Origin: an uncultured archaeon
GTDB taxonomy: Archaea; Thermoproteota; Nitrososphaeria; Nitrososphaerales; Gagatemarchaeaceae
Direction of reading: 5' to 3'
Length of the DNA stretch: 64,000 nucleotides
Assembly (NCBI GenBank): GCA_963817525.1
Contig: CAWFOU010000007.1
Location: 1-64,000 of the forward strand
Positions 1 through 64,000 of the stretch are shown piece after piece (positions within the stretch are counted from its first letter, which is position 1; every line of letters starts with the position of its first letter). The translations under genes were made by a program, and so were the position numbers. The notes under the pieces are model-generated. The model saw nothing but the letters and a program-made list of their open reading frames with translations, had not been told where the DNA came from and searched no databases.

Positions 1-1263
1 CGTCCCTAGGAAGACCATGCCCTCTGATTGGCCGGAGCCGACCACCCAGGCGCCGCCCCATGCGGAGCCTGTGGAGCCCGTAGAGCCGCCGCCGTCGATG
101 GCGAGGCACTGGGCCGTCTGGCCGGACTGTCCCCAGTCGTTGTAGAGGGTTGTGTTGAGCTGAGTCGGAGACAGCGCCTTCCAGTTGACGACGATGTCGT
201 CGTTGTTGTTGACGAGCAGGCCTCCTGCCACCTCTGTAGGGGTGGTGTACCCGTTGGTAGAGCCGTTCTCACCAGGGTAGAAGGTGGTCGCGGTGGTCAT
301 GTTGGCGATCAACTGCTGGTCGAAGTATGGGTTCAGCGACGCCGTTGGGCTCCCTGGTTGGGGAGGAACGTCGTAGGTGATCCACCTCATAGAGACCGGG
401 TTGGTGTTCAGGTTCCATCCCGCGAAGAAGCCCCTGCCGTTGTCGGCGTCGGTTTCAGCGTCGTGGCCAGACACCAGTATTCCCAGTGTCGGGTTGATGA
501 CGATGTTCGCGGAGCCGATCCCGTTGTAGATGCTCTGCGGGTTGTTGCCTGCCACCATGTTGAGCCCGGTGAAGTCGCTGAAGTTGAGCTCCTCCTTGCC
601 GTTGAGGGCGTTGATTGCATAGACCCTGTTGTTCTCACCCTGGAACCACAGCGTCGGGCCGGACACGCCAGCGCCGAACGTCGCGGTGGAGAACCACTCA
701 TTGCCGTCGTGGGTGTGCAGCGGGACCGGGCCTGTTGCCTGGCCGGCGGTCTGGTTTGGCGCGAGGGGCGACTGGGCAGTCCAGAGCACGTCACCGTTGG
801 CTACGTTGAACGCTATTGTCTCGTCGAACGCCGTGGTCGCGAAGGCCGTGCCGTTGGCGATTATGACCGCCATGCCGACGCCAGCAGGGAAGAAGCCGGC
901 GATGGACAGCAGCGACGAAGGAACCGTTGGCAGAGGATAGATCCAGCTCAGTCCAAGGTACTGGACGTTGGAGCTGTTGATCTGGTTCTGCGGGTTGTAG
1001 TCCTGGTTGAAGGCGTTGCCGTTCGGGAACTCCCAGTTGGCCTCCGCCTGCGTCAGCGCTGGCTGGGCCGCGACTGGTGCCGCGGCCGAGGGCGCTGCCG
1101 TGTTGGTGGTGGCTGCTGCCGGGTTGATGAGAACGGACGCGCCTATGCCCGAGATGATGAATAGTAGGCTTAACGCGATTGCGCGAATTGATGTGTTGCT
1201 AAATGTTTTCTTCATACTTTTCCTAAATTCGTTCGTAAAATTATTCCGTAAAACCTTCGTCAT
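1..1263 (-). CDS. PQQ-dehydrogenase-like beta-propeller surface protein, paralog 1 (3' part runs off the window)
   Basis: Not in the ORF track because there is no stop in the window. Manual translation from ATG 1263 gives MTKVLRNNFTNEFRKSMKKTFSNTSIRAIA...WEFPNGNAFNQDYNPQNQINSSNVQYLGLSWIYP...LHTHDG...MVFLGT, collinear with the other paralogs. Confidence 0.9.
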   Translation of the reverse strand, partial: MTKVLRNNFTNEFRKSMKKTFSNTSIRAIALSLLFIISGIGASVLINPAAATTNTAAPSAAAPVAAQPALTQAEANWEFPNGNAFNQDYNPQNQINSSNVQYLGLSWIYPLPTVPSSLLSIAGFFPAGVGMAVIIANGTAFATTAFDETIAFNVANGDVLWTAQSPLAPNQTAGQATGPVPLHTHDGNEWFSTATFGAGVSGPTLWFQGENNRVYAINALNGKEELNFSDFTGLNMVAGNNPQSIYNGIGSANIVINPTLGILVSGHDAETDADNGRGFFAGWNLNTNPVSMRWITYDVPPQPGSPTASLNPYFDQQLIANMTTATTFYPGENGSTNGYTTPTEVAGGLLVNNNDDIVVNWKALSPTQLNTTLYNDWGQSGQTAQCLAIDGGGSTGSTGSAWGGAWVVGSGQSEGMVFLGT

Positions 1264-1285
1264 GTAAGGATGCAGTGGTAATATC

Positions 1286-1295
1286 TCTATTTATG
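1286..1295 (-). promoter_or_regulatory. TATA-like box of paralog 1
   Basis: Minus strand CATAAATAG about 25-30 nt before the ATG. TAAATA(G/C) recurs at similar spacing before paralogs 2 (~4015-4022), 3 (~8766-8773), 4 (~11497-11504) and 5 (~14295-14302). Confidence 0.65.
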
Positions 1296-1360
1296 GGTTC
1301 GGCGTCCCGTCAAAGAAAGAGCTTTGCAGGCCGCAATTCAAGCTTGACATCCTTTGATGG

Positions 1361-1489
1361 CCGTCACAAATTATCAAAAACGCCCCATCCCCCTTTTGTT
1401 AGCATGCACGTTACGCGTGAGAACCCGCCGACCCCGAGCCCGTTCGTGACCTGAGAGCCATGACCGCCGGTAGGCCAAGCAAAAAATAA
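1361..1489. repeat. Conserved intergenic element class A, copy 1
   Basis: GTCACAAATTATCA...TTTGTTAGCATG...GCCGACCCCGAG...GCCATGACC...AGG...CAAAAAAT; homologous to 8881-9010 and 11565-11690. Confidence 0.9.
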
Positions 1490-1510
1490 GAGATGCCCCT
1501 GGTCAGGGGC
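1481..1510 (-). terminator. GC hairpin plus U-tract downstream of paralog 2
   Basis: GCCCCT-GGTC-AGGGGC stem followed on the minus strand by TTTTTT; same layout after all complete paralogs. Confidence 0.65.
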
Positions 1511-1534
1511 CGGGTTGGTTGATGCCTCGTAAAA

Positions 1535-3991
1535 CTAGGAAGCGGGCTTCCTGCCGCGCATGGCAAGATAGCCCGTTGCTATGATGAAGATCACGGCGAC
1601 TACAGCTACTCCGTAGAGGGCTGTCGACGAGACTCCCGAGCTTGATGTGGATGTGACTGTCGTGATTGACGTTGCTGTCGAGGCTGAGACGCTTGTTGCG
1701 GTTGAGACGCTGACCGTAGTGCTGGTTGTCGTGCTGACGACCGTTGTGGTCGACACGCTGCTTGGCGGCGGGACTCCGCTCAAGGACAGGGCGACGATGT
1801 CTCCTGGCGTGGATCCGGGGCACGTCGAGATGGCCTCCAAGCTACACGTGCCGGCCGGGACGATGAGGTACTCCTGTCCGCTGGCCGAGGCTCCTATCGC
1901 GACGCCGACGTCCATCGGGGCGCCGAGGTAGAAGTCCCTGACGAGCTTGCCAGTCTGCGCGTTGACCATCAGGATGTCTCCCGAAGAGTCCGTCAGGTAG
2001 ACCAGGTTGCCGCTCATGTCAGTCTGGCCACGATATCCCTGATTGGGTATCGAGTAGCTCCAGACGACCTTTCCTGTGGCCCCGTTGACGTCCCATGTGG
2101 TGAAGTTGTCGTTGATGACACCGCAGCTGGGACAAGGAAGAGTCGTCTCGCCCCCCGCCGAGGTAAAGTACGTGGTTGAGTTCGCCGGAATATATCCGGT
2201 GTAGTATGGGACCAGGTGCGACGTTGCGTAGATCTGGTTCGTCGCCGGGTCGTATGCCTGCTCGTCCTCGAAGCCCGCTATCTCAGACGGCCAGAACAAG
2301 GCCGGAGGCTGTGGCCCTAGTATGCAGGCGGTCGTGAAGGCCGGCGCGCAGTTGGTCATGGCGGTTGGGAAGTCGAAGCTCATCTGAGTCGCGTTGAGAG
2401 GGTTCCACATGTAGCAGACGGGGCACCTGGCTGCGCCTGGCGTCACGACATTGCTCGGTGGGCTCCATGCCCAGATGAGGTTCCCGGTCACGGCGTTGAG
2501 CTCGTACATGTAGCCGTTCTTGCACGTCTTGAGGATCACCTCGGTGTTGACGCTGTTGATCGTCTCGTTGGCCATTCCTTCAGACCACGAGCAGTCGTAG
2601 TCCCAGAGGTCGTGTGCGTTCGCCTGGAAACCCCATATTATCTGGCCCGTGCTCGCGTTGAGGGCTAGTGTGGCGGCAGACCAGAGGTCTGGTCCCGGGG
2701 TGCAGGCGCTGGCATATGGGTCCTTGTTGTTGGTGTCCAAGAAGACCATCCCTGCGCTCTGTCCTGAGCCGACTAACCACTGGCCGCCCCATCCGGCGCC
2801 CGTAGCGCCGGTGGATAACCCGCCCGTTATGGCGGCACACTGGGCGCTCTGGTCATAATATCCCCAGTCGTTGTAGAGCGTGGCGTTGAGCTGTGTCGGT
2901 GATAGCGACTTCCAGTTGACGACGATGTCGTCATTGACGTTCATCAGCACGCCGCCAGCGACCTCGGTCGGGGTGGTATAGCCGTTGGTAGAGCCGTTCT
3001 CACCAGGGTAGAAGGTCTCTGCCCCTGTCATGTTGGCGATTAGCTGTGTATCGAAGTTCGGGTCCAGAGGGACGTTGCTCTGCGTCTGGGGAGGCGTGGT
3101 GTAGGTAATCCACTTCTCAGTGGGCGGGTTGGTGTTCAGGTTCCATCCGACGAAGAAGTTCCGGCCAGCGTTGATGGCGACTCCTTGGTCCATGCTGTTG
3201 ATGAGGACTCCGATCTGCTGGTTGATCAGGATGTTTGATGCACCAGTGGTGCTGTAGATGGCCTCAGGGTTGTTCCCGGCGACCATGTTCAGGCCGGTGT
3301 AGTCGGTGAAGTTTAGCTCCTCCTTCCCGGTTATGGCGCTGATGGCGTAGACCCTGTCGTTGCCAGCCTGGAACCAGAAAGTCGGACCTGAGACCCCGCT
3401 TGCGAAGCTGGCGGTGGTGAACTGCTCTGTGCCATCGTGGGCGTGGGTACCAATCGCCCCTGAGCCCGAGGGCAGGGTCTCGTTCGCAACCAATGGCGAC
3501 AGGTACGTCCAGAGGACGTCGCCGTTGGCCACGTTGAATGCGAGGACCTCGTCGAATTGAGTCATCGCAATTGCTGTGCCGTTGACTATCAGGGGGTCCA
3601 CATCTACGCCGGGGAAGAAGAAGCCGCCGAGGGTGCTAAGCGCAGAAGGCTCTGCGGGTAGCGGGTAGATCCAGCTAAGGCCCAGGTACTGGGCATTGGA
3701 GCTGTTGATCTGATTCTGGGGGTTGTAGTCTTGGCCGAACGCGTTGCCGTTCGGGAACTCCCAGTTGGCCTCCGCCTGGGTCACAGCAGGCTGGCTCGCG
3801 ACGGGTGCCGCGGCCGATGGCGCCGCAGTGTTGGGCGTTGCCGCCGCCGGGCTCAAAATGACCGAAGCTCCTATCCCTGATACGATGAATAGTAAGCTTA
3901 GTGCAATCGCACGGATTGATTTGTTGGTTAATGTTCTCTTCATACTTTGCCTAAATGCTTTCGTTAAATCGTTCGGTGATTCCTTCGTCAT
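1535..3991 (-). CDS. PQQ-dehydrogenase-like beta-propeller surface protein, paralog 2
   Basis: Quinoprotein motifs QINSSN..L.L.W, DTNNKDP, PGPDLWS..LALNASTG..WGFQ..HDLWDYD, KNGY; signal peptide; S/T linker plus TM plus MRGRKPAS tail. Start set at the conserved MTK. Confidence 0.85.
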   Translation of the reverse strand: MTKESPNDLTKAFRQSMKRTLTNKSIRAIALSLLFIVSGIGASVILSPAAATPNTAAPSAAAPVASQPAVTQAEANWEFPNGNAFGQDYNPQNQINSSNAQYLGLSWIYPLPAEPSALSTLGGFFFPGVDVDPLIVNGTAIAMTQFDEVLAFNVANGDVLWTYLSPLVANETLPSGSGAIGTHAHDGTEQFTTASFASGVSGPTFWFQAGNDRVYAISAITGKEELNFTDYTGLNMVAGNNPEAIYSTTGASNILINQQIGVLINSMDQGVAINAGRNFFVGWNLNTNPPTEKWITYTTPPQTQSNVPLDPNFDTQLIANMTGAETFYPGENGSTNGYTTPTEVAGGVLMNVNDDIVVNWKSLSPTQLNATLYNDWGYYDQSAQCAAITGGLSTGATGAGWGGQWLVGSGQSAGMVFLDTNNKDPYASACTPGPDLWSAATLALNASTGQIIWGFQANAHDLWDYDCSWSEGMANETINSVNTEVILKTCKNGYMYELNAVTGNLIWAWSPPSNVVTPGAARCPVCYMWNPLNATQMSFDFPTAMTNCAPAFTTACILGPQPPALFWPSEIAGFEDEQAYDPATNQIYATSHLVPYYTGYIPANSTTYFTSAGGETTLPCPSCGVINDNFTTWDVNGATGKVVWSYSIPNQGYRGQTDMSGNLVYLTDSSGDILMVNAQTGKLVRDFYLGAPMDVGVAIGASASGQEYLIVPAGTCSLEAISTCPGSTPGDIVALSLSGVPPPSSVSTTTVVSTTTSTTVSVSTATSVSASTATSITTVTSTSSSGVSSTALYGVAVVAVIFIIATGYLAMRGRKPAS

Positions 3992-4115
3992 GCGCCGATA
4001 AAGTCGTGCCATCACTATTTAGGCATTGCAGGAAACGCGGCGTTGTGGTGTCCGTCGACCGTGCTGTAGGGGAGCCCCGAAATGGTGGGCTTGTCCTCGC
4101 TCCTCACCTGGAAGA

Positions 4116-4778
4116 TCAACTCGCTCGAGAGGTCGGTTGCGGGCGGCTCCTTCCCCTTACCAGCAACGCGAGCAAGATGATTACGACCACTGATGGGACT
4201 CCCACACCCGCATAGAAGAGGCCGGAGGAGACGCCACCGCTTTGAGTGGTCGTCGCCTGCGAGCTAGACACGGTGGACGTCGTCGAGCTGACGGACGTAA
4301 TTGTACCTGGGAGGCTCAACATTTCGACCGTGGTCGACTCCGTGAGCTGCTTTGAGAAGAAGCTGGTGCCGTTTGCGATTTGTAGGTCGATGGCGACTGT
4401 GGCCGTGAAGCTGCTCCCCGTAAAGTTGCTAGGAATCTCAAGGTAGATGGTCGAGAGGATGGCCTGCCCGGATGAGAGCTGGACCGGGAGGCCTATCGCG
4501 GAGCCCGTGCTGTAAGAGGGAGGGAGAGCGGGAGCAGTAAGCGTCTCGTTGAAGAGGCTCATGTTCCCGAGGGGAGGCGAGTCGGAGTTCACCACGAAGA
4601 CGGTGAACTCTTCGTTGCCCCCCGCGTAGTTGCCGTACCCAAGCGCGTTCAAGGTAGCCCAGACGTACTGCGACCCGCTCGGGGAGGTGGCCGCACGGGC
4701 GGGCACAACGGCCAAGAACGAGAGCGCAAAGAGGACAAACAGCCCTGCTACCAAGAGACTGGAAACGCGTTTCTCCAT
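4116..4778 (-). CDS. Secreted, TM-anchored protein with a single Ig-like domain, unknown function
   Basis: Signal peptide (MEKRVSSLLV...ARA), NYAGGNE...NSDSPPLGN motif shared with 5054-5746, S/T linker, C-terminal TM; TTATTA about 25 nt upstream. Confidence 0.8.
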   Translation of the reverse strand: MEKRVSSLLVAGLFVLFALSFLAVVPARAATSPSGSQYVWATLNALGYGNYAGGNEEFTVFVVNSDSPPLGNMSLFNETLTAPALPPSYSTGSAIGLPVQLSSGQAILSTIYLEIPSNFTGSSFTATVAIDLQIANGTSFFSKQLTESTTVEMLSLPGTITSVSSTTSTVSSSQATTTQSGGVSSGLFYAGVGVPSVVVIILLALLVRGRSRPQPTSRAS

Positions 4779-5053
4779 GATGGCCGAAAACCCAACGGAT
4801 GCTAATAAGCCATCGCTCATTTGATTGATTACAGAAGTTTGGCAAATTTGGTGCCGCCCAATCGTAGGTTGCGATCCTGCAGCTTTCAAGACTCACGCCG
4901 AAAACTCTAATCGATCGAATGAGCGCAAGCCCTATTTCAGAACGCCTTTGCGCCTTGTCGAGGCCCGACCCCGGTCAGGCTAACCGCAGAGCCATCAAGA
5001 GAGAGGTTTGTTTGAGGGCAGCCAGCGCAGCTGAGCCGTTTGCTTGGAATCGT

Positions 5054-5746
5054 CTAGATTGAAGCTGGTGTTCCCGGACTCGCCGAACCGGGACGCCTCA
5101 TGTCCCTCATGAGCAGGACGAGCAGAACGATGGCGATCAGAGACGGGACTCCGACCGCCGCGTAGAAAAGCGACGTTGGGAAGGTCCCGCTCTGGCTTGT
5201 GGTCTGCTGGGTTGAGATCGTCGAAGTCGTGCTAGTGACTTGGGCGACCGGAGGACCCAGCATGAAGATCTGCGCCGTCCCTGTCAGGATGGTGGGGATG
5301 GAAGCTGAGGCGTTTGCAATGTGAAAGTCGATGGTAACGCTCGCGGTGAAGTTGTTCTGACTAAAATCACTGGGGATTTGGAGGGTTATGTTCGAGAGCA
5401 ATGCCTGTCCTGGGGCGAGCTCGACTGGGAGGCCGCTCACAGAGGCGTTCTGAAACGGGGCGCGCAGTGTCTCGCTGACGAGGGTCACGTTCCCGAGGGG
5501 AGGCGAGTCGGAGTTCAAGAAAAAGACCGTTACCTGCTCGTTCCCGCCGGGATAGTTGGCCTGCGCTGGTGCGTTCACGGTAGCCCAGACAGGCGCGGCA
5601 GGGACGGCATAGGGAGGGGGTAGACAATGCACAGATGGCGGGGGGCAGCCCCCTTGGGCTGGAAGCGGGATGGCCTGGCTTGGGGGCACGGCGAGGAGGC
5701 AGGAAAGGACAAGGAGGGTGAGTACGCCCACCTTGAGCCCCGGCAT
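5054..5746 (-). CDS. Paralog of 4116-4778; secreted, TM-anchored protein
   Basis: Shares WATxNA..NYxGGNE..TVF..NSDSPPLGN..ETLxAP..GLPV..GQA; signal peptide and C-terminal TM; TTTATTA upstream. Confidence 0.8.
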   Translation of the reverse strand: MPGLKVGVLTLLVLSCLLAVPPSQAIPLPAQGGCPPPSVHCLPPPYAVPAAPVWATVNAPAQANYPGGNEQVTVFFLNSDSPPLGNVTLVSETLRAPFQNASVSGLPVELAPGQALLSNITLQIPSDFSQNNFTASVTIDFHIANASASIPTILTGTAQIFMLGPPVAQVTSTTSTISTQQTTSQSGTFPTSLFYAAVGVPSLIAIVLLVLLMRDMRRPGSASPGTPASI

Positions 5747-6056
5747 GGAAGGAGAAAGAATCACCTGGCTCTAATAAACAATAGCTTGGACAGCCTAAAG
5801 CGCAATCGAGTCGCTCTGCTCGAAGCACCTCAGCTGCCGGAACTGGCTAGTGATCGCCGAATTGGGAAGAGGAGCTGGAACGCAGAAGGGGCGCCCCCTC
5901 ACTGCGCGAAGCGGGCACGGGAGGACGGCCCCGGCCGAGGGGCGGCTCGAACCAAAGAGCAAGACGACGGGAGGGCGCATCCAGTCTTCCGGATGCCTTT
6001 TTCATATAGCGCCAGTTTCAAGAGGGAGACCCAAACGCTCGAGTACTACCCCTGAC

Positions 6057-6120
6057 CGCCCGGGCCCAGGGGGCGCCAAAGGAGGCGTGACGACGAAGGC
6101 GGGCGTCCCAGGGCCGGGCG
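6057..6120. ncRNA. Candidate structured RNA hairpin, class B copy 1
   Basis: CGCCCGG..GGGGCGCC-loop-GGCGTCCC..CCGGGCG; loop contains TGACGACGAAGGCG; homologous to 39049-39118. Confidence 0.45.
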
Positions 6121-6140
6121 AGACCTTTGTGCTGAACGGG

Positions 6141-6173
6141 AAGAAAATTGGGATGCCCCCTTTGTAAGGGGGC
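6141..6173 (-). terminator. GC hairpin plus U-tract downstream of paralog 3
   Basis: GCCCCCTT-TGT-AAGGGGGC stem, then TTTTCTT on the minus strand. Confidence 0.6.
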
Positions 6174-6195
6174 GCTGGCTGGTTGTCTCCTAAAA

Positions 6196-8742
6196 TTAGG
6201 AGGCGGGCTTCCTGCCACGCATGGCAAGATAGCCCGAGACGATGATGAAGATCACAGCCACTGCCGCTACTCCGTACAGAGCTGTGGAGCTGACTCCCGT
6301 GCTGGATGTTGAAGTCACTGTTGTGGTCGCTGTTCCACCTGGGGCCGACGCGGTCGAGGTGACCGTTGTCGTGATCACCTGGCCTCCAGGTCCTGTGACT
6401 GTAGTCGTGATTACTGCTGTTGATGCGGAGACTGATGTGGTGGTCGAGACTGAGGTCGTTGTGCTGGTTACCGTTGTCGTCGAGGTCGTTGTTGACGCTA
6501 CGGACGCTGCGGACAGGGATAGGGCCACCAAGTCTCCCGGCGAATTTTGACAGGTGGCGAAGCTATAGCCGCATCCACCTACCGGTACGAGGATGTACTC
6601 CTGCCCGTTGACCGCTGCTCCGATTGACACGCCAACGTCCATCGGGGCACCGACGTAGTAGTCTCTGAGTTGTTGGCCTGTCTGGGCGTTCCACATCAAG
6701 ATGTCGCCCGTTCCCTCTACATTGTAGACGACGTTACCGCTGACATCGGTCTGACCGCGGTATCCGTCGACGGCCGAGACTTGCTGGTGCCACTGAAGTG
6801 CGCCGCTATTGGCGTTGATGGCCCAGAGTGTGGCGTTGTCGGTGAGTGTGCCACAGCTCGGACACGTCACAGCGCCTTCCCCTGTGGAGGAGAAGTAGGT
6901 GGACGCGTTGAGCCCGAAGTAGCCCATGTACGAGGGAACGACGTGCGAAGTCGCATAGATCATGTTGGTCGCTGGGTCGAACGCCTGCTCGTCCTCGAAG
7001 CCAGCATTCTCTGATGGCCACTGGAGGAACGGAGGCTGAAGGCCCCTCTCGCACGCGATGGTGTAAGCTGGTGCGCAGTTGGTCAGCGCGGATGGGAAGT
7101 CGATGCCGGTCTGGGACGCGTTCAGTGGGTTCATGGGGAAGCAGACCGGGCACCTAGTAGGTCCCGGGTTCTCAGTGCCTGCGGGTGGGTCCCACGCCCA
7201 GATGAGGTTGCCTGTCAGGGCGTTGATCTCGAAGAGGTATCCGTCCTTGCACGTCTTCAGGATGACCTCGGTGTTGACGCCAGACAGGGTGACGTTGGCG
7301 AGTGCTTGGTACCAGGAGCAGTCGTAGTCCCAGACGTCGTGAGTGGTGGTCTGGAAGCCCCAGACTATCTGCCCGGTGGTGATGTTGAGTCCGAGGACGG
7401 ACGCAGACCAGAGGTCAGGTCCTGGGTTGCAAGGCCCGGTGAACGGGTCCTTGTTGTTCGTCCCTAGGAAGACCATGCCTGCGGTCTGTCCCGAGCCGAC
7501 CACCCACGCGCCGCCCCATGCGGAGCCTGTGGAGCCCGTAGAGCCGCCGCCGTCGATGGCGAGGCACTGGGCCGTCTGGTCAGACTGTCCCCAGTCGTTG
7601 TACAGGGTGTTGTTGAGCTGAGTCGGAGACAGCGCCTTCCAGTTGACGACGAGGTCGTTGTTGACGTTCGTGAGAACGCCGCCTTGGATCTCAGTCGGAG
7701 TGGTGTACCCGTTGGTGGTGCCGTTCTCACCAGGGTAGAAGGTCGTCGCGGTGGTCATGTTGGCGATGAGCTGCTGGTCGAAATATGGATTGAGGGCAGC
7801 AGATGGGCTCCCTGGTTGGGGAGGAACGTCAAACGTGACCCACTTCATGGTGACCGGGTTGGTGTTCAGGTTCCATCCCGCGAAGAAACCTCTTCCGTTG
7901 TCGGCGTCGATTTCAGCGTCGTGGCCAGAGACTAGGATGCCTAGCTGCTGGTTGATGACGATGTTCGAGGCGCCGATCCCGTTGTAGATGCTCTGCGGGT
8001 TGTTGCCCGGCACCATGCTGAGGCCGGTAAAGTCGGAGAAGTTCAGCTCCTCCTTGCCGGTTAGCGCGTTGATAGCGTAGACCCTGTTGTTCTGACCCTG
8101 GATCCACAGCGTCGAGCCGGACACGCCTGAGCCGAACGTCGCGGTGGAGAACCATTCGTTGCCGTCGTGGTCGTGCAGCGGAACTGGGCCTGTTGACTCG
8201 CCGGCGGTCTGGTTAGGCGCGAGCGGCGAGAGGAAGGTCCACAGCACGTCTCCGTTGGCGACGTTGAAGGCGATGACTTCGTCGTACTGCGTTATCCCGA
8301 AGGCAGTGCCGTTGACTATCTGGACATCCATGCCTATGCCGTTACCATTGAAGAACCCCGCCGTCAGCGAAATCAGCGCAGTTGGAACGCCGGGGAGTGG
8401 ATAAATCCAGCTCAGTTGGAGATTCTGGACGTTGGAACTGTTGATTTGGTTCTGAGGGTTGTAGTCCTGGTTGAAGGAGTTGCCGTTCGGGAACTCCCAG
8501 TTGGCCTCCGCCTGCGTCAGCGCTGGCTGAGCATCGACGGGGGCCGCTGCTGATGGAGCCGCGGCCGAGGGCGCTGCCGCGCTGGGAGTGGCTGCAGCTG
8601 GGTTAATCAGAACGGACGCGCCTATCCCTGATACGATGAATAGTAAGCTTAGTGCGATTGCGCGAATCGATGTGTTGCTAAATGTTTTCTTAATACTTTT
8701 CGTAAATCCATTCGTGAGACTCTTCCGCAAAACCTTCGTCAT
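6196..8742 (-). CDS. PQQ-dehydrogenase-like beta-propeller surface protein, paralog 3
   Basis: 848 aa; GTNNKDPF, HDVWDYD and KDGY motifs; signal peptide, T-rich linker, TM anchor. Confidence 0.88.
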   Translation of the reverse strand: MTKVLRKSLTNGFTKSIKKTFSNTSIRAIALSLLFIVSGIGASVLINPAAATPSAAAPSAAAPSAAAPVDAQPALTQAEANWEFPNGNSFNQDYNPQNQINSSNVQNLQLSWIYPLPGVPTALISLTAGFFNGNGIGMDVQIVNGTAFGITQYDEVIAFNVANGDVLWTFLSPLAPNQTAGESTGPVPLHDHDGNEWFSTATFGSGVSGSTLWIQGQNNRVYAINALTGKEELNFSDFTGLSMVPGNNPQSIYNGIGASNIVINQQLGILVSGHDAEIDADNGRGFFAGWNLNTNPVTMKWVTFDVPPQPGSPSAALNPYFDQQLIANMTTATTFYPGENGTTNGYTTPTEIQGGVLTNVNNDLVVNWKALSPTQLNNTLYNDWGQSDQTAQCLAIDGGGSTGSTGSAWGGAWVVGSGQTAGMVFLGTNNKDPFTGPCNPGPDLWSASVLGLNITTGQIVWGFQTTTHDVWDYDCSWYQALANVTLSGVNTEVILKTCKDGYLFEINALTGNLIWAWDPPAGTENPGPTRCPVCFPMNPLNASQTGIDFPSALTNCAPAYTIACERGLQPPFLQWPSENAGFEDEQAFDPATNMIYATSHVVPSYMGYFGLNASTYFSSTGEGAVTCPSCGTLTDNATLWAINANSGALQWHQQVSAVDGYRGQTDVSGNVVYNVEGTGDILMWNAQTGQQLRDYYVGAPMDVGVSIGAAVNGQEYILVPVGGCGYSFATCQNSPGDLVALSLSAASVASTTTSTTTVTSTTTSVSTTTSVSASTAVITTTVTGPGGQVITTTVTSTASAPGGTATTTVTSTSSTGVSSTALYGVAAVAVIFIIVSGYLAMRGRKPAS

Positions 8743-8880
8743 ACGCCGACAATACCGTAATGTCAGTATTTACGCGTTCTTTCAGGTGTATTTTTAACAC
8801 GGTGGCGTTAGCAGATGACGAATCCGCTTACGTCCGCGGAGCTTCCCATCGACCTTGAGGAGATGATCCGCTACGGATCG

Positions 8881-9010
8881 CAGTTACAAATTATCAGAAG
8901 CCCCGCATCTCACATTTGTCAGCATGATCGTTCCACGAGAGGAACCTGCCGACCCCGAGCCCGGACGTGGTCTTAGGGCCATGACCTCTGGCAGGTCAGG
9001 CAAAAAATAG
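8881..9010. repeat. Conserved intergenic element class A, copy 2 (holds an intact 28-codon + strand ORF, 8924-9010)
   Basis: ACAAATTATCA..ATTTGTCAGCATG; ACCTGCC/GGCAGGT inverted repeat; ORF MIVPREEPADPEPGRGLRAMTSGRSGKK. Confidence 0.85.
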
Positions 9011-9030
9011 GAGATGCCCCGTTCAGGGGC
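9002..9030 (-). terminator. GC hairpin plus U-tract downstream of paralog 4
   Basis: GCCCC-GTTCA-GGGGC stem, then TTTTTT on the minus strand. Confidence 0.6.
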
Positions 9031-9046
9031 CCGGTTGGTTGTGCCT

Positions 9047-11473
9047 CTAGGAGGCGGGCTTCCTGCCGCGCATAGCAAGATAGCCCGAGACGATGATGAA
9101 GATCACGGCGACTGCCGCGACTCCATAGAGCGCTGTTGAGTTGGACGATGATGTGACCGTTGTCGTGGAGACTGAGATGGAGACCGAGAGGGCCGCCGTG
9201 GAGGTCGTAGTGACAGTCGTCGTTACGCCGGTCGACGCAACTCCGCTCTGCAGTGAAAGTGCGAGGACGTCACCAGGCGTGGTGCCCGGACACGTTGTGA
9301 CGGCCTCTAGGTCGCACGTCCCTACCGACAATAGGATGTATTCCTGGCCCCCGACGGACGCGCCGAACGAGACGCCCTCGTCCATTGGTGCGCCGATGTA
9401 GTAGTCGCGGAGGAGGTCGCCATTGGTCGCGTTGAGCATCAGCATGTCGCCCGATGACTCCGTCAGGTAGACGACGCCGCCACTCGCGACGGTCTTGCCT
9501 CGGTATCCCTCGCTTGGTTGGGTGTAGTGCCACACTATCTGGCCCGTGGCGCCGTTGATGTCCCATGTCGTGGAATTGTCGTCGATGAACCCACAGGTGG
9601 GGCATGGCGCTATTCCGAGGCCAGCAGACGAGAAGTAGTTGGACGAGTTCAGAAGTACCTGGGCTTCGTAGTATGGAACGATGTGTGTCGTTGCGTAGAT
9701 CTGGTTGTTCGCTGGGTCGTATGACTGCTCGCCCTCGAAGCCGGCTATTGCAGACGGCCACCCTAGGTACGGAGGATTCGTGCCTAGTATGCAGGCACTC
9801 GTGAAGGTTGGCGCGCAGTTGGTCATGGCGGTTGGCCAGTCGAAGCTCATCTGAGTCGCGTTGAGAGGGTTCCACATGTAGCAGACGGGGCACCTGGCTG
9901 CGCCTGGTGTCACGACCTGGCTAGGCGGGCTCCAGGCCCAGATTAGGTTCCCTGTCACGGCGTTGATCTCGTAGAGGTAGCCGTTCTTGCAGGTCTTGAG
10001 GATCACCTCGGTGTTGACGCCGCTGATGGTCTCGTTGGCTAGTGCCTGGTACCACGAGCAGTCCCAGTCCCAGAGGTCGTGCGCGTTCGCCTGGAAGGCC
10101 CACACCACCTGGCCTGTGGTCAGGTTGAGTGCGAGAGTAGCGGCGGACCAGAGGTCTGGTCCTGGGGTGCACGAGCTAGCGTAAGGATCCTTGTTGTTGG
10201 TGCCCACGAAGGCCAGGCCTGCAGTCTGACCCGAGCCGACCACCCAGGCGCCGCCCCACCCGGAGCCCGTGCTCCCTGTGGAGCCGCCCCCGTCGGTGGC
10301 GAGGCACTGTGCGCTCTGATCGGACTGTCCCCAATCGTTGTACAGCGTTGCGTTGAGCTGTGTCGGTGACAGGCTCTTCCAGTTAACGACGATGTCGTTG
10401 TTGTTGTTGACAAGCAGGCCTCCTGCCACCTCTGTCGGGGTGGTGTACCCGTTAGCAGAGCCGTTCTCACCAGGATAGAAGGTCGATGCCGCGGTCATGT
10501 TGGCGATCAACTGCTGGTCGAAGTAGGGGTTCAGCGCCGCCGTTGGGCTACCAGGCTCTGGAGGAACGTCGTAGGTGATCCACTTCATGGTGACCGGGTT
10601 GGTGTTCAGGTTCCATCCTGCGAAGAAGCCCCTGCCGTTGTCGGCGTCTCCCTCTGCGTCATGGCCCGAGACCAGTACTCCCAGGGTCGGGTTGATGACG
10701 ATGTTGGCCGCGCCAATTCCGTTGTAGATGCTCTGCGGGTTGTTGCCTGCCACCATGTTGAGTCCGGTGAAGTCGGAGAAGTTAAGCTCCTGCTTGCCGG
10801 TGACGGCGTTGACGGCGTAGACCCTGTTGTTCTGCCCCTGGAACCAGAAGGTCGGACCCACGACGCCCGAGAGGAACGTCGCGGTCGTGAACCATACGTT
10901 TCCGTCGTGGGAGTGGAGCGGGACTGGGCCTGTGGCCTCACCTGCCGTCTGGTTGGGGGCGAGCGGGGACATGTATGTCCAGAGGATGTCACCGTTGGCC
11001 ACATTAAAGGCGATGATCTCGTCGTACTCTGTGATAGCGAAGGCAGTGCCGTTGACGACGATTATCGACGTTTGTACGCCCGCGCCCGCGCCATAAAGGC
11101 CGCTAAGAGTGCTGAGCGATGACGGCGTACTCGGCAACGGATAGATCCAGCTCAAGCCCAGATACTGGACGTCGGAGCTGTTGATCTGGCTTTGCGGGTT
11201 GTAGTCCTGGTTGAAGGCGTTGCCGTTCGGGAACTCCCAGTTGGCCTCCGCCTGCGTCAGCGCCGGCGCCGCTGCGGCGGGAGCCGCAGCTACGGCCGAG
11301 GGCGCCGCCGTGTTGGGCGTGGCTGCTGCGGGGTTGACGAGGACAGAAGCACCTATCCCCGAGACGATGAAGAGCAGGCTTAGCGCGATTGCTCGGATCG
11401 ATGTGTTGCTTAATGCTTTCTTAATGCTTTTCCCAAATCCGTTCGTAAGACTATAACGTAAAACCTTCGTCAT
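9047..11473 (-). CDS. PQQ-dehydrogenase-like beta-propeller surface protein, paralog 4
   Basis: 808 aa; HDLWDWD and KNGY motifs; same signal peptide and anchor. Confidence 0.88.
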   Translation of the reverse strand: MTKVLRYSLTNGFGKSIKKALSNTSIRAIALSLLFIVSGIGASVLVNPAAATPNTAAPSAVAAAPAAAAPALTQAEANWEFPNGNAFNQDYNPQSQINSSDVQYLGLSWIYPLPSTPSSLSTLSGLYGAGAGVQTSIIVVNGTAFAITEYDEIIAFNVANGDILWTYMSPLAPNQTAGEATGPVPLHSHDGNVWFTTATFLSGVVGPTFWFQGQNNRVYAVNAVTGKQELNFSDFTGLNMVAGNNPQSIYNGIGAANIVINPTLGVLVSGHDAEGDADNGRGFFAGWNLNTNPVTMKWITYDVPPEPGSPTAALNPYFDQQLIANMTAASTFYPGENGSANGYTTPTEVAGGLLVNNNNDIVVNWKSLSPTQLNATLYNDWGQSDQSAQCLATDGGGSTGSTGSGWGGAWVVGSGQTAGLAFVGTNNKDPYASSCTPGPDLWSAATLALNLTTGQVVWAFQANAHDLWDWDCSWYQALANETISGVNTEVILKTCKNGYLYEINAVTGNLIWAWSPPSQVVTPGAARCPVCYMWNPLNATQMSFDWPTAMTNCAPTFTSACILGTNPPYLGWPSAIAGFEGEQSYDPANNQIYATTHIVPYYEAQVLLNSSNYFSSAGLGIAPCPTCGFIDDNSTTWDINGATGQIVWHYTQPSEGYRGKTVASGGVVYLTESSGDMLMLNATNGDLLRDYYIGAPMDEGVSFGASVGGQEYILLSVGTCDLEAVTTCPGTTPGDVLALSLQSGVASTGVTTTVTTTSTAALSVSISVSTTTVTSSSNSTALYGVAAVAVIFIIVSGYLAMRGRKPAS

Positions 11474-11564
11474 GCGCCGATATGATAGCCATCTCTCTAT
11501 TTATGCATTCGGAGCTTGTTAGAGGATGCACTCTGGGGCCACAATTCAACTTGGTTCTTGACGG

Positions 11565-11690
11565 CAGTCACAAATTATCAAAACGCCGCATATTCCGTTT
11601 GTCAGCATGGACGGTCCACGCCAGGGACCTGCCGACCCGGAGTCTGGATAGGTCGGAGGGTCAAGACCTCCGGTAGGTCAGGCAAAAAAT
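11565..11690. repeat. Conserved intergenic element class A, copy 3
   Basis: GTCACAAATTATCAAAACGCCGCAT..TTTGTCAGCATG..GACCTGCCG/CGGTAGGTC..CAAAAAAT. Confidence 0.85.
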
Positions 11691-11714
11691 GGGAGATGCC
11701 CCCGGTCAGGGGGC
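11684..11714 (-). terminator. GC hairpin plus U-tract downstream of paralog 5
   Basis: GCCCCC-GGTCA-GGGGGC stem, then TTTTTT on the minus strand. Confidence 0.6.
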
Positions 11715-11737
11715 CTGGTTTGTTGTGTCTCCTAAAA

Positions 11738-14270
11738 TTAGGAGGCGGGCTTCCTGCCACGCATGGCAAGATAGCCCGTAGCTAGGATGAAGATCACGGC
11801 GACAACAGCTACTGCATACAGTGCTGTGTTGCTGCTCGATGTTGTGGATGTGGACGTGACCGTGGTAATTGACCCGGTCTGGGTGACTGTGGTGGTCTGC
11901 CCGTTGGCTCCGGTCGTTACCGTGACGGTAGCGCCTGAGGCTGTGGCAGTTGTCGTGGATGTGGCAGTTGTCGTGGATGTGGCAGTTGTCGTGGATGTTG
12001 CTGTCACTGTGGCGGTGCTCGTGCTAGAAGGCGGGAGGTTCTCCAGCGTCAGGGCCACGATGTCTCCCGGCGTTGTGCCTGGACACGTCGCAACGGCCTC
12101 GATGCTGCACGTCCCCACGGGTGTGAGGAGGTACTCCTGCCCGCCGACCGATGCCCCGATGGATACGCCCACGTCCATTGGCGCGCCGATGTAGTAGTCT
12201 CTGATGAGTGCACCTGTCTGGGCGTTCACCATGGTGATGTCGCCCGAGGAGAGCACGTTGTAGACGACGTTACCGCTTTCGTCGGTCTGGCCGCGGTATC
12301 CCTGGAGGGATGCCACCGGGTAGTGCCAGTTGACGGCTCCGGTCTGTGCGTTGATTGACCAGAGCGTGGCGTTGTTGATGATGGTGCCGCAAGTGGGGCA
12401 TGCTGTGGTCGCTTCCCCTGTTGAGGAGAAGTAGGTGGACGCGTTGAGCCCAAAGTAGCCCATGTAGTAGGGCACGAGGTGCGATGTGGCGTAGATTGTG
12501 CCTGTGGTTGGGTTGAATGCCTGCTCGTCCTCGAAGCCGGCCAGTTCAGATGGCCACTGGAGGAACGGAGGCTGTGGGCCTCTTAGGCACGCGATGGTGT
12601 ATGCTGGTGCGCAGTTAGTGAGCGCGGATGGGAAGTCGATGCCGGTCTGGGATGCGTTCATCGGGTTCATGGGGAAGCAGACCGGGCACCTGGTCGATCC
12701 GGGTGCCTCTGAGCCTGCAGGTGGATCCCACGCCCAGATCAAGTTGCCTGTGAGGGCGTTGATCTCGAAGAGGTATCCGTCCTTGCACGTCTTCAGGATG
12801 ACTGGAGTGTTCGCGCCCGAGATGGTCACGTTGGCCAGTGCCTGGTACCACGAGCAGTCGTAGTCCCAGACGTCGTGAGCCGTTGTCTGGAATGCCCATA
12901 CCCACGCGCCCGTCGTTACGTTCAGGGCGATCACTGAGGCTGACCAGAGATTAGGTCCTGGGTTGCAAGGCCCGGTGAACGGGTCCTTGTTGTTGGTGCC
13001 GAGGAAGACCATGCCCTGGGTGTTCCCGGAGCCCATTACCCAAGCCCCGCCCCATGCGGAGCCTGTGGAGCCCGTAGAGCCGCCGCCGTCGATGGCGAGG
13101 CACTGCGAGGTCTGGTCGGACTGTCCCCAGTCGTTGTAGAGTGTGGTGTTGAGCTGAGTCGGAGACAGCGCCTTCCAGTTGACCACTAAGTCGTTGTTGT
13201 TGTTGACGAGTAGTCCTCCTGCCACCTCTGCGGGGGTGGTGTACCCGTTGGTAGAGCCGTCCTCACCAGGGTAGAAGGTCGTGGCGCTCTGAGAGATGTT
13301 GGCGATTAGCTGCTGGTCGAAGTATGGGTTCAGCGACGCCGTTGGGCTCCCTGGTTGGGGAGGAACGTCGTAGGTGATCCACTTCATGGGTGACCGGGTT
13401 GGTGTTCAGGTTCCATCCTGCGAAGAAGCCTCTTCCGTTGTCGGCGTCAATTTCAGCGTCGTGGCCAGACACCAGGATGCCCAGTGTCGGGTTGATGACG
13501 ATGTTCGAGGCGCCGATACCGTTGTAGATGCTCTGCGGGTTGTTGCCTGCCACCATGTTGAGGCCGGTGAAGTCGGAGAAGTTGAGTTCGTACTTGCCGG
13601 TCAGCGCGTTGAGCGCGTAGACACGGTTGTTCTCACCCTGGTACCACAGCGTCGGGCCAGAGACTCCGGCGCCGAAAGTCGCTGTAGTGAACCACTCGTT
13701 GCCGTCGTGGTGGTGCAGCGGGACTGGGCCTGTGGATTGTCCTGCGGTCTGGTTGACCGCCAGTGGCGTGAGGGAAGTCCAGAGCACGTCGCCATTGGCG
13801 ACGTTGAAGGCGATGGTCTCGTCGAACTGCGTGATCACGAATGCCGTGCCATTGACGATGATGATGCTCATGTCTGTTGACCCGCCGAACGTCTCGCCGC
13901 CCGGAGCGAGCGCCGATAGCGACGTCGGGACGGTGGGCATCGGATAGATCCACGCCAGTCCGAGATACTGGACGTTGGAGCTGTTGATCTGGGTCTGCGG
14001 GTTGTAGTCCTGGTCGAAGGCGTTGCCGTTCGGGAACTCCCAGTTTGCCTGCGCCTGAGTCAGCGCTGGCGCTGCCGCGACCGGTGCCGCGGCCGAGGGC
14101 GCTGCTGTGTTCGGCGTGGCTGCTGCTGGGTTGATGAGGACGGATGCGCCGATGCCTGAGACGATGAATAGAAGGCTGAGTGCGATTGCGCGGATTGATG
14201 TGTTGCTTAATGTTTTCTTAATACTTTTCCTAAATGCTTTCGTTATATCCTTCGTTAATTCCTTCGTCAT
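11738..14270 (-). CDS. PQQ-dehydrogenase-like surface protein, paralog 5 (one-base insertion near 13389, probably a sequencing error)
   Basis: ORFs 13263-14279 and 11738-13387 join into a full paralog if one G is removed from CATGGGTGA; paralogs 3 and 4 have CATGGTGA. Confidence 0.85.
11942..11999. repeat. 18-bp tandem repeat encoding the TTTATS linker
   Basis: TGTGGCAGTTGTCGTGGA three times inside the S/T linker of paralog 5. Confidence 0.85.
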
Positions 14271-14433
14271 CAGCCGCAATTCGGCTAAGATGCGCTATTT
14301 AGATATTACATATTCGCATAATTTCGTCTTTCGCGAAAGTGTTTGGAGGAGCTGCCAAGCCTTGGGAAAAATGGGAGGAGGACGGGAGTTGCTCGAATCT
14401 GCGGACATCGCGACGTACGAAAAGTCTGGCAGA

Positions 14434-14691
14434 TCAGCCCAGGACCTGCATGGCAACCCCGGAAGCGACCACGACGACGCCGATCACCATACAGACGATC
14501 CCTATCGTGGCGTCCGGGTTCGTGGGAAGGCCAGGGGGCATCGGCAGTTGGCTGGACTGGGAGGTCCGCTGGAGGTACACGCCCGCTCCGCCCAGCAGGA
14601 ATATCAGGCCGACTAAGACCAGGCCGACCGCCGCGGTCGCCAGTGCTTTTCTGCTCGCCAACGTCGCATTACCACCCCAGACAGGGGTCAA
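14434..14691 (-). CDS. Small two-TM membrane protein
   Basis: Two hydrophobic segments; start uncertain. Confidence 0.6.
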   Translation of the reverse strand: MTPVWGGNATLASRKALATAAVGLVLVGLIFLLGGAGVYLQRTSQSSQLPMPPGLPTNPDATIGIVCMVIGVVVVASGVAMQVLG

Positions 14692-14709
14692 AATAGCTTT
14701 GCGAACAGC

Positions 14710-14898
14710 TTAGGGCGAAGGGCGGCTCGCGGACCGGCGGCGGTCTAGTGCGGAGACGACGCCCCAAGAGGCCAGGGCGAAGACGACCAGCAGAGCGAGG
14801 CCGAGGCCAAGACTGGTGTCCGGTTGGCCCATGGTCGCCGACTCGACGAGGAGTATCGCCGCGGGAATCAGAAAGGGAGCGAGCCGGATGGGGCGCAT
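14710..14898 (-). CDS. Small two-TM membrane protein
   Basis: 62 aa, two hydrophobic helices, basic C-terminal tail. Confidence 0.6.
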   Translation of the reverse strand: MRPIRLAPFLIPAAILLVESATMGQPDTSLGLGLALLVVFALASWGVVSALDRRRSASRPSP

Positions 14899-14965
14899 GC
14901 CTGCGTCCCCTCTCTGTGCGCGTGCTAATCAGCTTTGGGTGGATGGGCCGAGAGCTCGCCCCGGT

Positions 14966-15385
14966 CTAGCCGAACACGAAAGGGAGTATCCCGTACAACG
15001 TCAGGAGCCCCAGGGCCCCCTGCAGCAGGAAGACCACGAGCACGTACTTCGCCATCCGCTTGTGAAGCCTAAAGTCCGCCCTGTCGCGGCCGAAGAGGAG
15101 CATCCCCATACCGAGGGCTCCCTGCACGACGATTAACCCCACGGCCACGGCGAAGTTCACCGTGTGGAAGACCAGCGCCTCGGGGAACGCCGAGATCCCG
15201 CCGTTGGTCAGCACGATGTAGAGCCCCAGGGGGAAGGCGACCATGGACAGCGCAAAGGCGAGGATGCCCGCGGCGTAGTGCAGGCGGAAGTGGAGCTTCT
15301 TCCGGGTCTTGAGCAGGTATGCCGCGACGACCGCGAGGACGGCGCCCGCCGCAATCACTGGATGTATCAGAAGAGTAAGGTCCAT
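14966..15385 (-). CDS. Four-TM protein, cytochrome b561/DUF420/DUF4079-like
   Basis: Four TM segments with His at IHP, RLHY, FHT and LHKR, a pattern typical of di-haem b 4-TM proteins. Confidence 0.55.
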   Translation of the reverse strand: MDLTLLIHPVIAAGAVLAVVAAYLLKTRKKLHFRLHYAAGILAFALSMVAFPLGLYIVLTNGGISAFPEALVFHTVNFAVAVGLIVVQGALGMGMLLFGRDRADFRLHKRMAKYVLVVFLLQGALGLLTLYGILPFVFG

Positions 15386-15449
15386 TCCATCGCAACGTAG
15401 TCTTTCAAATTCCCAATGGATAAATATTGACGAGACCTCGTTCGGTCAG

Positions 15450-16271
15450 TTGCCGCTCATTACGAGCGTCTCGGTGAGGAATATCGTCGAGACCTCGCCC
15501 TGTGTCCTATTCCGGGTCAACGAAGAGGAGCCGATCATCTCGGCCGGCCTCCACCTGTCCCAGCTCGACGTGGAGGGCGTGGTCGCGGTCGACAAGGGCG
15601 GCAAGCCCACGGGGATAATCATCGGCTACAACGTCCTCCGGCTGATCAACCCCAGGACCGTGTGGTCCACCTTCTACAAGACGCGGATCGCGGACTCCAA
15701 GATGCGTGTGCTCCTAGCCAAGCCCGAGGACGACGTCCAGACCATCGCGAAGAACATCCTGAACCAGGGGTGGGGCTACGCCATAGTGGTCAACCCGAGC
15801 GGCGCTCCGACCAACCTCATAGGCTTGCTGGACATCGCCGAGTTCCTGGTAAAGTCAGGGTTCACCGCGAAGGTCACGAACGTCAGGGCCCGAGACAAGG
15901 CGTCGAACCCGCTGATAACGATAAGCGAGGAACTGTCCGTCATGGAGACGATTCGGACCATGCTCGACAAGCACGTCAGGAGGCTGTTCGTGAGGGAGTC
16001 GGAGCAGATCGTTTCAGACAGGGGCCTGATAAGGTGGCTGCTCTCTCCAGCTAACCTCGGGAAGCTGAGGGACGCGCCTGAGGAGGCGCTCGGGTCACCC
16101 GTCCGTCAGCTCGGGCCTATGCTGCACAAGCCGGTCTTCGTGAAGGAGGAGATCGACGCCGCCACTGCCCTGCAGTGGATCAACAAGGGAGACGCGCGCT
16201 GCCTGATAACGGAGAACAGGAAGATGATCCTCACCCCCTGGGACCTGACCATAAGCCTCCTCGCAAAGTGA
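15450..16271 (+). CDS. CBS-domain protein
   Basis: Repeated CBS-like motifs (VVDK.G.PTGII; NPLITI...M.DKHVRRL); TTG start about 27 nt after TAAATA at 15421. Confidence 0.75.
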   Translation: MPLITSVSVRNIVETSPCVLFRVNEEEPIISAGLHLSQLDVEGVVAVDKGGKPTGIIIGYNVLRLINPRTVWSTFYKTRIADSKMRVLLAKPEDDVQTIAKNILNQGWGYAIVVNPSGAPTNLIGLLDIAEFLVKSGFTAKVTNVRARDKASNPLITISEELSVMETIRTMLDKHVRRLFVRESEQIVSDRGLIRWLLSPANLGKLRDAPEEALGSPVRQLGPMLHKPVFVKEEIDAATALQWINKGDARCLITENRKMILTPWDLTISLLAK

Positions 16272-16404
16272 GCCAGCACCCTCTCCCAGCCCGATTCAGC
16301 CCTCGAATCATATCCACGAGGGTAATTTTCGTCCGAATCCGAGTATTCTGATACTCATATTCCCGTCAACTCGCCTTATATAATTTGGTTCGACCGTTTT
16401 GCTC

Positions 16405-16548
16405 GTGAAAGGCAGCAGCTCCAACGCGCAAGCTACCACGACCCCCAAACGCCCTGCGAAGGCGGAAGTGCCAGAGGTCGCCCAGGGTGAAGAGGTAGCG
16501 CTCGGTCAAGAGGTCGTAGAGCGCTTGAAAAGCTGGTGCTACGTGTAG
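16405..16548 (+). CDS. 47-aa micro-ORF upstream of the sulfite reductase
   Basis: GTG...TAG; MKGSSSNAQATTTPKRPAKAEVPEVAQGEEVALGQEVVERLKSWCYV; TTATATAA at 16376-16383. Confidence 0.55.
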   Translation: MKGSSSNAQATTTPKRPAKAEVPEVAQGEEVALGQEVVERLKSWCYV

Positions 16549-16587
16549 CTTATTTACAATACCGCGAGCAGGAAGAGACCCCGAGCG

Positions 16588-18515
16588 ATGACTGACATCA
16601 AGCCGGAGCTTCGCACTCCCCAGGAGGACTGGTCAGGCCCAGAGAAGGCCAAGCTGGCGACCAAAGGCCTGACCCTCGTCATCAAGGACATCAACAGCCC
16701 CGCGAACGTTGCGCACCAGTTCAGGGACACCTACCTTCGAGGACCTCCCCGACGTGGCGGAGACGCTGGCCAAGTCCTTCGGAATCTACACGGACTTCAA
16801 CAGGGCGACCACCGGGGACGAGAAGGAGTACATGTACATGTTCCGCATCGCGATCCCGAGCGGCGGCCCCATGAACGCGAAGCAGTGGGCGATACTCGAC
16901 GACGTCGCCAGGAAGTACACCGCTTCCGACACCTATACGGGGACCATGCAGCCCTCCCTGCGGCTCACGACGCGCCAGGCGATACAGCTCCATTGGGTGA
17001 AGAAGAAAGACGTTGTCCCGGCGATGCAGGAGATAGCGAGCTCCGGGTTCTACACCCTCAACGGGTGCGGCGACAACGTCAGGAACTTCATGGCCTGCCC
17101 GCTCTCCCACTACTCCACGTATTTTGACGGCGTCTCCTTCGCAGAGAGGGCGGCGAAGTACTTCCGCCTCCCCACGCAGGCGTACATCGAGATATTCGAA
17201 ATCGACCCGAAGTACCTCAGGGACGACCGCAAGCCCGGAGAGAAGTTCGAGTACGGCGACAGGCTCCTGAACAGGAAGTTCAAGATCGGGATATCGGGGG
17301 TGGTCCGGGACGAGAAGACCGGGAAATACGTCCCCGACAACTGCGTCGAGGTGAGGACGGACGACATCGGGGTCGTCCCCATCGTCGACGGCGGGAGCAA
17401 GGTAGAGAGGTTCCAGATCTACATCGGCGGGAGCCAGGGCGAGAAGGCAGGGTTCCCCACGTTCTCCACGATGGGCAAGCCGCTCGGCATCGCAAGCGGG
17501 GAGGATGGGGCGCTGAAAGCCCTGGACGCGATAGTGGCGACGCACAAGGAGTGGGGCGACAGGAAGAACAGGAACTGGGCGCGGCTAAAGTACGTGGTCT
17601 ACAAGATGGGCATCCCTTGGTTCAGGGAACAGGTCAAGGCCAGAGGCGCGCAGCTCGAGATGCCCCAGGAGGAGCTCGACTACGGCGGGAGGCACCTGCA
17701 TCAGGGATGGAACAGGCAAGAGACGGATGGCAAATGGGCATACGGGGCGTACATCCAGACGGGGAGGATAATCGACGGAGGCGCAGACGGGAACCTGATG
17801 TCGATGGTCAAGGGCCTCACCGAGAGCTACCCTCAACGTCCTCCTCTTCGTCACTCCCAACCAGGACCTCCTCTTCGGGGGCCTAGAGGAGTGCGAGAAG
17901 GAGAGGTTCGATCGCGGAGATGAAGACGTTCGGGTATGGGAAGAGGAACGGCAAGCCTTCACGACGCTCAGGCTCCTCTCGGGGGCCTGCGTCGGCAGGG
18001 ACACGTGCAGGCTGACCTACACCGACTCTGAGAAGTTCGAGCCCTCCCTGCTGGACGACCTCGACGAGAAGTGGGGGCACATGAACGAGTCCATCGGGAT
18101 CACAGGCTGCGAACGACAGTGCTTCAGGCCGGCCACCAAGACGATCGGGTGGATGGGGACAGGCTACAACTTGTACGCGCTCAAGCTCGGGGGCACCGAG
18201 GACGGCCGGCACCAGGGCGGCTACATAATCGACCCGGAGACGAAGCAGCTATACATGCGGATGGTCCCGCGAAAGGATGTCCCCAAGGTGACTGGCGCCC
18301 TCTTCGAGTTCTACGTCTCCCAGGGGTCCACGGAGGAGCTCAGTAGGCCGGGGCAGATGGGCTACTTCTTCAGGCGCGTGGGCCTGCCTGGGATAATCAA
18401 GTACCTGAAGGGGCACCCCGAGACCGCGGAGCTGATGAAGAAGACCAACCCGAACCCCCTCATCTCGGACCCCTTCTACTCGAACCAGAGCCTCCAGGGC
18501 GACGACAAGCCCTGA
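16588..18515 (+). CDS. Siroheme/[4Fe-4S] sulfite or nitrite reductase haemoprotein (several frameshifts)
   Basis: YMFRIAIP.G, LRLTTRQAIQLH, CGDNVRN, RKFKI, TPNQ, ACVGRDTC and GCERQC motifs spread across frames; shifts near 16730 and 17830-17960. Confidence 0.85.
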
Positions 18516-18540
18516 TGGCGGGCGAAGAAAGGAAAGGGAC

Positions 18541-19470
18541 TTGAAAGACCAGACGTCTTCCTCGCTGCCTCTTCACGGTCTCACGATAGTGGTCACAGGG
18601 AGCAGGAGGGCGCCTGAGCAGTCCGCGCTGGTAACGAACCTCGGGGGCATGCCGTACGTCGTCCCCACCGTGGGGATAAGCATCCCCAGGGACGACTCTG
18701 AGATCGAGCCCTTCCTGAAGGAGCTCGTCGGCCCCGAGGGGGCAGACTACGCGGTCTTCATGACCGCCACGGGGGTCAGGGCGATGATGCTCGCGGCCGA
18801 GCGGACCGGGATGAAGGACGCGGTCTTGAGGGCGTTGAACTCCGACCGGACGGCGGTCGTCGCGAGGAGCGGCAAGCCCAGGGGGGAGCTGGCGAGGACC
18901 GGCATCAAGGTGGACGCCTCGCCGCCCAGAGAGGAGGCGACGGCGGCCGGCGTGCTCAAGCTCCTCCGGTCGAGTGGCCTGGCCGGGAAGCGCGTCGCGA
19001 TACTGTGGCACGGCTCGAGGAGCGACGCGCTTGGGCGGGGGATCCTTGCCGCCGGCGGCCGCGGCGTGTTCGAGTGCCTGACCTACCACTACTCGACCGT
19101 CCTCGAGCCCGAGGGGGCGGAGGTGCTCGGCTCGATCGGGTTCCGATACAAGGCGCCCGACGAGCGGGCTGTCGTCCAGCTGATCCGGGAGGTCGTCGAG
19201 CGGACGCGAAGGATCGACGCGATAACATTCACCAGCCCTCCGGCCGTGGCAAACCTGTTCGAGGTCGCGGCTGAGCACGGCCTCGAGGAGCGGCTCGGGG
19301 AGGCGCTCAGGCAGCGCGGCGACATCGTCGTCGTGGCGGTGGGCCCGTCCACAAGGACCGAGCTGGAGGAGCACGGCGCGAGGGTGGACGTGATGCCCGA
19401 GGTCTCCGCGATGGGGGCGATGATGAACGCGCTCGCGGAGCATGTGAAGAGGGGCACGGCGGGCCCGTGA
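18541..19470 (+). CDS. hemD: Uroporphyrinogen-III synthase
   Basis: IVVTGSRR, FMTATGV, ITFTSPPAV and AVGPST..L motifs. Confidence 0.85.
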   Translation: MKDQTSSSLPLHGLTIVVTGSRRAPEQSALVTNLGGMPYVVPTVGISIPRDDSEIEPFLKELVGPEGADYAVFMTATGVRAMMLAAERTGMKDAVLRALNSDRTAVVARSGKPRGELARTGIKVDASPPREEATAAGVLKLLRSSGLAGKRVAILWHGSRSDALGRGILAAGGRGVFECLTYHYSTVLEPEGAEVLGSIGFRYKAPDERAVVQLIREVVERTRRIDAITFTSPPAVANLFEVAAEHGLEERLGEALRQRGDIVVVAVGPSTRTELEEHGARVDVMPEVSAMGAMMNALAEHVKRGTAGP

Positions 19471-20153
19471 CCATGCTGATCGACATAGTGCTCGCGGGCA
19501 AGCAGGCCCTGATAGTCGGCGAAGGCAAGGAGCCCGAGTTCAAGGCGTCGAAGCTCCTCGACGCCAAGGCCGAGGTCACCGTCATCGGGGAGAGCTTCAC
19601 CGAGGGCCTGCGAAAGACCGCTGCGAGGAGCAAGGGACGGGTGACACTAGTCCCCGCGCGGCCGACACGGGAGGTCGTCGTCAGGGCAGTCGAAGAGAAG
19701 AAGCCCAGGGTCGTCTTCATCTCGACGGGCCGGCCAGAGCTCGACGAGGAGCTCTCGGAGGCGGTCCGGGCCGCGAGCGCCGGGCCCCTCGTCTGCGTGG
19801 TCGACGAACCCAGGCTGAACGACTTCAACATGCCTGCCCTCGCGAAGATAGGGGACGTGAGAGTCGGCGTCTCGACCGGCGGGATGAGCCCCGCGATGGC
19901 GGCCATCCTCCGGGACAAGGTCGAGAAGGTCGTCACCAGGAAGGACGTCCTCCTCGTGAGGCTCCAGGGCCACATCCGCAAGGAGTCGAGGAGGCGCCTG
20001 AAGGACGCGGCGACCAGGAAGGAGTTCGCATACAAGGTGATACGCGACAGGAAGATAGGGGCTCTGTTGACGAGGGGCGACTACGCCGGCGCGAGAGCGC
20101 TCGCGGAGAAGATGCTCGAAGAGGCGGCACGCGGTGGGCGAGCGAAGGAGTAA
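19467..20153 (+). CDS. Precorrin-2 dehydrogenase / sirohydrochlorin ferrochelatase (SirC/Met8-like)
   Basis: L.GK.ALIVG.G, VVDEP..DF.MPA, VGVSTGG.SPA. Confidence 0.85.
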   Translation: MTMLIDIVLAGKQALIVGEGKEPEFKASKLLDAKAEVTVIGESFTEGLRKTAARSKGRVTLVPARPTREVVVRAVEEKKPRVVFISTGRPELDEELSEAVRAASAGPLVCVVDEPRLNDFNMPALAKIGDVRVGVSTGGMSPAMAAILRDKVEKVVTRKDVLLVRLQGHIRKESRRRLKDAATRKEFAYKVIRDRKIGALLTRGDYAGARALAEKMLEEAARGGRAKE

Positions 20154-20904
20154 GGGAAAGGTCAGCCTGGTGGGGGCGGGTCCCGGTGACCCAGGCCTCC
20201 TGACCCTGGCCGCCCTGTTCCGCCTCAGGGAGGCGGACGTCGTGATCTACGACAGGCTCGTGGGGGAGGACGTCCTGAGCATGGTCCCGCGCGGAGTGGT
20301 CAAGGTCTACGGGGGCAAGGAGCCCGGCTCCTCAAGCAAGGAGGAGCAGGACAGGCTCAACCGGCTCATGCTCAAGGAGGCGAGGTCGGGGAAGAAGGTG
20401 GTCCGTCTGAAGGGGGGAGACCCGTTCCTGTTCTCCCGCGGGGGGGAGGAGGCGGAGTTCCTCCGCGACAACGGGGTGGAGTTCGAGGTCGTCCCCGGCG
20501 TGAGCTCGGCGCTGGCAGTCCCGGCATACGCGGGCATCCCCCTCACGCACAGGGAGCACTCGTCCTCGGTGGCGATCGTCACGGGCAAGGAGGCGGGTTC
20601 GAAGGAAAGGCTCGACTGGGCCAAGGTCTCGGGAGGGGCGGACGTGGTGGTCGTCCTGATGGGGGCCGCCAGGCTGAAGGAGATCGCCTCGAGGCTGCTC
20701 AGGGCGGGCAAGCCCGCGGACACCCCGGTCGCGGCGATCATGCGGGGGACGACGAAGAGGCAAAGGACGGTGACGATGACCCTGGCGGAGGCCGCGGAGG
20801 GCCGAGGGGCGGCGCAGGGAGGTCGAGGCGCCCAGCGTGATAGTCATAGGGAGCGTGGTCTCGCTCGCGCCCAAGCTGCGTTGGCGGTCCGAGGGTCGGG
20901 CTAG
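20134..20904 (+). CDS. cobA: Uroporphyrinogen-III C-methyltransferase (frameshift near the 3' end, ~20810)
   Basis: GKVSLVGAGPGDPGLLT, VRLKGGDPF, VPGVSS, GIPLTHR; the PSVIVIG tail is in another frame. Confidence 0.92.
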   Translation: MGERRSKGKVSLVGAGPGDPGLLTLAALFRLREADVVIYDRLVGEDVLSMVPRGVVKVYGGKEPGSSSKEEQDRLNRLMLKEARSGKKVVRLKGGDPFLFSRGGEEAEFLRDNGVEFEVVPGVSSALAVPAYAGIPLTHREHSSSVAIVTGKEAGSKERLDWAKVSGGADVVVVLMGAARLKEIASRLLRAGKPADTPVAAIMRGTTKRQRTVTMTLAEAAEGRGAAQGGRGAQRDSHRERGLARAQAALAVRGSG

Positions 20905-21299
20905 GGCTCCCGGAGCTGCCGCAGGATCGCCTGCGAGTCGAAGAGGCTCCAGAACTCGGCGATCGCCCCGGCCTCGAACCTGAATATCATCACGCCCCAG
21001 AGCCGCAGCGACCGGCCGCTCGATGGAAGGCCCATGTATCTCCCTACGTGCGTGGCCTTCGCCGAGAACCTCACCACCACCTTCTCGCCCTCGCATATCG
21101 TGTCCATGACCTTGTATTCGGGTCCGGCGAAGGTGCTCCGCGTCTCCGAAAGGAGTCTCCTCAGGCTCTCGATGCCAGGCGCAGACTGCGGGACTAGCAC
21201 GTCGTGGTGGAACAGGCCCTCGAGTCCAGCGAAATCTCCACCGTTGAGCACGCGCTCGAAGAACGCCCGCACCGACTCCAGGTTCTCCGCGCGGGGCAA
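20901..21299 (-). CDS. SnoaL-like ester cyclase
   Basis: EGEKVVVRF...THVG.YMGLP.SGR...IFRFE.G.IAE.W. Confidence 0.85.
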   Translation of the reverse strand: MPRAENLESVRAFFERVLNGGDFAGLEGLFHHDVLVPQSAPGIESLRRLLSETRSTFAGPEYKVMDTICEGEKVVVRFSAKATHVGRYMGLPSSGRSLRLWGVMIFRFEAGAIAEFWSLFDSQAILRQLREP

Positions 21300-21302
21300 C
21301 GC

Positions 21303-21740
21303 TCATGCGCGGCGGGTTTGGGGTAAAAAGCCGTTCGTCCGCGCCTCGGATGCCCTGGGGAACATCTGGAGGCCGTGCCCCTCGTACAACCAGGTCTCCC
21401 AGGCGCGCCTCACCGAGGGGTCGAGGCCGCGGAGCGTCCCGCGGGGCACGACTACTATCAGCCTCAGCGACAGCTCGGAGTTCAGCCTAGTCTGCACCTC
21501 CACGCTCCTGAAGTTCTTCGAGTCGAGCCTCCGGGTGGACGGGTGGGTCTCGCACTCCACGAAGGCGTACTCCTGCATCCCCGCGCTCGCCCGTATCCCC
21601 AGGATGTCGGGGCGGTAGGAGTCCCAAGTCAGGAAGCGCGAGGGCGCGTAGGGCGGCTCGAGGAATAGAGAGTACCCCTCCTCGGCCAGCTGCCGCGACA
21701 CCCTCTCCTTCATCCGACGGTGGAGGTCTGACTCGGCCAT
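21303..21740 (-). CDS. Hypothetical protein, possible PD-(D/E)XK fold
   Basis: H..MK, RPDI and VECET motifs. Confidence 0.55.
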   Translation of the reverse strand: MAESDLHRRMKERVSRQLAEEGYSLFLEPPYAPSRFLTWDSYRPDILGIRASAGMQEYAFVECETHPSTRRLDSKNFRSVEVQTRLNSELSLRLIVVVPRGTLRGLDPSVRRAWETWLYEGHGLQMFPRASEARTNGFLPQTRRA

Positions 21741-21876
21741 GCGGCTCCCGCCTCTACGACGGCATCCGAGGTTCATTAGCGCGGGGCGCGAACGAAGTTG
21801 ACACGTGGTCAACGACCCATCGGGCGCGGCCGTCCACTCCTTACGCTAAAATAGCGCCGGGGAGCCGGGGCGCTCG

Positions 21877-22794
21877 ATGTCGAAGAGCACAGCCAACAGA
21901 TTCGCGCGTATCCTCTTGGCGACCGACGGGTCTCCGAGCGCCCAGCAGGCCGCGGAGGTCGCGGCGACCATCGCGAAGGCCTTCGACTCTGAGGTGACCG
22001 TCCTGAGCGCCATCCCGTCGATAAGCGCGCGGGTGGCCCCCCTCGAGGGCGAGTACTACTCCAAGCTGATCAACAAGGCGGACGACAACGCCGACAGGGC
22101 GGCCGCCGTTTTCAAGAAGGCGGGGGTGACGGTCTCCCAGAAGGAGGACCCCCAGGGGCGCGCCTCGGTGGTGGAGGCGATAACCGACTACGCGGCCCAG
22201 GACAAGACCAGCCTCGTGGTGTTGGGCACCAGGGGGCTTGGAGGGTTCAAGAGGGCCCTCCTGGGGAGCGTCTCGGGCGGCGTGGCCGAGCACTCCCCCT
22301 GCGCGGCGCTCGTCGTGAGGCCTGGCAAGGCGGCCGGCGCCGGCAAGGCGATAAGGCGAGTGCTCGTCGCGATCGACGGCTCGCCGAACGCCCAGAGGGC
22401 GCTCGAGACGGCGGCCGACCTCGCGAAGGGGTTGAAGGCGGAGCTCCGCATCGCCCACGTGCTCCACATCCCGACCTTGTTCTGGTCGATGGGCGTGCCG
22501 GGCTCGGCGGTCCCCTGCCAAAAGATAGAGGACGACGCGGAGGAGGCGGGAAGGACGCTCCTGGCCAAGGCGGTCAAGTTCGCCAAGGATGCGGGAGTGG
22601 CCGACGCCAAGGACGAGCTGGTCACCGACCTGGTCTCCCCCGCTCAGGGAGTCGTGCAGCTCGCGGAGCGCGACGAGGCCGACGTGGTGGTGCTAGGGAC
22701 GCGGGGCAACGGGGGGTTCAGGAAGCTCGTGCTGGGCAGCGTCGCCAACAGCGTGCTCCACTACGCCGACTGCTCGGTCTTGGTCACGAAGTAG
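21877..22794 (+). CDS. Universal stress protein, tandem USP domains
   Basis: ILLA.DGS and VVLGTRG.GGF...LLGSV occur twice. Confidence 0.92.
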   Translation: MSKSTANRFARILLATDGSPSAQQAAEVAATIAKAFDSEVTVLSAIPSISARVAPLEGEYYSKLINKADDNADRAAAVFKKAGVTVSQKEDPQGRASVVEAITDYAAQDKTSLVVLGTRGLGGFKRALLGSVSGGVAEHSPCAALVVRPGKAAGAGKAIRRVLVAIDGSPNAQRALETAADLAKGLKAELRIAHVLHIPTLFWSMGVPGSAVPCQKIEDDAEEAGRTLLAKAVKFAKDAGVADAKDELVTDLVSPAQGVVQLAERDEADVVVLGTRGNGGFRKLVLGSVANSVLHYADCSVLVTK

Positions 22795-22803
22795 CCGCTG
22801 CTG

Positions 22804-23622
22804 CTAGATGGTCACGGACTTCAGGTCGACGGAGGGCTTCGGGTAGCTCATGCCGAGGCCATCCAGCCTCTCCACGATTATGGTCGAGACGAGGACGTCG
22901 CGAAACCACTTCTTGTTGGCCGGGATGACGTACCAGGGGGAGGAGTCCTTGCTCGTCCTTTCTAGCGCGTCCTCGTAGGCCTTCATGTACTCTGGCCAGT
23001 ACTTCCTCTCCTGGAGGTCGGAGAGGCTGAGCTTCCACTGCTTGGAAGGGTCGTCCAGGCGCTCCTCGAGCCGCCTCTTCTGCTCCTCCTTGTCGATGTG
23101 GAGGAAGAACTTCAAGATCAAGGTGTGGTCCTCGTGGAGCAGGTGCTCGAAGTGCTCTATCTCCTTGTACCTGCGCATCCAGGTCTTCCTAGGGACGAGC
23201 CCGTGGACCCTCTCGATGAGGACGCCCTCGTAGTGGCTCCTGTTGAAGATGACCATCTCCCCGCTCCCCGGGACCTGCTGGTGGACCCTCCAGAGGAAGT
23301 CGTGGTCGGCCTCCTCGAGGGTGGGCGTCCGGAAGTGCGCAACCCGTACTCCCTGCGGGTTGACGCCCTCGAAGACCTTCCTTATGGTCCCGTCCTTCCC
23401 TCCGGTGTCCATCGCCTGGAGGACTATCAGGACCTTGCGCTCGTGCTCGGCGTAGAGGGTCTCCTGCAGCTTCTCCAGCTTAGAGGAGAGCCTCCTCGAC
23501 TCCTCCAGGGCCTGCGCCTCGCCCCCGGGGAAGGCGGAGGCATCGTCGGGGGACAGCTTGCCGAGGCGGACCTTCTCGCCCTCCCTAATCCTGAATTTCT
23601 CCGTCTGCATGCCCTCGCCCAC
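22804..23622 (-). CDS. ppk2: Polyphosphate kinase 2 family
   Basis: QAMDTGGKDGTI, GVNPQG, HDFLWR, FNRSHYE, WYVIPANKKW. Confidence 0.93.
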   Translation of the reverse strand: MGEGMQTEKFRIREGEKVRLGKLSPDDASAFPGGEAQALEESRRLSSKLEKLQETLYAEHERKVLIVLQAMDTGGKDGTIRKVFEGVNPQGVRVAHFRTPTLEEADHDFLWRVHQQVPGSGEMVIFNRSHYEGVLIERVHGLVPRKTWMRRYKEIEHFEHLLHEDHTLILKFFLHIDKEEQKRRLEERLDDPSKQWKLSLSDLQERKYWPEYMKAYEDALERTSKDSSPWYVIPANKKWFRDVLVSTIIVERLDGLGMSYPKPSVDLKSVTI

Positions 23623-23757
23623 GAGGGGTTCGCCCCCATGGTCGGCTTTAGCGCTTTCGCGGCGGATTGTCTTGGCGACTTTGGGAAAGGTTGATTATTC
23701 CCCGGGCCGGCATCTGGGCGACGGACGAGAGTGGAATAGCTGGCCAAGGTTAGAGAC

Positions 23758-24264
23758 GTGATGCAGACCAACGTGGAGCGGGTCAACGCCTCTACCAGCG
23801 TCCTCGAGGCCTCCAAGATCATGAACGACACCGGCTCCTCGGGGGTGGTGGTCTTCAACGGAGACAAGGCCGTCGGGATGCTCACGGACAGGAGGATACT
23901 CCGCAAGTTCATCCCCTACAACAGGAGGCCGGACGAGGTGACGGTGAAGGAGGTGATGTCTCCCCTCTTCAAGATAAGCCCCGACGCCCCTACGAAGGAG
24001 GCGAGGAGGAGGCTCTTGGAGGCGGGCATAACAAGGCTCGGGGTATTCGAGGGGGAGAAGTTCCTGGGATGGGTCACCCTGGCGGACCTCGAGAGCACTT
24101 CACGCTTCGGCGGGAAGCCCCTGCTCAACGCGTTCCTCCACGACGCCCCCGCGGAGCCCATGGAGGTCCTCTGCCCGAACTGCAGGTCGGGGTTCATGGA
24201 GAAGGTCGAGAACAAGGGCGAGGTGGTCAGGTACCAGTGCCCTAACTGCGGGTACTCGCTATAG
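23758..24264 (+). CDS. CBS-domain protein with C-terminal zinc ribbon
   Basis: CBS pair plus CPNC...CPNCG; the true start may be slightly upstream. Confidence 0.8.
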   Translation: MMQTNVERVNASTSVLEASKIMNDTGSSGVVVFNGDKAVGMLTDRRILRKFIPYNRRPDEVTVKEVMSPLFKISPDAPTKEARRRLLEAGITRLGVFEGEKFLGWVTLADLESTSRFGGKPLLNAFLHDAPAEPMEVLCPNCRSGFMEKVENKGEVVRYQCPNCGYSL

Positions 24265-24763
24265 CGCGTGCTCTTCCTTTTTTTGGGGCCTTCTGACCTC
24301 CGGGCGCGAGGTCGAGGCGCATCCCCAGGTCGTGCTTTCTGAATCCCAGCTTCGCGTAGAATGGCTCCACGTCATCCGTGCAGTCGAGAATGACCTTGTA
24401 ACAGCCCAGCTCTTCCGCCATCCGGACGGCCGCCCTCACGAGCGACCCGCCTATGCCCATCCCCTCCGAGCCCCTCCTGACCGCCACGTCTTCTATGTGC
24501 CCGACGAGGCCTCCCCCGTGGATGAACTTCTGCTCCACGAGGAGGGTGGTCGCACCCACCACCTTGCCTTGGGCGGCCGCCGCCACGAAGACATGGTATA
24601 GCGAGGCGCGCTCCATCTTCTCGAGGATCCTGCGGGCCGAGGCGGGAGTGAGGCCTCCGGTGTCGCTCAGGTTTCCCAAGGTCTCGATGAAGCCGTTGCC
24701 CAGGTCGGCCGCCGTGAGCTCCCGGATTTCGTAGCCCTTCGAGGCGGCCCCTTGCGGCTTCAT
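24242..24763 (-). CDS. GNAT acetyltransferase, glucosamine-6-phosphate N-acetyltransferase-like
   Basis: EQKFIH.GG.VGHIEDV.V, GCYKVILDC, FY.KLGF. Confidence 0.85.
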   Translation of the reverse strand: MKPQGAASKGYEIRELTAADLGNGFIETLGNLSDTGGLTPASARRILEKMERASLYHVFVAAAAQGKVVGATTLLVEQKFIHGGGLVGHIEDVAVRRGSEGMGIGGSLVRAAVRMAEELGCYKVILDCTDDVEPFYAKLGFRKHDLGMRLDLAPGGQKAPKKGRARAIASTRS

Positions 24764-24817
24764 CGGGCACGGTCATTTGGACGGCAATTTTAGTCTATTT
24801 TGGCGAGGCGCTCGGCG

Positions 24818-26118
24818 TCATGAGCCGGCGCCGGCCTCCTGCCTCGGGCGACGGGAGGACAGGCCCAGCCTGTGCCTGAGAGGGAACAGGACGACCAAGA
24901 GCGCGGCGGCGATCGGGACGACCACCACCGCGACCTCGACTATCCCCTCGACAACCTGGAGGAAGAGCCCGCCCACGAAGCTCGGGAACCCGCCGAGGGC
25001 GGACCCGGCGGGCGCCGCGGAGACGTTGACCACGGTCCAAGCCTCGGTGACGTTCGCCAGCGAGTCGGTGACGGTCACAGTCACATTGTAGCGCCCGGGC
25101 TGAGTGAACGTGTGTATCAGGGCGTCCCCCTGGTAGGAGGAGCCGTCGCCAAAGTTGTAGTTGACGATGTAGGGCTGCTCTCCCCCCTTCACGACCGCGT
25201 TGAACGTGACGCTCAGGGGGCTGTCCCCTGTCCGCGGGGTGGCGGTAAGCTTGAGGGCGAGGGGCTGGGCAGGCAACTTCTGCTCGATGAGGGCGGAGAT
25301 GGTGGCGTAGGACACGAGCGTCCTCGTCTCGAGTATTTCGCTCTCGACGGAATTGATCTGCTGGTCGACGCCTTGGATCCTCGACTCTACGTTGAGGGTG
25401 GAGTTGATGTTGGTCGACTGGCTCAGTATCGCGAGCAGAGACGCCTGCTCTGCCTGCAGGGACTGCAAGGTGGCGTTGAGGTCGGTGTACTGGACAGTCA
25501 CGTCGTTGCTCGAGGAGCTCAAGGTGACGAGCGTCCCGAGCCCTTCGACCTCCGTCAGCGCGTCTTGGTAGTTGGCGGCGGGGACGCGCATGACAACCAC
25601 GGCCGTCGCGTTGCTCTCAGTCGAGTCAGCGACGTATCCTCCGACAGAGTAGGCCACGGCGGTCGCCTTTGCAAAGGCGGTCGATGTCGAGGAAGCCTGG
25701 AGGGTGATGTTGGTGAAGAACTCGATGTCGCGGCTCGCGTTGGTGCTCGTGGAGGACGGAGAGATGGGCGCGCCGCCTTCGAGAAGAGCCTGACTGCTGC
25801 TGGCTCCCGCCGATCGCGACCGTTGACCCGCTCGCGGAACTGGCGCCGCCGGCCGACGTCATGGTCGTGGTCGCGACCATCGTGGTCGTGCTCTCCACGG
25901 GGTAAGTGGGGCCTCCCGAGCCTGGAGCTCCAGCTCCCGCGAAGTTGTAGGCGGCGCTGAGGCCGGCGAGCGCCGCAGTCGAAACGTTCTGAGACGAGGG
26001 CGCGGGGGCATAGCTCCGGCCCCGCGGACGAATGCGGACTCGCGAGCCCGACGAGTATCCCGCCGGGAACGATGATCATCAGGAGGACTATGGCGACCAA
26101 CGCCTGTCTAGAGCGCAT
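24818..26118 (-). CDS. DUF4349 plus PKD-domain membrane protein (frameshifted 5' part)
   Basis: GGYV...MRVPA...DVTVQYTDL...coiled coil (DUF4349-like); YNFGDG...HTF..PG.Y.VTVTVTD (PKD); N-terminal TM in ORF 25555-26118. Confidence 0.75.
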
Positions 26119-26218
26119 GGGCCCCAGGGAAGCACCGGTTTCGTGATGAGGGTTTGTCCGAACGTTCGGACAAAAGTATTTATGATGAAAATCGGGTTTT
26201 CATCGCGTTGTAGCGAGC

Positions 26219-27059
26219 TTGAACAGGTTCAGGGCCGTCTTTGCCAGCTTGCTGCTCGTCGCCTTGGCGACGTCTCGCCTCGCAGGGATGGGGCTTGGCA
26301 AGCCAAGTTGCCATCCCGTCAATCAACTCGCTCGCCTCGAGCTCGACCCACAGCTATGCCTACACTTCGACGAGCGCCTCCACCCAGGCCGCGACCACGA
26401 CTGCCACTTCCCAGAGCGAGTCGTCTACGGTCGCGGCGTCAACGACCACGGTCGTGTCCACGGCCACGACGACCGCCACGATGACTAGCGCGACCACCAC
26501 ATCGCCCGGCGGGCAGACCACCACGGTCACCACGTCCCAAGGCCGAGGAAGCTCAGCGGCCCTGGCCGGTATTGCATTCGGCTCCGCTGGGAGTTCGGCC
26601 CAAGGCGAGTCGCTCCTCAGGGAGGTGCAAGCGACATCGATCCTCCTCGCCCCCGTCTGCTGGATCGTGCTCGGGGGTATGTGGATGTGGAGGGGCAGGG
26701 TCAGGGCACGTTACAGCCAGATGGGCTTCGGCTCCGACGTCTTCGAGCTCTTCATGAAGATGAAGGGCGGGGCGACGAGGATCAAAGTCCTGAACACGCT
26801 CAGCACTCCAAAGGACAGGCTTCAAATCGCCGAGGAGCTGGGCATAGACTGGAAGGCCATCGACAGGCACGTCCAGATCCTGAACAAGTACGGATTCGTG
26901 AGCGAGCAGGCCGCGTACGGGACGGTGAGGCTCTACCAGGTCACCCCCATGGGGAAGATGCTCCTGGACCTCTTCAACGACCTAGAGAGGACCGACGGAC
27001 AGGCCGCACGGACTCCCGCGCCCGTCGGGTCGCGCGATGAGCGGCAGCCAGGCGCCTGA
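26219..27059 (+). CDS. Membrane-anchored wHTH (ArsR-like) regulator with an extracytoplasmic S/T-rich region (frameshift near 26280)
   Basis: Signal-like N-terminus, T-rich linker, TM, then KGGATRIKVL...QIAEELGIDWKAIDRHV..L..YG...Y.VT..G. Confidence 0.75.
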
Positions 27060-27121
27060 GCGGTCAGCGGTCGACGCTCTGAAAAGAATTTCTAGCGCTA
27101 CCGCCGTCGAAGTCTGACAAA

Positions 27122-28069
27122 TTGGAGTACAGGCGAGTCGGGAGGAGCGGGCTCAAGGTGTCGGGGATGACCCTCGGGACGAACAACTTCGGCAGGGACG
27201 TTGACGAATCGACGTCGATCCGGGTGATCCGGAAGGCGATGGACCTGGGGATCAACAGCGTCGACACCGCGAACGTATACACGGGGAGGAAGTCGGAGGA
27301 GATCATCGGGAAGGCGGTGCACGGCGACCGGGACAGGTTCGTCATCGCTACTAAGCTGGGGCACGACGTTGGGGAGGGGCCGAACGACTCGGGCCTTTCG
27401 CGCAAGCACATACTGTGGCAGGTCTCCGAGAGCCTTCGGCTGCTCCAGACCGACCACATCGACATCTACTACATGCATAGGTTCGACACCGAGACGCCGC
27501 TCGAGGAGACGCTGAAGACCTTCGACCAGCTCGTCCGCGACGGGAAGGTCCTCTATCCCGCGTGCTCCAACTTCACAGTGGAGAACATCCGCGCGATGAA
27601 CGAGGTGAGCGACAGGCTCGGGCTCGAGAGGTTGGCCGCTCTCCAACCCCCCTACAACCTCCTCAACCGGGAGGCCGAGAAGGAGCTCTTCCCGTTCTGC
27701 CAGGCGAACGGCCTGGGGGCGATAACGTACTCGGCCCTCGCAGGAGGGTTCCTCACGGGCAAGTATGCGGAAGGGGCGCCCGCTCCTGCCGGCGCGAGGG
27801 GGGCCCTCTACCCTCGGTTCTGGGGCAGGATGAACAGGCCCGAGAACTACGCCATCGTGATGAAGTTCAAGGCCCTGGCTCAGAGCGCCAAGATGCCTCT
27901 ATCGCAGCTCGCGCTCAACTGGATTGCGAAGAACCCGGCGGTCACCTCCATGATAGTCGGGGCCTCGCGTCCGGAGCAGGTCGAGGAGAACGTGTCACAG
28001 CTCGAGGTGAAGCCCCCGGAGGAGGTCCTGGCGAGCCTCGACGCGTTGGCGCCGGCCCCGCCGGCCTAG
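27122..28069 (+). CDS. Aldo/keto reductase
   Basis: GRSGLKVS..LGT, DTANVY, SL..LQTDHID.YY.H, QPPYNLL. Confidence 0.93.
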   Translation: MEYRRVGRSGLKVSGMTLGTNNFGRDVDESTSIRVIRKAMDLGINSVDTANVYTGRKSEEIIGKAVHGDRDRFVIATKLGHDVGEGPNDSGLSRKHILWQVSESLRLLQTDHIDIYYMHRFDTETPLEETLKTFDQLVRDGKVLYPACSNFTVENIRAMNEVSDRLGLERLAALQPPYNLLNREAEKELFPFCQANGLGAITYSALAGGFLTGKYAEGAPAPAGARGALYPRFWGRMNRPENYAIVMKFKALAQSAKMPLSQLALNWIAKNPAVTSMIVGASRPEQVEENVSQLEVKPPEEVLASLDALAPAPPA

Positions 28070-28179
28070 TCCGAAATCCCGAGTGGCAGAGGGAATCTCT
28101 GCGCTTTGCCGGAGCTTTGCCCTCCGAATTAGACGCTTGCACCAAAATCGATTATTATCCCGGTCCACACCAATACACT

Positions 28180-28280
28180 GCGCTAACCCTTCGTCATCAA
28201 AGGAAGCGTTGCCGGGGAGGCGGGTGGAGAAGCCGCCCGCTCTCCTCTCGGCAGGGCGGAGAACTGGTAGCCAACGCTTA
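28180..28280 (+). ncRNA. Candidate structured small RNA or leader
   Basis: ATTATTAT at ~28151; CCTTCGTCATCAAAGG; AAGCGTTG/CAACGCTT outer stem enclosing a GC hairpin. Confidence 0.3.
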
Positions 28281-28315
28281 TTGGGACGCGCCGGGCCGGA
28301 GCGCGGGAATCGAAA

Positions 28316-28894
28316 ATGAGTCTGGCTTTTCCGGCGCTTGCGACCGGGACCCCGTTCCCGCACTTCATCTCTGGACTCGGCGGCTCGGTCTTCGCCCTCG
28401 TCCTCGCCCTGGTCGCCCTCGCCCTGATCTTCGCGGGCCGCGAGGTGATCAAGGGGCTGGCCTTCCTGGTCGTCGGCCTCGCCGTGGCCGCGTTCGGAGT
28501 CGCGACGGGAGGCGTACTGCTGGGGGTGGTCGGCGCGATCATCGGCGGCGTCGCGGGCTTCCTCGTCGGCGGCCTGATAGGCCTCCTCCTGGTCGACTTT
28601 GGGATGGGGCTGGCGCTCGGGTACTTCGCGTACCTGGCGACCCGCTACCTGACCCACTCTCTCATCCTTGCCGTAGTGGTGGGGATCGTCCTGTTCTTCG
28701 TCGGGGTCGCCATCTCGAGCAAGCTCCTGGAGCTCGTCACCGCGGCGATTGGAGGGCTCGTCCTCTACAGCGTCCTAGTGTTCTTCGGCGTGACGCCCTT
28801 CGACTCCGCGGTTGTCTCAATCCTCCTTGCCGTCGTGGGCTTCTTCGTGCAGCGGAGCAGGCGCCGACGGGGAGAGCGCTGGCGGCAGATGTGA
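28316..28894 (+). CDS. Multi-TM membrane protein, DUF4203-like
   Basis: Gly-rich hydrophobic helices, ending ...GFFVQ. Confidence 0.75.
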   Translation: MSLAFPALATGTPFPHFISGLGGSVFALVLALVALALIFAGREVIKGLAFLVVGLAVAAFGVATGGVLLGVVGAIIGGVAGFLVGGLIGLLLVDFGMGLALGYFAYLATRYLTHSLILAVVVGIVLFFVGVAISSKLLELVTAAIGGLVLYSVLVFFGVTPFDSAVVSILLAVVGFFVQRSRRRRGERWRQM

Positions 28895-28903
28895 CCCCGC
28901 CGG

Positions 28904-30205
28904 TCAGTCAAAGCTGAGGGCGTCCTCCGGGTGGTGTGAGGAGACAGCCGGGACCAGGAGGGCGCAGGCCCCAAGACACAGGGCCGCCAGGAAGAAGGTG
29001 GCCAGGAACCCGAAGTAATACGAGAAGTAGCCCGAGACGAGGGAGCCGATCATCGTCGCGACCCCGACCAGGGCGCTGTACACCCCGAGCCTCGAACCCT
29101 GGTTCTTGGCCCCGAGGGTGTTGAAGATCATCGTGTTTGCCGAGGTGTAGTATACCGCATATGCCAGACCTCCCGCGATTGGGTAGAGCACCAGCGTTGC
29201 CCCCAAGTACGATAGCCCCCGAGTGAAACCGATGAAGAGGCCGATGCCCGCGTAGCAGACCAACCTCGCCACGAGCCCCGCGACGGCGGCCTTCCTGAGG
29301 TCTCTCTTCTCGACGTATGGGCCGGCGAAGTAGAAGGAGGCGGTCTGCGCGAAGTTCGCCACCATCACCACGAGGAAGACCTCGCTCGCGCTCAGCCCCG
29401 CGGCCTGAAGGGAGGGGATGAAGGAGGTGTTGAAGAGCCCGCTCGAGACATAGAACACGAAGACGGAGAGGTAGAGGAGCGGGAGCTGCCTCGTCAGGGT
29501 GCTCCTGAGCCCCGTGAACACGCCCTTGAAGTCGACCAGGTTGGGGAGGCGGAGGAAGACGAGTGGGATGGCGATGAGCCTCTGCTGGAGGCTGCGCCTC
29601 TGGAGGACGATGAACTCCCTCTCGAAGGATATGGCAGGCTCCTTGATCATCACCACGGAGAGGGCGGCGGATACGAGGCTGAGCGACGCCAGGGGCACGA
29701 CCAGCAGGGAGATCGGCAGGTAGCTGGACCACGCGATCCCGAGGATCAGGCCCATGGTCGTCCCGACGCTGGAGATCATCGAGAACCTCGCGAACGCCGA
29801 GGCCCAGCGAGACTTGCGCTGGGTCTCCATTATGAGGAGGTTCGCGGGCGTCGCCGAGGCCGACGAGACGAGCGAGAAGAGCGCGTAGACCAGGGCGGCG
29901 CCGGAGATGCTCTTTGCCAGCGGGAGGAGGATGAGGTTGGCCGATACCGCCACGCAGGTCAGGACCAGTATGGTCTTCCTGCTCTGGAAGCGGTCGGTGA
30001 CATAGCCCCAGATGACCGCGGCCGGGATGCTCACCGCGTTGAAGAGGGTTATCGCCAGGCCGACGTCGATGACGGTGCCGTGAAGCTCTAGGATGTAGAG
30101 CTGGATGAGCGTGCTGACGGGCCCGGCCGCGATGTTTACGGGCAGCTGGGAATAGAACCACCGGGTCCCCCGGCCGTCACCCTTGAGCGTCCTCTTGGCC
30201 GTCAT
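28904..30205 (-). CDS. MFS transporter
   Basis: About 12 TM segments; WGYVTDRF.SRK motif A. Confidence 0.88.
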   Translation of the reverse strand: MTAKRTLKGDGRGTRWFYSQLPVNIAAGPVSTLIQLYILELHGTVIDVGLAITLFNAVSIPAAVIWGYVTDRFQSRKTILVLTCVAVSANLILLPLAKSISGAALVYALFSLVSSASATPANLLIMETQRKSRWASAFARFSMISSVGTTMGLILGIAWSSYLPISLLVVPLASLSLVSAALSVVMIKEPAISFEREFIVLQRRSLQQRLIAIPLVFLRLPNLVDFKGVFTGLRSTLTRQLPLLYLSVFVFYVSSGLFNTSFIPSLQAAGLSASEVFLVVMVANFAQTASFYFAGPYVEKRDLRKAAVAGLVARLVCYAGIGLFIGFTRGLSYLGATLVLYPIAGGLAYAVYYTSANTMIFNTLGAKNQGSRLGVYSALVGVATMIGSLVSGYFSYYFGFLATFFLAALCLGACALLVPAVSSHHPEDALSFD

Positions 30206-30371
30206 CCGGTCGGGCGCCTTTCAGCGAGCGAGCCCGAGGCGCGGACTCTTGCCTCCACCGACCGCGCTGGGGGCGACATCACTCAGCCACACCCAAGGGT
30301 CTCGTCTCTTTCCGGTTATAGGTTGCGAGGGCCCCGCAAGACTATAACGGCCCTACTGGAGACGCCGGCGG

Positions 30372-31025
30372 ATGCGCACGAGAGGGAGCAGGGACGCCAG
30401 GCGCCCGATATTCATCTTCGACTTTGGAGGCGTCGTCATAAAGTGGAAGAACAACAACCCCATCTTCGACCACATCGCCGACAGGTACGGGGTGCCGCGC
30501 GCCGAGATGCGGCGCGTATTCGAGCTCGCCCTCCCGACGCTCGAGACCGGGGACGTCTCGATGCGCGACTTCCTAGACGAGGCGCTGGGCAAGTTCGGGA
30601 AGCGGCTCGCGAAGGGAGACTCACCGGACGAGCTTTGGTCGCTGCCCTTCGAGCGGCTCGTGAAGTTCCGTACGGGCACGGTCGAGCTCGTGAGCTCCCT
30701 CAGAAAGAGGGGATACCTGGTGTACCTGTTCTCGAACACCTCGATCCCTCACGCCAAGCTGGTCAGGCGGAAGGGGTGGGACAGGCTCTTCGACGGGTTC
30801 GTAACGTCGTGCAAGCTGCGGAGCATGAAGCCCAGCGCCACCGCCTTCGATAGAGCCCTGACCAGCGTGGGCGCGAAGCCGTCCGAGGTCGCGTTCATCG
30901 ACGACCGGGAGGAGAACGTCAGGGGCGCGAAGGACTATGGGATACGCTGGGCGTTCAGGTTCACGTCGCTTGCGCGGCTGAGAAAGGACGTCTCAAAGGC
31001 GATCGCCGAGGCGGGGACGTCCTAG
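30372..31025 (+). CDS. HAD-family hydrolase
   Basis: FDFGGV, FSNT, KP and FIDD..ENV.GA motifs. Confidence 0.9.
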   Translation: MRTRGSRDARRPIFIFDFGGVVIKWKNNNPIFDHIADRYGVPRAEMRRVFELALPTLETGDVSMRDFLDEALGKFGKRLAKGDSPDELWSLPFERLVKFRTGTVELVSSLRKRGYLVYLFSNTSIPHAKLVRRKGWDRLFDGFVTSCKLRSMKPSATAFDRALTSVGAKPSEVAFIDDREENVRGAKDYGIRWAFRFTSLARLRKDVSKAIAEAGTS

Positions 31026-31624
31026 TAGCCCGCCCTCTCGAGGGTGGCCGCGAGAGCCTCTCCCATCCTCCTGTACCCCTCCACGTCGGGATGAATCCCG
31101 TCGGGGCTGGATGCCAGGAGGTCCGCGTTCGCCTTGTCGTGGACGGCGAGGTTGGTGTCGCAGTAGAGCCTCCCTGGCGCCCTCGACGCCGTCGCCGCCC
31201 ACACGTTGACCTCGCGGATAGCGCTGCGCTCCCTCCTGCCCGCCGAGTTGTACGGGAGGACGGTCGCCGCCACTGGGACGATGCCGTTGCGCTCCGCCAT
31301 GACGTACATCGCCTCCAGGTTGCGCTTTACTGACTCGACCCCCCGCCCCTGGTAGATGTCGTTCACGCCCGCCAGGACGATGACGACCGCCGGTTTCTCC
31401 GCTACGACGTCCCGCTCGAACCTTGAGAGGATCTGGTCAGAGCGCTCGCCGTTTACGCCCCTGTTGAGCACGTACCACTCGGGGTGGGCTTTCATCATCC
31501 AGTAGCAGTACTGGCTCTGCGGGTCTCCTCTCCCCTCGGGGGGCGCCTCGACCGGCGAGAGGAATCCAGGGGTGCCCGCGGTGGTGGAATCCCCCAGTCC
31601 TACGATGGTCCGGCTTTTTGCCAA
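31022..31624 (-). CDS. SGNH/GDSL hydrolase
   Basis: LGDSTTAG, NRGVNG, GVND, DGIHP. Confidence 0.92.
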   Translation of the reverse strand: MAKSRTIVGLGDSTTAGTPGFLSPVEAPPEGRGDPQSQYCYWMMKAHPEWYVLNRGVNGERSDQILSRFERDVVAEKPAVVIVLAGVNDIYQGRGVESVKRNLEAMYVMAERNGIVPVAATVLPYNSAGRRERSAIREVNVWAATASRAPGRLYCDTNLAVHDKANADLLASSPDGIHPDVEGYRRMGEALAATLERAGY

Positions 31625-31767
31625 CGGCTTGCTCGGTCGCTCCCGGGATATCTATCCTTCCTTTCGGGGGCGCTCGCTGAGGCGAGGGCTCGAGAGGCAA
31701 CATTGGTCGTCAAGGTGACGCTGGCGTCAGGCCGAACTCTTTTAAGAGCGGATGCTCGAGAATCGCC

Positions 31768-32058
31768 ATGCCTCTCTTCATCAGACTAACCACCTTTACA
31801 GCCGAGGGCGCCAAGGACCTGGGAAACTTCCCCAAGGGGCGAAGGCAGTTCTTGGAAGCGGCAAAGAAGCTGAAGATCAAGGTCATCTCCGAGTACGTCT
31901 TGACAGGTCGCTACGATATAATGAGCGTCATCGACGCTCCCGACCTCGCGGCAGTCCTCAAGCTCAGCGCGATGATGGCGTCGAGCGGGAGGACGCGCAA
32001 CGAGACGCTCAGCGCCGTTTCGGCTGACGAGTTCGAGAAGATCTCCGAGTCGATCTAG
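31768..32058 (+). CDS. GYD-domain protein
   Basis: MPLFI.L..FT.EG...TGRYD...DAPD...G.T.ETL.A. Confidence 0.85.
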   Translation: MPLFIRLTTFTAEGAKDLGNFPKGRRQFLEAAKKLKIKVISEYVLTGRYDIMSVIDAPDLAAVLKLSAMMASSGRTRNETLSAVSADEFEKISESI

Positions 32059-32133
32059 GAAACTCCATTCGCCCAATCGTCCGCCTTCGTCTCGCACGTT
32101 AGCTGCGCCGAGATTCCTCGGCACAAGGGATTA

Positions 32134-33624
32134 ATGAGGGAGGGGCGTCGGCCACAGGCAATTCGCGGTTGTCCAACAAGGGAAAACTCGGCATCCCCCT
32201 TATCCTCGTGGCAGCCATTTGTGCTCGTCCTCCTTGTGGTCGCGGACGCCGCAGGAGCCTTGACTGGGATTGGACAGACCTCGCCTCCCCTCTCCACGCA
32301 GCCGCTCCAGTCTGCGGGGTGCAACTACACGCTCTCTATGGAAGGGAGTACGGCGGTCGCGGTCTCTTCCGCAGGAAAGGAGACAAAGGCACCCCAGGGA
32401 ACGGATGCTGCCGCGCTCGTCAACTCTCTCCTCGCCTCGCATGAGACACTCTGCTTCACTGCGGGGGACTACTACCTGACCACAGAGATAGCGGTCATGT
32501 ATCTGGAGGGGGTGACGCTGAGCCTCGACGAGGGCGCCGTGCTGAAGGCGACGGCCAACAGGAGCGTCCTGCTCGTCTACGACAGTCCCGATACGGTCGT
32601 GAGAGGGGGAGAGTGGATCGGGCCCGGGATGGGTAACATATCCACGATCAGGATACAGTACGGGAGCAACAACTCGGTCGTCGAGGGGACAGAGGTGACC
32701 AATGCAGGATACAACGGGATCCTCATCTACGATAACGGCCGACCCTCCTTCAACGTCTCCGTCCTGGACAACATCGTCGAGGACAACGGCCGCTACGGCA
32801 TCCAGGAGTTCTCGAACGCCTCCACCCCGATGATGGGGACCGTCATCTCAGGGAACGTCGCCCTCGACAACGCCGACGGCGGCATCTACACCAACGAGAT
32901 AGCGGGGGTCACCATCACAAAGAACTTCGTCTCCAACACGCAGGGGGACGGCCCCGGCGAGATCGGGATAGGGGTGACCAACGGGCACAACGAGACGATA
33001 ACCTTGAACCAGGTGTCCCACATGACCTGGTTCGGGATACAGGCATACTACAACAACTACACGCTCATCTCAGACAACATATCCACCTTCAACGGGGGCT
33101 CCAACGACCAGTCGGGGATAACCAACGACCACAGCTCCTTTGACACGATAGAAGGCAACGTGGTCGAGTCGAACGACAGGTACGGCGTCTACGTGGAAAG
33201 GTCCTGGAACGTCACGGTAAGCGGGAACACCGCGGACGGGAACGGCGGCTATGGGATAGAGTTCTACCACGGCTCGTGGCCTGTGGAAGGGCGCAGCGAC
33301 ATCGTGGGGAACCTGTGCAGCTTCAACAGCCTCGGGGGGATAATCCTGAACTCGGGGATCGACAGCGTCATTTCCATGAACCAGTGCTACAACAACTCGG
33401 GCTACGGGATACTGCTCTACAACGACCCCGGGCAGCTCGGGTCGACAGGGAACCTGGTCTCGGGCAATTGGGTAGGGAACCAGGCCGGGTCGCCTCAGAC
33501 GCAGAGGTTCGGGATCAGCGAGGGGGATGACTCGGGCGACAACACGGTCGTCTCGAACGTGACGTTCAACAACACGGTGGCGGATGTGTCGCTCGTCCCG
33601 CCCCAGAACGCGTCCTCCCCGTGA
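32134..33624 (+). CDS. Secreted right-handed beta-helix protein (NosD/pectin-lyase-like)
   Basis: Repeated GI...N..I..N...N units; hydrophobic N-terminal segment; start uncertain. Confidence 0.8.
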   Translation: MREGRRPQAIRGCPTRENSASPLSSWQPFVLVLLVVADAAGALTGIGQTSPPLSTQPLQSAGCNYTLSMEGSTAVAVSSAGKETKAPQGTDAAALVNSLLASHETLCFTAGDYYLTTEIAVMYLEGVTLSLDEGAVLKATANRSVLLVYDSPDTVVRGGEWIGPGMGNISTIRIQYGSNNSVVEGTEVTNAGYNGILIYDNGRPSFNVSVLDNIVEDNGRYGIQEFSNASTPMMGTVISGNVALDNADGGIYTNEIAGVTITKNFVSNTQGDGPGEIGIGVTNGHNETITLNQVSHMTWFGIQAYYNNYTLISDNISTFNGGSNDQSGITNDHSSFDTIEGNVVESNDRYGVYVERSWNVTVSGNTADGNGGYGIEFYHGSWPVEGRSDIVGNLCSFNSLGGIILNSGIDSVISMNQCYNNSGYGILLYNDPGQLGSTGNLVSGNWVGNQAGSPQTQRFGISEGDDSGDNTVVSNVTFNNTVADVSLVPPQNASSP

Positions 33625-33633
33625 GGGCGCGCC

Positions 33634-34476
33634 TCAGACCTCTTCGGAAAGGCCCGTGAGCGCGCAGCTCAGCTTCCACAGCCGGTCCTGCGCCTCGACG
33701 TCGGCGCTGAGTGCGGAGCTCATCGTCTTCCCGTCGTGGACCAGCGCGCCGGTCGTCCCCTCGAAGTCTGGCGAAGAGGCAAAGTGAACGAGCCCCCTGG
33801 AGGCGCGCTTGGAGGAGACGCCCATGAACACGTTGAGCACGCCCGTTACGGCCCTGACCGCGGTCGGGGCCTTGCGGACGAGCCTCGTTCGGACGAGGCC
33901 GGGATGATACGCGTTGACGGCCACCCGCCTCCCCTGGAGCCTGCGCGCGAGGGCGAAGGTGAACAGCAGGTCGGCTGCCTTGGACGCACCAAAGGCCCCT
34001 ATGGCCCCGAAGGCCTTCTCTCCTTGCAGGTCGTCAAACTCGGGCATTATGGACGAGGGGGCGGAGACGTTGACCACGCGGGAAGGGGCGGCGGCCTCCA
34101 GTTTGGGGATGAGGAGCCGGGTGAGGAGGAAGGGTCCCAGGTAGTTCGTGGCGAACATCAGCTCGAAGCCGTCCGGGGTCACGATGCGCTCGCCCACGAA
34201 CACGGCAGCGTTGTTGACGAGGAGGTCGAGCCTGGGATACTTGGATGAGAAGTCCGCGGCGAGGGCCCGTACCGACGCGGGCGACGAGAGGTCTGCCGTC
34301 ATCAGGGCCGCGGACTGGTTCCCGCTCTCGGACACCACCTTCGCTCGGGCCGCTTTCCCCCTAGCCTCGTCGCGGCAGACCATCACGACGACCGCGCCGA
34401 TCTCCGAGAGGGCCATCGTGGTGGCCCTCCCGATGCCCGAGCTCGCGCCCGTGACCAGGCACACCTTCCCCTTCAT
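33634..34476 (-). CDS. SDR family oxidoreductase
   Basis: VTGASSGIG, LVNNAA, FATNYLGPF; catalytic YxxxK appears as FGASK. Confidence 0.9.
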   Translation of the reverse strand: MKGKVCLVTGASSGIGRATTMALSEIGAVVVMVCRDEARGKAARAKVVSESGNQSAALMTADLSSPASVRALAADFSSKYPRLDLLVNNAAVFVGERIVTPDGFELMFATNYLGPFLLTRLLIPKLEAAAPSRVVNVSAPSSIMPEFDDLQGEKAFGAIGAFGASKAADLLFTFALARRLQGRRVAVNAYHPGLVRTRLVRKAPTAVRAVTGVLNVFMGVSSKRASRGLVHFASSPDFEGTTGALVHDGKTMSSALSADVEAQDRLWKLSCALTGLSEEV

Positions 34477-34593
34477 CTCACCTGCTTCGAGCGTTTGACC
34501 TCAACCTTCTGCGACGCGCCGGCTTATTATTTAGGTTCCAACGGGCCACGAGGACGTCTCGCCTCCCGGAAGGGAACCCGGACCGGTTGAGAG

Positions 34594-34956
34594 CTAGAAG
34601 TCGTCGCCGCCTTCGTCGATGTCCTTCGCCGTGGCGTAGGCGTCGTAGACGCCGTATATCCAGAACAGCGGATAGAGGACGAGTGCGAAGTTGCGGATGG
34701 TTCCCATGCCAAGAAGCGGGGACAGGCATAGGGCCGCTATGATGATGAACAGCACCCCCTTTCGAGGCTCGCCATCGTAGATCTGGCCGAGGCCGGGGAA
34801 TATCGCGGACGCAACAGCCGCGCCGACTAGGCTCTTCTGCTGCCCCGAGGACTGCTGCGATGTCGCGGCCACCGCGCCGCAATTTGGACACCTCTCTGCT
34901 CCCGCGGTCATCTGCGCCCCGCAGCTCGCGCACGTCTTTGTGAGCGAAGAGCTCAA
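34594..34956 (-). CDS. Zinc-ribbon membrane protein
   Basis: CASCG...CPNCG plus S..FPGLGQIY.G...W.Y..YDAY. Confidence 0.8.
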   Translation of the reverse strand: MSSSLTKTCASCGAQMTAGAERCPNCGAVAATSQQSSGQQKSLVGAAVASAIFPGLGQIYDGEPRKGVLFIIIAALCLSPLLGMGTIRNFALVLYPLFWIYGVYDAYATAKDIDEGGDDF

Positions 34957-35145
34957 CTTCTCGCACGGGGTTTTGGTGGGTTTCGTTATTTAAGCGTGGC
35001 TGGCGTCAGCGCTCATCCCGCGCGCTCAGATTGAGTCCCCCGACCTCCGCGGCGGGCTCGCAAGCCTTGCTTGCCCCAATCCCTAGCAAGGCTCGGCATT
35101 CAGAGCCCAATCGTTAAACCTGCGCCCGAGCGAGCCGACCCGGGT

Positions 35146-35619
35146 ATGGGCGAAGAGAAGTTCGAGGTTGCCGCTGCCGACCCGCGCGGCCCGGAAGCCG
35201 CCGAGCTCATCAGGGCTCTGTCCGCCGAGCTGGCACGGAGATACGACTACATGGAGGACGGGTCGGGAGGTTTCGAACCGGAGCACGCCCTAGGCCCAAG
35301 AGGCGCGTTCGTCATCGGCCGCGTCGGAGGGAGGCCCGTCGCCTGCGGCGCAATCCGACCTCTGGGAGGGGAAGTTGCGGAGCTGAAGAGGGTGTACGTC
35401 AACGACGAGTTTCGGGGAAGAGGGTACTCGAAGGTGGTCGTCAAGGAACTGGAGCGTCTCGCCAAGGAGCGGGGGTACAAGGTCATGCGTTTGGAGACGG
35501 GCGTGCGCCAGCCCGAGGCGATTTCTCTCTACGAGAGCCTCGGCTACCACCGGATCCCGAACTACGGGGAGTACCGAGACAGCAGTCTGAGCGTCTGCTA
35601 TGAGAAGACGCTGTCCTAG
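35146..35619 (+). CDS. GNAT acetyltransferase
   Basis: ACGA, AELKRVYV...RGRG, LETG..QPEA..LY...GY. Confidence 0.9.
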   Translation: MGEEKFEVAAADPRGPEAAELIRALSAELARRYDYMEDGSGGFEPEHALGPRGAFVIGRVGGRPVACGAIRPLGGEVAELKRVYVNDEFRGRGYSKVVVKELERLAKERGYKVMRLETGVRQPEAISLYESLGYHRIPNYGEYRDSSLSVCYEKTLS

Positions 35620-35771
35620 AGCTTCTTCCTTAGCTTCTGGCCTGCCTTCTTGACGTCGTGGGCTCCTTTTTCGACCGCCTTCTCGACGTCCTTTCCGGCC
35701 TTCTTCGCGTCGTGACCAACCTTCTTTACGTCCGCGTCGACTCTCTGCCTTCGTTTGCCTTTGGATGACAT
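35616..35771 (-). CDS. 51-aa Lys-rich hydrophilic microprotein (LEA/CsbD-like)
   Basis: MSSKGKRRQRVDADVKKVGHDAKKAGKDVEKAVEKGAHDVKKAGQKLRKKL; TTATAA about 27 nt upstream. Confidence 0.7.
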   Translation of the reverse strand: MSSKGKRRQRVDADVKKVGHDAKKAGKDVEKAVEKGAHDVKKAGQKLRKKL

Positions 35772-35887
35772 CCTAGGGTCTGGGACGAGTATCCGACATT
35801 ATAATGATTCGTGTGCCTCTGGAGTTCGCCGTTCGGAAGTCCGTCACGCCTCTTTTTTAGCGACGCCAGACTTCGGTCTGACCTGAA

Positions 35888-36232
35888 TTGATATCCGGAG
35901 TGCACTTCGTGCTCTACAGCAGGGACGCCGAAGCCGACCGAGAATTCTTCCGCGACGCCCTTAGGCTGTCGAACGTGGACATAGGCGACGGATGGCTCAT
36001 CTTCGCCCTCCCTCCCGCCGAGCTAGCCGTCCATCCGGCGAAGGAGAACGGCGGGCACGAGGTGTACCTGATGTGCGAGGACATCAAGGCGACGATGAGC
36101 GCCTTGAAGCGGATGAAGGTGAAGTGTACCCCGCCTCGTGACCTTGCGTGGGGCAGGCTCACGATGGTCAGGTTGCCTGGAGGAGGCAAGGTGGGCCTGT
36201 ACCAGCCGAAGCACGCTATGGCCAGAAGCTAG
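35888..36232 (+). CDS. VOC/glyoxalase family protein
   Basis: H..LYS.D.EADR.FFRD, GWLIF.LPP.ELAVHP, WG....LPGG...LYQP.H. Confidence 0.88.
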   Translation: MISGVHFVLYSRDAEADREFFRDALRLSNVDIGDGWLIFALPPAELAVHPAKENGGHEVYLMCEDIKATMSALKRMKVKCTPPRDLAWGRLTMVRLPGGGKVGLYQPKHAMARS

Positions 36233-36389
36233 CTGGCCAGCCTGAGCGCTGCCCCGAGGAAGCGAGACTCATCTAGTCCTGCCTCTAACCAAAGGGTTTC
36301 GCATCGTATATACGCATGCTTGGAAAAGCTGCCCGGGGCGAACAAAAACGTCTTCAAGCAACGAACGAGCTGATCGCACGATACTCTCG

Positions 36390-36842
36390 ACGCCCGACAC
36401 AATCGAGCGGCGCCCGTGGGGGTCCTTCTCGGTCTATCTTCAGGGAAAGGTTCCCACCCCGTCCTGGGAGGCGAGCTTCCTCGGGGAGCTCCGGTCGACC
36501 TACCACCCTGAGGGCGAGCTCCTGGCGCACGAGCCCGGCGAGGCGCTCACCGTGAAGATCATCCACGTCTACGCAAAGTCGCGGCTCAGCCTTCAATACC
36601 ACCGCCATCGCACCGAGGAGTGGTATTGTCTCTCCGGCCGCGCATACGCGATCTTCAAGCGCGGCGGCAAGCTCGAAGAGGTGCCCCTCGAGAAGGACTC
36701 GCACGTCGTCGTCCCTAGGTTGATGGTCCATCGCCTCGGCTGCAAGGAAGAGAGCGCGGAGATCCTCGAAGTCTCGAAGGGGGACTTCGACGAGGCCGAC
36801 ATCGTGAGGCTCGAGGACGACTACAGGGTAGTCTCAGGCTGA
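36390..36842 (+). CDS. Cupin protein (mannose-6-phosphate isomerase C-terminal type); start uncertain
   Basis: In-frame ERRPWGSF upstream of VKII.V....LSLQYH.HR.E.W...HRL...EVS.G.FDE.DIVRLEDDY. Confidence 0.8.
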   Translation, partial: TPDTIERRPWGSFSVYLQGKVPTPSWEASFLGELRSTYHPEGELLAHEPGEALTVKIIHVYAKSRLSLQYHRHRTEEWYCLSGRAYAIFKRGGKLEEVPLEKDSHVVVPRLMVHRLGCKEESAEILEVSKGDFDEADIVRLEDDYRVVSG

Positions 36843-36960
36843 CCAGGCCCGGGGCGACGCAAGAGGTCGCGAAGACCGGGCCGCATGCCGACTGGTCTGC
36901 GAAGCGGCCAGCTCTGCGAGCGGCAGCCCGCTTGAATACTTAATCATCACTCAGGTCTAA

Positions 36961-37090
36961 TTATATGTAATTACATTATCCCTTTCGTACCTTCGTCATG
37001 CAAAGGTATGGCTTCCAGAGGCGGCGGATTCTCCGCCACCCTGGGGTCTCTAGCTTACGTGGATCGGGTCGACATCGTGCCGTTGGAGCC
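36961..37090 (+). ncRNA. Candidate promoter plus structured small RNA
   Basis: TTATAT overlapping the palindrome ATGTAATTACAT; then ACCTTCGTCATGCAAAGGTA and nested GC stems. Confidence 0.3.
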
Positions 37091-37301
37091 CTCAAACGCA
37101 AAAGTATTGAAGACGGGAAACCCGGTCTCTCGCCGAATCGCAGCCGAACGCCTTCCGTGAGGCCGGACAGGAAGGAGCTGGTCTTGGGCGGGCGAGGGAT
37201 GTCTTTTGCCTGTGACGGGCAGGATTTGACTTGCTCGCCCTGCTCGGCCACGACTCGACGGCTGGGCGTTCCGCTACTGAGCTTGTCCCTGCAGGAAAAG
37301 A

Positions 37302-38456
37302 CTACGCGAATGCCTGGCGGGCCCACTTCCATACGACTATTCCGATTGCGAGCCCCGCGAGCGCTATCACCAGAATCGTTGCAAGGGCGTCGTCGCCTAT
37401 CCCGGGTATGAGGCTTCCCCGCGACAGTTGACTTGTTGAGGCTACGGCAGAGTTTGCAAATGGCTGGATTTCCGAGACGGTGTCTCCGCCCCCATTGGCC
37501 ACGAATAGCTCATCCTTTGAGGAGTCGTAGGCCACGGCGACGGGACCCGTTCCCACGCTCACCCTCGAGATTGTCTGGAAGGGGGCCGCACCAGAGATGA
37601 CCGAGACGGCGTTGTCATGATAATCGGTGGCGAACAGCTCGCCCGTGGAGGAGTCAACGGCGACCTCTGTGGGGCCGCCCGCCACGTTCACCGTAGCCAC
37701 GACTGCGTCGGTCGCGTCGGAGATGACCGAGATGTTGCCGTCTTGATAATCCGCCACGAAGACGTCACCGTTGGAAGGGTCGTAAGTGATGTCCCAGGGG
37801 CCATTTCCGACGCCGACCGTCTTGACCACGGTATCGTTGGCGTCGGAGATGACCGAGACGGTGTGGTCGCCATAGTTGGTCACGAAGATTTCGCCTTTAG
37901 CGGGATCGTAGGTCACCCCGCGCGGACTATCTCCGACGTCCACCGTAGCCACAATGTCGTTGTTGGCATCAGAGATGACCGAGACCGTTCGGTTGCCGAA
38001 ATTGGAGACGAAGATTTCTCCTGCGGAAGCGTCATAGGCGATGCCGCGAGGACCGGCTCCCACGCCAATTGTTGCGACGACTACGTTGTCGGAGTCGGAG
38101 ATGACGGAAATGGTGTTGTCCAGGCTGTTGGTCACGAAGACCTCTCCCTTCGCGGGATCATAGGCGACGCCAAACGGCCACCTCCCCACACCTACGGTCG
38201 CCACGACCTCGTTGGTGATGTCGGATATCACCGACACTGTGCCAGGCACAAAGGGCGGCCCTAACCAAGCCCCATTCGCGACGAAGATCTCGCCTCTGGC
38301 AGTATCGTAGGCGACGTCCCAGGGATGATTTCCCACGCCCACCGTAGAGACCACGGTTTGGGCGTGCGCGAACGGCGCGACCATTACCGACAATAGAACG
38401 AGGGGCACCAAAAGGCGCGAAGCCACCCCAAAGCGGCTATGCTTGCTCTTGGCCAT
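37302..38456 (-). CDS. YncE/YVTN beta-propeller repeat protein, TM-anchored
   Basis: Seven VG..P.GV.YD..GE.FV.N....VSVISD repeats; signal peptide and C-terminal TM. Confidence 0.9.
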   Translation of the reverse strand: MAKSKHSRFGVASRLLVPLVLLSVMVAPFAHAQTVVSTVGVGNHPWDVAYDTARGEIFVANGAWLGPPFVPGTVSVISDITNEVVATVGVGRWPFGVAYDPAKGEVFVTNSLDNTISVISDSDNVVVATIGVGAGPRGIAYDASAGEIFVSNFGNRTVSVISDANNDIVATVDVGDSPRGVTYDPAKGEIFVTNYGDHTVSVISDANDTVVKTVGVGNGPWDITYDPSNGDVFVADYQDGNISVISDATDAVVATVNVAGGPTEVAVDSSTGELFATDYHDNAVSVISGAAPFQTISRVSVGTGPVAVAYDSSKDELFVANGGGDTVSEIQPFANSAVASTSQLSRGSLIPGIGDDALATILVIALAGLAIGIVVWKWARQAFA

Positions 38457-38599
38457 TGGAGCTCTTGGGCAGGCGAAGGAATAGCAGAATCTCGTCGGGA
38501 AGGGTCTCAGGAGAAAGCCGCGCTGCGGAATCAACTCTCCAAAGCATCACCGGCTCTAGCCGCGCGACTAGTAGTCGAACTTCTGTCCTGTCGTTCTCG

Positions 38600-38755
38600 T
38601 CAGACACGCTTGGCGCGCGACCTCTTGGTCCTGCGTGCGGCAATCCATGCATCCACTATTCCGTTTAGCCACGCATTAATTTCTGGTTCAGGCTGTGCGA
38701 GCTTGGCTCTGAGGTATGACAAGTCCTCCATGTGCTCCTCCTCTGAACGCTTCAT
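38600..38755 (-). CDS. Small hypothetical protein (51 aa)
   Basis: MKRSEEEHMEDLSYLRAKLAQPEPEINAWLNGIVDAWIAARRTKRSRAKRV; TTATAT about 25 nt upstream. Confidence 0.5.
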   Translation of the reverse strand: MKRSEEEHMEDLSYLRAKLAQPEPEINAWLNGIVDAWIAARRTKRSRAKRV

Positions 38756-38843
38756 CTTATGTAAAAAGGAGGAGGGGAAATATAAGCGCACATCCCGTGC
38801 GACAGAAACAGAGAAGCTTCCGGCCTTGGGAGGCCAGACCCGT

Positions 38844-38905
38844 CTAGGTCCCTGTGATCGGCTGGATGTGGACTTCCTCGCCGTGCTCGCCCACAGCGCA
38901 TCCGC
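38844..38905 (-). repeat. Displaced copy of the tes 3' end (att-like)
   Basis: Encodes GCAVGEHGEEVHIQPITGT-stop, versus GCAVGEQGEEVHIQPITGT-stop in tes. Confidence 0.92.
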
Positions 38906-39048
38906 CTCTCCGATCATTGTCGGGTACGGCAGAGAGAAGCTTGGTTCGGCTGTCGCCTCATGGAGCTTATCGCCGAGTATTGGCACGCCCTTCCTAGCTC
39001 ACGGAGCGTTTCGACTTTTCGACAAGAGATTAATAGAGCACTCCGTGT

Positions 39049-39118
39049 TGGCTGCCCGGGCCTCGGGGTCACCCGACGATTTGATGACGAAGGCGGGGTG
39101 CCCCGGCCCGGGCGGCCA
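39049..39118. ncRNA. Candidate structured RNA hairpin, class B copy 2
   Basis: TGGCTGCCCGGGCC/GGCCCGGGCGGCCA outer stem, GGGG.CACCC/GGGTGCCCC inner stem, loop TTGATGACGAAGGC. Confidence 0.5.
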
Positions 39119-39130
39119 TTTTTGAAAAGC

Positions 39131-39160
39131 GAAAAAGGGGAGATGCCCCCGGTGGGGGGC
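39131..39160 (-). terminator. GC hairpin plus U-tract downstream of paralog 6
   Basis: GCCCCC-GGTG-GGGGGC stem, then CTTTTTC on the minus strand. Confidence 0.6.
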
Positions 39161-39177
39161 CTGTTTTGGTTGTGCCT

Positions 39178-41706
39178 CTAGGAGGCGGGCTTCCTGCCAC
39201 GCATGGCAAGATAGCCCGTAGCGATGATGAAGATCACGGCGACTATGGCTACTGCGTATAGCGCTGTGTTGCTGCTTGATGATGTGGATGTAGAGGTGAC
39301 CGTGGTAGTTGCACCGCTCATGGTGACCGTGGTTGTCTGCCCGTTGGCTCCGGTCGTTACCGTGACGGTAGCGCCTGAGGCCGTGGAAGTGGTTGTGGAT
39401 ACTGCCGTCGTTGTCGACACTGATGTAGTCGTGGATGTTGCTGTCACCGTGGTGGTGCTAGTGCTCGCGGTGGAAGGCGGGAGGTTCTGCAGGGTCAGGG
39501 CCACGATGTCTCCTGGCGTTGTGCCTGGACATGTCGAGACGGCCTCGAAGCTGCAAGTCCCTACTGGTACGAGGAGGTACTCCTGCCCGCCGACGGACGC
39601 TCCGATCGTCACGCCTTGGTCCATTGGCGCGCCGATGTAGTAGTCTCTGATCAGCGCGCCTGTCGCGGCGTTGACCATAGTGATGTCGCCCGAGGAAAGG
39701 ACGTTGTAGACGACGTTACCGCTGACGTCGGTCTGTCCACGGTATCCCTGCAAGGACCCTACGGGGTAGTGCCAGTTGAGGACCCCGGTCTGTGCGTTGA
39801 TGGACCACAGCGTGGCGTTGTTGTAGAGGACTCCGCAGCTCGGACACGGCACACCTCCTTCGCCTGTCGAGGAGAAGTAGGTGGACGCGTTGAGCCCGAA
39901 GTAGCCCATGTAGCTGGGTACCACGTGCGAAGTCGGGAAGATGGTGTTGCTCCCTGCGTCGAACGCCTGCTCGTCCTCGAAGCCGGCCAGTTCAGATGGC
40001 CACTGGAGGAACGGAGGCTGCGAGCCCCTGTCACAAGCGATGGTGTATGCCGGGTAGCAGTTGGTGAGTGCGGACGGGAAGTCGATGCCGGTCTGGGACG
40101 CGTTCATCGGGTTCATCGGGTAGCAGACTGGACATCTGCTAGGCCCGGAGGTCTCGATGTTAGCGGGCGGATCCCACGCCCAGATCAAGTTGCCTGTGAG
40201 GGCATTGATCTCGAAGAGGTATCCGTCCTTGCACGTCTTCAGGATGACCTCGGTGTTGACGCCCGAGACGGTCTCGTTGGCTAGGGCTTGCCACCAGGAG
40301 CAGTCGTAGTCCCAGACGTCGTGTGTGGTGGTCTGGAAGCCCCAGACTATCTGGCCTGTGGTGATGTTGAGTCCGAGGACTGAAGCTGACCAGAGGTCAG
40401 GTCCTGGGTCGCAAGGCCCAGTGAACGGGTCCTTGTTGTTCGTCCCTAGGAAGACCATTCCCTCTGATTGGCCGGAGCCCACTATCCAGGCGCCGCCCCA
40501 AGCGGAGCCTGTGGAGCCCGTGGAGCCGCCGCCGTCGATGGCGAGGCACTGGGCCGTCTGGTCGGACTGTCCCCAGTCGTTGTAGAGAGTGGTGTTGAGC
40601 TGAGTTGCCGACAGCGCCTTCCAGTTGACGACGATGTCGTCGTTGACGTTCATCAGCGTTCCTCCTGCCACCTCCGTCGGAGTCGTGTACCCGTTGGTAG
40701 AGCCGTTCTCACCAGGGTAGAAGGTCGTCGCGGTGGTCATGTTGGCGATGAGCTGCTGGTCGAAGTACGGGTTGAGAGAAGCGGTCGGGCTGCCCGGCTG
40801 AGGTGGGACGTCGTACGTGATCCACTTCATGGTCACCGGGTTGGTGTTCAGGTTCCACCCTGCGAAGAAGCCTCTTCCGTTGTCGGCGTCGATCTCAGCG
40901 TCGTGGCCAGAGACTAGGATGCCTAGCTGCTGGTTGATGACGATGTTCGAAGCGCCGATCCCGTTGTAGATGCTCTGCGGGTTGTTGCCTGCCACCATGT
41001 TGAGCCCGGTGAAGTCGCTGAAGTTCAGCTCATGGTCACCGTTCAAGGCGTTGATTGCATAGACCCTGTTGTTCTCACCCTGGTACCACAGCGTCGGGCC
41101 GGACACGCCGGAGCCGAACGTCGCTGTGGAGAACCACTCGTTGCCGTCGTGGTCGTGCAGCGGGACCGGGCCTGTTGCCTGACCCGAGGTCTGGTTGACC
41201 GCGAGGGGCGACTGGTCGGTCCAGAGCACGTCGCCGTTGGCGACGTTGAACGCTATGGTCTCGTCGAAGTTTGTGGTGGCGAACGCCGTGCCGTTGACGA
41301 CGATTATCGCCATGCCTATCCCGGGACCGCCGATGCCGCCCGAGAGGGGCGTCAGGGAGGTCGGGACGTTAGGCAGCGGGTAGAGCCAGGCCAGTCCGAG
41401 ATACTGGACGTTGGAGCTGTTGATCTGTGTCTGCGGGTTGTAGTCCTGGTTGAAGGCGTTGCCGTTCGGGAACTCCCAGTTGGCCTCCGCCTGCGTCAGC
41501 GCTGGCTGGGCTGCGACGGGTGCCGCGGCCGAGGGCGCTGCAGTGTTGGGCGTAGCTGCGGCTGGATTGAGGAGCACTGACGCTCCGATTCCTGAGACGA
41601 TGAAAAGAAGACTTAGTGCGATTGCGCGGATTGATGTGTTGCTTAATGTTTTCTTAATACTTTTCGTAAATTCGTTCGTGTTTCGTTTCGATAATACGTT
41701 AGTCAT
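39178..41706 (-). CDS. PQQ-dehydrogenase-like beta-propeller surface protein, paralog 6
   Basis: Same motifs and anchor as the others; nucleotide sequence in register with paralog 1 (positions 1-840 versus 40441-41280). Confidence 0.88.
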   Translation of the reverse strand: MTNVLSKRNTNEFTKSIKKTLSNTSIRAIALSLLFIVSGIGASVLLNPAAATPNTAAPSAAAPVAAQPALTQAEANWEFPNGNAFNQDYNPQTQINSSNVQYLGLAWLYPLPNVPTSLTPLSGGIGGPGIGMAIIVVNGTAFATTNFDETIAFNVANGDVLWTDQSPLAVNQTSGQATGPVPLHDHDGNEWFSTATFGSGVSGPTLWYQGENNRVYAINALNGDHELNFSDFTGLNMVAGNNPQSIYNGIGASNIVINQQLGILVSGHDAEIDADNGRGFFAGWNLNTNPVTMKWITYDVPPQPGSPTASLNPYFDQQLIANMTTATTFYPGENGSTNGYTTPTEVAGGTLMNVNDDIVVNWKALSATQLNTTLYNDWGQSDQTAQCLAIDGGGSTGSTGSAWGGAWIVGSGQSEGMVFLGTNNKDPFTGPCDPGPDLWSASVLGLNITTGQIVWGFQTTTHDVWDYDCSWWQALANETVSGVNTEVILKTCKDGYLFEINALTGNLIWAWDPPANIETSGPSRCPVCYPMNPMNASQTGIDFPSALTNCYPAYTIACDRGSQPPFLQWPSELAGFEDEQAFDAGSNTIFPTSHVVPSYMGYFGLNASTYFSSTGEGGVPCPSCGVLYNNATLWSINAQTGVLNWHYPVGSLQGYRGQTDVSGNVVYNVLSSGDITMVNAATGALIRDYYIGAPMDQGVTIGASVGGQEYLLVPVGTCSFEAVSTCPGTTPGDIVALTLQNLPPSTASTSTTTVTATSTTTSVSTTTAVSTTTSTASGATVTVTTGANGQTTTVTMSGATTTVTSTSTSSSSNTALYAVAIVAVIFIIATGYLAMRGRKPAS

Positions 41707-41958
41707 CCGTAACAAAAAAGTCGAGCAATCGGATATTATGCATTCGCCGCGACATGGTAGCAGATTCCGACACGAGAAGGGGCGGCATTCGTATTCCCCG
41801 ACTGGGATTAGGTGGACAAGCCATCCGTGCTAGCGCATGGCGCGCCAGTAGGCGGGGGCGCCGACACGGGGAGGCTCGCAAGGCTGACTCGAGCCTATAG
41901 CAGGGATACTGACTGCCTCCGTCTTCATTGCAGCGCTGACGAGACCAATGCCAGTTTT

Positions 41959-42900
41959 TCAGTTCGGCCGGCGCGGCGACGGGCCTTGACCTTGCCTGGC
42001 AATGATTTCATCCAGCGCGTTTTCATAAAGGCTAAGGCTATCGTATTTGAAATTCAATTGCAATTCTTTGACTCCACGCAGGCTGCGGGTCCAATCGACA
42101 ATCTCCTTTACGACATGGATGTTGGGGATGATGAACTCGAAATAGCCATGGCTTGCACTTCCCCATCCAGCCCGAAGGATGTAGTCCTCGAATCTTCCGA
42201 ATATTATTCGGTCTACCTCGCGTTTGAACTCATCTGAGGCGTAGGACACAAAGAGAGAGACTGACGATGCACCCTCAAAGCGACTGACATCGATTATTGG
42301 TCGAAAGAAGATGGCCTTGCTCATGGCGAGCTTCTTGAGCCTCCTCTGGACTGTCCTGCTCGAAATCCCAAGCTTGTCGGCCACCTCGGAGTATCGAATC
42401 AACGGATTCGGTCTGAACGCATTGATGACTCGCCAGTCCGTGCGACTCAACTGGACCTCTGGTTGTGGGTAGTTCACCGCATATGTCGTCAACTCTTTCG
42501 TTCCGGCCAACTCTGAGATTAGTTCGATCCTATTTCTGAAGACAAGTTCGTTTTCGCAGATTATTCCAATACCGAGGGTGTCTACGACCTCGAAGGCGAT
42601 TGATGTAACACCTTGGACAAGCATGATCTTGCGGACTGCGTCCTGTGTTCCCAGCTGCGGACTCACCGTTACTCGGGCGCCGTATAATTTGAGCCCCAGG
42701 ACGCCCGGATTAACCACGAGTTGCCACCCTCGAAATATTCCTGCAGATTCCAATCTGTCTACTCGCTTCCTGACGGTGTCTTCGTCCAGAACTAGCGTCT
42801 TCGCGATCCTTCCAAAGACACCTTGCAACACGGGTTGGCTTCCAATGCTGGAAGTCCCACGGGACAGCCCCCCGAGCACCTTGATGTCGATGCGGTCCAA
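41959..42900 (-). CDS. Lrp/AsnC-like regulator with two HTH modules
   Basis: MDRIDIKVL...IAK.L.LDEDTVRKRV..L...G and LS.TDWRVI...YSEVADKLGISSRTVQRRL; visibly lower-GC DNA. Confidence 0.85.
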   Translation of the reverse strand: MDRIDIKVLGGLSRGTSSIGSQPVLQGVFGRIAKTLVLDEDTVRKRVDRLESAGIFRGWQLVVNPGVLGLKLYGARVTVSPQLGTQDAVRKIMLVQGVTSIAFEVVDTLGIGIICENELVFRNRIELISELAGTKELTTYAVNYPQPEVQLSRTDWRVINAFRPNPLIRYSEVADKLGISSRTVQRRLKKLAMSKAIFFRPIIDVSRFEGASSVSLFVSYASDEFKREVDRIIFGRFEDYILRAGWGSASHGYFEFIIPNIHVVKEIVDWTRSLRGVKELQLNFKYDSLSLYENALDEIIARQGQGPSPRRPN

Positions 42901-43251
42901 ACGAGGTTCACTCGTACGCTTGCGGCGGGACGTCGTCCTGAGAAACTCGTGGAAGTTTGAAGTCGAAGGCTAGTTTTCCCGCCTCAGGCAACCGGCGGGA
43001 GTCGGAAAGGATCCTGTAGACGTTGATGGCGCTCGCCGCGCCCATCCACTCTTCGTGGGCAGGGAACGCCATAGGCGAAAGTGGGCGTTCGGATGTATAT
43101 AGCAGTTGTTACAAATTCTCGTCAGATTATTAACCCGTACGGGTCGGAATCCCAATTTTAGCGGTGCAGTCGATTCGCTGTTCACAACTAATACGGCGAC
43201 CGGGCACAAAGATGGCCCAAGAAAGGCCTAGCCCAGGGACGAGCGTTCCGC

Positions 43252-43302
43252 CTAGGCCCCGGTGATCGGCAGGATGTGGACTTCCTCGCCCGGCTCGCCA
43301 AC
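43252..43302 (-). repeat. Second displaced copy of the tes 3' end (att-like)
   Basis: Encodes VGEPGEEVHILPITGA-stop; shares the core GGATGTGGACTTCCTCGCC with 38844 and 43864. Confidence 0.88.
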
Positions 43303-43344
43303 TCGTGGACGCAACGGTCATTTCTCGCGACTAGATTCTATTCC

Positions 43345-43763
43345 TTAGGCTCGCGTTCGAGCAGGCAGTAGAGCGAGCTTCATTGTCAACCCAAGGACAG
43401 TGTCAAGCATTGCGAACTCTTCCCACAAGGTTTCCGGGCTTCTGACAGCGGCGAAAGGTATCCTGCGAATTAGCGAGACCTCGACCTGTTCGAGGGTTGC
43501 CTTGAGGAGACCGATGTCCTCCGGCGATGCCATCCAGAAATCACTTTATCCATCCATTCCTCGGCGAAAGTGGTGTCCTTGAGCTTCTCTTGGAATGCGC
43601 GCCATTCTTCGGGCTTCAGGGGTTCGCGCATCATCTTTGAGTAGTTCTTTGCCCAACGAGAGTTTGGCGAGACCCCTTTCGCTTTGAAGATGCGCGCGTC
43701 CAAGACCCGGTTTGCCCACTCCGTCGACTCCTCTTTCGATGCGTCCGACGACATCCAAGTCAT
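43345..43763 (-). CDS. Hypothetical protein or proteins (overlapping ORFs, possibly one frameshifted gene)
   Basis: ORFs 43470-43763 and 43345-43533 with protein-like composition; TTATAT about 25 nt upstream. Confidence 0.4.
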
Positions 43764-43863
43764 CGAAGAAGTAGGACCGGAGATATAAGCCTAGATACCT
43801 CCGGCCGATTCTCCAGTCGGGTCGCCTGATGCGAATAGGCTATTCGCGCATTGCGAGGGAAGC

Positions 43864-45537
43864 CTAGGTTCCTGTGATAGGCTGGATGTGGACTTCCTCG
43901 CCCTGCTCGCCGACCGCGCAGCCGCAGCCCGCGTGGTGGGTGCCCCTTCTCAGGGTGCCACGGTAGAGCCCGTCCTCGAGCTTCTTCCCGTTCTTCGCTT
44001 CCCAGGCCTCGATCGGCAGCCCGTACTTTTGCTGTATCTTGTCCCTGTACCACTCGGGGATGACGTTGAACGAGCAGAACGGGATGATCCTCAAGTCGGG
44101 GGTGAGGTAGTGGATGTCGCAGCGTTGGAGCCTCTCCTCGTCCTGATTATACTTATCTTGGAAGTGCATCATGCCGATGAACATGCTCTTCGTGTGGAAG
44201 TCCCCGATGGCCGAGTAGTCGTGCCTGATCAACGCGTTGGTGATCATCTTCGCGAAGCTCATGCCCTTGGGCTGCTTCTCCTTGTTGACGAAGCGGGACA
44301 TCTGGGTGAGGACCTTCCCGGCCACCACGTACCTGTTGGTGCCCGAGTAAATCTCCTCCGTCTTCTCCTCGAGGTACTCGATGAGCCCCTGGATGTCGAC
44401 GAAGTTTGTCAGAGGCACGAGCTTCTTTGTCTCGGCGTCCTCGAAGACGTAGGTCCCCGCGCCGCACGCGAAGTGTATCGAGAGCTCGTACTGCTCCTTC
44501 TTGGTGAAGGCCTCGATGAAGCTCGTCAGCGGAGAGCACGACGGGACTGGGAACCAGCCGTCCGACGTGATATCACCGTTGGTCTGCTCCTCGATCCTCT
44601 TGATGCAGTCGGGTATCGTGATCCGGTACTTGTCCCTCTCCTTCTTGGTCATCCTGCCGGTCAGCGAGACTGGTTGGAAGTTGACCGCGTGGACCGTGCC
44701 GAGGTACTTGTGCCCAAAGTCGATGATCGAGCCGAGCTCATGGTCGTTGACAGTCTTGATGACCGTCGGGACGAGCACGACGCCGATATTGTTCTTCCTG
44801 CACGCTTCGAGCGTGTAAGGCGCCTCCCAGTGGTTCTTGGGGTTCGTCTTCGGGCTAGTGCCGTCGAACGACATGTAGAGGTTGGAGACACCTGCCTCGT
44901 GGAGCCGCCCCGCGAGGGACGGGTCTAGTGCAAGGTTGATGCCGTTCGTGTTGAGCTGGACGTGGTCTATGCCCTCCTCGTGCATCATTCTGATGATCTC
45001 GGGGAGCTCCGGACGGATGGTCGGCTCGCCGCCTGTGAGCTGGACCGAGTTCCCTGGGACTGGCCTCTCGGACTTTAGCGTCCTGGCCATCTCCCTCACC
45101 TGGTCCATCGTAGGCTCGTAGACGTACGCGCCCTCGAGGCCCTTCTTGACGTAGAAGAAGCAGTACCAGCACGTCAAGTCGCACCTGTTCGTGATGATGA
45201 TGTTGGACAGGCCCGTGTGAGATAGGTGGTTTGAGCATAGCCCGCAATTGGCGGGGCAGGAGCAGACGTCCATGGGCACGTTGGGCGCATGGGTCCCCTT
45301 CCCGTCCTTCCAGAAGCGGGCGAACTTTGCGTACATCTGGTAGTCGCCGAAGTACAACTCCTCTGTCTCTCCATGCTCTGGGCACGTCTTGGTCATGAAG
45401 ACCTTGTTATCGCGTTCGAAAACTATCGCCGGGAGTATCTTGTTGCAGTCAGGGCAGATGGACTGCGTCTGTCGAATGAATCTTCCCTTCGCACTCTCCT
45501 TCCTGAGGTCTAGGGAGATGTCTACGATCTGAGCCAT
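43864..45537 (-). CDS. tes: Tetraether lipid synthase (radical SAM, MJ0619/GDGT-MAS family)
   Basis: N-terminal SICPDC...KTCPEHG, CPANCGLC..H, radical SAM CDLTCWYC, LTGGEPT, HFACG, MHFQD..N.D.ERL.RC.IHY..PD..IIPFCSFN. Confidence 0.9.
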   Translation of the reverse strand: MAQIVDISLDLRKESAKGRFIRQTQSICPDCNKILPAIVFERDNKVFMTKTCPEHGETEELYFGDYQMYAKFARFWKDGKGTHAPNVPMDVCSCPANCGLCSNHLSHTGLSNIIITNRCDLTCWYCFFYVKKGLEGAYVYEPTMDQVREMARTLKSERPVPGNSVQLTGGEPTIRPELPEIIRMMHEEGIDHVQLNTNGINLALDPSLAGRLHEAGVSNLYMSFDGTSPKTNPKNHWEAPYTLEACRKNNIGVVLVPTVIKTVNDHELGSIIDFGHKYLGTVHAVNFQPVSLTGRMTKKERDKYRITIPDCIKRIEEQTNGDITSDGWFPVPSCSPLTSFIEAFTKKEQYELSIHFACGAGTYVFEDAETKKLVPLTNFVDIQGLIEYLEEKTEEIYSGTNRYVVAGKVLTQMSRFVNKEKQPKGMSFAKMITNALIRHDYSAIGDFHTKSMFIGMMHFQDKYNQDEERLQRCDIHYLTPDLRIIPFCSFNVIPEWYRDKIQQKYGLPIEAWEAKNGKKLEDGLYRGTLRRGTHHAGCGCAVGEQGEEVHIQPITGT

Positions 45538-45669
45538 CGAGTCCGGTGGGTCAGGTAGAGGATATAAGCATTTTAACTTCTTCTACGGTGAGGAGTGAAA
45601 TGCCCCGATTGGGACTCTGTCCCATCTTCGGGTGTTTTGAAGGGGCGTTGCACGGCGGGTGATTCTGTG

Positions 45670-45972
45670 CTACAAACAGAGATTTCCTATCCTAAGGTAA
45701 GGGTTAGCGATACAATTCGCACAATCGTAACCATCGCTGAGGTGTTGACACCACACGTAAAAATGGTTGGAAGATGGATGGCCGTTGTCGAGGGCGACGG
45801 GGCCGGACATGAAACCATATCCCAGATACTTGTAAGAAATGGACTCGCTGTTCGCCCCACAACACGGTCCTTCGAAAATGTATGGGGTTGGCAGCATCGG
45901 GACAAGCAGCAGGGCCGCGAAAGCGACTCCGCCGCAGACCAGTAGCAGCAAGCCCTTGCTTCTTCCCTTCAA
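45670..45972 (-). CDS. Small Cys-rich protein with N-terminal TM
   Basis: Hydrophobic stretch, then PCC..WC..DCANC..LC; TTG start inferred. Confidence 0.4.
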   Translation of the reverse strand: MKGRSKGLLLLVCGGVAFAALLLVPMLPTPYIFEGPCCGANSESISYKYLGYGFMSGPVALDNGHPSSNHFYVWCQHLSDGYDCANCIANPYLRIGNLCL

Positions 45973-46529
45973 GGTCTCTATGGCAAAGAGTGAACGGACT
46001 CTTCTAAGGCTTGTGACAACAACTCCTTCCAGCCCTTCGGCGCAAGGCCCGCCGCTTGAGCGGGAGTCTGACCTTCCAGCGCCATGTGAGGCTTGACAAA
46101 GTTGTATTGGATTCTCGCTCCTTCGGCGAGCGGGGTCTTCATGCTCTTCCATCCTCGCTGGACCTTGGCCCGCTTGCTCGCGGAGCGTCCCGTCCAACCT
46201 CTCGACTCTTGTTATTAGCGTGGGGCCTTCCGAAGGGGCGTCCCGAAATGGCTGATTCCCGGTTGCCCTACAAGTCCTCTATTCGGCTTCCAAATCTCGA
46301 ATGACAGACCGCACAACCATCCTTTACTTTTGCGAATGAATAGACCGCACCACAATCTTGACACACCCGAAGGTTACTCTTCGATTCAGGCATGGAAACC
46401 TGTTGACAAGTTTCTTGCTTAAAAGAACTATTTTATGGAAAGTCACCAAGCAATACTCTATCTTTTGAGTCTCGTGCGGTCTAGCCCTGACGAAATATCT
46501 AGCGCCGTTCTTCTTGGTGTTGAACGGAG

Positions 46530-46660
46530 TCATCGCCTTTTGAACGCAAGAGACGCGGTTGCTCCGACGATGACCAGACCAATCGATGCAATCGCCGTTA
46601 GGGATTCAAGGTCGGCGGCCGTGATATCGCCCCAGTCCCCGGCAAAGGGGTCAGAGACCT
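46530..46660 (-). pseudogene. Orphan C-terminal membrane-anchor fragment
   Basis: Reads DLESLTAIASIGLVIVGATASLAFKRR-stop just downstream of, and out of frame with, the peptidase stop. Confidence 0.45.
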
Positions 46661-46701
46661 AGAGGTCGAAGTAAAGGTCAGCGTTGGTAATCCAAACGGC
46701 T

Positions 46702-48237
46702 CTATCCGCAGTTGTATTCCGCTGTGAACGTCTGGGCGGAGCTAGTCGCGGTGAAGGACATCGGATCGGCCGTCGCGCCGCCGGACCAGCTGGAGAAGGT
46801 GCAGCTGCCGTAGTTGTCCACTTGCACCTGGTATGACTGCCCTACGGTCGTGGTGAAGGTGTAAGGGGTGAAGCCGTCAGCGATTACCGTCCCGCTAGAG
46901 CTGTAAAGGACCGTGTAGTAGCCGGTGATGGCAGCGCCGTCCTGGTTGACAGAGTTCACCGTGACGCTGGAGCCCGGCGACGTCGTACCTGAGCAGTTGT
47001 AGATCGCGGTGAAGGTCGTCGGTGAGCTTGTAGCTGTGAAAGTCCGGGGGTTGCTGGTCACGCCGTCGGACCACGCACTAAAGACGCAGCTGCCGTAGTT
47101 GTCCACCTGCACACTGTACGCGTCCCCAGACGTCGTGGGGAAGGTAGCTGGAGTATAGCCAGTATCAGCGACGCTTCCGCTGGCGCCGTAGAGGATGGTG
47201 TAGTAGCCGGTGATGGCGGCACCAGCCTGGTTCTGCGAGTTGACAGTGGCGCTGGAGCCCGTACTCGTACTCGTGCTGGATGAGGTGGAAGTCGAGCTCG
47301 TGGTCGTGCTAGTGCTGGACGAGGTGGAACTTGAACTCGTGGACGTACTCGTACTCGTGCTGGTTGAAGTGGAAGTCGAGCTTGTGCTGGTGCTGGTGCT
47401 AGTGCTGGTTGAAGTGGAAGTCGAGCTCGAGGTCGTGGTGGTCGTCCCGCCTCCCCAAGCAACCGAGAAGCTCGTCCCGTCGCTCGAGATCGCAGAGGGC
47501 GTCGCCTCGGTCGAGCCTGAGCCCGAGACCATCGTGATCTCTTGCACGGCAGGCCCGAAGGAGCTGATCGTCCCGGTTACCCCGCTGACCGTGGCGTAAT
47601 CGGTGGAGGCGACGCCGGTGTTGTCTACGCCGTAGAATGCTGTGCCGAAATCAGCCAGCGGCAGAATCCTGGTACTGGAAGAAGGAGCCTCAGCTATCCA
47701 CTCTGCCGAGCTCTCCGCCGCCGAGGCCACCGCCTGGGTGATGCTGTAGGCCTTCCCCGTGGTCACATCGGTGATTGTTGTGGTGAACTCGCCTCCAGAG
47801 TAGGTCACTCCCGCCGACATCTTGTTACCTGGCGAGACTGGGACGCTCGTTATGTCGTAAGAGCCGCTCGGGTAGAACTCGTACCACGCGTAGTAGCTGG
47901 GGGTGCCCCTCAGGCACTGGGCCATCGTCCCCGTCTGCTCCACCGTGTCGGAAGAGTAACCGTCGATCCCCACCCAGAAGGCCGCGTACGAGCTCGTCGA
48001 TGAGCAGGTCACGCTGGGAGCAATCCAGGAGCCCTCCACGTTCGTCACAGAACCCGTGGGGCCTGTGACGGCGTAGCCGCTCCAGTTCTCGCTGCTGCCG
48101 TTGGCGTAGGTAATCCTCGGGTGGGAGGCGGGAGTCACATTCGCCTGGGCGGAGGGAGGTAGAGCGAGGGTGAGAAACGAAGCTGCGAACAATATGAGCA
48201 CGGCGACTGACACGACAGTCGATAACCGCGACTTCAT
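46702..48237 (-). CDS. G1 family glutamic peptidase with two C-terminal repeat domains
   Basis: SENWSGY, WVGIDG, VEQTG, AWYEFYP, SAEWIAEAP, LADFG; S/T linker; duplicated VNS.NQ.GAAITGYYT domain. Confidence 0.92.
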   Translation of the reverse strand: MKSRLSTVVSVAVLILFAASFLTLALPPSAQANVTPASHPRITYANGSSENWSGYAVTGPTGSVTNVEGSWIAPSVTCSSTSSYAAFWVGIDGYSSDTVEQTGTMAQCLRGTPSYYAWYEFYPSGSYDITSVPVSPGNKMSAGVTYSGGEFTTTITDVTTGKAYSITQAVASAAESSAEWIAEAPSSSTRILPLADFGTAFYGVDNTGVASTDYATVSGVTGTISSFGPAVQEITMVSGSGSTEATPSAISSDGTSFSVAWGGGTTTTTSSSTSTSTSTSTSTSTSSTSTSTSTSTSTSTSSSSTSSSTSTTTSSTSTSSSTSTSTGSSATVNSQNQAGAAITGYYTILYGASGSVADTGYTPATFPTTSGDAYSVQVDNYGSCVFSAWSDGVTSNPRTFTATSSPTTFTAIYNCSGTTSPGSSVTVNSVNQDGAAITGYYTVLYSSSGTVIADGFTPYTFTTTVGQSYQVQVDNYGSCTFSSWSGGATADPMSFTATSSAQTFTAEYNCG

Positions 48238-48411
48238 ACGGAGCGTTCTTGGGACTATGAGAATTAAAGCCTTTTGAAAAGTAGTTCTACGTTATGGCTT
48301 CCACCCCAACGTCTACCGCCGCGAAAGTCAATTAATTGCGAGAAACGCCGAAATTTTTCCGCAGGTGTGAAGTGTTCCCGTCACATTGCTTCGTGGACAG
48401 CCATTGCGAAC

Positions 48412-49689
48412 TCACCCTTCGGGTCTGTGGCGGAGAGTATCGCCCTCCGCAAAGTCGGCGCCTCGGTATCGTCTCGGAATCTCTGCGCGTGTCGTTCGAG
48501 CGGCCCGAGCGGCGCCTGCGCCCAGAGTCGCTGCCCCCCTCCTGGCCAGGACGGCCACAGCGACCGCCAAGGCTAGGACTGCCGAACCAGCCTCGGACAA
48601 GTAGCGCGAGGCAATTGATGAAAGCGCACCCCATAGGACCAGGGCTATGGATGCCAGGCCGCCAGGCAAGATAGGCAGGACCATCTCGTTAGGACTGAAC
48701 GTCTTCCCAGTTCCCGACGACGTCGAGACGGCGGTGAGGTTCTGGTTGTCGAAGTACGAGAACGTAGGGATCCTCGGGACCATCCCTATCCCCCCTCCGT
48801 TCGGCGCCAAGACGTTGATAGTCCCGTTCATCGAGTGGTCGGTGTCAAGGGACGAGTAGTAGAAGTAGCTGCCAGGGGTGGTGAAGGTGTAGTTGAAGAT
48901 CTGGAACTGCTTGAGGGTCGGGGAGTTCGCGGCCGGGAGCGTGGTGAAAATCACGTTGTGGTCGCCTGTTCCCGGGCCGGCCGCCTCCCCGCACACTGAC
49001 GCAGGGCCGTCGAGGTTCTGCCAGTAGACGGTGCTCCCGGCGGTGACGTTCAGCACGCTCGGGTAGAAGACGCTCGCCGACGCGTAGGTGCTGGGAGACA
49101 TGATGACGCTGTACTGCACGACCATGAGGTTGAAGCTCGCACTCTGCGAGTACGCCCCCGCGACACCCTGCACCTCTATCGTGTCGTTACCAAGGGTCGC
49201 ATTCGAGGCCGCGATGACGTCCAAGGTCACGTTCACGTCCGCGCCGGACTGGAGGGCGACAGGGTTGGAGGGCGAGAACTGTACGCTGATTCCGGTCGGA
49301 GAAGTGCTGTTGAGAGTGACAAATTCGCCCCCGGATCCGGGAGCATGGCTGATTGTCAGCGAGACGACGTAGCTGTAACCTCCTGGAGAGACCAGGGCAT
49401 CCGAGGCTTGCGCAAGGGAGAACTCGAACGGAAACAAAGCGCCCGAGGCGTTCGAGGTGGAGGAGAGGGTGGTCGAGGTGGCGGTCGAGGAGGTCGCTTG
49501 GCTTGTCGAGGTCGTCTGCGACTGGCTGCTGGTGGTTTTCGAGCTCGAGCTCAGGATGAAATACCCTCCGACGGCCACGACGAGGACAATCACGACGACC
49601 GCGGCGAGGATCGCCGTGCCGACAGCGCTGCGTGCCCCGCCGCTTGCTCCGACACCGTGCCCAAACCGTCTGCTTCCGCGGCTCGACAT
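48412..49689 (-). CDS. Membrane-anchored protein with a cupredoxin-like domain
   Basis: F.PS.LNVTAGSTV.W.N.D...HNV...FNYTFTTPGSY.Y......HSM.GTI.V; prepilin-like N-terminal TM. Confidence 0.75.
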   Translation of the reverse strand: MSSRGSRRFGHGVGASGGARSAVGTAILAAVVVIVLVVAVGGYFILSSSSKTTSSQSQTTSTSQATSSTATSTTLSSTSNASGALFPFEFSLAQASDALVSPGGYSYVVSLTISHAPGSGGEFVTLNSTSPTGISVQFSPSNPVALQSGADVNVTLDVIAASNATLGNDTIEVQGVAGAYSQSASFNLMVVQYSVIMSPSTYASASVFYPSVLNVTAGSTVYWQNLDGPASVCGEAAGPGTGDHNVIFTTLPAANSPTLKQFQIFNYTFTTPGSYFYYSSLDTDHSMNGTINVLAPNGGGIGMVPRIPTFSYFDNQNLTAVSTSSGTGKTFSPNEMVLPILPGGLASIALVLWGALSSIASRYLSEAGSAVLALAVAVAVLARRGAATLGAGAARAARTTRAEIPRRYRGADFAEGDTLRHRPEG

Positions 49690-49787
49690 GGCCAACAATC
49701 GTGTCCGCGAGGCCCCCTTATATCATGTGATGGGACCAATCGGGTTCGAGCAGACACCGGACGCGCCCGCCTTTGCCCCGGTCGTGC

Positions 49788-50978
49788 CTAGATTACCTGG
49801 AATGTCGCGGAGCCGGTGCCCGAGGTGTAACCAGGGGCCGACGCTGCTGCGATCAAGCTGTAGGTTCCGACCGGCGCGCTCCTGCCGGTCGCGTAGCTGA
49901 AGCTCACGGAGCCACCGTTGCCCGTGGTGCCTCTGCCTGTGGCCTCCCCCCCGTTCGGGATGGTCAGCGTGACAGACACGCTCGCCCTCGAGACCGGCGA
50001 GCCGGTGCTGGTCGTGACCAAGACATTGATCGTCACCGTCGAACCCGGGGAGTAGCTGGCCCGGTTCGTCGTCAGGGTCACCACAAGCTGCGATGGGCTG
50101 GTGGTCGATGTCGAAGTGGAACTCGTTGTGGTGGTGGTCGTAGTTGTGGTGGTCGTTGTAGTCGAACTGGTGCTCGACGTGGTGGTGGTCGAGGTCCCCC
50201 ACGCCACCGAGAAGCTCGTCCCGTCGCTCGAAATCGCGGAGGGGGTTGCCTCCACCGAGCCCGAGCTCGAGATCATCGTGATCTCCTGCACGGCAGACCC
50301 GAAGGAGCTCATGGTCCCCGTGACGCCACTGACCGTCGCGTAGTTCGTGGAAGCGACGCCCGTGTTGTCGTCGCCGTAGTAGGCCGTAGCAAAGTCCGCC
50401 AAGGGCAGAATCGAGTTTCCTGAGGACGGCGCCTCAGCTATCCACTCCGCGGAGCTCTCCTGTGCTGAAGCGACAGCCTGAGAGGTGCTGTAGGTCTTTC
50501 CCGTCGTCACGTCTGTAATCGTAGTGGTGAAAATCCCTCCGGAGTAAGCGACGGCGGCGGACATCACGTTGCCAGGCGCGACTGGGACGCTCGATATCAA
50601 GTAGGAGCCGCTAGGGTAGAACTCATACCAGGCGTAGTAGCTCGCGGTGCCCCCCTGGCATTCGGCCATCGTCCCCGTCTGCTCCACGGTGCTGGAGGAG
50701 TAACCGTCAATCCCCACCCAGAAGGCGGCGTAGGCGCTCCTCGAGGAGCAGGTGACGCTGGGAGCAATCCAGGAGCCCTGCACGTCCGTGACCGAGCCCG
50801 TGGGGCCTGTCACAGCGTAGCCGCTCCAGTTCTCGCTGCTCCCGTTGGAGTTTGTCAACCTCGGGTGGGAGGCGGGGACCTCGTTCCTTTGGGCCGAGGC
50901 GGGGATTGCGAGGGTGAGGAACGAGGCGGCGAGGAGCACCATCAACACGGTAGTCGTCGCTCCAGTTGAAAATCGCAA
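49788..50978 (-). CDS. G1 family glutamic peptidase with a C-terminal Ig-like domain
   Basis: Same G1 motifs; T-rich linker; T.RASYSPG.TV.I.V domain. Confidence 0.92.
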   Translation of the reverse strand: MRFSTGATTTVLMVLLAASFLTLAIPASAQRNEVPASHPRLTNSNGSSENWSGYAVTGPTGSVTDVQGSWIAPSVTCSSRSAYAAFWVGIDGYSSSTVEQTGTMAECQGGTASYYAWYEFYPSGSYLISSVPVAPGNVMSAAVAYSGGIFTTTITDVTTGKTYSTSQAVASAQESSAEWIAEAPSSGNSILPLADFATAYYGDDNTGVASTNYATVSGVTGTMSSFGSAVQEITMISSSGSVEATPSAISSDGTSFSVAWGTSTTTTSSTSSTTTTTTTTTTTTTSSTSTSTTSPSQLVVTLTTNRASYSPGSTVTINVLVTTSTGSPVSRASVSVTLTIPNGGEATGRGTTGNGGSVSFSYATGRSAPVGTYSLIAAASAPGYTSGTGSATFQVI

Positions 50979-51125
50979 CTTCTAACGGGCCCGACAGGGC
51001 GGCTCTCGGACTTAAGCCTTATCGAATGGGATTACATGAATCACGTTCACGTGGGGTGGTTGTTGGGCACGGCCACGGCTTGCCGCGCCAGAAGCCTTTA
51101 GTGGCGCCGCGAGGGTCCACACGCC

Positions 51126-51584
51126 ATGCCTCCAGGATGGAAGGCCGCCCCGCCGAAGGACGACTCGGAATACTTCGAGAGGATGAGCAGGAGCCTCTTC
51201 ACAGCCGGGCTGAACTGGAGCATGGTCGAGAAGAAGTGGCCGAACTTCCGGAAGGCCTTCGCCGCGTTCTCGCCTGAGAAGGTCTCGAAGATGACCGAGA
51301 AGGACGTGAAGACCCTGATGGGCGACTCGGGGATAGTAAGGAACGAGCGCAAGATCAGGGCGACGGTCCACAACGCGGGCGAGGTGATCGAGTTGGAGAA
51401 GGAGTTTGGCTCCTTCAATGGCTACATCGCCTCGTTCGGGAAGGACGAGACGAGGCTCGTGGAAGACCTGCAGAAGAGGTTCAAGCACGTAGGAGGGTCC
51501 ACCGCGAGGATGTTCCTCTGGTCGGTCGGGTACAAGCTCACGCCGACGGCCGAAGAGAAAGAGTGGCTCGCGAAGAGCGTGTAG
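51126..51584 (+). CDS. tag: DNA-3-methyladenine glycosylase I
   Basis: FE.M....F.AGL.W..V..K...FR.AF..F, GIVRN..KI.A.V.NA, FK.VG. Confidence 0.85.
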   Translation: MPPGWKAAPPKDDSEYFERMSRSLFTAGLNWSMVEKKWPNFRKAFAAFSPEKVSKMTEKDVKTLMGDSGIVRNERKIRATVHNAGEVIELEKEFGSFNGYIASFGKDETRLVEDLQKRFKHVGGSTARMFLWSVGYKLTPTAEEKEWLAKSV

Positions 51585-51672
51585 CGGTCGTCGCGGGTGT
51601 TCTGGAGATTGGAATCCCGTTCTAAAGATTAGAATCATATAGCATCCCCTCCTTCCTCTCCTCGAAAGTCCA

Positions 51673-52417
51673 ATGGTCGAAGGTCATAATCGTGGCAGGC
51701 GGTCGCGGAGGGCGCTTGGGACGGCGTCTCTGGCGGCTATCGTGGTCGTCATCGCCATTGTCGGTGTCGCCTCAATCCTTGTGATGGGCAACGGGGTCGG
51801 AGTCTCCCAGGCGTCCAACTCATCCAGTACTTCCAGCATCCTTTGCCACTTCCACCTCCACGGGCGCCTCAACGTACACCAGCGTAGCGTCCCCGGCAAG
51901 CGGGCTCGAGCTCTCCTTGGGGCTCAACGGCACGAGCATCTCGACGGGAGAGGAGCTCACCGCCACGGCGGTAGATGTGAACACCCTGACGACCGCCGAC
52001 AACGTGTCCGCCGCCAAGGATTGGCCGATTGGAAACCTCGCGATCGGACCATGCGGGCAGCTCAACAGCCCGGTGGGAATCGCCGTCCTCAGCGGGAACT
52101 ACGACGCCGCGAACGTCTCGTCTGGGAAGTCGCTCCAGATATACGATCCAGCGGTGTACGCGTGCCCCGCGATGCTCTCTGGAATCGACGGCTTCCTCTT
52201 CCAGCCCTCGAGCGACAACGCCACGGTCTACGGTAGCTGCGGGTCAGCCGCGTGCTTCAACGAGACCGCGAGCGCGACTCTCTCGGTGACGGGCTATTGG
52301 ACTGGGGGCCCCTCCACCTTCACGAGCTTCCCCAGCGGGGTCTACACCGTGATCGCGGGGGACGAATGGGGAGGCATCGCGATATTGCACTTCGCGGTTG
52401 TGGCAAGCGGCGCCTGA
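51673..52417 (+). CDS. Secreted or membrane-anchored hypothetical protein (frameshift near 51840)
   Basis: RRA/LGTASLAAIVV N-terminal TM in one frame; GYW..F.SGVYTV.AGDEWG domain in ORF 51917-52417. Confidence 0.7.
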
Positions 52418-52561
52418 GCGACTCGGCGAACGTATCATGTTCGAATCAAAATCGCAATAAAATTGACACCAAAGCTCTAATAGCAGGCGGGCCCAGCGTT
52501 ATGGCAACGGTCCGATAGAGAGCTTAGGTGGTTCTAAATCCAAAAGAGAGCGTTCGTCCTG

Positions 52562-52810
52562 GTGACGGTCTACAGCGATGCTGACCGCTCCGGACTTTTC
52601 GAGATACGCGACATTCCGTCGGTCACCCAGGTCGACATGGTGCTCGGGGCCTTCGACGCCGTCGTGACGGTCGAGGCGGAGGACGAGAAGGCCATCGAGA
52701 AAGCGGTCACGAGCATATCTAGGACGAGGGGGGTCAAGGAGGCGAAGCCCCTCGTAGAGGTACAGGTAGGCTCCCATGGAAGCCTAAAGCCCGTCATAGG
52801 CCGCATGTAG
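52562..52810 (+). CDS. Stand-alone Lrp/AsnC ligand-binding domain
   Basis: V.QV.MV.GAFD.VV.VEA.D...I...I....GV; the start is probably upstream. Confidence 0.7.
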   Translation: MTVYSDADRSGLFEIRDIPSVTQVDMVLGAFDAVVTVEAEDEKAIEKAVTSISRTRGVKEAKPLVEVQVGSHGSLKPVIGRM

Positions 52811-52900
52811 CCCGGCTCAGCCGCTGCTTTCTTTTTCGACTTCAGAAAGAGTTTCGGAGAGGCGTAGCTTAAGTATCGCACTAGGGTCGAGCAGAAGGCT

Positions 52901-53583
52901 TTGGTGAGCCTCCCGGGCGTGACCTTCAGCAGGAAGGAGGGCACTATCGTCAAGAGGATGGTCGACTACGTGATCCTCGTGAGGGAGACCGAGCAGAGCT
53001 CTGCCGATCCTCGTCGCGGCCGTCGCCGCGGGCGACGTCCAGGCGTGCGTCGAGGGCAGGACCAAGATATTCAGCCTCGAGTCGAGCTCCGCCGCCGTCG
53101 CCCGAGAACTCAGCACTCTTATCGCAGAGGGCGCCTTCTTCGGAGGAGTCAGGGAGGACATGCTCAACCTGATCACGAAGATACACTCGATAGCGGACAA
53201 GGCGAAGGACGCCGCGCGCCTGATCACTCTTGCCAGAGTCACCGACGCCAGAGCTATCAATGTGCTGCGTTCGGAGGACATGAAGCAGTTTCTTGCGAAC
53301 CTCGACAAGGCGGTGGTCGCACTCCAAGGGCTGATAGAGGCTTTCGCAATCGACCGCAAGGCAGTTCTGGAGAGGGTTCACAACGTCGAAGAGTACGAGG
53401 AGGAGGCGGACACGTTCAAGCAGAACATGCTCGTGGCTCTCTTCGACAAGTCCCACGGAGAGATCGACCCCGTCACCCTGATACTGGTGAGGGACTTTCA
53501 TTTTCTGCGCGGACGACGTCGCGGACAGGTCCGAAGAAGCGAGCGACATCGCGCTCGTCCTAGTCGCGAAAGGCTATGGATGA
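52901..53583 (+). CDS. DUF47 / PhoU-like phosphate transport regulator (frameshifted)
   Basis: GAFFGGVREDML.L....IAD.AKDAA, EEEAD..K, ADDVAD.SE; directly upstream of the PiT transporter. Confidence 0.8.
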
Positions 53584-54520
53584 ATACATCCCGCTCATCC
53601 TGGCCGGAATCCTTACGTTCGTCTTCGGCTGGAACAACAGCGGAATACTCATAGGCAACGAAAGGGGCTCTGGGACACTCTCCGGAGTGGAGTCCACGAT
53701 CCTGTGCTCCATCGGCATGCTCCTCGGGGTGGCGCTCGAAGGCTCGGAAACGACCAAGAGCCTCGGGGGGATGATTACGACTCCACCGACCTACGCGATA
53801 GTGCTGGTGACCCTCGTGGTCTCGGTCGTCCTCACGTTCGGTCTCACGCTCGGACGCGTCCCCGTGACCTTTAGCGCCACGATGGTGGGCGCCTTCGCAG
53901 GGGCGCCATTGGCGTCCTCGGCGCACATCAAGGGGGACGACGTCGCGACAATAATCGCGTTCTGGGCGATAGCACCCCTCGCGACGATGGGCGCTACCAT
54001 CCTGAGCTACAGGGCAATCCAGAGGGCGATCGCGAATCTGAGCCTGGTCTCCGTCGATGCCTTCAACAGGGCAGGGGTCGGGCTGGTCTCTCTGGCGCTG
54101 GCGTTCGTGCTCGGGGCGAACAACATCGGCCTGATCTACGGAACATCCTTCACAGGGAGCCGGCCTTCCTCCGCCGACGCGGTCATGACCCTCCTTGCGC
54201 TCGCGGCGTGCGCGATCGTCGCAATGGCGCTCTTCGGGAGGAGTGGCGTCGCGAGCACCGTCGGAGACAGGTTGCTGTCGCTCTCTCCTCAGGGGGTGCT
54301 AGCCGCTTTCATCGGGACCATCCTCGTCATGTGGGTGGCGACCCAGCTTGCAATCCCCGTCTCCGTGAGCCAATGCCTCATAGGCGGGATGTTCGGGGCG
54401 GCCTTCACGAGGAAGATAGCCATCGTCAACCGGAGGCTGGCGCTGGAGGTCGTCTCCTCCTGGGTGGTGGTCCCCCTCGCCGCCTTCTTTCTGGCTTTGA
54501 TCCTCGCCCCGCTCCTTTAG
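53576..54520 (+). CDS. PiT-family inorganic phosphate transporter
   Basis: FGWNN and LGANN signatures, IPVS.SQ..IGG..G, SWVV.P. Confidence 0.88.
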   Translation: MDEYIPLILAGILTFVFGWNNSGILIGNERGSGTLSGVESTILCSIGMLLGVALEGSETTKSLGGMITTPPTYAIVLVTLVVSVVLTFGLTLGRVPVTFSATMVGAFAGAPLASSAHIKGDDVATIIAFWAIAPLATMGATILSYRAIQRAIANLSLVSVDAFNRAGVGLVSLALAFVLGANNIGLIYGTSFTGSRPSSADAVMTLLALAACAIVAMALFGRSGVASTVGDRLLSLSPQGVLAAFIGTILVMWVATQLAIPVSVSQCLIGGMFGAAFTRKIAIVNRRLALEVVSSWVVVPLAAFFLALILAPLL

Positions 54521-54635
54521 CCCGGCAGCCGAAGGAGGGACGCGGCGAGAGGGGGCAACCGATAAGTAGAGTCGAGGCGGCGAGAAGGACGAGCTTGTCA
54601 CGAGTCGCCCGCCGCGGCGAGGTCGCCCCGTAGCC

Positions 54636-55430
54636 ATGAGCCTCAGCGACAGGGCCGCTACAGCCCTAGAGTCCCTGGGCCTCACGAAGACGGAGATCCG
54701 GAGCTACGTCGCGCTGCTTGAGGGAGGGACGATGACCCCGAGCGAGGTGAGCCGCGCGGCGCGCGTGCCCTACTCCAAGGTGTACCAGGCCCTCGAGTCC
54801 CTGCACAGGAAGGGGTGGGTCGACAGGCAGCGCAGCAGGCCGGTCCTCTACACGGCCAAGCCCCCCGAGAGCGCCCTCGAGGAGCTGAGGTCCCAGCGCG
54901 AGTCCGAGACGCGCGAGATGGAGAAGGTCGCCCTTGCGGAGCTCATCAGCGTCTTCGAGAAGAAGGGGGAGCAGGAGCGGCCCGACATCTGGATCCTGAG
55001 GGGGACCACGGAGATACTCTCGCGCGTGAAGAGCACGGTCGTGAACTCGAGGAACGAGCTGCTCATAGCGCTCCCGTCGGGCATCGCCCCCTACGCTGAC
55101 CAGTTCAGCCCTCTCCTGGCGGCGGTCAAGGAGAAGGGGGTGAAGGTCTCCATACTGACCTCCCTGGGGCTATCCGAGGAGACCCTCGCTGCCCTCGCGA
55201 CCAGCGCCGAGGTGCGCACGAGGAAGATGATGTACGGCGGAGGCGTAATAGCGGACTCCAAGGACGTGGTCCTGCTCCTCGGAGGAGGGGAGAGAGGAGA
55301 GGGGGCGAGCTCTGCCCTCGCGATATGGGCGGACCACCCCGGCCTCGCGAGCTTCGCCCGTGACTACTTCGAGTTCCTCTGGAACTCGCGCGAGACCTCG
55401 AGGGAGAAGGCTCCGGCCCGCGCTAGCTGA
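54636..55430 (+). CDS. TrmB-family transcriptional regulator
   Basis: LGLT..E...Y.ALL, VPYSKVY..LESL..KGWV...RP.LY.A.PP. Confidence 0.92.
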   Translation: MSLSDRAATALESLGLTKTEIRSYVALLEGGTMTPSEVSRAARVPYSKVYQALESLHRKGWVDRQRSRPVLYTAKPPESALEELRSQRESETREMEKVALAELISVFEKKGEQERPDIWILRGTTEILSRVKSTVVNSRNELLIALPSGIAPYADQFSPLLAAVKEKGVKVSILTSLGLSEETLAALATSAEVRTRKMMYGGGVIADSKDVVLLLGGGERGEGASSALAIWADHPGLASFARDYFEFLWNSRETSREKAPARAS

Positions 55431-56293
55431 GGCGTCCTCCCTGAAGGAGGATAATCAGCATCGTGGCGTAGAGGACCACCAAGCTCACCACGAGGGTCTT
55501 CTCGACCCGGAGGCCCGAGGCCACGCTCATCCCGGCCCCCACCACGCCGGCGCCCCAGGCCTGGAAGAAGGCGAACATCACGGTCACCGCGGCGCTGTCC
55601 GCGAAGATCGAGGACGAGAACCCAGGCCCCTCGGAGAGCAGGTGGAGCGCCGCGCCGAAGAGGCAGAGCGGGAGGAAGGACAGGGCAGTCGACGCAAGAA
55701 GGGTGGGAACGTCCGCGCGCTCCTTGAAGGCGACGGCGAGGGCGACGTAGGCCGCCAGCGGCGAGCGCGCCGAGGCTGCCTGCGTATGTGGCGAGCGACA
55801 GCAGCACCCCTGAAGAAGGTGAGAACGAGAAGAGGACGAGCTCGTCGCGGGACACGAGGAGGAGGCCGAGCGCAATGGCCGAGATGCCCAGGAGGCTCGC
55901 GAGTGCCTTCGAGGGCGTCGAGGTGAGAGGGACAATGAGCGCCCTCGGGACGAAGACCTCGCTTACCGAGCCCCACAGGGTCTTCTTCTTCATCGCCTTC
56001 TCGATCCCCTGCATCGACTGCGCGGGCGTCTTCCCCTCGTCGTTGAGCTCCGCGAAGATCTCCCGCCCCAGGCGGGTGAGGGCGTACCTGCGCTCGGGGT
56101 CCCTGGTGACTATGTTCTCGAGGGTGTCGAGATGGTGGTAGAGGGAGCCGGTCTTGACCCCCACCTCCGTCGAGAGCTCCTTCCAGGTCATGGGCCTCAC
56201 GGCGAGGAGCTCGATTATCCTCATGCGCACGGGGTGGTTGATTATCCGCATCACCTTGGCCGGGTCCAGCCCCCCTTCGCTCAATTGTTGCAA
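55423..56293 (-). CDS. ArsR-type wHTH fused to a multi-TM domain (frameshift near 55760)
   Basis: HPVR.RIIELL...ELS...TGSLYHHL..L...YALT.LG followed by several TM helices across two frames. Confidence 0.78.
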
Positions 56294-56351
56294 CTTGCAC
56301 TCACCATTCTAAAAGAATGACGGAGCCTGAATCCGCTCTCCGAGGGGCCCG

Positions 56352-56636
56352 CTACAGCAGCAGCCCGTAGGACTCGGCGAAGGCCTCGAACTGGTGGTAG
56401 TGCGCAAGGTACTCCGAGCCCTTCGCGCTGACGACGTACTTCACGCCCTTCTCCTCCTTCTTCTCGATAAGCATCCCCGCCGAGAGCAGCTGGGAGAGGA
56501 GCTGCTCCAGCCCTCGGTAGGAGAGGTTCGAGCGCCTCATGAGGACGGATGGGCTCACGCCTCCCTCGCCGCTTGAGTTCAGCGCGACGGAGAGGACGTC
56601 CGAGATGATGCGAAGCCTGTTTCGATATTGTTGCAT
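56352..56636 (-). CDS. Small archaeal wHTH protein (HTH_45/DUF4364-like)
   Basis: YR.RL.II.D.L...LMR..NLSY..L...L..L...G.....Y..S.KG.EYL. Confidence 0.85.
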   Translation of the reverse strand: MQQYRNRLRIISDVLSVALNSSGEGGVSPSVLMRRSNLSYRGLEQLLSQLLSAGMLIEKKEEKGVKYVVSAKGSEYLAHYHQFEAFAESYGLLL

Positions 56637-56671
56637 TCCCGATTCACCAATCTATTGTTTCAGACCTCAAA

Positions 56672-58690
56672 TCAAAGCAAAACCGAGAGGTACCTCTTCC
56701 TGGCGGCGTAAGTCGCGAGGATCGCTAGAGTGACGACCACGACCGAGCCCGCGAGAACCGGGGCGTCGAGCTCGAGCGAGCTCTCTATGCTGTGGACGAT
56801 CACCCCGGCCACCTGGATGATGTGCACAGAGAAGTGGGGGATCGAGACGAGCAGTTGGATGGAGTCGGATGTCGCCACCAGGACGTATAGCGGCGGATTG
56901 GTCGACACCGGGTTGAGCACCTGCACCGCCGAGGAGGCCTCCGCGACCGGCGACCCGTCGAGCGTCACGTTAAGCGCGGGATAGAGCGCCAGCGGGGAGG
57001 TCTTGCTCATGTTGATGAGGAGGACGCGCGGGCCCGTGACGTTCTCACCGGAGATCCCGATCACCAGCCCGTTCCCGACCTGCTGCCCTACCGAGAGGGA
57101 GAACCTCGAGTCGAGCACGTTGGTCGTCGTGGAGAGGGGAGTGACCTGGACGGTGGCGGGGATTGTCAGGTTCTCGACCGCGTCCTGGATCTGCGCCTGG
57201 ACCTTGCTCCCCGCGCTTATCGTGGTAACGGCCGTGGTGGGGGTGCTAGTCGCGACCGAGGAGCTGGTCGCGCTCTGCGACCCGTTCGAGGCGGTGTCAG
57301 AGGCCGGCGACGAGAACACGGCGCTTGGCGGGACCAAGACCGCTAGCTGAGTGCCAGGGTCGCTGACTAGCACAAGCACCGGGGCTGCGGTCTTGAAGGC
57401 GGCCGCGTCAGAGACGTCGTAGACGGAGACCCCTAAGAGATAGCCCCCCGGGCTCTCCTGGATGCTCGAGTGCAATACTGCCTGGCCCAGCCTGTTGGTG
57501 GTCATCGTCCCCAGGTCGACGCGTGTCCCGTTGAGGACCAGCGCGGCGTCGTAGGTCGTCGACGGGTTGGCGTCCTGGAAGCCCACGACCGCGTCCAGCT
57601 GGGAGGACCGCGGGTTGAGCGAGACCACGGCTGTCCCAGTGGTGGGGAATCGGTAGCCTTCAGGGGCGCTCGCGTTCGTCGCCGGGACGAGGCTGAAAGA
57701 CCACACGAGCCCGCGGGAGGCAGGGGGAGGCACCGGGGTGGGGCTCCCCTGACCCGTGCTAACGGTGAAGCTCGAAGGGATGCTCGATAGCACTGGAGTG
57801 GGAACCGGGAAGGTCGATTGGTCTACCACGGACAAGCTAAGCACGAAAGTTCCCTGCCCTAGCTGGGCGCCCGCGGTTATGTTCCCGTTGCCCTCTGCGC
57901 TCGAGGTGTACTGCCCGATCGTCTTCTCGCTCCCGTTGAACGAGAGGACCAAGGCGAACTCGGTGGAGGGGTTCTGCCCAGAGAAACTCAGGCTAAAGCG
58001 GACGCCTCCACCCACGAGGGCGTATCCCCCGCCACCTGCCCCATAGGCGTAGGAGGGCGGGGCGTTGGGGACGCCGATGGGCGCGAAGGTCAGGGCGTCG
58101 ACCGCCTGCGGGGGCTGCGACGCGGTCGAGCTGCTCGAGGTGGTGGTCGAGGCCTGACCTGTGGTCGGCAGTGTGACCTCGATGGCCCTAGGGACGCTTA
58201 TGCCCACCGGAGACACCTGCTGCCCCGCGACGAATACAAGTAGCCCTACCTCATAGGTCCCAGGTTGCAGGGTGAGGTTCCCCTCGAAAACGCCCGCGCC
58301 CCTCGGGCCGGTGACCAGGCTCCCAACCGTGAAGTTCTCTTGCGCGGTCTGGACGACCGTGGTGAAGGCTGTCTCGGGGGCCCCGACGAAACTGGTCTTC
58401 ACTTGGAGCTGGTCGCCCGACGCCACGACCAGCGCCCCCCCTTGACCAAATGAGTAGTTCGCCGGGACCTGCTGGTGGAGGTACGCCGGCGTCGGGAGGA
58501 GCGCGTAACTAAGTCCGTTCCCAGGCGGCGGGGCGCCTAGGGGGCCTCCAGTTCCGCTCGAAGGCTGGCTGGACGCCGCGGAAGCGGGCACGGCGTAAGC
58601 CACGAACCCAAGGACCAGGAGGACTAAGGTTGCAAGAATCGCAATGACGTTGGGCCCTCGGCTTTCTCGATGCATGCCTATACGCGACAT
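56672..58690 (-). CDS. Large secreted, TM-anchored surface protein with repeated Ig-like domains
   Basis: Signal peptide, repeated G..T...G.G....L..G.Y.L units, V.IPHFS motif, C-terminal TM plus RKR. Confidence 0.8.
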   Translation of the reverse strand: MSRIGMHRESRGPNVIAILATLVLLVLGFVAYAVPASAASSQPSSGTGGPLGAPPPGNGLSYALLPTPAYLHQQVPANYSFGQGGALVVASGDQLQVKTSFVGAPETAFTTVVQTAQENFTVGSLVTGPRGAGVFEGNLTLQPGTYEVGLLVFVAGQQVSPVGISVPRAIEVTLPTTGQASTTTSSSSTASQPPQAVDALTFAPIGVPNAPPSYAYGAGGGGYALVGGGVRFSLSFSGQNPSTEFALVLSFNGSEKTIGQYTSSAEGNGNITAGAQLGQGTFVLSLSVVDQSTFPVPTPVLSSIPSSFTVSTGQGSPTPVPPPASRGLVWSFSLVPATNASAPEGYRFPTTGTAVVSLNPRSSQLDAVVGFQDANPSTTYDAALVLNGTRVDLGTMTTNRLGQAVLHSSIQESPGGYLLGVSVYDVSDAAAFKTAAPVLVLVSDPGTQLAVLVPPSAVFSSPASDTASNGSQSATSSSVATSTPTTAVTTISAGSKVQAQIQDAVENLTIPATVQVTPLSTTTNVLDSRFSLSVGQQVGNGLVIGISGENVTGPRVLLINMSKTSPLALYPALNVTLDGSPVAEASSAVQVLNPVSTNPPLYVLVATSDSIQLLVSIPHFSVHIIQVAGVIVHSIESSLELDAPVLAGSVVVVTLAILATYAARKRYLSVLL

Positions 58691-58827
58691 ATCCGGGCGG
58701 TGGCCGCTATAACGGATGAGTTCCAGGAAGTGATTTCTTGAAATAATCTCATTGTTCTACAGGATATGCTGAGAGAAATCACCGAGTTTATCGCAGGCCT
58801 TTTAATCGGAGACCCGTCGGTCGGACC

Positions 58828-59208
58828 GTGCCCAGAGACACGGCGTCCTTGGTCAGGGACATCCACGAGGCCCTCGAGATCCCCACTGAGGAGGCGGAGC
58901 TCTACGTCAAGGCCCTGACGGAGGGAGGCCTCACGCCGAAGGACGCGCGGACCAAGGACGCGGCGGAGTCCCTCTCCGCGAGGGGCATGCTGATAGTGGA
59001 CGCGAAGGGAGAGGCCTACCTGGCGGTCCACCCGCGGATGGCGCTCTCGAACCTCTTCAGGGCCTACGAAGAGAGGGCGGTGCGGCAGAGGAAGGAGAAG
59101 AGACTGCTCGTCGACAAGCTCACCCTCGAGCTCATCCCCCTCCTCCCGGGCGAAACGAAGGGCACAAATGCAAGTGGTCCGAGGGGAGCACGAACGGCCA
59201 CAGGTTGA
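58828..59208 (+). CDS. TrmB-like HTH protein
   Basis: L.I..EEA.LY..L...L..RGM......Y.AVHPR.ALSNL. Confidence 0.7.
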   Translation: MPRDTASLVRDIHEALEIPTEEAELYVKALTEGGLTPKDARTKDAAESLSARGMLIVDAKGEAYLAVHPRMALSNLFRAYEERAVRQRKEKRLLVDKLTLELIPLLPGETKGTNASGPRGARTATG

Positions 59209-59662
59209 TTGTGATTTGAGCGGCAACAGCAAGGGCGGACCGGCACACGAGCACGAGATAGTCCTCGCCGGCATGGTGAACGTCAACAGGGACAACTACC
59301 TCCAAGGGGTTGTCGACGTCTGGGTATGCAGGGGGTGCAAGAGGCTCTTCTGCGACGACAAGCGCTACGGCGAGCCCCTGAAGCCCAGCGTCGGGTTCGA
59401 GGAGGTGCCCGACGACGAGCAGTGGGGCATACTCACCTGCACCGACATCAAGGGGGTCTACATGATGAGCCTCGGGGTCAAGCCCGGGAAGGTCCTGAAG
59501 CACACCTGCCCCAGGGACGCAAGCCAGCACGAGTTCGTCGTGAGGGACGACTGGACGATCGCTCCCGACGACGGCGAGACGGTCCACCGCCTCTTCCTCG
59601 TGAAGGACCACATCAACAAGGTGATCGAGGCTGGCTTCTACAAGCTGCGGATGCTGAAATGA
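59168..59662 (+). CDS. Hypothetical Cys/His-containing protein
   Basis: HEH, CRGC..FC and HTC motifs; host-like codon usage. Confidence 0.65.
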   Translation: MQVVRGEHERPQVDCDLSGNSKGGPAHEHEIVLAGMVNVNRDNYLQGVVDVWVCRGCKRLFCDDKRYGEPLKPSVGFEEVPDDEQWGILTCTDIKGVYMMSLGVKPGKVLKHTCPRDASQHEFVVRDDWTIAPDDGETVHRLFLVKDHINKVIEAGFYKLRMLK

Positions 59663-60093
59663 ATTTTACCCCGATTCGCCTCGCGGGGTCAGTACTGAGC
59701 CTGGCCAGCGGGTCGTGGGCCGCATTCGTTGCCTACTACGGGGCCAACACGGTCTCCTGCGCTCCCTTCTCGACGTGCATCCTCGAGCAGGGCGGCTCGG
59801 GACCTCTCTCTGCGTCCGAGCTCCAGGCCGGGCTCTTCATCGTGGGGGCTTTCCTCGTGCTCGACGCGCTGGTCTCCTTCGCCGGGGTGAGGGCGAGCTT
59901 CCTCCTCGGCGCGGCGCTCTCGGCGGTGGTGCTGGTCGTGGTCGGCCTCCAGTGGGGGACCTACTCATCCGCCGATTCCTCGGTTGCTGTCGTCTTCTCC
60001 ATACTCGCCCTCGTGGCTGACGCTGTGGCCTCGAGGCCAGCGAGGGGGATGTCCGAGCAGACCAACCCGATGAACCTGCCCGTTTTCGGGTGA
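59659..60093 (+). CDS. Membrane protein
   Basis: ATGA overlap with the upstream gene; four hydrophobic helices; ends EQTNPMNLPVFG. Confidence 0.75.
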   Translation: MNFTPIRLAGSVLSLASGSWAAFVAYYGANTVSCAPFSTCILEQGGSGPLSASELQAGLFIVGAFLVLDALVSFAGVRASFLLGAALSAVVLVVVGLQWGTYSSADSSVAVVFSILALVADAVASRPARGMSEQTNPMNLPVFG

Positions 60094-61389
60094 GCTACCC
60101 TTGACCGAAGTCACGGGCTTCTTGCTTCACAGGAGCGAACTTGCTTATCCGCCTGCGTTGGACAAGTAGAGGCCTCTCCTCGGCATGGACCTGCTCCAGG
60201 CCCACCTTCAGGATGTTACGAGCGGCGTTGACGTCGCGGTCAATGGTCAACCCGCATCGTGGACAGGCAGTGGGTCCGCACGGACAGCTCCTTCTGGACC
60301 ACCTCTTCGCATTCCGAGCATTTCTGCGACGTACCTCTAGGGTCGACATAGACGAGTCGTCCGCCACGCCTTTCCGCCTTGTAGGCGGTCAGTAGGCGCA
60401 GCTGCCCCCATGAGGCGTCCATTATTGCCGAAGCGAGATTGCTGTTCCTCACCATGTTCCCGACCCTCAAGTCCTCGAGGACTATCGTGTTGTTTTCCTT
60501 TGTGAGTTTGTCTGAGAGTTTGTGTGCGAAGTCTCTCCTCTGTCGTCGCAATTTTCTTTGAACCTTTGCGAGGGCTATCCGGGCCTTTTCCCTGTTCTTC
60601 GATCCTCGCTTTTTGCGAGACAATTTTCTTTGTAGCGTCAGGATACGGGCTGCCGATCGCTTCATGAGGCCAGGAGATTCTATTGTCGTCCCGTCGCTCA
60701 GGGCCACGACGTTCGTGACTCCGAGGTCGACGCCTATCTGAGCTTTCTTTGCTTCGATAGAATCGGCTTCCCCATCCGTGAGGATTGCGACGAACCACTG
60801 GTCAATATCCCTAATCACCGTGACTCTCTTGATTACGCCAATCACGATGCGATGGACATTCACTTTCACACTCCCAATTTTACTCAGTTGGATGTGACTA
60901 CCCTCCATCTTGAAGCCCGTCTGCGGATACGTGAACGAGTTGTATCTGGCTTTTCTCTTGAAGCGCGGGTGCCTTGCCAGGCCAACAAAGAATCCATTGA
61001 AGGCCTTGTCTAGCCTCAGCGAGACGTCCTGAAGTACCTGAGAATGGACGGCCTTGAGATACTTGCTTTCTTTCCCGACCTGAGTGAGCGTCTTATTCTG
61101 CTCATAGTAACCTACCCCATTCTCGATCCGGTCAGCGAGCATCGCGTTGTAGAGCCGTCTGCAGGTCTCGAGAGTGTCAGTCAAGACTCTCTCCTGCGCT
61201 TTGGTCGGATAAAATCTGAATTTGTATGTAATCAAAGACCTCCTGCTCGGCCATGTAATTCGTAATTGTATTTGAGGAGCCATGTCGTTGCGTTTGATAT
61301 GGAGCGAGTCAGTATCCACACGCCCGATCTTTCCCTTCTGTCGACCCGCCAGACGCCGAAGCTCAGGGGACTTCCCTAAGCGCTTCGGC
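60090..61389 (-). mobile_element. IS200/IS605-family element (IS1341-type, tnpB only); left end approximate
   Basis: Right end GAAGCCCGTGAC...GGGTAGCTCAC (terminal TCAC at 60090-60093); lower GC; hairpin GCCGAAG..CTTCGGC at 61354-61389; no tnpA. Confidence 0.7.
60095..61235 (-). CDS. tnpB: RNA-guided endonuclease TnpB (frameshift near 60275)
   Basis: YKFRFYPT..Q, PRFK, GVDLG, LEDL.V.NM, TSQ.CSEC, CPRCG..IDRD.NAARNI; GGAGG before the TTG start. Confidence 0.92.
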
Positions 61390-61952
61390 TAGATCCTGAA
61401 GGGTGCCAGCTTCCCCGCGGCGAGGGACCGCTCTACTTGCTTGCGGAGGCCGGGCACGTCTATGCCGTGGTATCTCCTCTCTGGCCAGGCTATCTGAGGC
61501 AGCGCTCGCCTGTATATCCCGAGCGCGACGTCGGGCTCGCCCCTCTGCTCGTGGACGAGAGCGGCGCAGACCAGGATGATCCCCTGGACGAGCCTCTTCT
61601 CCTCCCCCTTGGCCGGCCGCCAGACGGACTCCAGCGTCTCGTGGCACTCCCAGTACCGCTCGGCGTTGAAGTAGCTCACCGCCTCCGCCAGCACGTCCTC
61701 CTTCGGCTTGAAGGGAGGCACCTCGTCAAGGTTCTTGGTGAACTCCACTTTGGCCAGAGGCTCGAGGGTGGCGACGAAGAGCTCAAAGTCCGGTACGGAT
61801 GGAGTGAAGACGTCCACCTCTAGGGCGCCATACGACGTCCACCTGGGATGCTTGACCGCGAGGCCCAGGCTCCCCCCTATCGCCTTCATGGCGGCGAGGA
61901 GGGCGGGCCTTTCGCCCTCGTCGGGGAACAACCGGATGAGCGAGCGGGTCAA
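61389..61952 (-). CDS. DUF309-domain protein
   Basis: FN.ERYWECHE.LE.VW...QG.I...AA.VH. Confidence 0.88.
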   Translation of the reverse strand: MTRSLIRLFPDEGERPALLAAMKAIGGSLGLAVKHPRWTSYGALEVDVFTPSVPDFELFVATLEPLAKVEFTKNLDEVPPFKPKEDVLAEAVSYFNAERYWECHETLESVWRPAKGEEKRLVQGIILVCAALVHEQRGEPDVALGIYRRALPQIAWPERRYHGIDVPGLRKQVERSLAAGKLAPFRI

Positions 61953-62085
61953 GTCCTAGGCGGCCGGGGGCCCTGCGAAGATAGGTTTTTGGCTTCGCGG
62001 GCGCACGGCGACTACGCGTGGGTGATGACCGCATTAGCCTATTTGAATCGATGAAAATGATCTTGAGTTGGGAACCCGCGCTCTA

Positions 62086-62256
62086 TCAGTCGTGGACGTG
62101 CTGTATCAGCTTGTAGCCCTCCTCGCTGCACGCCGAGGACTGGTGCAGGCAACCCGGGCACTCGTACTCGCGATGGATGTGGTCGGGACCGACGACCCGC
62201 TCTTCGACGAACTTCAGCCCCGCCCCGCAACGTTCGCAGCGGATGCCCTCGCTCAC
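62086..62256 (-). CDS. 56-aa zinc-finger microprotein
   Basis: MSEGIRCERCGAGLKFVEERVVGPDHIHREYECPGCLHQSSACSEEGYKLIQHVHD; below the ORF-track cutoff. Confidence 0.65.
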   Translation of the reverse strand: MSEGIRCERCGAGLKFVEERVVGPDHIHREYECPGCLHQSSACSEEGYKLIQHVHD

Positions 62257-62339
62257 GGCCTGCTCGACCCCGTCTCCACGATGCGCCGCACGCGCATCCG
62301 CGGGCTACCCTATTATTCGGTTCTGTTGCGTCTCCAAGA

Positions 62340-62467
62340 CTATTCTTGGGCTTCTCCTTCAAAGCGATTCTCATGACGTGGTTGCACATGAGGCGGAACT
62401 CCTCAAAGAGGAGCGATAATTCCTCCGGGGCTTCATATTTGAAGAGGAGCGTCTCGAGCGATTGCAC
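62340..62467 (-). pseudogene. Possible N-terminal remnant of an archaeal TnpB-like gene
   Basis: MQSLETLLFKYEAPEELSLLFEEFRLMCN..MRIAL resembles N-termini of archaeal IS605/IS607-type TnpB proteins; AT-richer; protein-like sequence ends abruptly. Confidence 0.4.
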
Positions 62468-62578
62468 ATCCTAAAGAGTGGCTTGACAATTTAAGCGCCC
62501 ACCCCCAAAGACGAACCGGAGTCTATATTCAAATATGGCCGATTCCTGGTCGACGGGGCCCCGGGGAGGGCAGTCATC

Positions 62579-63160
62579 ATGGTGGAAATAGATGTCACGT
62601 GCCATCTTGAAGCGTTCAGGAGGTTCCTTGTCAACAGCACCTGCAGGAGCTTCATCCCTGAATCCTATCTCAGGGACCCTGAGGTCTTCCCCGAGAAGGA
62701 GTCCGAGCCGGGCTCGATATACATCGAGGCGGCGGACAAGGTCACCCTGAAGAAGATACGCGACATCACGTTCGTGAACGCGAACGAGGTCTTAGGGATA
62801 ATCTACAAGTCGAAGAGCGGGCACAGCACGCTAAAGTGGCGCCACATCGAGCACGAGACGGGCAGGGTCACCGGGGACGCTTCCAACAACAGCCTGGTCA
62901 ACCTCTCGATGGCGAGGGTGATCTCTCCGGAATACGTAGAGGAGCTAGCGAGGAGTGAGCTGGAGGAGGAGCCTCACGAGACTCCGCCGCCTCCGATCGA
63001 TGCACCTCTAGAGGCCGGGTCCCCGCCGCACGAGCGGCCGCCGATAGGGGGCGAGCCGGGCTTCCCTCCCGACGAAGAGGAGGACGACCTGGAAGCAGCC
63101 GATGCCGACGCGGAGGAGCAAGAGGACGTGGAAGAGCAAGAAAGGGAAGAGACGGCCTAG
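62579..63160 (+). CDS. Hypothetical protein with acidic tail
   Basis: Host-like codon usage; globular N-terminal domain plus E/P-rich tail. Confidence 0.8.
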   Translation: MVEIDVTCHLEAFRRFLVNSTCRSFIPESYLRDPEVFPEKESEPGSIYIEAADKVTLKKIRDITFVNANEVLGIIYKSKSGHSTLKWRHIEHETGRVTGDASNNSLVNLSMARVISPEYVEELARSELEEEPHETPPPPIDAPLEAGSPPHERPPIGGEPGFPPDEEEDDLEAADADAEEQEDVEEQEREETA

Positions 63161-63214
63161 GACCAGGGCTGCAGCAGATATCAATATAACTCTCCGGAAA
63201 AAAAGCGGTTGGTC

Positions 63215-63556
63215 ATGGTCCAAGTAAAGGTCCACCGCATAAGCAGCGTGACCGACCCCTACACAGGCCTCCCCGCGAAGCAGATAGAGCTCGTCGAGGT
63301 CAGGCAGAGGACCACGGGGCCGGGGCAGGTGTACGGGATGGGGGCGGAGGAGAACAGGATGGTCCAGAGCATGGTCTCGCAGCTCCAGGGCATGGGGCTG
63401 ATGCCCCAGGTGAGGGAGATGTCGTTTCCAAAGATAACGATGGTCCTGACCGAGAGCGAGTACGACATGTTCGGGATAAGGCTCGACGTGAACGAGGTAT
63501 ACGAGTTGGACATCAGGGGCGGGTCGATAGGCCTCAAGCCCGCGACGGGCGTCTAG
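63215..63556 (+). CDS. Arcadin 1
   Basis: VKV..I..V.DP.....K.IELVE...PKIT..LTE.EY...G....VN.VYEL....G.I pattern. Confidence 0.75.
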   Translation: MVQVKVHRISSVTDPYTGLPAKQIELVEVRQRTTGPGQVYGMGAEENRMVQSMVSQLQGMGLMPQVREMSFPKITMVLTESEYDMFGIRLDVNEVYELDIRGGSIGLKPATGV

Positions 63557-63574
63557 CGCAGAGGGAGACCGAGC

Positions 63575-64000
63575 ATGGCGGGAGTCAAGGTTGGGGACCC
63601 GGCACCCGAGTTCGCGCTGAAGGCCCAGGACGGTGAGGTCGTCAGGCTGAGCGACCTGATCAGCCGCGGCCCGGCGGTCGTATACTTTTACCCGAAGGAC
63701 AATACTGCGGGCTGCACCGCGGAGGCTGGCGCGTTTCGCGAGAGCTATCCGAAGTTCGGCGAGCTCGGGGCCGAGGTGGTCGGGATAAGCTCTGACTCTG
63801 TCGACTCCCACAAGGGGTTCGCCGAGGACTGCCGCCTCCCCTTCAAGATCCTCAGCGACGTCAGGGGGGAGGTAAGGAAGGCGTACGGAGTGCAGTCGTC
63901 CATGGGGTTCCTTCCGGGCAGGGTGACGTACGTCATCGACAAGGGAGGGATGGTGAGGTTCATCTTCTCGTCGCAGCTCCACGCGACGCGCCACGCGCAG
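63575..64000 (+). CDS. bcp: Peroxiredoxin, BCP/PrxQ type (runs off the window)
   Basis: VGDPAPEF.L..QDG, YFYPKDNT.GCT.EA, GISSDS..SH..F, RVTYVID..G. Confidence 0.92.
   Translation, partial: MAGVKVGDPAPEFALKAQDGEVVRLSDLISRGPAVVYFYPKDNTAGCTAEAGAFRESYPKFGELGAEVVGISSDSVDSHKGFAEDCRLPFKILSDVRGEVRKAYGVQSSMGFLPGRVTYVIDKGGMVRFIFSSQLHATRHAQ

Follow-up and report, generated by a model that had tools for sequence, protein, structure and literature searches.

The PQQ beta-propeller paralogs and their starts

The window analysed in this study (the whole 64-kb stretch of DNA) carries on its minus strand six paralogous genes of about 810-850 aa each:

1-1263, minus strand: paralog 1, running off the contig start; ATGACGAAGG start at 1254..1263
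1535-3991, minus strand: paralog 2; ATGACGAAGG start at 3982..3991
6196..8742, minus strand: paralog 3, 848 aa, PQQ beta-propeller (Pfam PF01011, E 2.9e-31), with a signal peptide and an S/T-rich stalk, and held in the membrane by a C-terminal anchor that closes with ...AMRGRKPAS
8733..8772, minus strand: promoter and start of paralog 3, TAAATA at 8767-8772, then the ATGACGAAGG start at 8733-8742
9047-11473, minus strand: paralog 4; ATGACGAAGG start at 11464..11473
11738-14270, minus strand: paralog 5; ATGACGAAGG start at 14261..14270; the gene is split by a frameshift near 13263-13387
39178..41706, minus strand: paralog 6, 842 aa if the ATG at 41706 is taken as the first codon; the start reads ATGACTAACG

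A Pfam scan of the window ORFs assigned PF01011 (E 2.9e-31 and 1.5e-27) plus PF13360 to the paralog proteins. Judged from the PQQ beta-propeller domain, the paralogs are predicted members of the PQQ-dependent dehydrogenase family, and their products are predicted to be secreted, membrane-anchored surface enzymes with an S/T-rich stalk and a C-terminal anchor. Their nearest named relatives (65-71% identity) are encoded by the MAGs 'Thaumarchaeota archaeon isolate AcS1-13' and 'archaeon isolate MAS3.bin69'. The study that places AcS1-13 under Ca. Gagatemarchaeum (PMC10640624) reports up to 8 PQQ-dependent dehydrogenases per genome, often in adjacent pairs or trios, and holds that these multi-copy enzymes probably matter for heterotrophy in non-ammonia-oxidising Thaumarchaeota. 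From these relatives, the window would belong to a heterotrophic thaumarchaeon similar to Group I.1c.

As noted in a preliminary description of this DNA, paralogs 1-5 all begin with ATGACGAAGG, and paralog 6 begins with ATGACTAACG at position 41706. The word ATGACGAAGG occurs 8 times in the window (0.09 expected): at the five minus-strand paralog starts (1263, 3991, 8742, 11473 and 14270), in the loop of the hairpin at 39049 described below, and at two orphan sites (28197 and 36999). Each paralog start is preceded, 31-33 nt ahead, by a TAAATA-like box, and in the genome of which the window is part (G000, a 2.82-Mb MAG of 15 contigs with 95% completeness and 8.75% contamination) the word is joined to a TATA box solely at paralog starts. 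This TATA plus ATGACGAAGG configuration was found in 8 of 23 genomes of the genus (G000 counted) and in one of 58 other genomes of the family searched, with no matches to its reversed control. Genome-wide, the spacing between a TATA-like hexamer and the initial ATG of long ORFs has its peak at 28-33 nt (382 cases). Because of this TATA-to-ATG spacing, we predict paralog mRNAs that are leaderless or whose leader is no longer than a few bases; the same promoter spacing suggests that leaderless mRNAs are common in this genome. The paralog mRNA 5' ends are unstructured, with folding energies of -4.7 to -6.2 kcal/mol that are no better than those of shuffled sequences.

Two long hairpins in the 3' flanks of paralogs 3 and 6

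Two homologous long hairpins lie at 6057-6120 and 39049-39118, after paralogs 3 and 6, as first described. The features of the two 3' flanks are:

6057..6120, minus strand: long hairpin copy 1, 73 nt past the stop of paralog 3; sense loop GCCUUCGUCGUCACG
6050-6128, minus strand: covariance-model match of copy 1, 82.6 bits
6088..6101, minus strand: loop motif of copy 1; the plus strand reads TGACGACGAAGGCG
6088..6101, minus strand: copy 1 loop, complementary to GACGAAGG (+3..+10) of its own gene's start
Copy 1 loop, minus strand: second match, via a 2/3-nt bulge, to GGCGU (-5..-1) of its own gene's start
6138..6176, minus strand: short GC hairpin on the copy 1 side, GCCCCC-UUACAAA-GGGGGC followed by AUCCCAAUUUUCUUCCC; terminator-like, with the stop codon 5' and the long hairpin 3' of it
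39049..39118, minus strand: long hairpin copy 2, 59 nt past the stop of paralog 6; sense loop CCUUCGUCAUCAAAUCG
39046-39122, minus strand: covariance-model match of copy 2, 84.6 bits
39082..39095, minus strand: loop motif of copy 2; the plus strand reads TGATGACGAAGGCG
39082..39095, minus strand: copy 2 loop, perfectly complementary to +1..+10 of five paralog starts, and over 12 nt for the 14270 start
39124..39160, minus strand: short GC hairpin on the copy 2 side, followed by CCCCUUUUUCGCUUUUC; terminator-like, ahead of the long hairpin

The flanks are homologous in a common succession of last codons, stop codon, short GC hairpin, T-run, a spacer of 15-25 nt and the long hairpin itself, and the compensatory change of a G-C to an A-U pair in the inner stem (CGCC/GGCG vs CACC/GGTG) can be read directly in both sequences. 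The conserved loop word, TGAYGACGAAGGCG, occurs exactly twice in the window (0.07 expected), on the plus strand at 6088-6101 and 39082-39095. Both matches to paralog starts that had been proposed for the loops are real: the 12-nt perfect match of the 39049 loop to the paralog starting at 14270 (TGATGACGAAGG) and the gapped one (GGCGT...GACGAAGG) between the 6057 loop and the paralog whose start is at 8742. Compared with shuffled sequences, the 39049 copy is far more stable (z -4.3 sense and -4.75 antisense, with 0 of 200 shuffles as good), and the 6057 copy is no more stable than its shuffles (z +1.19 sense, -0.52 antisense). Plus-strand ORFs that cross the hairpins (5850-6167; 38439-39125; 38960-39181) were taken as non-coding, because one copy shares neither reading frames nor ORF ends with the other.

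Distribution of the element

A covariance model built from five copies of the hairpin gave six good matches in G000, all of them 59-73 nt after a paralog stop and on the paralog's strand. Besides the two copies in the window, these are:

C7:548250-548332, paralog's strand: covariance-model match
C1:445057-445141, paralog's strand: covariance-model match
C10:16553-16629, paralog's strand: covariance-model match
C14:12031-12107, paralog's strand: covariance-model match

The C14 copy is identical to the 39049 locus and the C10 copy is 90% alike with similar flanks, and these two may be strain variants rather than extra loci. In total, the hairpin is found in 6 of 12 3' flanks of the family in this genome. 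The covariance-model search of related genomes proposed in the preliminary description returned a single weak match among 100 relatives (G022, E 0.065), because the stems are lineage-specific.

Relatives were next sought with the paralog protein instead of the covariance model. This protein search placed the paralog family in 7 of 23 genomes of the genus (G000 counted) and recovered 33 metagenome loci. Of the metagenome flanks, 17 extend 150 nt or more downstream, and the hairpin is present in five of these (L098, twice in L100, L109 and L112); in L110 a further copy is cut off by the contig end. The five full metagenome copies keep CGCCCGGGCCUCGGG-type stems and a loop reading ..UCGUCAUGCUUYU. 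The hairpins of L100 lie between tandem paralogs, so the placement after 'terminal paralogs' that had been suggested from the window is no rule.

Congener G008 has two copies (in 2 of 6 flanks), in which both stem segments are wholly unlike those of G000 in sequence yet fully paired (GGCUC..GGUCUCCGGC / GCCGGAGACC..GAGCC, around the loop GUUUCGUCAUGCAA, with TTCGTCATGC retained); they fold with z-scores of -3.9 and -5.45. Congeners G012 and G014, with proteins ~48% identical to paralog 3, lack the long hairpin, and their stop codons are followed directly by the start's reverse complement: TAA-TTTT-TCTTCGTCAT in 6 of 8 paralog flanks of G012 and TAA-TTTTTC-CCTTCGTC in 7 of 9 of G014. Genome-wide, G014 has 7 matches to TTTTCN{0,2}CTTCGTC, all at paralog stop flanks. 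Neither motif nor hairpin was found in the paralog flanks of G006 (0/2), G020 (0/6) and G022. The element is dispensable: in G000, 6 of 12 paralog flanks are without it, as are 4 of 6 in G008, both in G006 and all six in G020, and the hairpin is missing from 12 of the 17 metagenome flanks that reach 150 nt or more downstream.

Strand, folding and stem covariation

On which strand the hairpin folds as RNA was assessed from folding energies and from the types of base pairs. The preliminary description had favoured the plus strand, on which the loop would be a decoy of the start region. The plus-strand fold is the more stable one for 6057 and 39049 (and for C10; 5-8 kcal/mol better than the sense fold), but at the family level the G-U bias favours the paralog-sense strand. 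The sense fold is better by 5-10 kcal/mol for C1_445, L109, L112 and both G008 copies, the remaining copies are about equal, and per-copy energies do not consistently favour either strand. In a structure-fitted alignment of nine copies, which was fitted to the sense-strand model and may therefore tilt the G-U result somewhat toward sense, 132 cells are Watson-Crick pairs, 27 are G-U pairs on the sense strand only (A-C mismatches on the plus strand), 5 on the antisense strand only, and 16 pair on neither strand. Counted by column over the same nine copies, the bias is 13 sense vs 4 antisense. These pair types, together with the lack of a conserved TATA box at a suitable distance ahead of the hairpin on the plus strand in the copies inspected, do not support plus-strand folding as a decoy at the family level.

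An antisense product of the plus strand (a small RNA, a start-region decoy or a C/D-box-like L7Ae site) is therefore judged extremely unlikely. Besides the better folds of 6057, 39049 and C10, this explanation could draw on UGAUGA in the loops of 39049 and C10 and on a T5 run, which follows the hairpin on the plus strand only in these two copies. The G-U bias of the family points to the opposite strand, however, and a conserved plus-strand TATA box is missing. UGAUGA, on which the C-box/L7Ae alternative of the preliminary description depended, is limited to 2 of 12 distinct copies, C10 and 39049 (the latter sequence is found again on C14), in each case on the plus strand; the other 10 read GCAUGACGA or variants in its place, and CUGA (D box) was not found on the plus strand of 39040-39125. 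An archaeal C/D-box sRNA or L7Ae K-turn site was rejected, since RUGAUGA and CUGA are not conserved across the homologs. The 64-kb window has no match to any Rfam family at the gathering score; at E up to 1, the 39049 copy gave only chance-level hits to mir-1915 (19.8 of 95 bits) and SorX (14.2 of 46.6 bits), and the 6057 copy gave nothing.

Integron attC-like and DGR-type target hairpins were also set aside: conservation lies in the loop and not in stem boxes, the genes have a promoter each, and there is no integrase or reverse transcriptase among the scanned window ORFs.

Double-sided covariation within the close group of G000-like copies is weak (2 pairs; 116 of 500 shuffles are equal or higher). 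The main argument for a selected structure is instead the full replacement of the stem in G008 around the same loop, which suggests that pairing has been maintained while sequence has not.

Complementarity between loop and start

The shared core is GCAUGACGA at the start (-2..+7) vs UCGUCAUGC in the loop, and contiguous complementarity to -2..+10 amounts to 7-12 nt and is conserved in four lineages. The 3' flanks of the family thereby resemble 5'-3' mRNA pairing elements of the icaR type, in which the 3' sequence is likewise complementary to the translation-initiation region. The CGUCAU seed core is unpaired in most minimum-energy folds of the hairpin. Duplexes predicted with duplexfold between hairpins and ATGACGAAGG-type 5' ends reach about -17 to -26 kcal/mol, vs -11.5 +/- 2.7 kcal/mol for shuffled ends, energies that are comparative only because the hairpin's own structure is ignored. 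Paralog-6-type ends gave -8 to -15 kcal/mol with the hairpins, which is no better than the shuffled ends (-11.5 +/- 2.7) and agrees with the earlier proposal that paralog 6 escapes.

The proposed co-variation of loop and start was borne out in part. Across lineages, the complementarity is retained and is paralog-specific. With GC-AUG as start context (G000, G008 and the metagenome genes), the loop continues ..CAU-GC; with AU-AUG (G012), the 3' motif continues ..CAU-AU, and in one G012 gene the likeness reaches -10. The sole gene that starts with AUGCCGA, C7:550848, carries the sole loop reading UCGGCAU, and its own 5' end is the best predicted duplex for its hairpin (-23.7 kcal/mol). Alignment of own start with own flank in G012 scored 22-28 in four genes, with 0 of 100 shuffles as high. 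The start of paralog 6, however, is not tracked: starts of this type, present at three places, are unmatched by their own loops, and the loops vary opposite +8, where the starts are invariant.

Complementarity that extends to -2/-1 (and to -10 in G012) requires a short 5' leader, or else indicates copying at the DNA level.

Complementarity between the two ends was also considered as a general property of leaderless genes and rejected: a gene's own 5' and 3' ends are complementary over at least 8 nt in 4 of 198 TATA-anchored genes, which is no excess over permuted pairs (21 of 980). The effect is peculiar to the paralog family.

A similar pattern could arise if a single transcription regulator or RNA-binding protein read (GC)ATGACGAAGG at the start and, inverted, in the 3' flank, with the hairpin presenting or insulating the second site (titration, autoregulation or a roadblock). 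We consider this unlikely, although several observations are in its favour. The core GCATGACGA is kept in all lineages, while the diverging outer bases would be mismatched in an RNA duplex; ACGAAGG-like units repeat every ~12 nt across the first 60 nt of the paralog genes, which resembles an array of binding sites; a two-HTH gene of AsnC type at 41959-42900 lies directly upstream of paralog 6; and the co-variation of GC vs AT at -2/-1 is also expected if one protein reads both sites. A shared protein site leaves unexplained the strand bias of the G-U pairs in the stems, the replacement of whole stems with pairing kept, and the gene-specific match of ATGCCGA and UCGGCAU.

Also improbable, to a similar degree, is a structural 3' element (a back-up terminator or decay barrier) with a passively copied loop, in which the likeness to the start would be a relic of an inverted copy of the 5' end that gene conversion among the paralogs keeps alike. 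Strong homogenisation of the paralogs is indeed seen at either end, their initial 60 nt and their last codons being nearly identical. The loop after paralog 3 has GGCGU in common with the unusual -5..-1 context of that gene (GGCGT in its promoter-proximal DNA), and the match in the G012 3' flank extends to -10, probably upstream of the transcription start; these two matches are compatible with copying of DNA. Half of the paralogs are without the element. Against passive copying, the motif persists where the proteins are only ~48% identical and the nearby non-coding sequence is unrelated, and it sits in the loop of hairpins with unrelated stems. Chance is negligible, since a 9-mer complementary to a 12-nt start window is expected in ~0.003 of 200-nt flanks (a rough, uncomputed estimate). 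As for a terminator, the T-runs of the sense strand lie ahead of the long hairpin and no T-rich sequence follows it, which argues against this role.

Finally, each affected gene is bracketed by an inverted repeat of 9-19 nt (ATGACGAAGG ... CCTTCGTCAT; in G012, 19 nt with gaps or mismatches), as would be expected if a site-specific recombinase inverted the whole gene and so caused phase variation of a surface enzyme. Short inverted repeats are used in this way by fim-type invertible DNA switches, and the likeness extends to the products, which are surface proteins encoded in multi-copy arrays, and to the inclusion in the matches of bases that are probably untranscribed. Unlike in the fim-type switches, there is no recombinase nearby (none among the 37 window ORFs scanned, the sole mobile-element gene being TnpB/OrfB_IS605, ~19 kb away), only a single orientation is seen, and one of the repeats lies in a hairpin loop on stems with RNA-type G-U pairs, a strand bias not expected of a DNA site. 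The assembly contains no inverted junction, and the ATGACGAAGGCG sites are all without a TATA box. DNA inversion is thus very unlikely.

Terminator-like sites and transcript coverage

In the G000-like copies, a short GC hairpin and a T4-T5 run lie between the stop codon and the long hairpin, and this arrangement looks like a terminator. Most transcripts may thus end ahead of the long hairpin, and only read-through or long-isoform transcripts would carry it. Twelve sequencing runs were found, two of them RNA, and four were compared as Logan contigs. The peat metatranscriptome contigs (RNA runs X7 and X11) cover conserved coding stretches of relatives at ~90% likeness, and the interval 5996-6132 is without cover; conserved parts of the paralog family exceed a word depth of 1000. 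One X11 contig ends with adapter a few bases past the stop (at 6192); being a single fragment end, it was not used as a transcript end. Metagenome contig ends at gene borders were likewise set aside as transcript ends, since assembly breaks at the paralog repeats explain them equally well.

A possible 'anti-start' element for leaderless mRNAs

Sequence complementarity, its conservation and partial co-variation with the starts, the hairpin and the strand bias of its G-U pairs are established for this family. In our best reading, to which we give a probability of roughly 40%, the element would be a 3'-flank RNA 'anti-start' that pairs with the 5' end of leaderless mRNAs of the paralogs, whether in cis or in trans. 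Pairing between RNAs appears the best explanation because a 9-12-nt complement of the family's 5' terminus is kept across lineages whose other non-coding sequence is unrelated, and it is favoured further because the motif usually lies in an apical loop, on stems with sense-strand G-U pairs, and faces an unstructured 5' end.

The 5'-terminal AUG is the sole initiation signal of a leaderless mRNA. Under the proposed mechanism, the hairpin would be transcribed in the direction of the gene, in a long 3'-UTR isoform or by read-through past the first terminator-like site. The RNA would fold into a hairpin of 60-85 nt, whose apical loop would display the 'anti-start' UCGUCAUGC (or CCUUCGUCAU in both window copies), complementary to (GC)AUGACGAAGG at the extreme 5' end of these leaderless messages. 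The 5'-terminal AUG would be hidden by pairing, either in cis (5'-3' closure) or in trans (by a stable 3'-end fragment). Such masking would lower translation and/or alter decay, and would in consequence adjust expression across the family; paralogs whose start has diverged, paralog 6 among them, would elude it. This escape would fit action in trans, and the matches of C7:550848 and paralog 3 to their own starts would fit action in cis. Transcription of the hairpin, its pairing and the effect of the pairing are all steps that we infer from sequence.

By analogy, the nearest known mechanism is the 5'/3'-UTR pairing of icaR, and the nearest archaeal one is the haloarchaeal 5'/3'-UTR interaction. 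In the icaR study, a 3' motif reportedly pairs with the Shine-Dalgarno sequence in a bacterial 5' UTR, and this is said to have been demonstrated experimentally. In icaR and in the paralog family alike, a 3' motif is complementary to the translation-initiation region and could potentially block initiation. The two differ in that the predicted target is here the 5'-terminal AUG of leaderless archaeal mRNAs, and in that the paralog motif lies in a hairpin loop beyond a terminator-like site and is common to a gene family. PMC3868564 describes base pairing between 5' UTR and 3' UTR for the icaR mRNA of Staphylococcus aureus. For haloarchaea, Brenneis and Soppa 2009 (PMC2636863, in the portion available) reported that the 5' and 3' UTRs interact functionally in translational control, i.e. 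3'-end sequences that act together with the 5' end on translation in an archaeon. The transcripts concerned have 5' UTRs, and no base-pairing element is described in that portion (PMC2636863); the paralogs, in contrast, have an explicit complementary motif, are predicted leaderless genes and belong to a different phylum.

Action in trans would have a further counterpart in the regulatory small RNAs that are derived from 3' UTRs in bacteria. With these the element would share a 3'-end hairpin with an exposed seed and candidate action on other mRNAs, which would suit paralog 6, whose hairpin matches other paralogs and not itself. The difference is that the candidate seed is aimed at a start codon at the extreme 5' end and that its targets are the gene's own paralogs. 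Within the limited collection of literature searched, no 3' element complementary to a leaderless start in archaea was found.

Leaderless mRNAs are common in archaea and offer no 5' UTR on which a riboswitch, a small RNA or an anti-Shine-Dalgarno element could act; to our knowledge, the regulation of their translation is largely unknown. If the RNA reading is true, the element would represent a known kind of 5'/3' control, newly suited to leaderless messages and common to a paralog family, and a conserved 3' element aimed at the 5'-terminal AUG would offer a simple and testable route to leaderless control. If the element is a DNA or protein site instead, it still marks an undescribed family-specific control signal. 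It is possible, though doubtful, that the hairpin is the first 'anti-start' riboregulator of leaderless mRNAs. On this view, since most paralogs have the same 5' end and mutation has removed others (the paralog-6 type) from its reach, the elements would be linked in a network of cross-regulation, and this network would decide which of about a dozen extracellular PQQ dehydrogenases heterotrophic soil Thaumarchaeota translate.

Repeated units and conserved elements at the paralog ends

The PQQ beta-propeller paralogs open with five 12-nt units in tandem (N-ACGAAGG-NATT). The units fill the first 60 nt and correspond to TKxx repeats in the protein, within a long n-region of the signal peptide. 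They were recognized in the sequence at the following positions, as well as at the other paralog starts:

8683-8742, minus strand: paralog start with 12-nt units
11414-11473, minus strand: paralog start with 12-nt units
14211-14270, minus strand: paralog start with 12-nt units

Three exact ACGAAGG copies are present in some relatives. Because ACGAAGG is repeated, the loop of the long hairpin found 3' of some paralogs could have several targets; alternatively, the 12-nt units could constitute a protein-binding array.

Beyond the long hairpin, 3-8 nt past its 3' foot, 6 of 12 copies carry an R-AGTRCTC box (minus-strand sense), and therefore the conserved element may reach past the stem. The box was found at:

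6035-6049, minus-strand sense: R-AGTRCTC box
39025-39041, minus-strand sense: R-AGTRCTC box
same position in contigs C10 and C7 (C7:548) of the source genome G000 and metagenome loci L109 and L112

Paralogs lacking the long hairpin have a different spacer in common (GCCTGACCTRCCGGAGGTC ... GGGTCGGCAGGT ... CATGCTRACAAA), located 3' of a terminator-like hairpin and showing imperfect self-complementarity:

11590-11737, 8900-9046 and 1390-1534: alternative conserved spacer
G000 contig C8, flank after 146829: alternative conserved spacer

In a further type of 3' flank (G000 C1:245183; also the congeneric genome G022 and loci L102 and L107), the last codons of the gene (GCAGGAAGCCCGCCTCCTAG) recur approximately 66-72 nt past the true stop codon, and a T5 run comes after them.

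The start word also occurs as two orphan copies that lack a TATA box:

36990-36999, minus strand: orphan start word
28188-28201, minus strand: orphan start word

The first (GCATGACGAAGGTA) forms the first bases of a 7-codon ORF preceded by a short GC hairpin, and occurs again on contig C14; the second (TTTGATGACGAAGGG) is a 14-nt match to the 39049 loop as read on the plus strand.

Genomic neighbourhood and paralog copies

The neighbouring genes are:

4116-4889 and 5054-5764, minus strand: small S/T-rich membrane-anchored proteins, paralogous to each other, between both paralog arrays; no Pfam match
37302-38534: NHL-repeat propeller protein, after the paralog-6 hairpin
41959-42900, minus strand: protein of 313 aa that contains two HTH regions (AsnC-type/HTH_24)
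60240-61319, minus strand: TnpB/OrfB_IS605-type gene (PF01385, PF07282)

The two-HTH gene directly adjoins paralog 6 on its upstream side, and its product may regulate the paralog family. A GC-rich hairpin near the TnpB/OrfB_IS605-type gene (61850-61931) gave a weak covariance-model match (E 0.94) and is probably unrelated.

The paralog at 11738-14270 (minus strand) is split into two ORFs (335/338 aa and 549 aa) overlapping near 13263-13387, the result of a frameshift or else of misassembly. Together with its hairpin, the paralog-6 locus is nearly duplicated on G000 contigs C14 (9447-12113, 100% identity, gene copy frameshifted) and C10 (13969-16634, 90% identity); given the 8.75% contamination of this genome, these copies may be co-assembled strain variants.

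Relatives in RNA libraries

Contigs from two peat metatranscriptome runs cover 7229-8050 and 8462-8598 at approximately 90% likeness. Both places are coding sequence conserved within the paralog family, and word depth on them exceeded 1000 in one of the two runs. Relatives of the family are thus represented in RNA libraries.

Follow-up and report, generated by a model that had tools for sequence, protein, structure and literature searches.

In Escherichia coli, prophages 21 and e14 insert into the essential gene icd. The element brings an alternative 3' end whose differences are mostly synonymous, and the pseudo-end is left behind downstream, like the tails of tes described here. Those insertions are integrase-driven and involve a single element, unlike the tes array.

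A related arrangement occurs in fungal mitochondria, where, according to the available part of one report (PMC6279837), cob and atp6 are followed by decayed LAGLIDADG or GIY-YIG ORFs and then by duplicates of their own C-terminal parts. As in that account, a conserved gene, an endonuclease ORF and a partial C-terminal duplicate occur together in contig C10, in genome G061 and at an EF-1alpha locus of the organisms studied here. Unlike the cases in the available text, ours lie on an archaeal chromosome, with arrays of up to 8 tails, kilobases of non-endonuclease cargo, and an endonuclease family with an N-terminal helix-turn-helix region.

Within the same phylum, Krupovic et al. (2019) assigned 14 of 68 thaumarchaeal integrated elements to 3'-distal parts of protein genes (PMC6563490). 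Because of that survey, as far as its available text goes, a 3'-distal protein-gene target is not unusual in the phylum. The original prediction had noted that archaeal elements usually target tRNA genes and knew of no description of tes as an att site; tes is absent from the targets listed in the available part of the survey (PMC6563490), in which the word "homing" does not occur either. The elements described there resemble the tes array in phylum, in kind of target, in restoring the stop codon and in tandem reuse of a site, and differ in having integrases or casposases with short att sites or target-site duplications.

In its predicted fold, the endonuclease described below resembles I-DmoI and archaeal intein endonucleases, with a double-motif monomeric LAGLIDADG fold and the acidic residues kept. 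Unlike those enzymes, it is encoded outside an intron or intein, behind its host gene and on the opposite strand. Since the gene lies behind tes and not inside it, host function would be kept by a replacement end and not by splicing. In the library searched, no paper linking tetraether synthase with homing endonucleases was found, and the one match listed for tetraether synthase and integrases was unrelated, judging by title and abstract.

Results

Copies of the tes 3' end in the window

The window, the whole stretch of 64,000 nucleotides that was analysed, carries an intact tes gene followed by a variable region (Table 1). The gene product scored 690 bits with the NF045702 equivalog model, for which the cut-off is 450. 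NCBIfam also holds a model for intein-containing Tes, and tes is a known intein host.

Table 1. Features of tes and the variable region behind it
Feature	Position	Strand	Basis
Cupin gene, conserved distal border of the variable region	36552..36842	+	
Tail D, decayed fourth tes-tail copy	37208..37250	-	nhmmer; repeat family; blastn break at 37253
Cassette 3, secreted NHL-repeat beta-propeller, 410 aa	37302..38534	-	
Ancestral tes downstream flank: hairpin, TTATATTT element, 51-aa ORF (38600-38755)	38600..38843	-	
Tail C, displaced ancestral tes end, 20 codons + TAG	38844..38905	-	
Cassette 2 (4.35 kb)	38906..43251	-	Pfam
Secreted 845-aa PQQ-like beta-propeller, cassette 2	39178-41715	-	Pfam
Lrp/AsnC-type double-HTH protein, cassette 2	41959-42900	-	Pfam
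Tail B, displaced tes end, 16 codons + TAG, VGEPGEEVHILPITGA	43252..43302	-	
Cassette 1 (0.56 kb), ORFs of 97 aa (43470-43763) and 62 aa (43345-43533)	43303..43863	-	
Tail A, present native tes end, last 20 codons + TAG	43864..43925	-	
tes, tetraether lipid synthase, 557 aa, intact	43864..45537	-	NCBIfam NF045702; Pfam Radical_SAM + Zn_ribbon_HMPTM

The original prediction held that the tes 3' end recurs in direct orientation at 43252-43302 and 38844-38905, and both copies were confirmed at the same coordinates and on the same strand. Its tail translations match those that we recomputed, in which the native protein ends in GCAVGEQGEEVHIQPITGT, copy B reads VGEPGEEVHILPITGA and copy C reads GCAVGEHGEEVHIQPITGT, each terminated by TAG. 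The core that it described as identical is the 19-nt GGATGTGGACTTCCTCGCC, found exactly 3 times in the window (38864, 43272 and 43884, all on one strand). Three matches were reached in 0 of 100 dinucleotide shuffles (mean 0.03), and a repeat search returned a family of 72 nt whose copies are spaced 4408 and 612 nt apart. Similarity to tes extends over 16 codons in tail B and 20 in tail C. Tail C differs from the native end at 7 of 63 bases (5 synonymous, 2 nonsynonymous changes) and tail B at 7 of 51 (4 and 3), so the flanking changes lean synonymous, as had been claimed, with small counts. Tail D is weak in the tail-profile search, with E = 1.4e-3 among the loci and 0.012 genome-wide.

The tail flanks were compared by alignment, blastn-short clustering being too strict to group them. 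Directly downstream of tail A lies orf97 cassette sequence and not the ancestral tes flank. In the two closest species (G012 and G020), the native tes end is matched in the alignment by tail C plus the ~130 nt that follow it, and the segment 38600..38843 aligns with the sequence after the native tes stop in both. Because its flank is the post-stop flank of native tes in these species, tail C is the ancestral tes end, pushed ~5 kb downstream.

The window thus reads, in order, tes with tail A, the orf97/62 cassette, tail B, the Lrp and PQQ-propeller cassette and tail C, followed by the NHL cassette, tail D and the cupin gene. A family search with the two ORFs of cassette 1 gave no match. A homologous orf97/62 cassette directly follows a tail TAG in C10, G018 and G020, and a partial one is present in G012. 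The PQQ-like propeller gene has ~10 paralogues in the genome, and the cupin gene lies beyond the last tail in C10, G012, G008 and G018. No endonuclease gene is present in the window, whose three cassettes hold ordinary cargo.

Haplotypes and assembly integrity

Contig C14, a second contig of 99.7% identity, has the same tail structure as the window. Tails A, B and C are bridged, at 0-1 letters of difference, by contigs of short reads from 4 runs on soil, all in a single study; the source sample may be among these runs. From these bridging contigs and the agreement of C14, assembly duplication, a doubt raised in the original prediction, is unlikely. No joint that skips a cassette was seen in the contigs of the 4 runs, which are low-depth contigs beyond whose reach rare forms lie, so this result has no bearing on excision.

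Contig C10 is a second haplotype in the same assembly and differs from the window in its cassettes. Its Tes protein is 100% identical to that of the window, with 63 synonymous and 0 nonsynonymous differences between the genes. A 1.4-kb insert begins exactly after the tes TAG, holds a 395-aa ORF directly behind the tes stop and convergent with tes, and is followed by a tes fragment beginning at codon 487. C10 also holds cassette 2 at ~91% identity, has a counterpart of tail C that is 69 codons long, and carries a different 4-kb segment in place of cassette 3; homology between C7 and C10 resumes at tail D, where the blastn alignment breaks at 37253. The 69-codon fragment differs from the native tes end with pS 0.34 and pN 0.039, and this pS is twice that between the tes genes of the two haplotypes (0.175). 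The divergence of the tails looks like coding divergence.

tes downstream regions in relatives

Relatives with arrays of tes tails are soil and peat Nitrososphaerota. Comparison of their tes downstream regions, which the original prediction had proposed, revealed one genome with a single tail (G008) and arrays of 2-8 tails, with variable cargo between the tails: restriction-modification systems, toxin-antitoxin systems and secreted proteins. Most of these cassettes lack an endonuclease, and the same cassette type is found at different array positions. The tes homology of the tails ranges from 10 to ~130 codons, with fragment starts from codon 425 to 535. In all four cases resolved at base level (twice in C10, and in G061 and G009) the displaced fragment starts within codons 487-492. 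The Tes motif around codons 480-500 is nearly invariant among the 80 sequences listed. Within each clade, the tails are similar to the tes allele resident there, and solitary tes fragments occur elsewhere, at C7:76335 and on contig 3 of G018.

Search for an integrase

The earlier statement that the window has no integrase was borne out: PF00589 gave no match in the window and none closer to tes than 58 kb. The genome has 7 such matches, the nearest at C7:102206. No tyrosine recombinase or other recombinase family was detected in the C10 variant, and the search beside tes-tail copies proposed in the original prediction found no tyrosine recombinase at E <= 1e-4 in 120 of the 159 candidate ORFs of 15 related arrays, the other 39 being short or overlapping. 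Three ORFs of ~400 aa adjacent to tails (L010 9807-11078, L056 2356-3561 and L057 3615-4577) were considered as integrases and rejected; they encode secreted proteins with many paralogues. The tail-adjacent ORF L049 1801-3147 gave no family match in this check.

Judged as a tyrosine-recombinase element, the locus has flanking direct repeats with an identical core (19 nt, 3 times), no integrase inside or beside the element, and no att sites of constant extent, since the length of tes homology varies over the range given above. As an integron-like array, it has no adjacent integrase, and its repeat is the end of a coding gene. The integrase-type integrative element of the original prediction therefore did not hold up in the window, in C10 or in the scanned ORFs of the 15 arrays. 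The only enzyme associated with replacement of the tes end is a predicted homing endonuclease and not an integrase.

A predicted LAGLIDADG endonuclease behind tes

The 395-aa ORF of C10 is predicted to be a free-standing homing endonuclease with two LAGLIDADG motifs. Both motifs are recognizable, and all 20 aligned members have the same acidic residues in them (G194-D195 and S307-D308-G309). An AlphaFold model of the protein (pLDDT 88) gave I-DmoI (TM 0.68-0.69, probability 1.00), PI-SceI, the TliVMA intein endonuclease and PI-PfuI as best PDB fold matches; the list also includes WhiA, a non-cleaving LAGLIDADG regulator. A PDB sequence search with the family profile returned nothing relevant, the match having come by fold search. 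Pfam LAGLIDADG_3 scored 21.1 bits with the C10 protein, below the cut-off of 22.5, and PF14528 is precomputed for 24 of 58 homologues. The family has no name in any source, and a search of the genome contigs for loci related to the endonuclease confirmed no relative.

The endonuclease gene lies behind tes in at least 9 species. A survey of 80 tes loci in other species showed it at 6, and both metagenome contigs that a query with the endonuclease brought up have it there as well. In G061, tes is followed by the endonuclease gene and then by displaced codons 488-557, forming a 186-nt repeat of 76% identity. In G026, G033 and G030 the gene and tes converge, and a displaced tes tail was not found. 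Members of the family occur in 26 of 36 genomes of this archaeal family versus 0 of 24 in the other families of the order, with a patchy distribution within the genus. Presence is polymorphic even with identical Tes protein, C10 having the gene and C7 and C14 lacking it. Flanking direct repeats within 1.5 kb were seen at only 5 of 31 endonuclease loci.

In L145, an endonuclease-bearing tes allele, the 3' part is ~1.5-2 times more diverged than the body, an excess absent between endonuclease-free alleles; in C10, where the endonuclease is present, the tes tail is not more diverged than the rest. A recoded target at codons 484-499 of carriers was considered and not found. The functional tes DNA of C10 equals the endonuclease-free C7 allele across these codons, so a target at codons 487-492 would not be destroyed in the carrier. 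Recognition may instead occur at another site, such as one spanning the stop codon.

Paralogues of the endonuclease are located behind the EF-1alpha and GluRS genes and beside tRNA genes, and some are flanked by a duplicated gene end. One paralogous lineage adjoins the 3' end of the EF-1alpha gene in 9 genomes, and another adjoins the GluRS gene in 6. Beside the EF-1alpha copy in this genome, the last 24 EF-1alpha codons are duplicated over 76 nt; no duplicate of the GluRS tail was seen beside its endonuclease in this genome. Comparison of host-gene end duplications across loci drew on the results for tes and EF-1alpha. In G019, a perfect 42-nt duplicate of the 5' half of a tRNA adjoins one member.

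Discussion

The evidence supports the tes 3' end as a recurrent insertion hotspot with replacement tails, at which the gene end has been repeatedly replaced by incoming DNA and the old ends left in a row behind. Successive insertions leaving older tails downstream, as originally proposed, agree with the ancestral flank of tail C, the arrays of relatives and the cassette differences of C10. An incoming segment would join tes within its final 10-130 codons and bring a replacement end with a stop codon, by which the essential gene would stay whole, and the previous end would be shifted downstream and decay there.

The best explanation, which we hold with moderate confidence, includes the LAGLIDADG endonuclease as the driver of the insertions. 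The enzyme would break an endonuclease-free tes allele, and repair from a donor unit made of a tes 3' piece and the endonuclease gene would yield tes, the endonuclease gene and then a displaced tes fragment. The endonuclease gene could later be lost by decay or by recombination between direct tail repeats, the remaining tails then acting as homology for further cassettes; the window would represent such an endonuclease-free state. In favour of this driver are the layouts of C10 and G061, the presence of the same endonuclease lineage behind tes in other species, fragment starts at codons 487-492 in the four resolved cases, paralogues beside duplicated ends of EF-1alpha and a tRNA gene, the patchy and family-confined distribution, the coding-like divergence of the tails, the more diverged 3' part of L145 and the precedent in fungal mitochondria. 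The many tails of 10-20 codons and the wide spread of fragment starts (425 to 535) count against an endonuclease driver, as a single cut site needs later deletions to produce them, and so does cargo, homing endonucleases not being known to carry any. Also against it are the lack of the gene in the window and in most cassettes of relatives, the 5 of 31 loci with flanking repeats, G026, G033 and G030 with no displaced tail, the shared DNA of C10 and C7 at codons 484-499, the Pfam score below the cut-off and WhiA among the fold matches. A broader and rather speculative version, which we think unlikely to hold as a whole, is gene capture free of integrases: the LAGLIDADG endonuclease would cut the end of an essential and highly conserved gene, and repair would import any DNA carrying that end. 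An integron-like array of defence systems, toxin-antitoxin systems and secreted proteins would then build behind tes, each cassette bounded by a former gene end, and sister endonucleases would act likewise at EF-1alpha, GluRS and tRNA genes.

Serial integration of integrase-type elements, whose attP copies the tes tail and whose integrases were lost or act in trans, would turn the tails into attL, hybrid att sites and attR. In favour of this reading are the divergent arms of the direct repeats around an identical 19-nt core and the start of every cassette right after a tail's stop codon. The 7 PF00589 proteins of the genome could supply the enzyme, the solitary tes fragments could be attP-bearing elements, and the available text of PMC6563490 provides the precedent of 14 of 68 elements at 3'-distal protein-gene parts with tandem site reuse. 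We nevertheless consider it improbable, given the lack of PF00589 within 58 kb of tes and of any recombinase family in C10 or the 120 ORFs (E <= 1e-4), tes homology unlike a fixed att site, and tails that resemble the resident allele of each clade. A dedicated enzyme would be dispensable if circles or fragments with a tes 3' piece integrated by homologous recombination at the conserved tes end; existing tails would add homology, and the locus would therefore grow into a variable island. Homology of variable length, shared cassette types at different array positions, cargo typical of variable or defence islands and the nearly invariant motif near codons 480-500 (among the 80 sequences listed) are consistent with this. 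It leaves unexplained, however, why an endonuclease gene sits at duplicated ends of tes, EF-1alpha, GluRS and tRNA genes and why fragment starts fall within 6 codons in 4 of 4 cases, and we regard it as doubtful. Segmental duplication of the tes end in place, or an assembly artefact, would involve no foreign DNA and would account for direct, local repeats of one orientation in an assembly with redundant contigs. It is close to refuted: the spacers are mutually unrelated and encode different genes, the tails differ from the native end at 7/63 and 7/51 bases, independent short-read contigs bridge all three junctions, and the pS of the long C10 fragment is double the value between haplotypes.

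If the preferred reading, with the endonuclease as driver, is true, uncultivated soil Thaumarchaeota have a way for DNA to insert into an essential gene without harm and without an integrase. The region behind tes stands out as a variable island that collects defence genes, which helps in reading these genomes. The predicted free-standing LAGLIDADG endonucleases form a newly defined archaeal family with at least four target classes, and such enzymes are sought as rare-cutting nucleases. The tail arrays also explain the tendency of short-read assemblies of these organisms to break behind tes.

Copies of the tes end in the window

The tetraether lipid synthase gene, tes, scored 690 bits against the NCBIfam equivalog (cut-off 450), and its product contains the Radical_SAM and zinc-ribbon domains of Pfam. 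The three tes ends of the original prediction are real: the final codons recur twice downstream in the orientation of tes, the tail translations, each with a TAG stop, were reproduced for every copy, and the whole 64 kb contains exactly three instances of the 19-nt core, a count matched by 0 of 100 shuffles. The copies form a 72-nt repeat family spaced by 612 and 4408 nt, and similarity to tes covers 16 codons in tail B and 20 in tail C. Searching with a profile of 30 tail copies detected a decayed fourth copy, tail D. All three tail junctions were bridged, with 0-1 letter differences, by contigs of four soil runs that come from one study and may include the source sample.

Locations of tes, its tail copies and other features (window numbering unless a contig or locus is named)
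Feature	Location	Strand	Basis or remark
tes, 557 aa	43864-45537	minus	NCBIfam equivalog and Pfam
Tail A (native tes end)
Tail B	43252-43302
Tail C	38844-38905
Tail D	37208-37250		tail profile
Peptidase A4 paralogues	46702-48237; 49788-50978
Beta-propeller paralogues	1-14271
Beta-propeller gene (845 aa)	39178-41715
tRNA-Arg(TCG)	12498-12592		95 nt
Solitary tes fragments	C7:76335-76468; C7:403697-403819		outside the window, far from tes
EF-1alpha with endonuclease paralogue	L013 5160-8463 (G000:C1:194159-197462)		this genome
Endonuclease family member with tRNA duplicate	L027 1341-2517 (G019:C90)

Upstream of tes are two paralogues of secreted peptidase A4 whose linkers are long and Ser/Thr-rich. 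The 845-aa PQQ-like beta-propeller gene between tes and tail C has five tandem paralogues elsewhere in the window (72-87% DNA identity to it) and further copies on contigs C1 and C8, and the tRNA-Arg(TCG) gene is long enough for an intron. In other archaea tes hosts inteins, since NCBIfam has a curated model of intein-containing Tes (NF045703).

Ancestry of the tails and haplotypes of the locus

The stretch from tail C to about 130 nt past it, which carries a hairpin, a TTATATTT element and the beginning of a 51-aa ORF, aligns with the sequence 3' of the native tes stop in the two closest species (G012 and G020; Tes 98% and 97% identical). Tail A is flanked instead by part of the orf97/62 cassette, which lies between tails A and B. 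Since tail C retains the native flank and tail A has that of the cassette, this alignment identifies tail C as the ancestral tes end, now 5 kb from the gene, and bears out the predicted insertions between tes and its old end.

The source assembly (2.82 Mb, 15 contigs, 95% complete, 8.75% contamination), in which the window forms positions 1-64000 of contig C7, contains two more copies of the locus. The one on contig C14 is 99.7% identical to the window locus with the same tails, and that on contig C10, at 91-96% identity, differs in structure; such redundant haplotypes fit the contamination figure, and C10 may come from a second, closely related population. Its Tes protein equals that of the window, the genes differing by 63 synonymous and no non-synonymous changes. 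A C10-specific 1.4-kb insert starts exactly behind the tes TAG, copy C spans 69 codons (residues 489-557), and between tails C and D another 4-kb segment replaces the NHL gene. The 69-codon fragment differs from the native end with pS 0.34 and pN 0.039, this pS being twice the whole-gene value between the two haplotypes (0.175). In the short window tails the synonymous to non-synonymous counts, small as they are, were 5:2 for C and 4:3 for B, in line with the mostly synonymous changes reported earlier. By these substitution patterns, divergence among the tails looks like coding divergence.

Tail arrays and their cargo in relatives

The nearest tes loci belong to Nitrososphaerota of soil, peat and groundwater, among them 'Candidatus Gagatemarchaeum stordalenia', and extra tes 3' fragments occur in many of 61 family genomes, this one included. 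Comparison of tes downstream regions, proposed as a check, revealed direct-orientation arrays of one to eight tails: eight in G012 and G014, seven in G018, five in C10, four in the window and in G020 (one at E = 0.6), three in G009 and G015, two to four in G010, two in G016, and one in G008 and G027. A cupin gene forms the far border of four of these loci. Cargo varied between genomes and included GmrSD, Dam, DpnI, Vsr, ThaI restriction-modification and a C5-methylase, along with PIN, HicA/HicB, Fic, nucleotidyltransferase, ABC transporters, SMC-like ATPases, and PKD and NHL proteins. The orf97/62 cassette was also present in C10, G018 and G020, and partially in G012, at varying array positions and always starting directly behind the stop codon of a tail. 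Together with the ancestry of tail C, these arrays of variable cargo support the successive insertions originally proposed, and the three tes ends are very probably relics of such events, each replacing the tes end.

In G009 (L054) and G010 (L055), tes is split over two or three frames, which could reflect frameshifts or long-read assembly errors. Of the two solitary tes fragments on C7, the first (76335-76468) has secreted proteins, EarA-like regulators and an IS240-type transposase as neighbours, and the second (403697-403819) a HEPN/nucleotidyltransferase pair.

A predicted endonuclease family at gene ends

The C10 insert encodes a 395-aa ORF on the strand opposite tes, with 126 nt between its end and the tes stop. 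Its only Pfam match was a sub-threshold LAGLIDADG_3 (21.1 versus 22.5 bits), and none of its 58 database relatives has a name beyond 'hypothetical protein'. The confident structure model (pLDDT 88) had its best matches among solved structures in I-DmoI (TM 0.68-0.69), PI-SceI, PI-PfuI and the TliVMA intein endonuclease; the matches also included WhiA, a relative that does not cleave. The acidic residues of both LAGLIDADG motifs are invariant among 20 aligned members. Past this gene, a tes fragment starts at codon 487 and is truncated at codon 499 at a shared ACAGGA, continuing into sequence found behind tail A in the window.

The family was found in 26 of 36 other genomes of this taxonomic family and in none of the 24 genomes examined from the order's other families. 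Its lineages have constant neighbours, always convergent with the host-gene 3' end: tes (C10, G026, G033, G030 and G061), EF-1alpha (nine genomes), GluRS (six genomes) and, for some members, tRNA genes. The tes type occurred at 6 of 80 tes loci of other species, and both metagenome contigs retrieved with the endonuclease as query had tes adjoining it. In at least nine species the gene is no more than 1 kb from tes; the distance is 3.5 kb in G016 and 10 kb in G015. Duplicates of the target end flanked the gene (within 1.5 kb) at 5 of 31 loci: the repeats copy tes in C10, 186 nt of tes in G061, EF-1alpha in this genome, 42 nt of a tRNA 5' half in G019 (a perfect match) and one further target in G025. 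In the EF-1alpha case the arrangement matches that at tes: behind the gene comes a convergent 452-aa LAGLIDADG paralogue, and behind this 76 nt that copy the last 24 EF-1alpha codons at 87% identity. The tRNA case mirrors that of the tes tails: the duplicated 5' half is that of an intron-containing tRNA gene, which lies intact downstream.

Displaced tes fragments started at codons 487-492 in all four cases read at base level, where the protein motif PDLRIIPFCSFNVIPEWYRD is nearly invariant among the 80 sequences listed. Homing endonucleases favour near-invariant sites of this kind.

Possible routes of insertion

An integrase-type element was the original suggestion. In Thaumarchaeota, 14 of 68 integrated elements use 3'-distal parts of protein genes, tes not being among the targets named in the text of PMC6563490 (full list in its Table S2), in which the word 'homing' is absent. 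Of seven PF00589 matches in the genome, the closest is 58 kb from tes and none lies in the window, confirming the predicted lack of an integrase there. No recombinase family turned up in the main ORFs of the window, in the C10-specific ORFs, or, at E <= 1e-4, in 120 ORFs of 15 related arrays (159 candidates, less 39 short or overlapping). Integrase-driven integration at the tes end is unlikely. ORFs of about 400 aa beside the tails, considered as integrases, proved to be secreted proteins. By its title and abstract, the paper listed for tetraether synthase with integrases is unrelated, and the literature searched had none that links the enzyme with homing endonucleases. The nearest known parallel is in fungal mitochondria, where an endonuclease ORF occurs together with a duplicate of the gene end (PMC6279837).

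We consider it an evenly balanced proposition that a homing endonuclease lineage would initiate insertion at the tes end, cargo cassettes afterwards riding on tail homology. Against it counts the absence of the endonuclease gene from the window cassettes and most cassettes elsewhere; plain homologous recombination, which would need no such gene, we regard as unlikely. Three endonuclease carriers (G026, G033 and G030) had no displaced tes tail. The functional tes of C10 equals the empty C7 allele in DNA across codons 484-499, so a cut site there would leave this carrier unprotected, and the tail of that gene has diverged no further than the body. For the endonuclease route, the candidate cut site may instead span the tes stop codon and native flank, which the C10 insert parts. 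In another carrier allele (L145) the 3' part was 1.5-2 times more diverged than the body, a rise not seen in endonuclease-free pairs. Starts of tes fragments ranged overall from codon 425 to 535, reflecting either several sites or frequent deletions in dead copies; the shortening of window tail C to 20 codons, against the 69 in C10, is one such deletion.
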